Source: Acidobacteriota bacterium (GTDB lineage Bacteria > Acidobacteriota > Vicinamibacteria > Vicinamibacterales > JAKQTR01). Taken from it: 29,045 bases of DNA. The translations under genes were made by a program, and so were the position numbers. The stretch is from positions 1 to 29,045 of the forward strand of contig JAPKZP010000326.1 of the NCBI GenBank assembly GCA_026393735.1, in the 5' to 3' direction. How positions within the stretch are numbered: position 1 is the stretch's first letter; every line of letters begins with the position of its first letter. The notes beneath the pieces were generated by a model. The model searched no databases. It saw only the letters and a list, made by a program, of their open reading frames with translations, and had not been told where the DNA came from. This document shows positions 1-29,045 of the stretch, piece after piece.

Positions 1-2
1 CG

Positions 3-965
3 GGCGACGATGCGCTGTCCGGTGGCGTGACCGTGTCGTGCCTCCCGGGGTCCGGATCGACGTTCGGGCTGGGCTCCACGGTGGTGTCCTGCGTGGCGAC
101 GGACGGTGCGGGCAACACGGCAACGGGCACGTTCACGGTGACGGTCCGCGACACGACCGCGCCGGTTGTGACCGTGCCGGCGGCTATCACGGTCGAGGCG
201 GCGGGCCCGACGGGCGCGCCGGCAACCTTCTCGGCCTCAGCTCTCGACGCGGTCGCCGGGAGCCTCGTGCCGGTCTGCACGCCGGCATCGGGCAGCATCT
301 TCCCGCTCGGCGCGTCCTCCGTTACCTGCGCGGCGGCGGACAGCGCCGGCAACACGGGCACGGCGTCGTTCGTCGTGACGGTCCGCGACACGACTCCGCC
401 GGTGTTGGCGCTTCCCGCCCCATTGACGGTTGCGGCCTCGTCGGCGTCTGGCGCCGTGGTTTCGTTCACGGCGTCGGCGACTGACCTGGTCGGCGGGGCG
501 GTGACACCGGTCTGCACGCCCTCGTCTGGTGCGACGTTTGCGATTGGAACTACCCCTGTCACCTGCACGGCCACCGACTGGGCCGGCAACCGGGTGAGCG
601 GTTCCTTCACCGTCACGGTGCAACTGCAGTACGGGTTCCTGAACGTCAAGAACCTGCCGCCGCCGTCCGGAACCGCCGCCAAACTCGGCAGTTCCCTCCC
701 GCTCTCCTGGCGATGGACACTTGGCGGAACGGCCGTGAACTCGGCTGATGCGCTCCCGTTGATCACCATCACGGGCCCTTCCGGCGCCACAACGACGTTT
801 ACGCCGGAGAGCCCTGGAAGCAGCTCGTTCCAGTACTCCAGTTCCACCTTCACCTGGCAGTTCAACTGGCAGACGAAGGGACTCGCGGCCGGCTACTACG
901 CCGTGACGGTGACGAGCCGCAAGACAGGCCAGGCCTACAGCGGCGGCCAGATTCAGCTGAAGTAG
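3..965 (+). CDS. HYR-repeat surface/secreted protein with C-terminal PxKF-like domain (5'-partial)
   Basis: The frame is open from position 3 (GDDALSGGVTVSC...). It has repeats with an exact 237-bp/79-aa period (147-383, 384-620, plus a partial upstream copy) of HYR type: DTTxPV...TF..A.D...G...V.C.P.SG..F.LG...V.C.A.D.AGN....F.VTV. The C-terminal domain YGFLNVKNLPP..K.GSSLPLSW...FQY...TWQFNWQT resembles PxKF domains. Confidence 0.8.
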   Translation, partial: GDDALSGGVTVSCLPGSGSTFGLGSTVVSCVATDGAGNTATGTFTVTVRDTTAPVVTVPAAITVEAAGPTGAPATFSASALDAVAGSLVPVCTPASGSIFPLGASSVTCAAADSAGNTGTASFVVTVRDTTPPVLALPAPLTVAASSASGAVVSFTASATDLVGGAVTPVCTPSSGATFAIGTTPVTCTATDWAGNRVSGSFTVTVQLQYGFLNVKNLPPPSGTAAKLGSSLPLSWRWTLGGTAVNSADALPLITITGPSGATTTFTPESPGSSSFQYSSSTFTWQFNWQTKGLAAGYYAVTVTSRKTGQAYSGGQIQLK

Positions 966-983
966 ACGATTGACCTCGTGACG

Positions 984-1019
984 GCCGGTCGCCGGGCTCC
1001 CTCCAGCCTGGCGGCCGGC
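984..1019. terminator. GC-rich hairpin between convergent genes, probable terminator
   Basis: GCCGGTCGCCGGGCT (984-998) pairs with AGCCTGGCGGCCGGC (1005-1019) with two G-U wobbles. There is no clear U tract. Confidence 0.5.
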
Positions 1020-1035
1020 GACGCCGCCCGGTCGC

Positions 1036-1992
1036 TCAGCGCATCGGGTCGGCGTCGAGCGTGCCGAGGCGCCACGCCAGCCATGCGTGCGCCCGAGGCG
1101 CGATGGCCAGGCAGACGCCCGCCAGGATGGCCCCGGCCAGCACGTCCACGACATAGTGGTACCGCAGGTAGACCGTCGCCACGATCAGCAGTGCGCCAAT
1201 AATCGTTATTGGCCATCGGACGCGAAGACGGTACCGCCAGCTCCAGGCGATGGCCACGAGCGTCATCATCGTGTGACCGCTCGGAAACGCATCGCGGGCG
1301 GCGAACTCGATCGCGATGGTGTCCGGCACCCCGGTCGGAACCCCTGCCCCGCCGTCGATGATCGACCGCAACCATGGCGTGAGCCAGATCCCCGGCAACT
1401 CGCGCGCGATCGCCGCAGAGTCGGTGAGCGTGAACCGTGGTCCGATTGCCGGCATGCTCAGGTAACCGACGTACAGCAGGTAGAAGCCAAAGCCACACAC
1501 GAACGCCCACTGGCGAAAGCGCGCCTCCCGTCCCGACGCGTACAGCTCGGCGGCGACAGCAAGGAAGAACACGTAGAAACACGCGTACGCGACCTGCAGC
1601 ACCTCCGTCACTGCCGGGGACGCAATGGGCTGCAGCCAGATCGTGGGGTCCATTCCGAACAGCCGGCGATCGGCAGCCATCAGCCACCCGTCCCAGAGCC
1701 TGTCGCCGTGGCTGAGCCGCGTGACGACCAGCACGCTCCGGTACACCGGGTAGACGACGAGCGCGAGCGACCAGTCGTGGACGACGCGGATGACGGCAAG
1801 GTCGAGGTACGTCCGTACCCACGCCAGGAGCGGCACGCCGCAGACGATGGCCGCGCACACCAGCGACACCGGAAGCGCTTCAGGAGGCCCGGCAGCCAGC
1901 ACCCCGGCGCTCGCGCCCGCGACGGTGGCGACGACCATCGTCAGGACGTCAACCGCGCAGAGGCGCCGCGCGATCCCCCAGGCAGCCATCAT
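1036..1992 (-). CDS. PAP2-superfamily integral membrane phosphotransferase/phosphatase, Aur1/IPC-synthase-like (PAP2_3)
   Basis: Multiple hydrophobic segments. Motifs YLSMPAIGPRF, DAFPSGH and ATVYLRYHYVVD match the PAP2_3/Aur1 catalytic His/His-Asp arrangement. Confidence 0.85.
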   Translation of the reverse strand: MMAAWGIARRLCAVDVLTMVVATVAGASAGVLAAGPPEALPVSLVCAAIVCGVPLLAWVRTYLDLAVIRVVHDWSLALVVYPVYRSVLVVTRLSHGDRLWDGWLMAADRRLFGMDPTIWLQPIASPAVTEVLQVAYACFYVFFLAVAAELYASGREARFRQWAFVCGFGFYLLYVGYLSMPAIGPRFTLTDSAAIARELPGIWLTPWLRSIIDGGAGVPTGVPDTIAIEFAARDAFPSGHTMMTLVAIAWSWRYRLRVRWPITIIGALLIVATVYLRYHYVVDVLAGAILAGVCLAIAPRAHAWLAWRLGTLDADPMR

Positions 1993-1995
1993 CCG

Positions 1996-3120
1996 TCACA
2001 GGGCCTTGCGGAAGCACCGGCGACGCCGGTGCTGGCGCGGGTGAAAGGGCGGCCACATCGCCAGGACCTTCTCGTTTGTCTCGAGCATCGGTCCGGTCTC
2101 TGCATGTCTGATGCCGTGCGCCAGGCACGGCTTCCAGAATCCGTTCATGATGACCGCGGGAATGCCCTTGTTCTGCAGATCTGCCCGTACGGCAATCAGC
2201 AGCAGATCGAGCCGATCCGCAGCGTTCATGGCACGCAGGATGTGGATGAACCCGAACGGGAACAGGCGCCCCCGACATTTCTGCAGCGCTCTCGACAAGG
2301 ATGGCATCGCGATGCCGAACGCGGCCACGCGGCCCTCGCGATCGAGGATGATCTTGACGAATTCGTGGTTGATGAACCCGAAGAACGACTTCGTGTACGC
2401 CTGCACCTGGCGATCCGTGAGCAGCACCACGCTGTAGAGGTCCTTGTAGGCCGCATTGACCAGCGCGAAGACGCCCGACACGTGCGGCAGCAGGTCGCGC
2501 CGGTGACGAGTTTCGAGCAGCCGCAGCTTCGACCGCTCGAGGACCACGCGGGCGAGGCGATCGACGTTGTCGGGCATCGCCGCCGGCACGGGCACCTCGA
2601 ACTCGATCCAGTCGACGTCCTTCTCGTAGCCGAGACGCTCGAGCCGGGCCGGGTAGTACGGAAAGTTGTAGTTCGTGATCAGCATGTCGAGTTCATCGAA
2701 CCCCTCGACGAGCATGCCCTCGCGATCCAGGTCGCAGAATCCCAGCGGCCCGTGGATCTCCGTGAGGCCGCGCGACCGGCCCCAGTCCTCGACCGCCCCG
2801 AGGAGCGCGCCCGCCACCTCGGCGTCGTCGACGAAGTCGATCCACCCGAAGCGCACCCGGGACCGCTGCCACGTCTCGATGTACCGCTGGCTGATGATGC
2901 CCGCGATGCGGCCGGCCGGCTGCCCGTCCCTGTATGCCATCCAGTACCGCGCCTCGCAGTACTCGAACGCCGGGTTCCGGTCGCGGCGAAGCGTGCTCAG
3001 TTCCTCGCCGACCAGCTTCGGGACATAGTGCGGGTGATTCCGGTAGAGCACGTCCGGAAACGCCACGAACCGCTTCAGATCGGCGTCCGATCGGACTTCG
3101 CGAATCTCAATCATCGCCAC
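1996..3120 (-). CDS. GNAT-fold YghO-family protein, similar to bacterial ceramide synthase (bCerS)
   Basis: Motifs NPAFEYCEARYWMAY, GRIAGII, RFGWIDFVDD, IHGPLGFCDLDREGMLVEGFD, YNFPYYP, LDLLLIAV..DLQNKG and ETGPMLETN..V are recalled from the YghO/Bacteroides-type family. GGAGGA-like RBS at 3131-3136. The stop is 3 nt before the PAP2 start. Confidence 0.75.
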   Translation of the reverse strand: MAMIEIREVRSDADLKRFVAFPDVLYRNHPHYVPKLVGEELSTLRRDRNPAFEYCEARYWMAYRDGQPAGRIAGIISQRYIETWQRSRVRFGWIDFVDDAEVAGALLGAVEDWGRSRGLTEIHGPLGFCDLDREGMLVEGFDELDMLITNYNFPYYPARLERLGYEKDVDWIEFEVPVPAAMPDNVDRLARVVLERSKLRLLETRHRRDLLPHVSGVFALVNAAYKDLYSVVLLTDRQVQAYTKSFFGFINHEFVKIILDREGRVAAFGIAMPSLSRALQKCRGRLFPFGFIHILRAMNAADRLDLLLIAVRADLQNKGIPAVIMNGFWKPCLAHGIRHAETGPMLETNEKVLAMWPPFHPRQHRRRRCFRKAL

Positions 3121-3160
3121 GTCGCACCCATCCTCCCGGGACGCCCGCCTGACGCATGCC

Positions 3161-4234
3161 CTACCGCTCCGACGCGCGCAGCAGTTCGGCGAGGTATGGC
3201 TTCCAGAGCGGCGCGACGGTATGGCTGCCGTGGCCGCGGGTCTCGCCGCTCAGCGGAATGACGACGGCGCGGCCCTTCGGCACGCGCGTGATCTCACGCT
3301 CCAGGATGCCCAGCTCCGGCGGGTTCACCAGGTCGTCCGCGGAATTCACCGCGACGAGCGGCGCGCGGATGGTCTCGCGCGCCGGCTCGGGATCGTAGTC
3401 CCACGACGCCTCGAGCGCGTACAGCACGTCGTTGGCGTCGGCCGTCCTGACGTAGGTGCTCACGTAGTTGTCGAACCAGGTGTCGGCCGCGGCGAGTGTC
3501 GGCGACTCCTGCTGGCGCAGGACCGGATTGCTGCTGACCAGGGCCAGCACGCCGGCGGCCAGCCGCAAACCGCCCGGCTGCGTGGCGTAGTTGCCGCCCT
3601 GCCAGGCCGGATCCGTGCGAATCGCATCGATCGCAATGCGGCGCCACATCCGGTTGCGTCCAGAGATCTGGGCCGGTACGCTCGCCAGCGGCATCAGTGC
3701 GCCCACGTAGTCCGGATACATCTCGCCCCACAGCCACGCGTGCATCCCGCCCATCGACGTCCCGATCACGAGGCGCAGGTGGTTCACACCGAGCCCTTCG
3801 GTCAGCAGCCGGTACTGCGCCGTGACCATGTCGCGGTACCCATAGTGCGGGAACGTCGCGCGCAGGCCGTCGCTGGGTTTGCTCGACTGGCCGTGGCCGA
3901 TGTTGTCCACCAGCACGATGAAGTACTTCGTCGCGTCGAGCAGTTGGCCGGCACCGAACAGCTCGCCTGCGAAATCCGGGCGCAGGAACTGTGCGCTCGA
4001 CCCCGTCGTGCCGTGGAGCACGAGCACGGCGTTGCGGACGGTCCCCGATGCGTCTTTCCGCGGCTGGCCCAGGGTGCGGTAGTGCATCTTCAACCCGGGC
4101 AGCGCCCCGCCCCTGCTGAAGGCGAAGTCCTTCACGACGTAATCGCCCTGGACCGGCGAGGGATATTCCGCAGCGGTCGCGGGCGCGACGACGAGGCACG
4201 CGAGAAGAACGGTCAACCAGGTGGCTGTGCGCAC
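3161..4234 (-). CDS. Secreted alpha/beta hydrolase, homoserine O-acetyltransferase (MetX)-like fold
   Basis: Signal peptide MRTATWLTVLLACLVVAPATA, LHGTTG, nucleophile motif GTSMGG, catalytic-type Asp (ADDLVNP) and His (GHGSHT). Confidence 0.8.
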   Translation of the reverse strand: MRTATWLTVLLACLVVAPATAAEYPSPVQGDYVVKDFAFSRGGALPGLKMHYRTLGQPRKDASGTVRNAVLVLHGTTGSSAQFLRPDFAGELFGAGQLLDATKYFIVLVDNIGHGQSSKPSDGLRATFPHYGYRDMVTAQYRLLTEGLGVNHLRLVIGTSMGGMHAWLWGEMYPDYVGALMPLASVPAQISGRNRMWRRIAIDAIRTDPAWQGGNYATQPGGLRLAAGVLALVSSNPVLRQQESPTLAAADTWFDNYVSTYVRTADANDVLYALEASWDYDPEPARETIRAPLVAVNSADDLVNPPELGILEREITRVPKGRAVVIPLSGETRGHGSHTVAPLWKPYLAELLRASER

Positions 4235-4265
4235 GAGTCTCCCTCCGGCAGCGGACCACGCAATG

Positions 4266-5081
4266 TCAGTGAACGCCCAAGTATAGCGAGCGCGCGGTCA
4301 GTTCGCGATGGTCGAGGCCGGCGGCGTGGTCCAGGCGCGCGACCACGTCTGGCAAATCGGCGGGAACACGCCACAGGTCTTCACGCCCGCCCGCCGCCAC
4401 GAACGCGGTGCGCCAGCCGTCCCACCACGGCACGCTCGTCCTGGCAATCGGCTCGACGATGAGGACGCGCGCGCCGCGGGCGTGCGCGGCGACGAACTCG
4501 CGCAGCATGCGGTCGCGCGTCTCGTCCGGCAGCTCGTTGACGGTGAACGCGGCGACGATCGCCGAGGCGCGCGACGGCACGCGCACGCGCCCGACGTCCG
4601 CGCAGCGCACGTCGGCGTCGAGCCCGAGCGCCTTGCAGGTCCAGCGGGCCTCGTCGGCTGCCCACGGGTGCCGATCGAAGCCGGCGATGCGCGGGCGCGG
4701 CGTACACGCGAGCGCCCAGGCCGCACCGGCTACGCCGGTCCCGCACCCGAGATCGACGATGAGGCCCGGCGGGCCGGCGTCGGCACCGAGCGCGCCGACA
4801 ATCGACTGGACCATCAGGAAGTGAAGCGGCCCGTAGAAGAGGGCGAAGGCCGCTCGCTTGCCGGCGCCGTCCAGGGCCGCGCCGTGGCCCAGCCGGTCAC
4901 GCCGCTCGACATAGGCGGACGACAGCGCCCGCAGCGCCCGGGCGATCTCGACCGGTCGCAGGTCGGCGAGATGCCGCGCCTCGAGCGCCTCGATCCACCG
5001 GGCGACGACGGCGTCGTCACGCCCTGCGTCATTCGGATCCACCGCGTCAGTGTACCGCCTTTTCCGGACCGGCCGGCGCAT
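4266..5081 (-). CDS. Class I SAM-dependent methyltransferase (possibly Rsm22-like); start uncertain (ATG 5081 or GTG 5042)
   Basis: Motif I VDLGCGTG, acidic end of strand 2 (GFDRH), and AAFTVNEL and LIVEP motifs. Confidence 0.75.
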   Translation of the reverse strand: MRRPVRKRRYTDAVDPNDAGRDDAVVARWIEALEARHLADLRPVEIARALRALSSAYVERRDRLGHGAALDGAGKRAAFALFYGPLHFLMVQSIVGALGADAGPPGLIVDLGCGTGVAGAAWALACTPRPRIAGFDRHPWAADEARWTCKALGLDADVRCADVGRVRVPSRASAIVAAFTVNELPDETRDRMLREFVAAHARGARVLIVEPIARTSVPWWDGWRTAFVAAGGREDLWRVPADLPDVVARLDHAAGLDHRELTARSLYLGVH

Positions 5082-5094
5082 GCGAACCCGCGCC

Positions 5095-5132
5095 ACTATA
5101 AGTTCGACTGCTGCAGCCGCTCGCGGGATAAT
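5095..5132. promoter_or_regulatory. Candidate divergent sigma70 -10 elements
   Basis: TATAGT on the minus strand (5100-5095) faces the methyltransferase. GATAAT on the plus strand (5127-5132) lies about 7 nt before an in-frame GTG at 5140, a possible leaderless start. No clear -35 boxes. Confidence 0.3.
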
Positions 5133-5556
5133 GCACGACGTGGGCGTGCTTTCACCATCGCAGCGGACATTCATGCTCGCACTCGCATTGCGCCTCGTGC
5201 CGGCGGCGGCGGCGATGACGGCTGCCGATCACAGCGTGATGCTCCAGCTTATCGACGGCACGCTGGCCACCCGGCCGGCGGCGATGCGACGGCAGTTCTC
5301 GCTGTTCCTGCTGATCCTCCGCTGGGCACCCGCGCTTCGCTACGGCCGTCCGCTCGATCATCTGCCCCCATCCGCCCAGGACGCCGCGCTTCGCTGGTTT
5401 CAGCGCTGCGACGTGTTGCGCTTCCGCAGCGGGTTCTGGGGTGTGCGCACGCTGGTCATGCTCGGCTACTACGGACGGCCTGACCTCGGCCCGTCCATCG
5501 CGTATACGCCATCCACCAGCGGCAACGCGGTGCTCCATGCTCGAACGCGACGCTGA
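5131..5556 (+). CDS. Gluconate 2-dehydrogenase subunit 3-like small partner of GMC oxidoreductase (start ATG 5131 or GTG 5140)
   Basis: Small helical ORF with the typical ending GFWGVRTLVMLGYYG...IAY. It overlaps the GMC start by 20 bp. Confidence 0.7.
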   Translation: MHDVGVLSPSQRTFMLALALRLVPAAAAMTAADHSVMLQLIDGTLATRPAAMRRQFSLFLLILRWAPALRYGRPLDHLPPSAQDAALRWFQRCDVLRFRSGFWGVRTLVMLGYYGRPDLGPSIAYTPSTSGNAVLHARTRR

Positions 5557-7045
5557 CATCGTCATCATCGGGTCGGGCGCGGGCGGAGGCACCGTCGCGA
5601 AGGAACTGGCGCCGCTGTGCGCGGCCGGGGTGCGCCTCCTCGTGCTCGAAGCGGGCCCGAAGCTGAGAGACGACGAGTTCACCGGCCGCGAAGTCGAGAT
5701 GGCGAGCCGCCTTTACACGGAGGAGGGCGGCTTCCTGACCGCCGACCGTTCGATGACGCTCGCGTTCGGAAGAGCCTGCGGCGGTTCGACCGTGGTCTAC
5801 ACCGGGACGTCGCTGACCATCACCGAGCCGACGCTCAAACGATGGGGCCTCCCCGATCTCTCGCACAACGACGTGCTGAGGCGGTCGAAGAAGTACCTGG
5901 CCGAGAACAGCGTCCACCTCCTCGACGAGCGCGACATCAACGACAACAACCGCCTGTTCCGTGAAGGCTGCGAGCAATTGGGCTATCGCGTGGAGCAGTT
6001 CCCCTTGAACCTGAGGGGTTGCCAGGGCGCCGGGCTCTGCAACCTGGGCTGTCCGAACGCCGCCAAGATGGGCACCCATCGGGTGCAGTTGCCCGAGGCC
6101 GAGCGACAAGGCGTGGAGGTCGTCACCAACTGCCGGGTCGATCGCATCGAGGACCGCGCCGTCGTCGCGACCGTGACCGGCAGCGCCGTCGGCGAACCCT
6201 CGGCGTGGCCAGATGGCGAGTATCGGGTACGCGCCAAGGCGGTCGTCGTGGCGGGCGGCGCCATCGGATCGCCCGCGTTGCTGCTGCGATCCGGCTTCGG
6301 CAAGCGTCTGCCGGCCCTCGGCCGGTACTTCACCTGCCACCCGGCATTGATTCTGGTGGCGCAACACGACCAGCCGATCACGAACTACGCCGGCCACCCG
6401 AAGAGTTACTACTGTGACCACTTCGCGGAATCCGACGGGTTCCTGCTCGAAACCTGCATGTACTTCCCGTTCACGACCGCGAAGAGCCTGACGGGGTTCG
6501 GCGAGGAGCACAGCCGGATGATGGCGGCGATGGATCGGCTGCAGATGATCCTCGTGCTCGCGATCGATCCGCCCGAGGCGGACAACCGGGTGACCGTCGA
6601 TCGCCGCGGCCAGCCGGTGGTGCGGTACGCGTTCAGCGACCGCGTGCGACGTGCGTTTGTCATGGCCATGCGGGCGTCAGCGCGTGTCTTTTTCGCGGCG
6701 GGCGCTGCCCGCGTGCACGCCCCCGCCGCCTCGCAGTTCTTCATCGAGGCGTCGGACGCGCCCCGCATCGACGATCTCATCCCCCAGGGCGGCTTCCGGC
6801 TGGGCACCGTGACGATCTCGAGCGCGCACCCGATGGGCGGCTGCCGGATGGGCGCGGCGCGAGCGGACTCGGTGACCGACACCTGGGGACAGGTGCACGG
6901 GCAGCCGTGGCTCTTCGTCGCCGACGCCAGCCTGTTCCCGCGCTGCGCGGAAATCAATCCGTACGTGACCGTCATGGCCCTCGCCGACCGCGTCGCGGAG
7001 CGCGTGCGACGCGAGTGGCCGACGCTGCGAGCCCAGGCCCTATGA
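5537..7045 (+). CDS. GMC-family FAD oxidoreductase
   Basis: FAD motif IIGSGAGGG, GRACGGSTVVY, Cys motif CQGAGLCNLGC, AHPMGGCRMG and VADASLFP...NP..TVMALA. Confidence 0.92.
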   Translation: MLERDADIVIIGSGAGGGTVAKELAPLCAAGVRLLVLEAGPKLRDDEFTGREVEMASRLYTEEGGFLTADRSMTLAFGRACGGSTVVYTGTSLTITEPTLKRWGLPDLSHNDVLRRSKKYLAENSVHLLDERDINDNNRLFREGCEQLGYRVEQFPLNLRGCQGAGLCNLGCPNAAKMGTHRVQLPEAERQGVEVVTNCRVDRIEDRAVVATVTGSAVGEPSAWPDGEYRVRAKAVVVAGGAIGSPALLLRSGFGKRLPALGRYFTCHPALILVAQHDQPITNYAGHPKSYYCDHFAESDGFLLETCMYFPFTTAKSLTGFGEEHSRMMAAMDRLQMILVLAIDPPEADNRVTVDRRGQPVVRYAFSDRVRRAFVMAMRASARVFFAAGAARVHAPAASQFFIEASDAPRIDDLIPQGGFRLGTVTISSAHPMGGCRMGAARADSVTDTWGQVHGQPWLFVADASLFPRCAEINPYVTVMALADRVAERVRREWPTLRAQAL

Positions 7046-8586
7046 AGCTGCGCGGATCGGAACTGGTCGTGCGGGCGCTCGAGGATGCGGGCGCGCGCTT
7101 CGCGTTCGGCATCCCGGGCACGCACAATATCGAGCTGTACGACGCCCTCGATCGCTCCGAGGCAGTCACCGCGGTGCTCATCACCGACGAGCAGAGTGCC
7201 GGCTTCATGGCTGACGGCGTCTCCCGGTCATCGGCGTCCGTCGGGGTGGTCAACGTGGTGCCGGGCGCGGGCGTCACGCACTGCCTGTCCGGCGTGGCCG
7301 AGGCGCTGCTCGACGGCATTCCGCTCGTCGTCCTCGCGTGCGGTATCCGGAGCGACACGGGCCGCGCATACCAGTTGCACGACATCGACCAGGCGGCGCT
7401 GCTGAGGCCCGTGACAAAGGCCGTGCTGCGGCCCGCGACACCGGACGACATCTACGACACCGTGCGGCAGGCATTCGACCTCGCGGTCGCCGGCACGCCC
7501 GGGCCGGTGGCCGTCGAAATCCCCGCCGACTTCTACATGCTGACGCACGAGGTGGGCGTGCCCGCCAGGGCGCCGGCCGCGGAGGACAGCGCCGTTCCGG
7601 AGATCCCGCCGGCCGGCATCGAGCGCGCGGCGCGCCTGGTGAACGACGCCAGGCGGGTGTTGCTCTACGTCGGTCACGGCGCGCGTGGCGCGGGCTCGGC
7701 CCTGGTTGAACTGGCGGAACGGCTCGGCGCGCCCGTGGCGACCACCGTGCAGGGCAAGGGCGTGTTCCCCGAGCATCATCCGCTCTGGGTCTGGAACGGG
7801 ATGGGCGCGACGGTGCCGGGGCCCCTCCGGGACGTGCCCGGCGCGTGCGATGTGATGCTGGCGATCGGCGTGCGCTTCAGCGAGGTCGGCACGGGCAGCT
7901 ACGGCGTGACGCGTCCGCCCACCGTGATTCACGTCGACATCAACCCGGACGTGTTCAACCGAAACGTGCCCGCGACGCTGGCGATCGCCATGGACGCCGC
8001 CGCGTTCGTCAAGGCGATCCTCCCGCTGGTCGACGATCGCGGGCAGTGGGGCGAAGCGGCCGAGCAGATTGCCAACGGCCACCGGTTGGTGCGAAACGTG
8101 TGGCTGCGCGAACCGAGTGAGGCGCGCGTGACGCCTGCAGCGTTCTTCGCGACGCTCCAGCGACTGGCCCCAGACGCCATCTACACGACGGACAGCGGCA
8201 ACGGGACGTTTCTCGCGATGGAACACCTGCGCCTGGACGCGCCCGGGTGTTTCCTCGCGCCGGTGGACTTTTCGTGTATGGGCTATTCAGTGCCCGCCGC
8301 GATCGGTGCAAAGCTCGCGAACCCCGATCGAGACGTCATTGCGCTGGCGGGCGACGGTGCGTTTCTCATGACCGGGCTCGAACTGCTCACGGCGTCGTCC
8401 TGCGGCGCGGCGCCCGTCGTTTGCCTGCTGCGCGACGGAGAACTCGCGCAGATCGCGCAGTTCCAGCGCACGGCGATGGGGAACGCCGCCAACAGCGTGC
8501 TGCCGTCCTACGACGCGGAGAGTTTCGCCCGCACGGTCGGGGCGGGTTATGTGTCGTGCGCGCGCGATGCCAGCCTGGAGAGCGCG
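7042..8586 (+). CDS. Thiamine pyrophosphate-binding protein (acetolactate synthase-like), apparently 3'-truncated; ORF reads on to 8778
   Basis: ATGA overlap with the GMC stop. Motifs GIPGTHN, DEQSAGFMADG, DFSCMGYSVPAAIGAK and ThDP motif GDGAFLMTG...LRDG. After ...DASLESA the sequence is the antisense of the DUF5916 gene. Confidence 0.85.
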
Positions 8587-10921
8587 CGACCGTCCGGTTC
8601 CGCAGGTCCGATTGGCCGATGCCGAGTGACGTGTCCCGGCCTTCGTTGTAGACGACGAACAGATCGGAGCCGGGGCTGTACTCCCACCGGAACCTCACGT
8701 TCGCGCCAATCACGCTGCCGGTCGAGTTGTACTGGACGAGCCCGCCGAGCGACATGCGTGGAGAAACGTTGTAGGTGACGCGAGCGGTCAGTAGCTTGCT
8801 CAGGAAGGCGCCCTCGACCAGGGACACGTTGTTCAGCGCCACGCCTGGTTCGACGCTGAGTTGGGGAGTCAACTCGATTCGGCCGCGATAGCCGACCTGG
8901 GCACGGGTGCCGTCGAAGAACTGTCCGCCTCCGGCCGACACGGTGCCCGAGATCCGCCGCTGGGGACCCAGCGTGTAACGGCCCTCGACCTCGTTGAAGT
9001 CGTATCCGGCGACGGGCAGGACCACGCCGGGCGCGATCTCGAATGGCTCCAGCAGGTACTCGTAGTTGCTGGTCAGTTCGAGCCGCCACTCGTCGCCGTT
9101 CTGAAAGTCCATGCCCGTCTGCGCCTGGATCAGCCGCGTCTCGAGGCGACCGGTCATGTCGGTGAAACGGTCGGCGCTGAGTTCGAACTGGTACTTGCGG
9201 ATGGCGCCGGGAGCGGCCGGCCGCGGGCTGAACCGGAACATCCCGAAGTTGCGCCGGAAGTCTTCGCGGCGCATGAAGCCGACATCGGGGCTGAAGTGGT
9301 CTTCAACGGTCAGGTGCTCGGCCTCGAAGCCGTAGCGGTCCCCGTTCCACTGCACGTCGCCACGATAGCTGGCCGCGTCTGCGGAGTGCCCGTCGGTGCG
9401 CGTGCGCGCGTAGTAGCTGTTGATCGTCAGGTTCTGGAGGAAGGTGAACGACGCATCGGCGCCGGTCGCCTGGTTCGCGCCGGGCCCGCTCATGGCCTGG
9501 GATCGGTTCGTGAAGATCGCGCCGACGCTGCTCTGCTTCAGGATGTCCCGCTTGACGCGCACGACCGCGAAGTTGGTGGCCGGCGCGCCGACGGCCTGCG
9601 CCTCCCGCTGCTGGATGTCCACCAGCCCGACCGTGTAGCGGCCCGCCCGCCCGGTCAGTCGCGCGCCGGCAAGAATCGGCACGCTGTCGATCTCCTCGTC
9701 GCCGTGCTCAAACAGGCCGATCCGCCGGCTGTAGAAGAGAATCGGCGTGTTGCTCGGCGGTCCCCCGCCGCCCACGTGCGGGCTGACGCTCGCCCCGCCG
9801 AACGCGAAGACGCCGGCGCCCTCGAGGAAGAAGTCGCGGCGCTCGGGGAAGAACAAGCCGAACGGCGTCAGGTTGACCTGCTGCTCATCGTCTTCGACCT
9901 GTGCGAAGTCGGTGTTGAAGGTCGCGTCCGCCACGAATCCGTTCTTGGTCGTGTACTTTGCGTCCACACCCCCCGCAGCGGACGGGTCATTCGAGTACGG
10001 TTGTGTGGCTCCGAGATCGGTCTGGACCTTCCCCAGCCCGTAGGGCTTCACCTCCAGGTTGAGGACGGCGCGCGGCGCCTCGAGTCCGACAAGCGCGGCG
10101 GCCTTGGACACGTGCACCATGGCCCGCTGCCCGAACGATGCCGGCATCGGCGTCAGGTACGAAAACTCGCTGATGCCCCGGCAGATGCGGCGAAACTGGA
10201 TGCCCCAGTCCTGCGGCCCGGGCCCCGGGTACCGCAGCGAGCGGAACGGGATCGACATTTCGACGGTCCAGCCGTGCTCGAACCGCCTGGTCCGGACCTG
10301 CCACACCGTGTTCCAGTCGCGGTTCGTGTCCCGCTCGTCGGTGACCAGACTGTCGCCGACGGCTCCGAGCGCGTTCGTGTAGAACATGAACCCGCTGCGA
10401 CGGTCCCGGAACGTGTCGAACAGCACGCCGAAGTTGTCGTTCTGGATAATCGACGAACCGTCCCGCCGCATGTCGTTGGCGACGATGCGGCGGGGGTCCG
10501 TGCTCCAGCAGCGGGCCGCCACGTAGAGATTGACGTCGTCGTAGAACACCCACACGTCGGTCTTCTGGGTGGCCGACTGCCCTTCGTGAGGTTCCTGCTG
10601 AACGAAGCCGTCAACTTTCGGGATCCGGGTGTAGAACTCCTCGTCGAGCGTGCCGTCGATGGTCAGCGGAGCCTGGATGCGCACCGCGCGAACCGTTACG
10701 TTGCCCGTGGAGTCGCGCGTGACCGTCGGAGCCTCTGACGCGGCGTTTGACAACGGCGGGTTGCCCGCCAAGGCGGCCTCCTGCGCCCAGGAGGGGGACG
10801 ATCCGATCATCAACAGGAACGCGCACAGCGCAGCCGTCCAACCGGGAGCCCCCCGGACGGTGAACGGCGAACCATGGCGATTCGCGGCGCGAGCGATGAT
10901 CGACAGCCGGCTAACGATCAC
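8587..10921 (-). CDS. CBM9-like + DUF5916 outer-membrane protein, lacking its normal C-terminus; ORF reads on to 8387
   Basis: Signal-like N-terminus; IDGTLDE, FDTFRDRR, WTVEMSIPFRSLRY, NTDFAQVE.D.Q.VNL..F.LFFPE.R.FFLEG, FYSRRIG and WEYSPGSDLFVVYNE. It stops resembling the family after RNRTV. Confidence 0.85.
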
Positions 10922-12383
10922 GGCTCGCAGGGAGAGCGGCAGCCGGGTGGGCCGCGAAGAAGTCGAGTCCGACGGTATTCATCCGACGGACGCGAATCGA
11001 ATCGCCGAACTCTATCATCTGTTCGTTCGCCGGATCGTAGCGCGGCCACGCGATCGCCGGCGTGTTCGGATTGCCGGTCTTCGCAAAGGCGATGAGAGTA
11101 TCGGACAACTTGTCCGAGAGATCGCGGTCGTAAGGCGTCCATCTGCGGGTCATCCGGAATATGTTATAGGCATCCTGCGTCTGGAACCACATGGTGGATT
11201 CTATGCCCGCTTCACGGGCGGCCGTGGCGCCTGTCGTGGCCACGTCGGCGTCGGTCGCGACAGGGTACAGCGCGAGGTACGCATCGGCGGCATCGCCGAA
11301 CAATCTCCGGGCCGCCGCCTTGTAGTCGTCCACCGTCTTCGCGGTGCGCAGGGCGTTCGTGCTCTCGTCGCGCATGTAGCCCAGCATCGCGGGGACGTCG
11401 TTCTGCTGGCCGGCGGCGAAGATCTGGTTCGGCATCGCGGGCAGCAGGTAGTTGTCGACGTCCGGCTGAAAGCGTGGCGCGCCAGGGGCGCGCTGGGCGG
11501 CGTAGATCACGTCGGCCGGCAACTGGCGCATGTCGGTCAGCGACTTCGCCTTCAACGCTTCCTGGAACTGAACGCCGCCGCGCTCGGCCTCCGCGAGCGT
11601 CGCGGTGCGCCCGGCTGCGCCGTTAACGATGGCGGAGGCGCTCATCCCGAACACGCGGTGGATCAGTCCCTTCGCCAGGGGACTCGACTGCAGGTACGAC
11701 ACGGAGGCCGACCCGGCCGACTGCCCCATGATCGTGACGTTCTCCGGATCGCCGCCGAACTTTGCGATGTTACGGTGAATCCACTGGAGGGCCGCGACCT
11801 GGTCCAGGAGGCCCCAGTTGCCCGACGTCTTCCGCCCGTTTTCGGCACTGAGGTCCGGGTGTGCCAGGAAGCCGAAGGCCCCCACCCGGTAGTTCATCGC
11901 GACGTAGACCACGCCCTTCCTGGCGAGGTTCTCGCCGCTGTAGTTCGCCATGTTCGCGGTGCCCTGGACGAAGGCCCCGCCGTAGATGAAGACCAGCACG
12001 GGCCGCCGCTCCCCCGGCCTGGCGGCCGGGGGAGCCCAGAGATTCAGGTAGAGGCAGTCCTCGCTTGCCGACTCCTCGCCGAAGTAGTGATTCAGATCGT
12101 GGGCCCGCATCTGCTGCATGCACATGCTGGGCTTGCGATCCGCGTGGTAGATCCCTTTCCAGGGCTTGACCGGCTGCGGGTCGCGCCATCGAAATTCACG
12201 CACGGGCGGGTCGGCAAACGGCACGCCGAGGTAGACGCGGACGCCCGAAGACAGGACTTTCCCACTGATGAGGCCGGTGTCGATGGCCACGGGATCGCCC
12301 GGGATCGGAGTCTCGACAATCTGCCCGTGGACGGCAGACACCGCGAGTAGAACGCACGCCAGCATCAGGGTTCCGGTCTTCAT
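10911..12383 (-). CDS. Type-B carboxylesterase family protein with Sec signal, internally deleted (catalytic His segment missing)
   Basis: Signal MKTGTLMLACVLLAVSAVHG; motifs LGVPFA.PP, SEDCLYLNLW, FIYGGAF, NYRVG, GQSAG and RDES. There is no GAYH motif, unlike the paralogue at 19058-20698. Confidence 0.85.
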   Translation of the reverse strand: MKTGTLMLACVLLAVSAVHGQIVETPIPGDPVAIDTGLISGKVLSSGVRVYLGVPFADPPVREFRWRDPQPVKPWKGIYHADRKPSMCMQQMRAHDLNHYFGEESASEDCLYLNLWAPPAARPGERRPVLVFIYGGAFVQGTANMANYSGENLARKGVVYVAMNYRVGAFGFLAHPDLSAENGRKTSGNWGLLDQVAALQWIHRNIAKFGGDPENVTIMGQSAGSASVSYLQSSPLAKGLIHRVFGMSASAIVNGAAGRTATLAEAERGGVQFQEALKAKSLTDMRQLPADVIYAAQRAPGAPRFQPDVDNYLLPAMPNQIFAAGQQNDVPAMLGYMRDESTNALRTAKTVDDYKAAARRLFGDAADAYLALYPVATDADVATTGATAAREAGIESTMWFQTQDAYNIFRMTRRWTPYDRDLSDKLSDTLIAFAKTGNPNTPAIAWPRYDPANEQMIEFGDSIRVRRMNTVGLDFFAAHPAAALPASRDR

Positions 12384-12428
12384 CGCGCGGCTCCTGTCCT
12401 CAGACGCGGGGGCGCCGGGGCGCGCAGC

Positions 12429-12478
12429 AAAACCTCTCCCGGAGAGGTTCGTCGGGAAAAACCTCTCCCGGAGAGGTT
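12429..12478. repeat. Two direct copies of a 21-bp unit containing a 19-bp palindrome (REP-like or operator)
   Basis: AAAACCTCTCCCGGAGAGGTT at 12429-12449 and 12458-12478, separated by 8 nt. The core AACCTCTCC-C-GGAGAGGTT is a perfect inverted repeat. Confidence 0.85.
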
Positions 12479-12489
12479 GTGGTTGCATC

Positions 12490-13467
12490 TCATCCCTGCG
12501 CACGCGGGTGCGCCTCCAGGTAGGTGCGAGCGGTCTGGAGGCAGCGGAACGCATGCTCGGCGTATCCGAGTTCCTTGACGCGTGCCAGGTGCGGAATCTC
12601 GAGCGAATACGGTACCTGGGGCATGCGGTTGAGGATGGCGGCGATGTCGATGGCGCCCTCCCCCGGGTAGAGGCGTTCCTCGCGGGCCGTGTGGATCAGC
12701 CCCTCGTTGGTGGTTGGAATCTCGGCCGGCGCATCGCACACGTGGGCGAAGTGGAACCAGTCGCGGGGCACCGCGTCCAACTCGGCGAGCGTCACGCGCG
12801 AACGTGAGAAGTGGAGCGTGTCGACCAGGACGCCGCAATTCGTGCGCCTGGCGTCGCGCAGCAGCGCGACCGCGTCCGCCAGGTTCTTCCCCCCGGCGGC
12901 GAAGGGGACGAACTCGCATTCCACCGTCAGCCCGAGCGGCTTGGCGAGGTCACACAGCTGGGCGAAGCAATCGACGGCGAAGTTCCGGTCCGTCGTCCAG
13001 TTGTTGGCCAGCACGTACTTGCCGCCCAGTTCGGCCGCCGTCTCCATCGCCGGCAGGTACTTCTTCGGATCGAGCCCGTCGGAGATCCTGGCCACCTCGA
13101 TGTCCTGCAGCTTGAGACCGGTGCTGGCCAGCGCGGTTTTCGTCTGCCGCAGCATGTCCTTGTTGTTCGCCAGGTCGTAGTTGGGTTCACCGGCCAGGCC
13201 CATGTAGATCAGGCGGTAGCTGACGAAGTCATAGCCGGCGCGCGCGGCGATATAGGTCATTTCGGGCGGCGCGCATCCGAGCACCGTCAGGTGTGCCAGC
13301 GAGAACTGCCGCTTCGCGGCTCCGCCCGTGCGCTGGCCGGGCTGCCGTCCTCCCTGCGGGGATGCGGACAGCATCCGTGCGCCGCCCAGACCGAACGCGG
13401 CCGTCGCCCCCGCAACGGCCGACGCCTGCTTGAGGAAGTCGCGGCGCTGAATCCTCTGACTCGACAT
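12490..13467 (-). CDS. Tat-exported sugar phosphate isomerase/epimerase family protein (xylose isomerase-like TIM barrel)
   Basis: Twin-arginine motif RRDFLK (13429-13446) followed by an Ala-rich h-region. Metal-type motifs ECEFVP, VDTLHF, HVCDA, RLYPGEG.ID and SLE. GGAG RBS. Confidence 0.85.
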   Translation of the reverse strand: MSSQRIQRRDFLKQASAVAGATAAFGLGGARMLSASPQGGRQPGQRTGGAAKRQFSLAHLTVLGCAPPEMTYIAARAGYDFVSYRLIYMGLAGEPNYDLANNKDMLRQTKTALASTGLKLQDIEVARISDGLDPKKYLPAMETAAELGGKYVLANNWTTDRNFAVDCFAQLCDLAKPLGLTVECEFVPFAAGGKNLADAVALLRDARRTNCGVLVDTLHFSRSRVTLAELDAVPRDWFHFAHVCDAPAEIPTTNEGLIHTAREERLYPGEGAIDIAAILNRMPQVPYSLEIPHLARVKELGYAEHAFRCLQTARTYLEAHPRAQG

Positions 13468-13564
13468 CGGTCGACTCCGTTCCTGACATGGGAGGGCGAA
13501 TGCGGTTCCCATCCTACGTCAGCTGTGTGGATGGAAGGTCTGGGCCGGCACGCGAAACGGCGTG

Positions 13565-13588
13565 TGTTACGGTTCACCTACCGTTACT
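13565..13588. promoter_or_regulatory. Operator-like palindrome copy A
   Basis: TGTTACGGT-TCACCT-ACCGTTACT, about 100 bp upstream of the Tat isomerase gene. Confidence 0.7.
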
Positions 13589-13698
13589 CTCCGCAGACGT
13601 CCATCATGCTCGAGCACATGGCGACGGCCGACGACCATGCCAAGTCGGCGCAGCATCTCCGGTTCGTGGCGGAAGAGGTTGGCGTCGGGATCCGCTGA
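13588..13698 (+). pseudogene. Orphan 3' fragment of a TIM-barrel sugar isomerase/epimerase-like gene
   Basis: Reads SPQTSIMLEHMATADDHAKSAQHLRFVAEEVGVGIR*. This resembles the xxMLEH strand plus terminal helix of this family. It has no upstream coding region, and the stop converges on the TonB receptor stop. Confidence 0.5.
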
Positions 13699-13702
13699 CG
13701 GC

Positions 13703-15970
13703 TCAGGGCAGGTAGAACCGGATCCCGACCCGCACGGTGCGAGGCCAGCCGATGGTCCGGGTCGGCGTCCGGCCCGTGTCGTATCCGGTATCGAAGAGGT
13801 TCTCGACGGCACCAAACACCTGCAGGCGCCGCACAACCTCGCGTGTCGCGGACATGTCGACGACCACGAACCGCCGCAACTCCAGCGTGTTCATGTCGTC
13901 TTCGAACTGGGCGCCGCTCATCCGCGCAGCCGCCGTGAGGGTGACCCACCGGGGCTCGACCCACGTCACCGACGCGCCGAACTGGTACCGCGGCACCTGC
14001 GGGATGAGATTCCCGGCAATTGCCGGTTGCGCCGGCGTCTTCACGAATCGCGAGGCGGTCAGCACTGCCAGGCCTGCAACTGTCAGCGTCGGGTGCGGCC
14101 TCAACTCCGCTTCGATCTCCAGTCCGGACGCCCGGACGGTATCGGTGTTCTGACGTTCCCTGACAGTCAGGGTCGCGCTCGACTGAATGGTCACGTTGGT
14201 GACGGCGTCCGAGAGGCGAGTGCTGAAGCCCGTCACGCGAAGAGACGACGATCGGCGCGACAGCAGCAGCCCGCCCTCGACGCCGACGAAGTGCTCGGGC
14301 GTCAGCAGCGGGTTGGCGTTGGTCAGGGTGTTTCCAGCGCGGAAACCTCGGTACAACTCGTTCAGCGTGGGCGTCCGATGCCCTCCGTAGGCCATGCCAT
14401 GGACGGCCAGCGGGTCCTTCGGACGCCACGCCACGGAAACCCTCGGGCTGAGGAAGTTCGCCCCGTCCCTCTGCGGCGTCATGTCCCGCGACGCCGGCCG
14501 CCACAGATCCACTCGCATGCCCGCGTTCAGGGAGACCGAGGACCGAATGGCCAGGTTCACCCGTGCGTAGACGGCTCCGGCATCCTCGTCGCCACCGGTG
14601 ATGATGGGCCCGGTTGCCACACCGGACACCGAGTACCGCGTCTCGCGTACTTCTGCGTTGGTCCGGTGGCCTTCGGCGCCGACGATCAAGGACTGGCGTC
14701 CGAACGGTCGGATCCACTGGGCCGACCCGTTCATGAAGGTCGTGGGAATCCGCTGATCACTGGTGAGACGTTCAACGTCCCTCGATGCGCTGATCGACGA
14801 GAATGTCTGGAAGTACGACTGCGCGCCGCCGCCGGCCTGAACCGTCCACAGGCCGCCGCCGGCCGAACCGGCCGCCGACGCCGCGAACTGGTGCCAGGAG
14901 GTGTCGTTGCGTTGCAGCGGCGTGCCGTTTCCCCGCTTTTCCGTCTGCACCGAGGCTCGCAGGTCAGCATGCCAGGTGTCCGCGGCGTAGCCGAGCGCCA
15001 GGAATTGCGAACTGGATCGGCTCGTCGCAGGCACATCCACGGGGCCCCGCTCCTCAGGCGCCACGACCGGCGCTCCGTCCGTCTGGAACCACTCGGCTGC
15101 GCCCGCGGCGGTCCACCCTCGCCGCCGCCCGCCTGCGAACAACGAGCCGCGAACGGTTCCGCGTGATCCGCCATCGACGCTGACGCGCACGCGGGGCCGG
15201 TCGCCGCCGAAGGTCAGCATCTGGACCACGCCGCCAAGCGCATCCGCCCCGTACAGGTCGCCGGCCGCACCGCGCACGACCTCGATGCGCTCAATCGCGG
15301 CCACCGGCACACGATCCCAGTAGACCCAGCCGCCGAAGGCATCATTGAGCGGGACGCCGTCGGCGAGGACGACCGTCCGGCTGGCACCCGACGACGACAA
15401 TCCTCGGAGCGTCACGCCCTGCGTGGTCGGGTTGGCGACCCGGGAAGATGTCCGGCGAAACAGGCTGAAGCCCGGCGTCGCGCGCAACACGTCGTCGATG
15501 GCGCCGGCTGCCGCGTTCGAGATCTGGCTGGATGTCAGGACGGAGACGCTCGACGGATCCCTGAGGGCTTGTGTGCCCCGCGACGCCGTGACTGAGACCG
15601 CTTCGGCGAAACCAGCCGGGTGGAGGACCACCCTGACGCCAGCGACGTCGGCCGGGCCGATCAGGACCGACTCAATGGCGTCCGCGAAGCCAAGCGCGGC
15701 AGCGCGGAGCACGTACGCCCCCTGCGGCAGGCCGGCCGCGGCAAACGTCCCATCCGATCCGGCCTTCACGTCGACCGCCCCCGCGGGCGCGGGCTCGATG
15801 CGGATCGATGCCGCCGGCACCGGCGCGCCGGACGTGTCGACCACGATGCCGGAGACCGTGTGCCTGTCGGCGGACTGCCGAACGGCAGAAGCGGCCGGAA
15901 CAGAGACGAGCGTGGCCGCGAGGACGGCGATGATGGAGACGACCCACGCCGCCCGGAAGTCTGGCGCCAT
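13703..15970 (-). CDS. TonB-dependent receptor (BtuB-like) with N-terminal carboxypeptidase-regulatory-like domain
   Basis: Signal peptide; VSGIVVDTSGAPVPAA...G.Y.L; plug motifs LRATPG, VTLRG, VLADGVPLND and IERIEVVRG...LYGADALGGVV; barrel motifs RTPTLNELY and VENLFD. Confidence 0.92.
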   Translation of the reverse strand: MAPDFRAAWVVSIIAVLAATLVSVPAASAVRQSADRHTVSGIVVDTSGAPVPAASIRIEPAPAGAVDVKAGSDGTFAAAGLPQGAYVLRAAALGFADAIESVLIGPADVAGVRVVLHPAGFAEAVSVTASRGTQALRDPSSVSVLTSSQISNAAAGAIDDVLRATPGFSLFRRTSSRVANPTTQGVTLRGLSSSGASRTVVLADGVPLNDAFGGWVYWDRVPVAAIERIEVVRGAAGDLYGADALGGVVQMLTFGGDRPRVRVSVDGGSRGTVRGSLFAGGRRRGWTAAGAAEWFQTDGAPVVAPEERGPVDVPATSRSSSQFLALGYAADTWHADLRASVQTEKRGNGTPLQRNDTSWHQFAASAAGSAGGGLWTVQAGGGAQSYFQTFSSISASRDVERLTSDQRIPTTFMNGSAQWIRPFGRQSLIVGAEGHRTNAEVRETRYSVSGVATGPIITGGDEDAGAVYARVNLAIRSSVSLNAGMRVDLWRPASRDMTPQRDGANFLSPRVSVAWRPKDPLAVHGMAYGGHRTPTLNELYRGFRAGNTLTNANPLLTPEHFVGVEGGLLLSRRSSSLRVTGFSTRLSDAVTNVTIQSSATLTVRERQNTDTVRASGLEIEAELRPHPTLTVAGLAVLTASRFVKTPAQPAIAGNLIPQVPRYQFGASVTWVEPRWVTLTAAARMSGAQFEDDMNTLELRRFVVVDMSATREVVRRLQVFGAVENLFDTGYDTGRTPTRTIGWPRTVRVGIRFYLP

Positions 15971-15975
15971 CGACG

Positions 15976-16479
15976 TCAGGATCCGCTGAAGACGATGCTT
16001 GCCTTCTCGCGTTCGAGCTTCTCGGCGTCGATCCCGTCGACCCTCTTCAGGTCGTCGAGCGTTGCAAACGCGCCATGGGCGTCGCGGTAGCCCACGATGG
16101 CCCCGGCTTCCTTTTCGGACACGCCGAGCACGGCCTGCATCTCTTCGGCGCCGGCCTTGTTGACGTTCACGAGCCCGAAGTAGCGGGTCATGTACGCCGC
16201 AATCACCTTCGCCTCGTCGTCGGTGGCCGACGCCCCCTTCGCACGCATATCGGCGACCGAGGTCTTCCAGTCCTTCTGCGTCTTTCGTTTTTCGACGGTC
16301 GCGCGGACATCGTGGCAGCCGCCGCAGAGTTCCATCAGGGTCGATCGGCCCTCGGCTTCGGGGAACACGACCTGTCCCGTCTGCGCGGCAACTCCGCACA
16401 CGAGTGCAACGACGACGCCCAAGACGCCGAACGCGAACGGTTGGAGTCGACGCAACATGCTGCCAGGTCTGTGGGTCAT
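15976..16479 (-). CDS. Exported monoheme cytochrome c fused to a ComEA/PsbU-like helix-hairpin-helix domain
   Basis: Signal peptide; CGGCH (16312-16326); W..SV.DM.AKGA (probable Met ligand); then VNVNKA..EEMQAVLGV...A.AIV.YR..HG.F.TLDDLKRVDGI. The stop is 5 nt before the TonB receptor start. Confidence 0.85.
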   Translation of the reverse strand: MTHRPGSMLRRLQPFAFGVLGVVVALVCGVAAQTGQVVFPEAEGRSTLMELCGGCHDVRATVEKRKTQKDWKTSVADMRAKGASATDDEAKVIAAYMTRYFGLVNVNKAGAEEMQAVLGVSEKEAGAIVGYRDAHGAFATLDDLKRVDGIDAEKLEREKASIVFSGS

Positions 16480-16585
16480 GACTTCACTGCCAGAGTGACG
16501 TGTGCAGAAACGGCGCCAGGCCCGTGCCAGGGAATCGGGGCCCAGTTCTTCAGAGAGTACAAGTCTAGCGGGAAGCCTCGCCCAG

Positions 16586-16609
16586 TGTAACCGTCCGCGT
16601 ACCGTTACA
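16586..16609. promoter_or_regulatory. Operator-like palindrome copy B
   Basis: TGTAACCGT-CCGCGT-ACCGTTACA. It overlaps the MFS stop codon and lies about 107 bp upstream of the cytochrome c-HhH start. Confidence 0.75.
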
Positions 16610-17771
16610 CCCGTGCCGTGACCCGCCCGACGCGGCCGTCCGGCGGCAGCAGCATCGTGAGCGCCGCCGCGAGCGCCGGCAGCCACGCGATCATCTGCAG
16701 CGCCCGCGTCAGGCCGAGCGCATCGCCCACGAGTCCGACGAGCGGGACCGCCATTCCCCCCGCCCCCCACGCGACCCCCAGCATGAGCGACGAGACGGTG
16801 CCCGTGGCGACGGGCGCGATCATGTGCGCGTAGGTGACGTTGACCGGCAGCGTCGATCCGAGGAAGAAGCCGCCCAGTGTGAGCGCGACGAGCGCCGCCG
16901 GGCCGTGGAGCGACGCAGCGGCCAGCTGCAGCGGCACCGAGAGGAGGAGCGACCACACCATCACACGCCGCGAGCCAAATCGATCGGCCACGGGCCCGCC
17001 TGCGAGCCCGCCGACGCTACCCGCGAGCACGTAGATGCCCATGATGCCGCCTGCCGCGCCGATGGAGATTCCTCGCCCCGTCAGCAGCACCGGAAGAAAC
17101 GTCGAGAATCCCAGCGAGACGACGGTGCGAATCACGACGGCGCCCCACAGCAGCGCCAGGGGCCTTGCATAGGGCCGGAGCGCGGCATAACCCGCGTGCG
17201 CAACGCGCGGGCCGACGGTATCACGGGGAATGGCCCGCTGAATCCAGGCAATCGCGAGCAGCCCGGGTACGGCGAGCAGCGGTGTCCAGTGAAGCCCGAA
17301 GTACTGCACGTAGGGGGCGAAGATCAGCGGCCCGAACGCCCCGCCCACCGCGCCTCCGGTCACGTGGACCGACATGGCGAGCCCGGGGAATCGGCCGCCG
17401 GCTTTGTGCACGAGGCTGGCGGACGCCGGATGGAACGCGGCGTTGCCCAGGCTGCCCACGACCATGATCGTCCCCAGCATCATCGGCGACGTGGCGACAC
17501 CCGCCAGGCTCAGGACGGCGACCGCCAGGAACGGGCCGACAATCACCAGCTGCGCCGCCCGCCCGCGGTCGGCCAGCGGGCCGAACACCATCTGGCCGGC
17601 CGAGTTCGCCAGCATGAATGCCATGGCGATGGTGCCTGCCTGCGCGAGTGACAGGCCGAGGCTGGGGATGAACATCGGCAGCAGCGGGGCGTAGATGCTC
17701 GTGTAGGCGTCGGTGACGAAGTGCGAGGCCGACAACGCCAGCACGGCAGGAGGCACTTTCCGTTCGCTCAA
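16605..17771 (-). CDS. MFS transporter (Fsr/fosmidomycin-resistance-like)
   Basis: About 12 hydrophobic segments; HFVTDAY, GPLADR, AAFHP, GGPVADRFGSRR. TTG start with a GAGGTG RBS at 17780-17785. Confidence 0.88.
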   Translation of the reverse strand: MSERKVPPAVLALSASHFVTDAYTSIYAPLLPMFIPSLGLSLAQAGTIAMAFMLANSAGQMVFGPLADRGRAAQLVIVGPFLAVAVLSLAGVATSPMMLGTIMVVGSLGNAAFHPASASLVHKAGGRFPGLAMSVHVTGGAVGGAFGPLIFAPYVQYFGLHWTPLLAVPGLLAIAWIQRAIPRDTVGPRVAHAGYAALRPYARPLALLWGAVVIRTVVSLGFSTFLPVLLTGRGISIGAAGGIMGIYVLAGSVGGLAGGPVADRFGSRRVMVWSLLLSVPLQLAAASLHGPAALVALTLGGFFLGSTLPVNVTYAHMIAPVATGTVSSLMLGVAWGAGGMAVPLVGLVGDALGLTRALQMIAWLPALAAALTMLLPPDGRVGRVTARV

Positions 17772-17820
17772 CGCTTGCCCACCTCGAAAGTTTCCGGTCC
17801 GCTGGAGTTCGCGGGCGGGA

Positions 17821-17844
17821 TGAAACCGTCCCCGTACCGTAACA
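17821..17844. promoter_or_regulatory. Operator-like palindrome copy C
   Basis: TGAAACCGT-CCCCGT-ACCGTAACA in the divergent MFS/iolB intergenic region. Confidence 0.75.
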
Positions 17845-17884
17845 CGTCCGCGAACCTCCGGCTTTCTGGCATGATCAGACGCCA

Positions 17885-18739
17885 ATGGACAAGCACCACG
17901 GCTTCCTGTTCAGGCCAGCGGCCATCCCGCCGAATCAGTCGGGCGTCCTGCTGTCGGTCACGCCCGAAGACGCCGAATGGGACACCACCGGGTTCTCTGT
18001 TCGGCGGCTGGTGGCTGGCGATGTCTGGACGGGGAACACCGGGTCTCACGAAGTCGCCCTCATCGTCCTCGGAGGCCGGCTGACGATCGACTGGGGCGAG
18101 GGCGCGCGGTCCATCGGGCGGCGTGCGCACGTCTTCGCCGGCTATCCCTCTGCCGTGTATCTCCCTTGCCGGACGTCATTCGAGGTGCGCGCCGAGACAC
18201 TCGTCGAGCTGGCCGAGGCTCGCGCGCCGTCGCGGATGACGCTGCGCCCCCGCGTCATCGCCCCGGCAGACGTCGAGTGTGAGATTCGCGGCGGCGGGAA
18301 CATGACGCGCCAGATCTCCCGCATCATCAAGCCCGAGCACGAAGCCGACAGGCTGATGATCAACGAGGTCTACACGCCGCCGGGCAACTGGTCGAGCTAT
18401 CCGCCGCACAAGCACGACACCCACAACCCGCCGGCCGAGCTCGCGATGGACGAGTTCTACTACTTCCGGACCGACCACCCCGACGGTTACGGGCTCCTGC
18501 GGCAGTACAACGCTGCGGGCACCGAGGACGACACGGTGACGATCCACGACGGCGACCTGGTGGCACTGCGGAAGGGCTACCACCTGGTAGCAGCCCCACC
18601 GGGCTACAGCGTCTACTACCTGGCCGTGCTCGCCGGCGTCACGCGGTCCATGGCGGCCAGCACCGACCCGCGGTACGTGCACCTGACGAAGAACCAGGGA
18701 CCGCCGGATCCGAGGGTGCCCCTGTTCGGCCGCGACTAG
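17885..18739 (+). CDS. iolB: 5-deoxy-glucuronate isomerase
   Basis: Motifs EVALIVLGG, RGGGNMTRQI, EVYTPPGNWSSYPPHKHD, EFYYF and GYH..AAPPGY..YYL, characteristic of IolB. Confidence 0.88.
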   Translation: MDKHHGFLFRPAAIPPNQSGVLLSVTPEDAEWDTTGFSVRRLVAGDVWTGNTGSHEVALIVLGGRLTIDWGEGARSIGRRAHVFAGYPSAVYLPCRTSFEVRAETLVELAEARAPSRMTLRPRVIAPADVECEIRGGGNMTRQISRIIKPEHEADRLMINEVYTPPGNWSSYPPHKHDTHNPPAELAMDEFYYFRTDHPDGYGLLRQYNAAGTEDDTVTIHDGDLVALRKGYHLVAAPPGYSVYYLAVLAGVTRSMAASTDPRYVHLTKNQGPPDPRVPLFGRD

Positions 18740-18740
18740 C

Positions 18741-18895
18741 GAGCAGACCGCGATTCGGGATCGTCGGATGCGGGTGGCCGAGGTGCTTCCCTTTTGCCCG
18801 CAGGCACATCACCGAAGCTCAGCCGAGGACGGAAGGGAACACCTCGGACAGGACCCGCGGCCGACGCACCGGCGACCCCGAATCGCGGTTTGCTT
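18741..18895 (+). ncRNA. Candidate structured RNA or palindromic element (long nested hairpin), family unknown
   Basis: Outer stem 18741-18759/18877-18895 has 19 bp including 2 G-U. It continues inward as TCGTCGG/CCGGCGA. Inner stems are CCGAGGTG/CACCTCGG and TTCCCTT/AAGGGAA, with an apical TGCC-CGCA-GGCA hairpin. Confidence 0.5.
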
Positions 18896-18932
18896 TCCAA
18901 CCCTGCCCTGCTCCGGGGCTCCCTGCTCAGCC

Positions 18933-18956
18933 GGCTACCGTGGCGACACGGTAACA
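18933..18956. promoter_or_regulatory. Operator-like palindrome copy D
   Basis: GGCTACCGT-GGCGAC-ACGGTAACA, about 100 bp upstream of the lipoprotein esterase. A -10-like CATAAT lies at 18984-18989. Confidence 0.7.
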
Positions 18957-19057
18957 TCCCCGTTTCCAAAGCCGTCGTGCACGCATAATCGCGCTCGTGC
19001 GGGGCTGCATGTCCGTGGTGGCCGTGCAGGCCCGCGTGGAAAGGCTGCGATCCATCC

Positions 19058-20698
19058 ATGGCGCGATTGACGCGACTTGTCGTGGCTATGCTGCTGGTCC
19101 TTCTCGTCGCCGGGGTCGGCGGTTGCAGGCGATCGGATCCACCGACACTGATTCAGACCGACAGCGGGATGGTGAATGGCCGCGTGCTCGACTCCGGCGT
19201 GAAGGCGTGGCTGGGCGTGCCGTTCGCGAAGCCGCCGGTTCGGGAGCTGCGGTGGAAAGAGGCGCAGCCGATCACGTGGAAGGGCGTGTACAACGCCGAT
19301 CGCAAGATGCCGGAATGCATCCAGGTGCTGCGCCCGCACAACATCAACCACTACTTCGGTGAGGAGGCAACCAGCGAAGACTGCCTCTACATGAACATCT
19401 GGTCCCCGGCGGGATCGGATGCGAACGCCAGGCTGCCCGTCATTGTGTTCATCTACGGCGGCGGCGGAACGCTCGGGTCGTCCGGGATGGCGAACTACGA
19501 TGGTGAACAGGTCGCGAAGCGCGGCGCCGTCTTTGTCAACTTCAACTACCGGGTCGGTGTGCTCGGGTTCATGGCGCATCCCGAACTGACCAAGGAGCAG
19601 GGAGGCCATTCGGGCAACTACGGCTACCTCGATCAGAGCGCGGCCTTGAAGTGGATTCAGCGCAACATCGCCGCGTTCGGCGGTGACCCGGCGAAGGTGA
19701 TCATCTCGGGCCAGTCGGCGGGCGCCGGGTCGGTCGCCCAGCAGATCTTCAGCCCGCGCTCCCGCGGCCTGTTCCGCGGCGCCGCGATGTTCAGCGCCTG
19801 CAACTACACCACGTCGAACACACCGCTCGCCGAGGCCGAGGCCACCGGCCTCGAGATTCAGAAGCAGTTGGAGGCGGCCAGCCTCGACGACATGCGCCAG
19901 ATTCCGGCCGATCGGATTCTGGCGATTCAGAACGAATTCCAGGTTGGACGAGCCGTCACCGGCGTTCGCACGAGCGGCGTCATCGACGGCTACTTCATGC
20001 CGGACACGAAAGAGGCGATCCTGAAGGCCGGCGGCGCCTCCGACGTGCCCATCATCGCCAGCTTCACGCACGACGAAGCGAACAGCCCCCTGAAGGCCGC
20101 CAAGACCGTCGCGGAGTACAAGGCTGCCGCAAAAGAGCTGTTCAAAGACGCCGCGGAGGAGTTCCTCACGCTCTACCCCGTCGCGTCGGACGCGGAGATT
20201 CCGGCGGTGGCCCAGGAGGCTGCCAACGACGGCGCTGGCCTGTTCAACTCGTGCGCATGCGCGAGCCTCCAGGCGCAGTACCACAAGTCGCCGGCCTTCC
20301 TCACCGTGTTCTCACGCAAGCACCCCTACGTGCCGGGCGTCAAGATCGCCGACCAGGATACCGCCACGATTGGCGCGTACCACACGTCCGAGGTGCCGTA
20401 CTACTTCGGCACGCAGGACGCGTACAACCTGTTCCGTCCAACACGGAACTGGACCCCGTGGGACCGGGAACTCTCGCAGAAGATGACGGCCGTGCTCGTG
20501 GCGTTCGCCAGGACGGGCAATCCGACAACGGCGGGTGTGCAGTGGCCGGCCTGGTCGGCTCAGGCTGAGCGCTACGTCAACTTCGGCGACACAATCGCCC
20601 TGGAAACCGTGAACCGCGCCCGGCTGGATTTCATGGCGAAACACCGGCCGGCACCGATGTCGCCGGGCGGCGCGCCGCGGAGATTCCAGCGCGACTGA
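19058..20698 (+). CDS. Type-B carboxylesterase, probable lipoprotein, full catalytic triad
   Basis: Lipobox-like VAGVGG-C; SEDCLYMNIW, FIYGGG, GQSAG (Ser), THDE (Glu) and GAYHTSE (His at 20381-20383). Confidence 0.92.
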   Translation: MARLTRLVVAMLLVLLVAGVGGCRRSDPPTLIQTDSGMVNGRVLDSGVKAWLGVPFAKPPVRELRWKEAQPITWKGVYNADRKMPECIQVLRPHNINHYFGEEATSEDCLYMNIWSPAGSDANARLPVIVFIYGGGGTLGSSGMANYDGEQVAKRGAVFVNFNYRVGVLGFMAHPELTKEQGGHSGNYGYLDQSAALKWIQRNIAAFGGDPAKVIISGQSAGAGSVAQQIFSPRSRGLFRGAAMFSACNYTTSNTPLAEAEATGLEIQKQLEAASLDDMRQIPADRILAIQNEFQVGRAVTGVRTSGVIDGYFMPDTKEAILKAGGASDVPIIASFTHDEANSPLKAAKTVAEYKAAAKELFKDAAEEFLTLYPVASDAEIPAVAQEAANDGAGLFNSCACASLQAQYHKSPAFLTVFSRKHPYVPGVKIADQDTATIGAYHTSEVPYYFGTQDAYNLFRPTRNWTPWDRELSQKMTAVLVAFARTGNPTTAGVQWPAWSAQAERYVNFGDTIALETVNRARLDFMAKHRPAPMSPGGAPRRFQRD

Positions 20699-20835
20699 GC
20701 GGGACCACGGCCGTCAACTGATGATCCTCGTTGCTCACTGCAGTACGAGACATTCGACCACATGGCGTTCAACGGAAAAGTGTTCGCCACGTTCGCGTCC
20801 GGGACGACGAAGTAGTCGGACCGAGGAGGATGAGC

Positions 20836-21984
20836 ATGCGATACGTTCGAGTCGGCGCCGGCATTGCGGTGGCGTTGTTCCTGGCCTTCGCGGTCAACGT
20901 GGGGACGCAGGGGCCAACAGGTGCACGCGAGGTGACGGTGAACCCGGACGGCAGCGTCTCGGTCAAGAACGCCGTCGTCCCGCTGCCCGCGATCATGAGC
21001 GAGGGCAGCAAGAAGGTCCTGATGCGCGCCACGGCCACGGAAGGGCCGGGGGCCCCCGTGCCGGTGCCGAGCGGCATCCCGGACATGGCCGAGGTTCGGC
21101 GCGTCTACAACGAGAACCTGAAGCCGGTCGTCGAACACATGAAGGCCGTGTTCCCGGTCGACATCGAGGAAACGACGATCGCGGGAATCTCAGCCGCAAT
21201 CATCACGCCCAAGGGCGGCGTGCCCGAGAAGAACAAGAACCGTCTGTTCCTCAACGGACCGGGCGGCGGGTTCCGCACGGGCGTACGGGGCAATGGGCTG
21301 CTGATCAGCATCCCGGTCGCCGCCACGCTCGGCGTGAAGGTGGTGACGATTACGTATCGCCAGGGGCCGGAGTACAAGTACCCGGCGGCCAGCGAGGACA
21401 TGCTGAAGGTGTGGGACTACTTCACCAAGACCTACAAGCCGGAGAACATCGGTATGGTCGGGTGTTCTGCCGGAGGCAGCCTCGTCACTCACACGACGGC
21501 GTTCCTCATCAAGCAGGGGCGGCCGACCCCGGGTGTGCTCGGGGTCTATTGCGCGGGGCTGGGTTCTACGGGATCGGGCGACTCCCAGTTCATGAGTGCC
21601 CTGTCGGTCACGAACGCGCCGCAGGGCATTACGCAGGTGGCGCCAACGCCACCGGCTGCCGCAGCCGCCGCTGCGGCCACACCGGCGCAGCCGCAGCCGT
21701 CGTACATGGATGGCGCGGACCGGAACGACTTCGGCGTCAACCCGACCGTGGACGAAAAGCTGCTGGCGAAGTGGCCGCCGACCATCTTTTTCACCGGCAG
21801 CCGCGACTTCGCGGCGAGCGGAGCCCGCTACAGCTACCGCAAGCTGATCAAGGTGGGGATCGACTCGCAGATCATGGACTTCGATGGGCTCTACCACGGC
21901 TTCATGACCAACCCTGACTTCCCCGAAGCTCAGGAAGGCTACAAGATCGCCGCGGCGTTTTACGACAGGCACCTCGGGAGGTAG
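20836..21984 (+). CDS. Exported alpha/beta hydrolase, HSL-like (Abhydrolase_3) esterase
   Basis: GAGGAGG RBS and signal peptide; NGPGGGF at the HGGG position; YRQGPEYKYPAASED, GCSAGG, GSRD and LYHGF. Confidence 0.85.
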   Translation: MRYVRVGAGIAVALFLAFAVNVGTQGPTGAREVTVNPDGSVSVKNAVVPLPAIMSEGSKKVLMRATATEGPGAPVPVPSGIPDMAEVRRVYNENLKPVVEHMKAVFPVDIEETTIAGISAAIITPKGGVPEKNKNRLFLNGPGGGFRTGVRGNGLLISIPVAATLGVKVVTITYRQGPEYKYPAASEDMLKVWDYFTKTYKPENIGMVGCSAGGSLVTHTTAFLIKQGRPTPGVLGVYCAGLGSTGSGDSQFMSALSVTNAPQGITQVAPTPPAAAAAAAATPAQPQPSYMDGADRNDFGVNPTVDEKLLAKWPPTIFFTGSRDFAASGARYSYRKLIKVGIDSQIMDFDGLYHGFMTNPDFPEAQEGYKIAAAFYDRHLGR

Positions 21985-21990
21985 GACGCA

Positions 21991-22019
21991 GGGTGGCGCC
22001 GCTCCCGGCGGCGCCACCC
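21991..22019. terminator. Hairpin between convergent genes, probable bidirectional terminator
   Basis: Perfect 12-bp stem GGGTGGCGCCGC/GCGGCGCCACCC with a 5-nt loop. U tracts are weak. Confidence 0.6.
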
Positions 22020-22067
22020 GCTACTCGGACGCGTCACGCGGACGCGCCGTGGTGCTCCTGCCCTGCC

Positions 22068-23903
22068 TCATTTCAGAGGCGCCTTCGGCAGCGCGAACGC
22101 CACGATCTTGGAACCGGATGGCGACGCCAGATAGCTGCCGCCGCCCGCCGCCGTCACGACGTACTGCCGGCCGTCCTTCCCCAGAAACGTGACCGGGACC
22201 GAGTGCGCGCTGGCCTCGAGGGTGGTTTCCCACAGCATCTTGCCGGTCTTCGACTCGAACGCGCGGAACCGTGCGTCATTGGTCGCGCCGATGAAGATCA
22301 GCCCGCCCGCGGTGGCGATCCCGCCTCCCAGGTTGAGCGCCCCCGTGTCGGGAACGCCCTTCGCCTTCAGGGACGCAATAAACCCGATGGGCACCTTCCA
22401 GGCGATGTCGCCGCGATTGACATCCACCGCCACCAGTTCACCGGAGGGCGGTACCTGGCAGGGAACCTTCGTATCCGGGTTCCAGAAACGGCCGACGGGC
22501 CCTCCAAATGGCGTGGTTCTGGCGTAGCTCGGCTTGCCGGTCTGCCGGTCGGGCCGCGGTTCCATCCGGGCGACCTGGCCGAGGTTCATCACGTTGGTGA
22601 ACACCAGCCCGAGAGACGCGTCGTAGGCGATGCCGTTCCAGTTCCCCCCGCCGATCGTGCTGGGGAATGTCAGCATCGTCCCCTCGGTGCCGGCTGGCGT
22701 ATACGGCCCCTTGGTGAACATCCCGTTCTTGTCCCACAGCTCCTTGCAGTAGGCGGTCTGCTCGGGCGTGAGGGTGCCGAAGTCCTTCGCCGGGTCGAAG
22801 TCGATCCGTCCGAGCGGCGCAGGCTTGAGCGGGAACGGCTGCGTCGGCGATGACGCCTCGCCTGGGACCGTGCTCTGCGGGACGGGCCGTTCCTCCATGC
22901 CGAACACGGGCTCGCCGGTGACGCGGTCGAAGATGAACAGCTGCGCCATCTTCGTCACGACAGCCACGGCAGGTATGGTCTTGCCGCCGCGTCTCACGTC
23001 GATGAGTGTGGGCGCCGCGGGAAGGTCGTAGTCCCAGAGATCGTGGTGAACCAGTTGCTGGTACCACTTCAGCTTGCCGGTCATGGCGTCCAGGGCGACG
23101 ACCGAGTTCCCGAAGAGGCCAGCGCCCTTGCGATCCCCGCCGTAGTAGTCCGAGGTCGGCGATCCGATCGGCGCAAACACGAGACCCCGGGCCTCGTCGA
23201 TCGTGAAGTACGACCACATGTTGGTGCCGGACCGGTTCTTCCAGCTGTCACCTTCCCAGGTCTCGATGCCGGGCTCTCCGGGCCTGGGCACCGTGTGGAA
23301 CGACCAGAGGAGCTTGCCCGTGCGCACGTCCCAGCCGCGGATGTCGCCGTAGAGGCCGTAGCTGGGCGCCTGTTCGCCGTTGTTGCCGCCGGTGATGATG
23401 AGGCCCTTGTAGATCGCCGGGGGCGAGAAGAGCCCGATCCGCCCGTCCACATCACCTCGGATGCCCTGGGTCAGGTCGACGGCGCCGTTCTCGCCGAAAC
23501 CCGCGGCCGGCGTGCCGGTCTTCGCGTCGAGTGCCAGCATCTGTGGGCCGGTGCCGAAGATCACTCGGGCAGGTGTCGTCGCATCTCCGGCCCAGTACGC
23601 CACGCCGCGGCGGCTGACGGGGGCCGGCGCGGTGAACGCCCATACGACCGCGCCGGTCTCGGGCTCGAGCGCCATCACCTTCGCGCCGGCGGTGACGTAC
23701 ATGGCCCCGCCGACGACGATGGGCGTCACCTCCAGGCCGGTGGCGCCGGTGTCGATCGTCCAGGCAACCTGCAGGGTCGCGACGTTTGCCGGCGTGATCT
23801 GCTTCAGGGGCGAAAAACGCTGGCCGCCCAGGTCATGGTCGGGATGCACCCAGTCACCAGGACCTTGAGCGGCCAATGTCGAAGCCGCCAGCCAGCCGGC
23901 CAC
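22068..23903 (-). CDS. PQQ-dependent dehydrogenase (glucose/quinate family, no membrane anchor, no cytochrome domain)
   Basis: RFSPLKQITPANV..L.VAW, EVTPIVV, RRGVAYW, GDIRGWDVRTGKLLWSFH, HHDLWDYDLPA, GG.NW.G, LNLGG.IATAGGL.FIG and GRQYV. Confidence 0.92.
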   Translation of the reverse strand: MAGWLAASTLAAQGPGDWVHPDHDLGGQRFSPLKQITPANVATLQVAWTIDTGATGLEVTPIVVGGAMYVTAGAKVMALEPETGAVVWAFTAPAPVSRRGVAYWAGDATTPARVIFGTGPQMLALDAKTGTPAAGFGENGAVDLTQGIRGDVDGRIGLFSPPAIYKGLIITGGNNGEQAPSYGLYGDIRGWDVRTGKLLWSFHTVPRPGEPGIETWEGDSWKNRSGTNMWSYFTIDEARGLVFAPIGSPTSDYYGGDRKGAGLFGNSVVALDAMTGKLKWYQQLVHHDLWDYDLPAAPTLIDVRRGGKTIPAVAVVTKMAQLFIFDRVTGEPVFGMEERPVPQSTVPGEASSPTQPFPLKPAPLGRIDFDPAKDFGTLTPEQTAYCKELWDKNGMFTKGPYTPAGTEGTMLTFPSTIGGGNWNGIAYDASLGLVFTNVMNLGQVARMEPRPDRQTGKPSYARTTPFGGPVGRFWNPDTKVPCQVPPSGELVAVDVNRGDIAWKVPIGFIASLKAKGVPDTGALNLGGGIATAGGLIFIGATNDARFRAFESKTGKMLWETTLEASAHSVPVTFLGKDGRQYVVTAAGGGSYLASPSGSKIVAFALPKAPLK

Positions 23904-23910
23904 TGTTGTC

Positions 23911-24924
23911 CTACTTCACCGCCGCCGGCGCCACGGGCGCGGCGGGCTTTGGCCGCGGCGTCGCATCAGCCTGTGTCATCCCGAGGACCCACTTGATCGC
24001 CTCGAGATACATGTGCTGGACGTCCACGCGGTCCCAGATGGCGGAGTCGTGCCCCATTCCCGAGACGAAGACGCGGCCCTTGCCGTGGTTGCGGACCCAC
24101 GCCTGCGGCATGTCGTTGGCGCCCCGATGGACGTTCGGGTTCGCCATGTCGAACTTGCTGGTATCGAGATTCATCAGTACGCGTGAACTCTCCCAGGAGA
24201 AGTCCTTGACCTGGATGAACTCGTCTCTGAAGGTGAAGACTGGCGGAAATTCCTTCATCCCGGGGAAGTTCTCATCGAGGACGACGACCGGTCCCTCGAC
24301 GCTGCCCCAGGGGTGTCCGTCGTACCTGGCGCCGATCATCTCCCCGAACTCCGGGAACCGCGCGAACGCGTTGAATGACGTGTGCGCCGACACGAAGCCC
24401 TTCCCGTCGTCCTTCACGAAGGAGACGAGGTCGGTCATCTGCTGCTGCGTCAGCGGAATCTCACGCTGGCCGTAGAAGAAGATGGCGTCGAACGAGTCGA
24501 GGTTCTTGCCGACCGGCCAGTCGCGGCCGTCGGCGTTGACCGTGAGCTTCTGCTTGGTGATGAACTGTGGATCCGTCCGGATGTACGCGTCATAGAGGCC
24601 GGACTCGCGGCCGATCCGGTAGATGGTGGCCAGCGCGTTGTTGACGGACTCGTGGTAGGCCCCACCGCCCGTGAACTCGCCCCAGAGGAGCACCTGCTTC
24701 CGAACGACGCGCGGCGCCCCGCCGCGGCCGCCGGCTCCCCGCTGTGGCCCGGCTCCGGGCGGCCCCTGGGGCGGCGCGCCCTGGGGTGACGCCGTCGGCG
24801 GGCCCTGCGGTGGCCCCGCCGGTGGCGGCCCCTGTGACAACACAACGGCGGCTCCGAGCACGGCGCACACGGCGACGGCGAGGATGAAACGCATCCCATG
24901 GGACTGCTGACCGAAAAGCTTCAT
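23911..24924 (-). CDS. Exported ThuA-domain protein (class I glutamine amidotransferase-like fold)
   Basis: Signal peptide and Pro/Gln/Gly linker; YHES, LDSFDAIFF, GKGFVSAH, EMIGARYDGHPW, FRDE, W.R..GKGRVF...MGHD...W. Confidence 0.85.
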   Translation of the reverse strand: MKLFGQQSHGMRFILAVAVCAVLGAAVVLSQGPPPAGPPQGPPTASPQGAPPQGPPGAGPQRGAGGRGGAPRVVRKQVLLWGEFTGGGAYHESVNNALATIYRIGRESGLYDAYIRTDPQFITKQKLTVNADGRDWPVGKNLDSFDAIFFYGQREIPLTQQQMTDLVSFVKDDGKGFVSAHTSFNAFARFPEFGEMIGARYDGHPWGSVEGPVVVLDENFPGMKEFPPVFTFRDEFIQVKDFSWESSRVLMNLDTSKFDMANPNVHRGANDMPQAWVRNHGKGRVFVSGMGHDSAIWDRVDVQHMYLEAIKWVLGMTQADATPRPKPAAPVAPAAVK

Positions 24925-24940
24925 GTTGCCCTTCCCTCCA

Positions 24941-24980
24941 GAATAAACGAACCCGCCCCTGGTCACCAGGGGCGGGTTCG
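24941..24980 (-). terminator. Intrinsic terminator downstream of the Oar-like TonB transporter
   Basis: Perfect 16-bp inverted repeat 24948-24963/24965-24980, followed on the minus strand by TTTATTC. Confidence 0.8.
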
Positions 24981-25017
24981 GGGGACTGACACGAACGATT
25001 GAGACGGACGAGCTACG

Positions 25018-26354
25018 TCAGAAGGCGAACTTCACGGCCAGCTGCATGATGCGCGGGTCCTGGGCCGACAGGATCTTGCCGAAGTTGGCGTTGTTGAGCG
25101 CCGTCGTGGGCGCGTTGAGGTTCACCCAGTTGACGACGTTGAAGACTTCCCAGCGGATCTGCAGGGCGCGAGCCGCCCCCATCTTGAAGGTCCGCGAGAT
25201 GGCCAGGTCGTTCGTGAACCGCGAGGGATTCACGATGGTGTTCGGAAGCAGCGTGCTGAGCGTTCCCGCGGCCGGCTGTGTGAAGGACGCCGGATTGAGA
25301 TAGAAGCCCGCCGTGCCGTCGCCGTACGGATCGGCACCGGATACCTGGACGGCCCTCTGGCCGCCGACGCCTGTCAGTGCGACGTCAGGGCCGGCCGTCA
25401 CGGTCGCCCGGTTGCCGCTCTGCCACCGGACGATCGGCGCGATCTGCCAGTAACTGATGATCGCCCCGAAAGCGCCCTGCACCTTCGGGCTCGTCGCGAT
25501 CATGGAGAGGTTGAACACGTGGCGGCGGTCCGAGTCGCAGTACGCGTAGTCCGCGCCCGGATTGTTCGGGTCGACGGTAGTCGGGCCCGTCAGCTCGGTG
25601 GTGGCGGGGTCGGCCATGCACTTCGACAGCGTCCAGTTCCCCATCACGCTCCAGCCGTCCTTCAGACGCCGCTGTGCCGTCAGGAGCATGCCGGCGTAGT
25701 TGGCGCGGCCCGTGTCAACCAGTTGCCCGATGGTGCCGTAGTACTGCCCGACGGCCTGGTTCTTCAGGTAGAGCGTCCGGCGCTGGTTCGTGTTGCCCGT
25801 GGTTGCGCCGGCCATGTAGACGGCGGGATTCAGCTCGACGCCGATCCACAAGTGGCTCGTGTGGTTGCCGAGGTAGCTGCCGCCGAAGAGCCAGTCGCCG
25901 AACTGGCGCTGGACGCTGATGTTCCACTGATGCAGGACCGTGTTCTTGGTGTCGAGCGGCGCGTTCACGTAGACGCCGAACGCCGGGAACGGCTGCGTTG
26001 CCCACCCCGTCTCGAGTGCCGGCCACGGGTTGCCGCCCGGGTAGCCCGTCCAGGGATCGGTCAGCCCATTGATGGCGGTGTTGGCGACGCTGACCTGGGC
26101 GCCCCACGGCGGGTTGTTCGCCCAGCGCGTGTTGAAGAACAGGTGCGGCGTGTCGTAGAACATGCCGTACGCGGCCCTCACGCTCATCTTGCCGTCGGTC
26201 CCCGGGGACCAGATCATGCCCATGCGAGGCGCGAACTGCGTCCACTGGCTGTTCATGACCTGCTTGCCCGGCATGCCGGTGTCGCCGGCGAACAGCAGGC
26301 CCGCAGGCGCCTGCGGATACTCCGTGCTCTTCACGCCTGCGTCGAACCGGGCGG
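25018..26354 (-). pseudogene. 3' part of Oar-like TonB-dependent transporter (second frame)
   Basis: ARFDAGVKS..YPQAPAGLLF.GD, FAPRMG..W, R.AYG.FYD, SDRRH.F, WEVFNVVNWVN and a terminal aromatic residue (QLAVKFAF). Confidence 0.85.
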
Positions 26355-28189
26355 CCGAAGTTGAACGTGAAGTTGGGCCTGATCTTCCAGTCATCCTGCA
26401 CGTAAGTGCCGAAGTAGTCGTTGTGGTCGAAGTCCCACACCGCGTTGCCCTGGACGAACGCGCCGCCCATGGCGCCCACCATCAGATCGGCGAGCCCGAG
26501 GCCCGTGACCGTTCCGTTGATCGAGAACCCGCCGTTGGTCGGCCGGTTGTTCACGGTCTCGATCGAGGTGTGAATCCAGTTCACGCCGGCGGAGAACTGA
26601 TGCTTGCCTTTGATAAGGTCGAAGTCGTCAGCGATCTGGAAGCCCTTCGAGTTGAAGAACCCGGGGTTGGTCCCGCCCGTGCCGATGGAGAACCCGCCCG
26701 TCACCGACAGGTTCGTGAACCCTGGCTGCGGGCTGAAGACGTTGCTGCCCAGTTCCTTCGGCGTGAAGTACGCCTCCATCGTCCGGTCGTTGATGGTCTT
26801 GTTGAACGTCACGTGGAGCGCGTTTACCGAGGTCGACGACAGGACCCAGTTGTGCCCCACCACGAAGGAGTGGACCGTGTTGGTCTGGCCCGTGCGGCTC
26901 ATGGTCAGGACGTTCTTCCCGTCGTACACGGACGGAAGGTCGTAGTGGGCGTACATGTACCGCGCCGTCAGGGTCTGGCTCTGGCTGATGTTGTAGTCAA
27001 CCTTCGACAGCATCTGATGCTCGGTGTTGTCGCCGGGAATGCCCATCACGATCTTGCCGCAGGGGTCGGTGGCCACCGGCACGTACTTCAACAGGGCAAG
27101 GGCCACCGGGTTGAACGTCTTGGGGTCGATCGTGTTGTTGACGTACGGCGCCTTGAGGGTCTTCGCTCCGGTCGAGTTGCAGGCCGCCGACGCGAAGGCC
27201 GTGAAATCGCCGTTCAGCATGGCCTGCGTCGGTGCGAACACGGTCGTCGTCGGCGGGGTGGTCTTTTCGATCTTCCCCTGATAGGCGCCAAAGAAGAAGA
27301 CCTTGTCCTTCTTGATGGGCGCGCCAATTGTGCCGCCGAACTGATTGCGCTTCAGGTTGTCGCGCGTCGTGGCGAAGGCGTTCCGGGCGTTGAAATGGTA
27401 GTCGCGCAGGAACTCGAACACGTTGCCTTTCACCGTGTTCGTTCCGGACTTCGTGACGATGTTCACGGCGGACGCCGCGTGGTGCCCGTAGCGCGCGGGA
27501 AGGGCGCTCGATTCGACCTTGAACTCCTGGAGCGCGTCCGGGAAGAGCGTCGGCAGGTTCAGGTTGTTGAAGGGGTCGTTGTGCGTCCCGCCGTCCATGA
27601 TGTAGGTCATGCCGTTCGCCTGGCCGCCGGCGACGGAAATGGTGACGGTGGGGTAGTTCTTGTTGGTGTTCAGGTCGCCGGCCGGCGCGGGCGTCGACAG
27701 CCCGGACAGGAAGATCAACTCCGTCGCCTGGCGGCCGTTCAGCGGCATCTCGACGACGGTCTGGTTGTTGATGACCGTGCCGACGCCGGTCGACTTCGTC
27801 TCCACCGTCATGGCGTCGGCGGTGACCGTGACCGTCTCATCCAGCGTCCCGACGCCCATCGTGACGTCGAGGGTCGGGTTCGTGTTCACCTGCAGGACGA
27901 TGCCCGTCTTGACGTAGGTGTTGAACCCCTGCAGCACTACCTTCAATTCGTAGGGACCGACGGGAAGGTTCGGAAGCGTGTAGCTGCCGTCCGATCCGGT
28001 GAAGACGGTCCGGATCATGCCCGTGTCCGTCTTCTTGACCGTGACCTCGGCGCCGGGCAGAACTCCCCCGCTCGAGTCCTTCACGACACCCGAGATCTGG
28101 GTTCCGCTGACCTGCTGCGCCCAGACGGGGCCGCACACCAGGAACGAGAGTAGGAACACCGCGAGGAAGATACGAAGCGGCCTCTTCAT
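26355..28189 (-). pseudogene. 5' part of Oar-like TonB-dependent transporter, frameshifted at about 26355
   Basis: GGAGG RBS and signal peptide; ISGVVKDSSGGVLPGA, LPVGPY, MPLNGR, DALQEFKV, A.YG, NIVTKSGTN, FEFLR...NARN, RNQFGGT.G.PI.K.K.FFF and YVQDDWKI..N.T.NFG, after which homology is lost. Confidence 0.88.
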
Positions 28190-28291
28190 CATCACCTCCG
28201 AAGAAACGAGCATGCAGGAATCCGCCTTCACAACCGGACGCGTCGGTTACGCCAGAAGGACCGTACTACCCCCGTAACTCGGCCACAACGA

Positions 28292-28315
28292 TGCAACGGT
28301 GCCACTACGGTAACA
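28292..28315. promoter_or_regulatory. Operator-like palindrome copy E
   Basis: TGCAACGGT-GCCACT-ACGGTAACA, about 103 bp upstream of the Oar-like transporter start. Confidence 0.75.
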
Positions 28316-28415
28316 GCCCCGCCCTCCCACCGGGCCGGTGTGGATAATCGGCACGCCACGGACGCCTGGCAACCTGCCCTCATGCGGTCGGGAACTACGG
28401 TTATTTGGATTCGCG

Positions 28416-28431
28416 GATACGATATCGTATC
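28416..28431. promoter_or_regulatory. Perfect 16-bp palindrome upstream of the HMG-CoA lyase gene, candidate repressor site
   Basis: GATACGATATCGTATC is self-complementary and sits in an AT-rich intergenic stretch 48 bp before the ATG. Confidence 0.6.
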
Positions 28432-28479
28432 GCTGAGCAGATCGGAAGCAGGATTGTCTTCATGAAAGGACTACTAAAG

Positions 28480-29045
28480 ATGAGCAGCACGATCCCGGCA
28501 TGGCCCGCCGCCGCTACGGTGTGTGAAGTCGGCTTGCGCGACGGCCTGCAGAACGAAAAGACCATCCCCAGTGTCGAGCAGAAGCTGCAGCTCCTGAATG
28601 CGGTTGTCGCCTCCGGCATACGTATCATCGAAGTTGGCGCCTTCGTGCATCCCAAGGCCGTGCCGCAGATGGCCGACACCGATGCCCTGTGCCGCGCCAT
28701 GCAGAAGGTCGACGGCGTCGAGTATCGCGCCCTGGTGCCGAACATCAAGGGCGTGCAGCGTGCGTTCGACGCGGGCCTGACGAAAGCCAAGCTGGCTGTC
28801 TCGGCCAGCGAGGCGCACTGCCTGGCCAACTTCAACAGCACCCCGGTCAAGATGGTCGACGGGTTTGCCGCCTGCGCGGAGTTTGCCGCGAAGAACAACA
28901 TGGTGCTGTCGGGGGCGATCTCGACCTCGTTCGGCTGCCCGTTCATCGGCAAGGTGCCGGTGGAGATGGTTGAGAACGTGGTTCGCAGCTTCGTGAAGCT
29001 GGGCATCACCGAGTTGTCGCTGTCCGACACGACCGGCATGGCCAA
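28480..29045 (+). CDS. Hydroxymethylglutaryl-CoA lyase family protein (DRE-TIM), 3'-partial
   Basis: AAAGGA RBS; EVGLRDGLQNE, IEVGAFVHPKAVPQMAD, ALVPN.KG..RA, SASEAH..AN, AISTSFGCP and SLSDTTGMAN. It is absent from the ORF track because it runs off the window. Confidence 0.92.
   Translation, partial: MSSTIPAWPAAATVCEVGLRDGLQNEKTIPSVEQKLQLLNAVVASGIRIIEVGAFVHPKAVPQMADTDALCRAMQKVDGVEYRALVPNIKGVQRAFDAGLTKAKLAVSASEAHCLANFNSTPVKMVDGFAACAEFAAKNNMVLSGAISTSFGCPFIGKVPVEMVENVVRSFVKLGITELSLSDTTGMA

Follow-up and report, generated by a model that had tools for sequence, protein, structure and literature searches.

A candidate gene pair for a ceramide synthase-like N-acyltransferase and an Aur1-like head-group transferase in an uncultured Acidobacteriota bacterium

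The window, a 29,045-nucleotide stretch of DNA from an Acidobacteriota bacterium, carries two closely spaced genes on the minus strand. The first (positions 1996-3120) encodes a tandem-GNAT protein of 374 aa, which belongs to the bCerS/YghO family of N-acyltransferases and is predicted to be a ceramide synthase. The second (1036-1992) encodes a PAP2_3 protein of 318 aa, an integral membrane enzyme of the Aur1/sphingomyelin-synthase type that is predicted to transfer a phospho-head group to ceramide. On the minus strand, the 3' end of the GNAT gene reads ...F R K A L TGA, followed by CGG and then by ATG ATG GCT... of the PAP2 gene. The distance of 3 nt on one strand, noted in the first-pass annotation, was exact when read from the sequence: CGG at 1993-1995 (minus strand) is the spacer that separates the stop codon of the GNAT gene from the start codon of the PAP2 gene. 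Two recurrent neighbours lie on the same strand, a gene for a secreted MetX-like alpha/beta hydrolase (3161-4234; NCBIfam PRK06489, 512 bits), located 40 nt upstream of the GNAT gene, and a gene for a SAM-dependent methyltransferase (4266-5174; Pfam Methyltransf_25). No match to class I/II aminotransferases was found on the contig of the window (C369), in agreement with the first-pass annotation, which saw no serine palmitoyltransferase (SPT) gene in the window.

The GNAT protein was aligned by BLASTP over its full length with E. coli K-12 YghO (residues 6-374 against 20-390; 26% identity, E 1e-39). Family look-ups gave only a chance-level match in NCBIfam, no PDB sequence was matched, and the score for Pfam GNAT (Acetyltransf_1) was sub-threshold at 17.7 bits. 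The AF2 model (pLDDT 83) showed a tandem GNAT fold. The best two Foldseek matches in Swiss-Prot AFDB were the Caulobacter vibrioides bCerS (A0A0H3C8X0; CC_1154/CCNA_01212) and YghO (Q46840), each with TM 0.87, over 390 aligned columns for the Caulobacter enzyme; the MshD mycothiol acetyltransferases followed at about TM 0.6, and the matches in PDB were tandem GNATs. The window GNAT (374 aa) and the Caulobacter bCerS (384 aa) share this fold, but their identity is only 26% and they belong to different clades as judged by where YghO falls. The window gene adjoins a PAP2 gene and does not lie in an spt/cerR neighbourhood. In E. coli K-12, yghO is annotated as a putative regulator and adjoins IS5.

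The GNAT tree contained YghO as its only characterised sequence of the bCerS family, and no sequence from Caulobacter, Porphyromonas or Bacteroides. The window GNAT was placed in clade I, unlike YghO, which was placed in clade II (SH-aLRT 99) together with 16 spt-adjacent acidobacterial homologues. We know of no characterised member of clade I. This clade, with 99% support, includes GNATs encoded in full PAP2_3-Spt-GNAT-epimerase operons of Saprospiraceae, which are 49-50% identical to the window GNAT and are accompanied by an Spt of 676 bits on NF047600 (cut-off 640). As in the window, these operons (L228, 1557-5875; L244) encode a clade I GNAT together with a PAP2_3 enzyme. The four genes are contiguous there and the Spt lies above the curated cut-off, whereas the pathway in the window genome is split over at least three loci, and the two PAP2_3 proteins are very distant from each other (17-26 bits). 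The kinship to bCerS proposed in the first-pass annotation was thus upheld in part: the best folds are those of Caulobacter bCerS and YghO and the clade has members in spt operons, but the protein falls outside the clade of YghO and the spt-adjacent homologues. A reading that the GNAT lies outside the bCerS clade and hence has another function was dropped in view of the same-clade members in complete spt operons and the Spt-type genes that accompany lone copies.

Window-type GNATs of 45-57% identity were detected across many phyla, usually standing alone. Spt-type enzymes were found together with a lone clade I GNAT in five of six named genomes; these alpha-oxoamine synthases (AOS) scored higher on the Spt model (519-570 bits) than on the Kbl model (270-349 bits). 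One named carrier of the GNAT, Paradesulfitobacterium ferrireducens, had no AOS at E <= 1e-40. Among 301 sampled Acidobacteriota genomes, a count that takes in the unpublished genome G024, there were 70 whose AOS reached 415 bits or more on NF047600, and every one of them had a YghO-like GNAT; the 216 genomes without this GNAT all lacked such an AOS. The solitary occurrence of most window-type GNATs could also indicate that the protein N-acylates another amine, for example that of an amino acid, amino alcohol or lyso-lipid, and that the gene pair serves to form or modify an N-acyl lipid of a non-sphingoid kind. Besides Paradesulfitobacterium, this reading draws on one metagenome-assembled genome that carries the pair (G301) and has no Spt-group AOS, and on the sugar and thiol acetyltransferases found within the GNAT fold family. 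It is judged quite unlikely, as opposed to it stand the same-clade GNATs in complete spt operons, the strict association between YghO-like GNATs and AOS of the Spt type across the phylum sample, and an Spt-like/KdsR-like pair, described below, that occurs in the same genome and, in a relative, shares a contig with the GNAT-PAP2 pair.

The PAP2 protein was matched by Pfam PAP2_3 (PF14378; 73.6 bits, cut-off 27; E 2.4e-20) and by PAP2_C (32.6 bits, cut-off 27). The motifs FPSGH and YLRYHYVVD, recognised at first reading, were confirmed at residues 236-240 and 275-283, and both motifs, with the triad of H240 (PSGH), H279 and D283 (HYVVD), were invariant or nearly so in 28 homologues. The triad of Aur1 consists of H255, H294 and D298, and the spacing of 39 residues between H240 and H279 is the same as that between H255 and H294 of Aur1 (PMC13133130). 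By folding, the AF2 model (pLDDT 92) was most similar in PDB to Aur1 (9ivc_A; E 3.8e-4, TM 0.46) and IPC synthase (9vj4_A; E 6.9e-4), a modest similarity, and both were ranked ahead of PgpB, SMSr and LpxE. In Swiss-Prot, the best folds were IPC synthases, the B. thetaiotaomicron PI-DHC synthase and SMS1/2. Yeast Aur1 (PDB 9ivc; P36107) thus shares with the window protein the PAP2_3 family, the C2 His and C3 HxxxD triad and the 39-residue spacing, and is its best solved fold match, yet the identity is 16-19% and the TM only 0.46-0.47. No Kei1-type partner is known from bacteria.

Phosphatases such as PgpB and LpxE have the PAP2 fold and the H-H-D triad as well, and the triad is therefore not proof of transferase activity. 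The GNAT could be a ceramide synthase while its PAP2 neighbour is a lipid phosphate phosphatase, with ceramide-1-phosphate, phosphatidylinositol phosphate, lipid A or undecaprenyl diphosphate as possible substrates. In line with this, PgpB and LpxE were also among the fold and sequence matches of the window PAP2, its more distant relatives adjoin LPS-type glycosyltransferase genes without any GNAT, and most of the wider PAP2 family shows no linkage to a GNAT. We nevertheless regard a phosphatase as unlikely, given that the best solved and Swiss-Prot folds (Aur1, the IPC synthases, the PI-DHC synthase and SMS) all belong to enzymes that transfer phospho-head groups to ceramide and precede PgpB and LpxE, that PAP2_3 and PAP2_C are families of the Aur1/SMS type, and that in the PAP2 tree the lineages branching just outside the window clade are the PAP2s of spt operons.

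A bacterial precedent for an Aur1-like transferase is BT_1522 of Bacteroides thetaiotaomicron, a PI-DHC synthase encoded in a genome with SPT, myo-inositol-1-phosphate synthase (MIPS) and PIP synthase (PMC9246714). BT_1522 (Q8A7K2; NF052609) was among the fold matches of the window PAP2. On the NF052609 model, the window protein scored 17.8 bits against a cut-off of 480, and hence it is not an equivalog of this family. The window PAP2 gene is not clustered with MIPS or PIP-synthase genes.

Five more loci were found at which the GNAT and PAP2 genes adjoin; their flanking genes differ, and two orientations of the pair occur among them. The conservation of the pairing that had been looked for was thus found, but only within a narrow acidobacterial lineage, a subclade whose GNATs are 65-75% identical. 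In the sister genus G198, the GNAT and an Spt-like gene were present and no PAP2 was found. Among the wider PAP2 relatives from a metagenome scan (39-54% identical), an adjacent upstream GNAT was present in 1 of the 41 with enough upstream sequence, and the pairing therefore does not extend to the wider PAP2 family in general. Both this confinement to close relatives and the sharing of the flanking methyltransferase and hydrolase genes are as plain synteny would predict, if the two genes were neighbours by descent with unrelated functions. Such an explanation is very improbable, because adjacency has outlasted changed flanking genes, a convergent orientation (L199) and a duplication of PAP2 (L299); in addition, relatives of the window PAP2 also pair with a third YghO-like lineage, and more distant PAP2_3 genes are found in spt-GNAT operons.

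Candidate partner genes of a sphingolipid pathway were located elsewhere in the genome. By tblastn with the Spt-like protein of the sister genus, a 3' fragment of an Spt-like gene was detected at the end of contig C92 (4539-4946), encoding the C-terminal 120 aa or so, and the tail of a KdsR-like short-chain reductase (SDR), the neighbour of the Spt-like gene, was detected at the end of C196. The fragment on C92 is 76-81% identical to the G198 protein and 90% to P0249. The genome search for spt proposed at first reading thus yielded an Spt-like gene fragment, of a divergent family: the best NCBIfam model for the G198 protein is Spt NF047600, at 417 bits and below the cut-off of 640. Among solved proteins, the one from G198 is closest to the S. 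multivorum SPT, with 326 bits compared with 278 for KBL. In G198, the Spt-like gene is divergent to the adjoining SDR gene, for which 3-ketodihydrosphingosine reductase is the second-best model. The Spt-like protein was grouped with Spt at SH-aLRT 86, and by the AU test (p 0.64) it is compatible with either side of the Spt/Kbl split. In a relative, the SDR/Spt-like pair and the GNAT-PAP2 pair were found together on one contig (ENA contig_21328; 763,670 bp). A reading of the genome as having two Kbl copies only and no Spt, and hence no sphingolipid module, was dropped once the Spt-like and SDR fragments at these two contig ends had been detected. MIPS, another enzyme for which a search had been proposed, was also present, together with a PIP-synthase-like gene; the MIPS gene was not clustered with PIP synthase or PAP2.

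These findings altogether favour, at a probability of roughly 0.6, the proposal that the products of the two genes catalyse the final two reactions of a Bacteroides-like but dispersed pathway for phosphate-headed sphingolipids in this uncultured soil-type Acidobacteriota bacterium. The earlier suggestion that the pair forms ceramide and then adds a phospho-head group is supported by homology, fold, motif conservation, gene adjacency and co-occurrence, and from these we infer the substrates, the order of the steps, the head group and the lipid product. In the proposed pathway, the Spt-like AOS and the KdsR-like reductase, encoded at other places in the genome, would supply the long-chain base. 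The tandem-GNAT protein, soluble or peripheral, would then N-acylate this base with acyl-CoA or acyl-ACP to give (dihydro)ceramide. The triad H240/H279/D283 of the PAP2_3 protein would take up the phospho-head group of a glycerophospholipid as a phospho-histidine intermediate and pass it on to the C1 hydroxyl of ceramide, with release of diacylglycerol. The presence of MIPS and a PIP-synthase-like gene in the genome makes phosphatidylinositol the preferred candidate for the donor; on chemical grounds, the head group could equally well be phosphoethanolamine or phosphoglycerol.

Acidobacteriota are among the commonest bacteria in soil, and a literature search for the sphingolipids of this phylum found no paper. 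The predicted pathway for ceramide and its head group provides lipid chemists with a concrete target and with candidate genes. The advance is incremental, as the chemistry has already been described in Caulobacter, Bacteroides and yeast. A bCerS-like gene without a nearby spt should not be dismissed, since its partner may lie elsewhere in a dispersed pathway and may be missed where the assembly is fragmented. We also put forward, tentatively and at somewhat less than even odds, that bacterial ceramide synthases have a second lineage, highly conserved and represented by the window-type GNAT, which serves dispersed pathways in many, mostly anaerobic, phyla, and that this GNAT became coupled to its own Aur1-like transferase in one group of acidobacteria. 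With the same reservation, the groups covered would be Clostridia (for example, Christensenella and Thermoclostridium), Anaerolineae, Spirochaetes, Elusimicrobia and Saprospiraceae. If the role of this GNAT clade is confirmed, sphingolipids will have to be expected in a wider range of bacteria; if the second-lineage reading is true, sphingolipid synthesis is far commoner in those groups than recognised, including in a gut-associated Firmicute.

With respect to the recurrent neighbours, a homologue of the MetX-like hydrolase with 83% identity is located immediately before the GNAT gene in locus L198, and a signal-like sequence is visible at the N-terminus of the window hydrolase. A homologue of the methyltransferase with 71% identity takes this position in locus L299. 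The alignment with the latter starts at residue 60 of the window ORF, and translation of the methyltransferase may in fact begin further downstream than the start codon listed first.

The first-pass annotation had described a GNAT gene and a PAP2 gene 3 nt apart on one strand, Aur1-type motifs in the second gene, and no serine palmitoyltransferase in the window; this description is right in all details. The GNAT gene (1996-3120, minus strand) encodes 374 aa and the PAP2 gene (1036-1992, minus strand) 318 aa, and on the minus-strand reading the TGA of the former is followed by CGG and then by ATG ATG GCT of the latter. FPSGH was located at residues 236-240 and YLRYHYVVD at residues 275-283 of the PAP2 protein, and the 21 matches to class I/II aminotransferases across the assembly all fall on contigs other than that of the window. 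The proposal that the pair forms ceramide and then adds a phospho-head group is supported by homology, fold, gene context and co-occurrence. The contig itself begins within a gene (2-965, plus strand) that converges on the PAP2 gene; its product looks extracellular, is rich in Thr, Ala and Val, and is repetitive, with modules of about 80 aa that recur.

The GNAT protein was scarcely detected by Pfam and NCBIfam models, and no sequence relative was found in the PDB. Its membership in the YghO-like family, which includes the bacterial ceramide synthases (bCerS), was nevertheless verified by an end-to-end alignment with YghO of E. coli K-12 (26% identity, E 1e-39) and by the best fold matches. 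The AlphaFold model, made with 24 homologues, gave a mean pLDDT of 83, and its top two folds among Swiss-Prot models were the 'Bacterial ceramide synthase' of Caulobacter vibrioides NA1000 (A0A0H3C8X0) and YghO, each with TM 0.87 and 26% identity, followed by mycothiol acetyltransferases at TM of about 0.6. The tandem-GNAT fold was confirmed by comparison with solved structures. According to published work, N-acylation in the bacterial ceramide pathway is carried out by bCerS (CC_1154), a peripheral membrane protein located in the cytoplasm (PMC11087976, PMC11324152).

Among 301 sampled Acidobacteriota genomes, including an unpublished one (G024), 85 carry YghO-like genes, commonly in several copies. 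In trees including 60 loci from these 85 genomes, the family splits in two at 99% SH-aLRT. Clade II includes YghO and 16 acidobacterial genes directly adjoining an alpha-oxoamine synthase (AOS), several of which also adjoin a PAP2 gene, whereas the window GNAT belongs to clade I. Taken alone, this placement would speak against a ceramide synthase, but clade I also includes sphingolipid gene contexts. Two Saprospiraceae MAGs carry a compact operon of PAP2_3, serine palmitoyltransferase (Spt), GNAT and epimerase genes (L228, 1557-5875; also L244), in which the GNAT is of clade I, not of the YghO clade, with 49-50% identity to the window protein, and the Spt scored 676 bits on NCBIfam NF047600 (curated cut-off 640). 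Two acidobacterial clade-I genes are likewise located in AOS-GNAT-epimerase clusters. In five of six named genomes in which a window-type GNAT stands alone, an AOS favours the Spt model (519-570 bits) over the glycine C-acetyltransferase (Kbl) model (270-349 bits). Within the acidobacterial sample, a YghO-like GNAT is present in each of the 70 genomes in which an AOS reaches 415 bits or more on the Spt model, and such an AOS was found in none of the 216 GNAT-less genomes; the count is purely descriptive, because the sampled genomes are related to one another. It covers genomes with clade I as the sole copy (G156, G197, G085 and G297). Clade I is therefore most likely a second lineage of predicted ceramide synthases, acting in pathways whose genes are dispersed.

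The PAP2 protein scored 73.6 bits on Pfam PAP2_3, and the PAP2 and PAP2_C models were also over cut-off. For its AlphaFold model (pLDDT 92), the best solved folds were the aureobasidin-bound Aur1-Kei1 complex (9ivc_A, E 3.8e-4) and then an inositol phosphorylceramide (IPC) synthase (9vj4_A), with PgpB, SMSr and LpxE ranked lower; the best named Swiss-Prot folds were fungal IPC synthases, the phosphoinositol dihydroceramide synthase of Bacteroides thetaiotaomicron, and sphingomyelin synthases. The Aur1 triad H255/H294/D298 (PMC13133130) corresponds to H240/H279/D283, with a His-His spacing of 39 residues in both, although the triad does not discriminate transfer from hydrolysis because PAP2 phosphatases share it. 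A score of 17.8 bits against the cut-off of 480 excludes the PAP2 protein as an equivalog of BT_1522. In the PAP2 tree it falls in a group of nine (95% support), all nine with an adjoining YghO-like GNAT, and just outside its wider clade are the PAP2s of acidobacterial spt operons; spt-GNAT-PAP2 operons were seen in the acidobacterial sample. As to the head group, the search for a myo-inositol-1-phosphate synthase gene succeeded on contig C815, and contig C272 carries a CDP-alcohol transferase gene whose best models are all inositol-phosphate transferases, with scores under the cut-offs. Both genes were also found in the sister genus (G198), in MAG G301 and in a Saprospiraceae MAG. Phosphatidylinositol, the donor in yeast and Bacteroides (PMC9246714), is thus a plausible candidate donor here.

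Conservation of the pairing was observed, but narrowly. The two genes are adjacent on the same strand at four further loci (L198, L200, L201 and L299) and convergent with overlapping 3' ends at L199, with variable flanking genes; at L299 (5092-9117) the order is methyltransferase, GNAT and a tandemly duplicated PAP2_3. In close relatives, homologues of the methyltransferase (71% identity) and of the secreted MetX-like hydrolase (83%) encoded upstream in the window recur beside the GNAT. On the other side, G198 carries the GNAT and lacks the PAP2 genome-wide, the GNAT stands alone at 75 of 80 named-genome loci, and among 41 wider PAP2 relatives whose upstream region was available, a GNAT directly upstream was seen in only one. 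On metagenome contigs (L118, L126, L134 and L156), PAP2 relatives of 48-54% identity are paired with GNATs of a third lineage of the YghO-like family, which argues for a functional rather than accidental link. GNATs of this third lineage lie upstream or downstream of PAP2 relatives (these four loci, L086 and L082). The convergent pair of L199 adjoins a gene for an 881-aa LtaS-like sulfatase-family membrane protein (2711-5356).

The worry that spt is missing from the genome is largely answered. The window's assembly is a 4.2-Mb MAG of 821 contigs (96.9% complete, contamination 3.1%), in which a first AOS search detected only Kbl types: a gene on C672 and another divided between C505 and C473. 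The halves of the latter sit at two contig ends, and it could reflect a genuine second copy, heterogeneity among strains or contamination. In the sister genus G198, contig C55 carries an additional AOS gene, with Spt as the best NCBIfam model (417 bits; Kbl models 303-352, BioF 349) and the SPT of Sphingobacterium multivorum as the best solved relative (326 bits versus 278 for KBL). It is divergent from an adjoining short-chain dehydrogenase (SDR) gene, for which 3-ketodihydrosphingosine reductase was the second-best model in a near tie with a generic SDR model. By tblastn with these two proteins, two matches were obtained in the window's own assembly, overturning the Kbl-only result: the C-terminal 120 or so residues of the Spt-like protein, cut off by the end of C92 (4474-4946, minus strand; 76-81% identity), and the last 39 residues of a KdsR-like SDR at the end of C196 (2716-2832, minus strand; 72% identity). 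A full-length database protein matches the C92 fragment at 90% identity. The Spt-like/SDR pair therefore exists in this organism inside an assembly gap, and since the genes are divergent neighbours in G198 and at L324, the stretch missing from the assembly between these two contigs probably measures about 1.7 kb and holds the 5' parts of both genes. In a related organism, a single contig of 763,670 bp carries both the SDR/Spt-like pair (L324) and the GNAT-PAP2 pair (L200), about 350 kb apart; two more large contigs, matched by size alone, appear to carry both GNAT and Spt-like gene. The Spt-like enzyme is, however, atypical: its family forms a long branch joining the Spt group at 86% SH-aLRT (45-row tree), and a Kbl-side placement was not rejected by the AU test (p 0.64). 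The family is clearly distinct from the AOS type of GNAT-less genomes of the same order, which is the sole AOS type in G301, a MAG with the GNAT-PAP2 pair.

Of more interest than the pair itself is a by-product of the analysis: the window-type GNATs form an unusually conserved clade of wide distribution. Identity of 45-57% was observed across many phyla, including Anaerolineae, Spirochaetes, Elusimicrobia, Saprospiraceae, Ignavibacteria and Clostridia, the last represented by Christensenella sp. MSJ-20, Thermoclostridium caenicola and Paradesulfitobacterium. The cultured Christensenella sp. MSJ-20 (NZ_CP076563; L235/L294) and T. caenicola DSM 19027 (L241/L302) have, elsewhere in the genome, an AOS of 545-570 bits on the Spt model versus 320-349 on the Kbl model. 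These gene contents suggest a capacity for sphingolipids in both, for which no report was found in a literature search. In two Acidobacteriota (G227 and G267), a divergent 460-aa AOS on its own long branch far from Kbl and Spt has as neighbours a GNAT of clade I and a reductase of the epimerase family (L061, 6260-9987; L062), and this cluster possibly serves a different long-chain base.

Follow-up and report, generated by a model that had tools for sequence, protein, structure and literature searches.

A conserved palindrome upstream of predicted promoters in an uptake and catabolism cluster of Vicinamibacterales, with a candidate activator

We have identified a 24-bp palindrome in Vicinamibacterales that is a real, conserved and putatively regulatory site just upstream of predicted promoters. 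We consider it rather probable that this palindrome is the operator of a local activator, most likely a protein that we call F4, acting on a regulon for the uptake and catabolism of a cyclitol- or quinate-like compound. F4 would bind the site and would have an activating effect. The candidate regulator is new relative to the preliminary description of this DNA, which had proposed that a palindromic operator defines a local regulon; that proposal is borne out by the restriction of the motif to one gene cluster per genome.

The palindrome and its specificity

The window (the whole stretch of 29,045 nucleotides analysed here) contains five copies of the consensus TGTWACSGTRnC|GnYACSGTWACA, against an expectation of 0.1. 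Counted by strand there are ten matches against 0.10 expected, and none of 100 shuffles gave as many. All five copies had been described before with a constant 6-nt spacer; each was recovered with 0-1 mismatch on its better strand, and the spacer held throughout. The copies, which have no assigned strand, are as follows.

13565..13588: copy 1 (TGTTACGGT-TCACCT-ACCGTTACT); 26.7 bits; 98 nt upstream of a Tat-signal xylose-isomerase-like gene (start 13467)
16586..16609: copy 2, perfect consensus; 29.7 bits; 107 nt upstream of the cytochrome c-HhH gene (start 16479)
17821..17844: copy 3; 29.0 bits; common to the divergent MFS and iolB promoters
18933..18956: copy 4; 26.1 bits; 102 nt upstream of the carboxylesterase gene (start 19058)
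28292..28315: copy 5; 31.6 bits; common to the divergent Oar-TBDT and HMGL-like promoters

The earlier observation that four copies lie about 100 bp upstream of starts agrees with the distances of 98, 107, 102 and 100 nt to the likely start codons, the last being that from copy 5 to the Oar start codon (28192). Likewise, copy 3 does lie between the divergent MFS and iolB genes; iolB (17885) is 41 nt away and the MFS gene (17771) about 50 nt. The statement that all copies are in or at the edge of intergenic DNA needs one correction, as copy 2 reaches into the MFS gene and overlaps its final 5 bp, including the stop codon. A degenerate sixth copy that had been suspected at 28257-28278 is not supported; with a score of only 3.9 bits, this segment coincides in part with the -10 predicted for the Oar promoter.

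A position weight matrix trained on 18 sites was used to scan the 4.21-Mb assembly of the source metagenome-assembled genome (G000). Six sites score 23.3-31.6 bits, all of them within one gene cluster, and the next best match in the assembly reaches 13.8 bits. The sixth site (C758:1271-1294) lies between an aldehyde dehydrogenase gene and an IolD-like gene, on a contig that continues the gene cluster of the window. The operator is highly specific, with an information content of about 32 bits. We collected 58 sites across relatives, and outside the 24 bp conservation is absent. Within the arms, positions C6, G8, A5 and T9 are invariant, T3, R10 and C12 are conserved, and 37% of arms have A at W. 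The inner ACSGT pentamers, although spaced 11 bp apart, are self-complementary, and with the outer TGTW/WACA arms the site as a whole becomes an inverted repeat.

Promoter architecture beside the site

We pooled 73 site-to-gene flanks, counting positions from the site edge. The hexamer TAnnnT starts at +27 in 18 of the 73 flanks and at +28 in six, against a background of 0.41 per position; its extended form, TGnTAnnnT, starts at +24/+25 in 13 flanks. Taking +25 to +29 together, 33 of the 73 flanks contain a TAnnnT start, compared with 0-2 in ten control windows. This predicted -10 element lies approximately 26-28 nt from the site edge, and the spacing is constant within 1-2 nt across unrelated operons, so that the fixed position relative to promoters suggested previously holds. 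In addition, the start codons of the citrate-synthase-like and iolB genes follow the hexamer by about 7-13 nt, as expected for leaderless mRNAs, which supports naming the hexamer a -10. Flanks of window sites with no downstream gene have no -10-like element. The predicted elements in the window are listed here.

16554..16559, minus strand: -10 TACTCT, +27 to +32 from the edge of copy 2, placed from the profile of 73 flanks
17789..17794, minus strand: weak -10-like hexamer GAAACT, MFS gene
17870..17875, plus strand: -10 CATGAT, preceded by TGg, iolB
18984..18989, plus strand: -10 CATAAT, esterase operon
28260..28265, minus strand: -10 TACGGT, Oar operon, with TTGTGG at the -35 position (28283-28288)
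28343..28348, plus strand: -10 GATAAT, HMGL-like gene

As the iolB ATG comes 10 nt past its predicted -10, the corresponding mRNA would be near-leaderless. Judged from these profiles, the operator would occupy about -62 to -39, with its centre near -51, adjoining a weak or missing -35, and one palindrome often appears to be common to two divergent predicted promoters. The trinucleotide TTG is enriched at +4, yet it occupies the -35 position in only nine of the 73 flanks. The operator stops 3 bp short of the -35 position and overlaps neither the -35, the -10 nor the inferred start-site region. A promoter search in 13400-19200 found no consensus sigma-70 promoter, which is expected if the promoters are activator-dependent. 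A fixed upstream, non-overlapping site and a poor -35, the marks of activator-dependent sigma-70 promoters, are both found here; given the fixed -10 spacing, the earlier idea of a possible activator site stands, with activation itself inferred. The runs that contain this sequence are DNA runs only, with no RNA runs among them. Canonical CRP-type class I and class II sites are not centred near -51, which counts against the proposal.

Target genes

The proposed regulon in the window comprises the following genes and operons.

8387..13467, minus strand: operon 1, xylose-isomerase-like TIM barrel, COesterase and DUF5916
13703..16479, minus strand: operon 2, cytochrome c-HhH (15976-16479) and TonB-dependent receptor
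16605..17771, minus strand: gene 3, MFS transporter, start TTG 17771 or GTG 17759
17885..18739, plus strand: gene 4, IolB/KduI
19058..21984, plus strand: operon 5, carboxylesterase and Abhydrolase_3
22068..28192, minus strand: operon 6, Oar-like TBDT, ThuA-like protein and PQQ dehydrogenase
28462..29045, plus strand: gene 7, HMGL-like lyase, truncated by the contig end

In this scheme, two TonB-dependent receptors would provide the outer-membrane uptake arm, and the PQQ dehydrogenase, ThuA-like protein, Tat-exported xylose-isomerase-like enzyme and esterases would carry out periplasmic processing. The MFS protein would serve inner-membrane import, and IolB, the IolD-like protein, aldehyde dehydrogenase and HMGL-like or citrate-synthase-like lyases would achieve cytoplasmic breakdown. 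The substrate would be a cyclitol- or quinate-like compound.

Distribution and a candidate regulator

We surveyed 301 genomes of Vicinamibacterales (Acidobacteriota), the order of the source organism. The motif occurs upstream of orthologous genes in at least nine families, other genera included. The motif-bearing cluster consists of nutrient-uptake and breakdown genes in soil and freshwater Acidobacteria.

The preliminary description had noted that no regulator gene is present; this is true of the window but not of the genome, where contig C202 (about 949-2616, minus strand) carries the gene for the candidate regulator F4, a presumably cytoplasmic protein of about 590 amino acids, at the cluster's far end. 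Orthologues (>520 bits, N-terminus covered) are present in 28 of the 301 genomes and the motif in 30, with both together in 23 (Fisher p 1e-23, the genomes not being independent). The motif is above chance essentially only in genomes with F4 (23 of the 28 F4-positive genomes), and motif-only genomes are about as frequent as matches to a reversed-pattern control. Of the five F4-positive, motif-negative genomes, three have degenerate sites that score more than 20 bits, and the one in G220 reaches 14.5 bits; conversely, G013 has a plausible site and no F4 orthologue. At every locus examined F4 lies within the motif-bearing cluster, usually in the terminal position of a site-headed operon. Any other cluster gene, however, co-occurs with the motif just as F4 does. 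Among about 60 ORFs flanking sites (in G000, G012, G017 and others) there was no other DNA-binding family and no gene for a LacI, GntR, TetR, IclR or RpiR-type regulator.

The architecture of F4 resembles an N-terminal divergent OmpR/ToxR-type winged helix, a middle TolB-N-like alpha/beta domain and C-terminal TPR repeats, as judged from structural models. In AF2 models, residues ~10-120 form three helices (34-48, 57-65 and 78-96, the third in the place of the recognition helix) and a C-terminal beta-hairpin wing (103-118), with pLDDT 81-84. In a VIA-align search with this N-terminus, about 20 of the top 30 matches were OmpR/PhoB, CadC, ToxR or AfsR DNA-binding domains, with middling Z scores of 5-7.5 over 82-90 residues (PrrA, 7.5; AfsR, 5.8; also CpxR, GlnR, CadC, TcpP and ToxR). 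Against Pfam, including Trans_reg_C (PF00486), the N-terminus had no match even at E up to 10, and both a PDB profile search and Foldseek against the PDB were empty. An hhalign comparison with the 11 Trans_reg_C domains of G000 was weak (E 0.015, probability 3%), with the expected recognition helix and wing aligned. The four-stranded antiparallel sheet before helix 1 is absent from the model, which has a helix (11-25) and no strands there. The model has no transmembrane segment between the head and the sensor part, so sensing would be cytoplasmic.

At full length, a Foldseek search of AFDB/Swiss-Prot matched F4 to HilA and YgeH. Residues 35-576 align to the whole of HilA with E 4e-15 and a TM score of only 0.45-0.48, and the F4 model is likewise soluble, combining a winged-helix head with TPR repeats and lacking a receiver domain. 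The NCBIfam HilA/EilA model (NF009037) gave 40.8 and 47.8 bits against a cut-off of 589, in the middle and TPR part only.

G000 encodes exactly one protein with an F4-type N-terminal domain. Its F4 frame loses the last ~35 residues by running into the next gene, and the Oar-like TBDT gene has an apparent frameshift near 26353-26376; the system may therefore be damaged or misassembled in this genome.

Discussion

A chance match, or a REP/MITE-type repeat with no regulatory role, is a scarcely credible account of the motif. Nothing beyond the repetition itself speaks for it, and the number of copies far exceeds the chance expectation; such repeats have many dispersed copies with conserved flanks, whereas here there are only six copies, all in one cluster, with flanks that are not conserved, and the sites are kept upstream of orthologues across families. 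It is also very improbable that the motif is a promoter element, composed of two face-to-face extended -10s (TGnTAnnnT, with W = T) for divergent transcription. TGTTACSGT does fit this pattern, and the invariant A5 and T9 would be the two most conserved -10 positions, but the frequent A at W goes against it, and sigma-70 contacts leave the invariant C6/G8 and the conserved T3, R10 and C12 unexplained. Furthermore, a separate and better -10 is found at +27 on exactly the gene-bearing sides, leaderless start codons come after that downstream -10, and the motif stays within a single cluster in each genome.

A repressor operator, at which F4 or another protein would block polymerase access or alpha-CTD/UP-element contacts until an inducer is present, seems improbable. 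Repressors control the majority of local regulons for sugar and cyclitol catabolism, a palindrome is a typical form of repressor operator, and the -35 position is only 3 bp away from the site. Against this, sites bound by repressors tend to lie at varying positions and across core elements, whereas this site never overlaps the -10 or the start-site region, keeps its distance to the -10 within 1-2 nt across unrelated operons and adjoins poor -35 hexamers. We would call it unlikely, rather than implausible, that the same operator and activator geometry serves a transcription factor encoded elsewhere, with F4 as a non-DNA-binding scaffold or pathway sensor. The DNA-binding role of F4 draws on a predicted fold and middling Z scores without sequence-family support, its co-occurrence with the motif is common to all the cluster genes, and G013 has a site but no F4 orthologue. 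However, the site-flanking ORFs of many genomes gave no other DNA-binding family, a trans-encoded factor must follow the patchy distribution of the cluster over nine families, the F4 architecture parallels that of HilA, and the single copy of the domain in G000 matches the single motif.

If F4 is the activator, a symmetric dimer would bind both TGTWACSGTR arms and recruit RNA polymerase from a site just upstream of the weak or missing -35. The two-fold symmetry of the site would let a single copy drive two divergent promoters. The TolB-like/TPR part would presumably sense the inducer and, as F4 is last in a site-headed operon in most relatives, positive autoregulation would follow.

Among reviewed proteins, HilA (the Salmonella SPI-1 activator) and E. 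coli YgeH are the best full-length structural match to F4; like F4, they are soluble one-component proteins with an N-terminal winged helix, C-terminal TPRs and no receiver. HilA activates operons of one locus. Identity is only 16%, and F4 carries an extra TolB-N-like domain and would act through a 24-bp perfect-type palindrome on catabolic and transport genes in Acidobacteria. OmpR/PhoB response regulators are alike in their DNA-binding fold (predicted for F4), in a site of ~20-24 bp adjoining a poor -35 and perhaps in the 11-bp spacing of the ACSGT pentamers; at ompF F3, OmpR lies around -60 to -40. F4, in contrast, lacks a receiver domain, phosphorylation and a PF00486 match, its N-terminal helix replaces the four-stranded sheet, and its candidate operator is two-fold symmetric rather than a head-to-tail repeat. 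CadC, ToxR and TcpP, together with acidobacterial winged helix-PD40/TPR proteins, follow the same grammar, in which a DNA-binding head is joined to a sensor of the TolB-like or TPR kind, although the F4 model has no transmembrane segment between these two parts. SARP/AfsR-type activators (OmpR-like winged helix, BTAD, with or without NB-ARC, and TPR) likewise join a winged helix to helical repeats in a pathway-specific activator, but neither a BTAD nor an NB-ARC domain is seen in F4. The sites of SARPs are direct heptamer repeats that overlap the -35. Finally, IolR, LacI and GntR-type repressors share with this system a palindromic site and a local cyclitol- or sugar-like catabolic and transport regulon; here, no such regulator is near any site, the core promoter is not overlapped and the -10 spacing is fixed. 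A classical operator of the LacI, GntR, TetR, IclR or RpiR type is disfavoured, since the roughly 60 ORFs scanned around sites include no gene of this kind and the core promoter is not overlapped.

Acidobacteriota are among the most abundant soil bacteria and, to our knowledge, almost nothing is known of their transcriptional regulation; a full-text literature search found no paper on the motif or the F4 protein family. The delimited regulon would tie TonB-dependent uptake of a cyclitol- or quinate-like substrate to its oxidation in the periplasm and ring cleavage in the cytoplasm, and its promoter architecture (-10 or extended -10, several leaderless genes, a bidirectional single site) is readable from sequence alone. 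F4 is a candidate regulator whose predicted DNA-binding head is missed by current domain libraries. Were F4 confirmed, this would lead directly to annotation of the family and to the reconstruction of regulons from motifs in uncultured lineages.

More speculatively, and with some reserve, we suggest that F4 N-terminal domains might form a huge, divergent winged-helix family, unrecognised by Pfam, that binds symmetric 24-bp sites as dimers held by the TolB-like/TPR part, not head-to-tail like OmpR, with two divergent promoters activated from one site near -51. On this reading, the system would be the first regulator-operator-regulon triplet for Vicinamibacterales and a handle on the regulons of uncultured Acidobacteria. 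OmpR-family domains normally sit on tandem direct repeats with a period of about 10-11 bp and the site here is an inverted repeat, which counts against the F4 proposal. The F4-type domain also heads PD40-propeller or TPR proteins, in the place where CadC-type winged helices usually sit, and clustering of the domain family at 50% identity (E up to 1e-10) gives 16,760 clusters, the majority of them from metagenomes of soil and freshwater.

Operator copies and adjoining genes

The preliminary description had reported five copies of a 24-bp palindrome, TGYWACSGT-N6-ACSGTWACA, in the window. All five (13565, 16586, 17821, 18933 and 28292) are present with 0-1 mismatches on the better strand, against 0.10 matches expected from shuffled sequence. 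The window is an entire contig (C369) of the source genome, a fragmented MAG of 821 contigs (4.21 Mb, 67% GC). Scanning the full assembly with a PWM, as had been proposed, returned six sites of 23-32 bits and a runner-up of 13.8 bits. The sixth genuine site lies on contig C758 (1271-1294), and a degenerate copy that had been suspected at 28257-28278 scored 3.9 bits and was rejected as a site. Since C758 and a further contig, C202, carry the continuation of the window's gene cluster (aldehyde dehydrogenase, IolD-like TPP enzyme, MFS, DUF2271, ApbE and a candidate regulator, F4), the 'regulon' is one split supercluster. Searching the literature for the half-site strings brought up nothing but primers and sequences of no relevance. 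The genes around the window sites, as assigned with Pfam, are the following.

Start 13467, minus strand: xylose-isomerase-like TIM barrel with a Tat signal; COesterase and DUF5916 downstream
15976-16479, minus strand: cytochrome c-HhH, with a TonB-dependent receptor
Divergent from iolB, minus strand: MFS transporter
Start 17885, plus strand: IolB
Start 19058, plus strand: COesterase and Abhydrolase_3
Start 28192, minus strand: Oar-like TonB-dependent transporter, with a ThuA-like protein and a PQQ dehydrogenase
Start 28462, plus strand: HMGL-like lyase, truncated by the contig end

A start codon lies 98-107 nt away from four of the sites, in agreement with the approximately 100 bp first noted. 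The third site does separate the divergent MFS and iolB genes, as the fifth does the divergent Oar and HMGL-like genes.

A search of sequencing runs found the window sequence in DNA runs and in no RNA-seq run; the Logan contigs from the DNA are fragmented. Three local features of the window were also recorded. The Oar-like gene (25018-28192) is split over two reading frames, with OMP_b-brl_4 positions 1-387 in one and 396-838 in the other and the break near 26353-26376; as the boundaries of independent Logan contigs fall at 26267 and 26354, and loose ends at 26304, the split may be an assembly artefact rather than a pseudogene. The segment 18350-18884, which spans the 3' end of iolB and a 155-nt structured region pointed out earlier, has, in each of the four metagenome runs, a summed contig depth 4-5x that of the DNA around it, in many short contigs with variants at 18400, 18794, 18831 and 18859, and seems to be common to several organisms or copies. 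Finally, the predicted 5' UTR of the HMGL-like gene contains a perfect 16-bp palindrome, GATACGATATCGTATC (28416-28431), which lies 31 nt before the start; the genome has no second copy, allowing up to 3 mismatches elsewhere, and none turned up in the fetched loci of relatives.

Conservation of the operator

The source organism belongs to the order Vicinamibacterales, going by the names that its matches bear. When 301 genomes of this order were searched with the pattern, at up to one mismatch, 30 contained the motif. A reversed-pattern control matched about 15 genomes, almost always once each, and multi-site genomes (G074, G108, G266, G017, G012 and G293 among them) appeared only with the real pattern. 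The upstream conservation that had been put forward as a check was found in every fetched locus, where the same gene families lie downstream of the sites: Oar-TBDT/ThuA/PQQ dehydrogenase on one side, and a citrate-synthase-like or HMGL-like gene followed by aldehyde dehydrogenase and an IolD-like gene on the other. Further site-headed genes encode TonB-dependent receptors, xylose-isomerase-like proteins, IolB, type II dehydroquinase and others. That the motif is a chance or repeat element is, in our view, scarcely conceivable.

Of 58 sites scoring no less than 21 bits, the 50 of at least 25 bits gave the refined motif TGTWACSGTRnC|GnYACSGTWACA, in which A5, C6, G8 and T9 are invariant; the 50-site alignment carries no information outside the 24 bp. 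In 400 genomes from elsewhere in the phylum, matches were single and at control level only. Two of these searches' matches, in genomes from other acidobacterial orders (G388:C1:128446-128469 and G557:C1:7091014-7091037), are good palindromes on both strands and are possibly genuine.

The genes headed by sites in relatives include a type II dehydroquinase (L060:12041-12538), an O-methyltransferase (L051:18621-19355), an AIR-carboxylase-like protein (L075:2959-3957) and a split transketolase (L016:3587-5400), a set faintly suggestive of a carbocyclic substrate of the quinate/shikimate or cyclitol type.

Position of the operator relative to predicted promoters

The suggestion of a fixed position relative to promoters is borne out by 73 flanks, each comprising the 160 nt from a site edge toward an adjacent outward-facing gene. 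These show a sharp peak of AT content at +25 to +32 and an enrichment of TTG at +4. A TAnnnT beginning at +27 is present in 18 of them and one beginning at +28 in 6 (background, 0.41 per position); in 33 the hexamer begins somewhere within +25 to +29, against 0-2 in ten control windows. Two flavours of -10 element recur: the aldehyde dehydrogenase/lyase side has GATAAT or CATAAT, and the receptor side has TGnTAnnnT, which starts at +24 or +25 in 13 flanks. Because the receptor-side elements are varied (TAGGGT, TAGCGT, TATTGT and others), we read them as extended -10 elements and not as extra half-sites. Gene-facing sides in the window carry TACTCT, CATGAT, CATAAT, GATAAT, TACGGT or GAAACT, and window sides without a gene carry nothing resembling these hexamers.

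Independent support for the hexamer as a -10 comes from the start codons of window iolB (17885) and of several citrate-synthase-like genes (in loci L076, L080, L083, L064 and L060), which fall about 7-13 nt past it, the spacing expected of leaderless mRNAs. This suggests that leaderless mRNAs may be common at these Vicinamibacterales promoters.

The site would thus occupy approximately -62 to -39, ending 3 bp short of a -35 that is mostly poor, and one palindrome would often feed a pair of divergent promoters. In 13400-19200, no consensus sigma-70 promoter was found. Of the earlier guess at an activator, the geometry stands, as read from the sequence, with the site upstream of a poor -35; activation itself is what we infer from it. 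A role of the palindrome in repression appears distinctly unlikely given this arrangement, which would be that of an activator. A MerR-type reading, with the site between -35 and -10, was discarded as the -10 falls 26-27 nt beyond the site, and an ECF-sigma reading (TGTAAC as -35, CGT as -10) failed on spacing upon direct inspection. The operator arms might themselves be extended -10 elements: an arm with W=T, TGTTACSGT (as at 13565-13573), fits TGnTAnnnT, and the invariant A5 and T9 coincide with two key -10 positions. We regard this as very improbable and the likeness as probably coincidental; it could nevertheless matter for polymerase competition.

A candidate regulator

The statement that the window holds no regulator gene was correct insofar as Pfam found no classical transcription-factor family next to the sites in about 60 ORFs (from the window, G012, G017, G036 and other loci), but the genome does hold a candidate, F4, on C202. 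This protein of about 590 aa recurs in the clusters, usually as the last gene of the site-headed aldehyde dehydrogenase/IolD operon. Pfam recognizes only its TPRs, and neither Pfam nor NCBIfam recognizes the N-terminal domain, or head (residues 1-125). The sequence of the head, LKEYxxGVQVF...DPRTDPxVRVQARRLRxxL...LPKGGYxPxF, is reminiscent of helices 2 and 3 and of the wing in OmpR-type domains. AF2 models (pLDDT 84 for the full length, 81.5 for the head) place three helices and a hairpin wing before an alpha/beta TolB-N-like domain and the TPRs; the predicted recognition helix covers positions ~78-96.

With the head, Foldseek against the PDB (E up to 0.001) and a PDB sequence-profile search gave no matches. 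In the exhaustive VIA-align search the leading matches were nearly all DNA-binding domains of the OmpR/PhoB family (PrrA, Z 7.5, then CpxR, GlnR, ArlR, VicR, PhoP, CadC, KdpE, AfsR, TcpP and ToxR), with middling Z-scores and mutually consistent matches. The full-length model matched HilA, YgeH and a rhizobial cyclase-TolB-like-TPR protein, and NCBIfam gave a weak HilA/EilA match. In a library of 1.84 billion proteins the head family comprises 20,775 representative clusters with a cut-off of E 0.001 and 16,760 with one of E 1e-10, and the head also occurs ahead of PD40 beta-propellers and behind Ser/Thr kinase domains. In these phyla such positions are usually occupied by CadC-type winged helices. 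F4 is the sole protein with this head in the source genome.

Orthologues (>520 bits, head covered) are clearly separated from paralogues (<300 bits, only from residue ~130 onward) and occur in 28 of the 301 genomes, 23 of which have the motif at up to one mismatch. Among the other five, G210, G080 and G021 have slightly degenerate sites beside F4 (ACAGT is one operator variant in these genomes), G220 has one site of 14.5 bits, and in G287 the contig begins inside the operon and the upstream region is absent. Genomes with the motif alone number seven, close to the expectation from the control, G013 and G022 perhaps excepted. Eight other sampled genomes of the same genus as the source (G001-G008, several incomplete) yielded neither motif match nor F4 orthologue; G005 has no F4 match whatever and the others have paralogue-level matches only. 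As any gene of the cluster would co-occur equally, it is the predicted DNA-binding head, and not phyletic distribution alone, that singles out F4.

On balance we favour, with some reserve, a model in which an F4 dimer would bind the palindrome and activate from about -51. The structural evidence for the head fold is moderate, and OmpR-type heads normally bind direct repeats, which is in tension with F4 as the reader of a palindrome. So is the F4 frame as assembled in the source genome (C202, L020, ~67-2616, minus strand): the conserved last ~35 residues are missing and the frame runs into the next gene, an MTA/SAH-nucleosidase-like gene that carries a separate lipoprotein-type signal peptide, and the resulting ORF is 849 aa long. 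Either a deletion or a misassembly lies behind this, and together with the Oar lesion it may reflect assembly errors or decay. Intact F4 orthologues are present in G017 and G236, for example, and G236 and G104 are carriers with closed or nearly closed genomes. Binding by another trans-encoded factor in place of F4 we judge fairly unlikely. The predicted F4 system resembles HilA/CadC/OmpR-type upstream activators in how it would work, although F4, which does not pass the Pfam and NCBIfam tests, belongs to none of these sequence families. A keyword search of the literature for acidobacterial winged-helix/TPR regulators gave nothing relevant. Within the searches made, there seems to be no earlier description of the operator and its regulon, of promoters arranged to be served in both directions by one site, or of the unannotated head domain.
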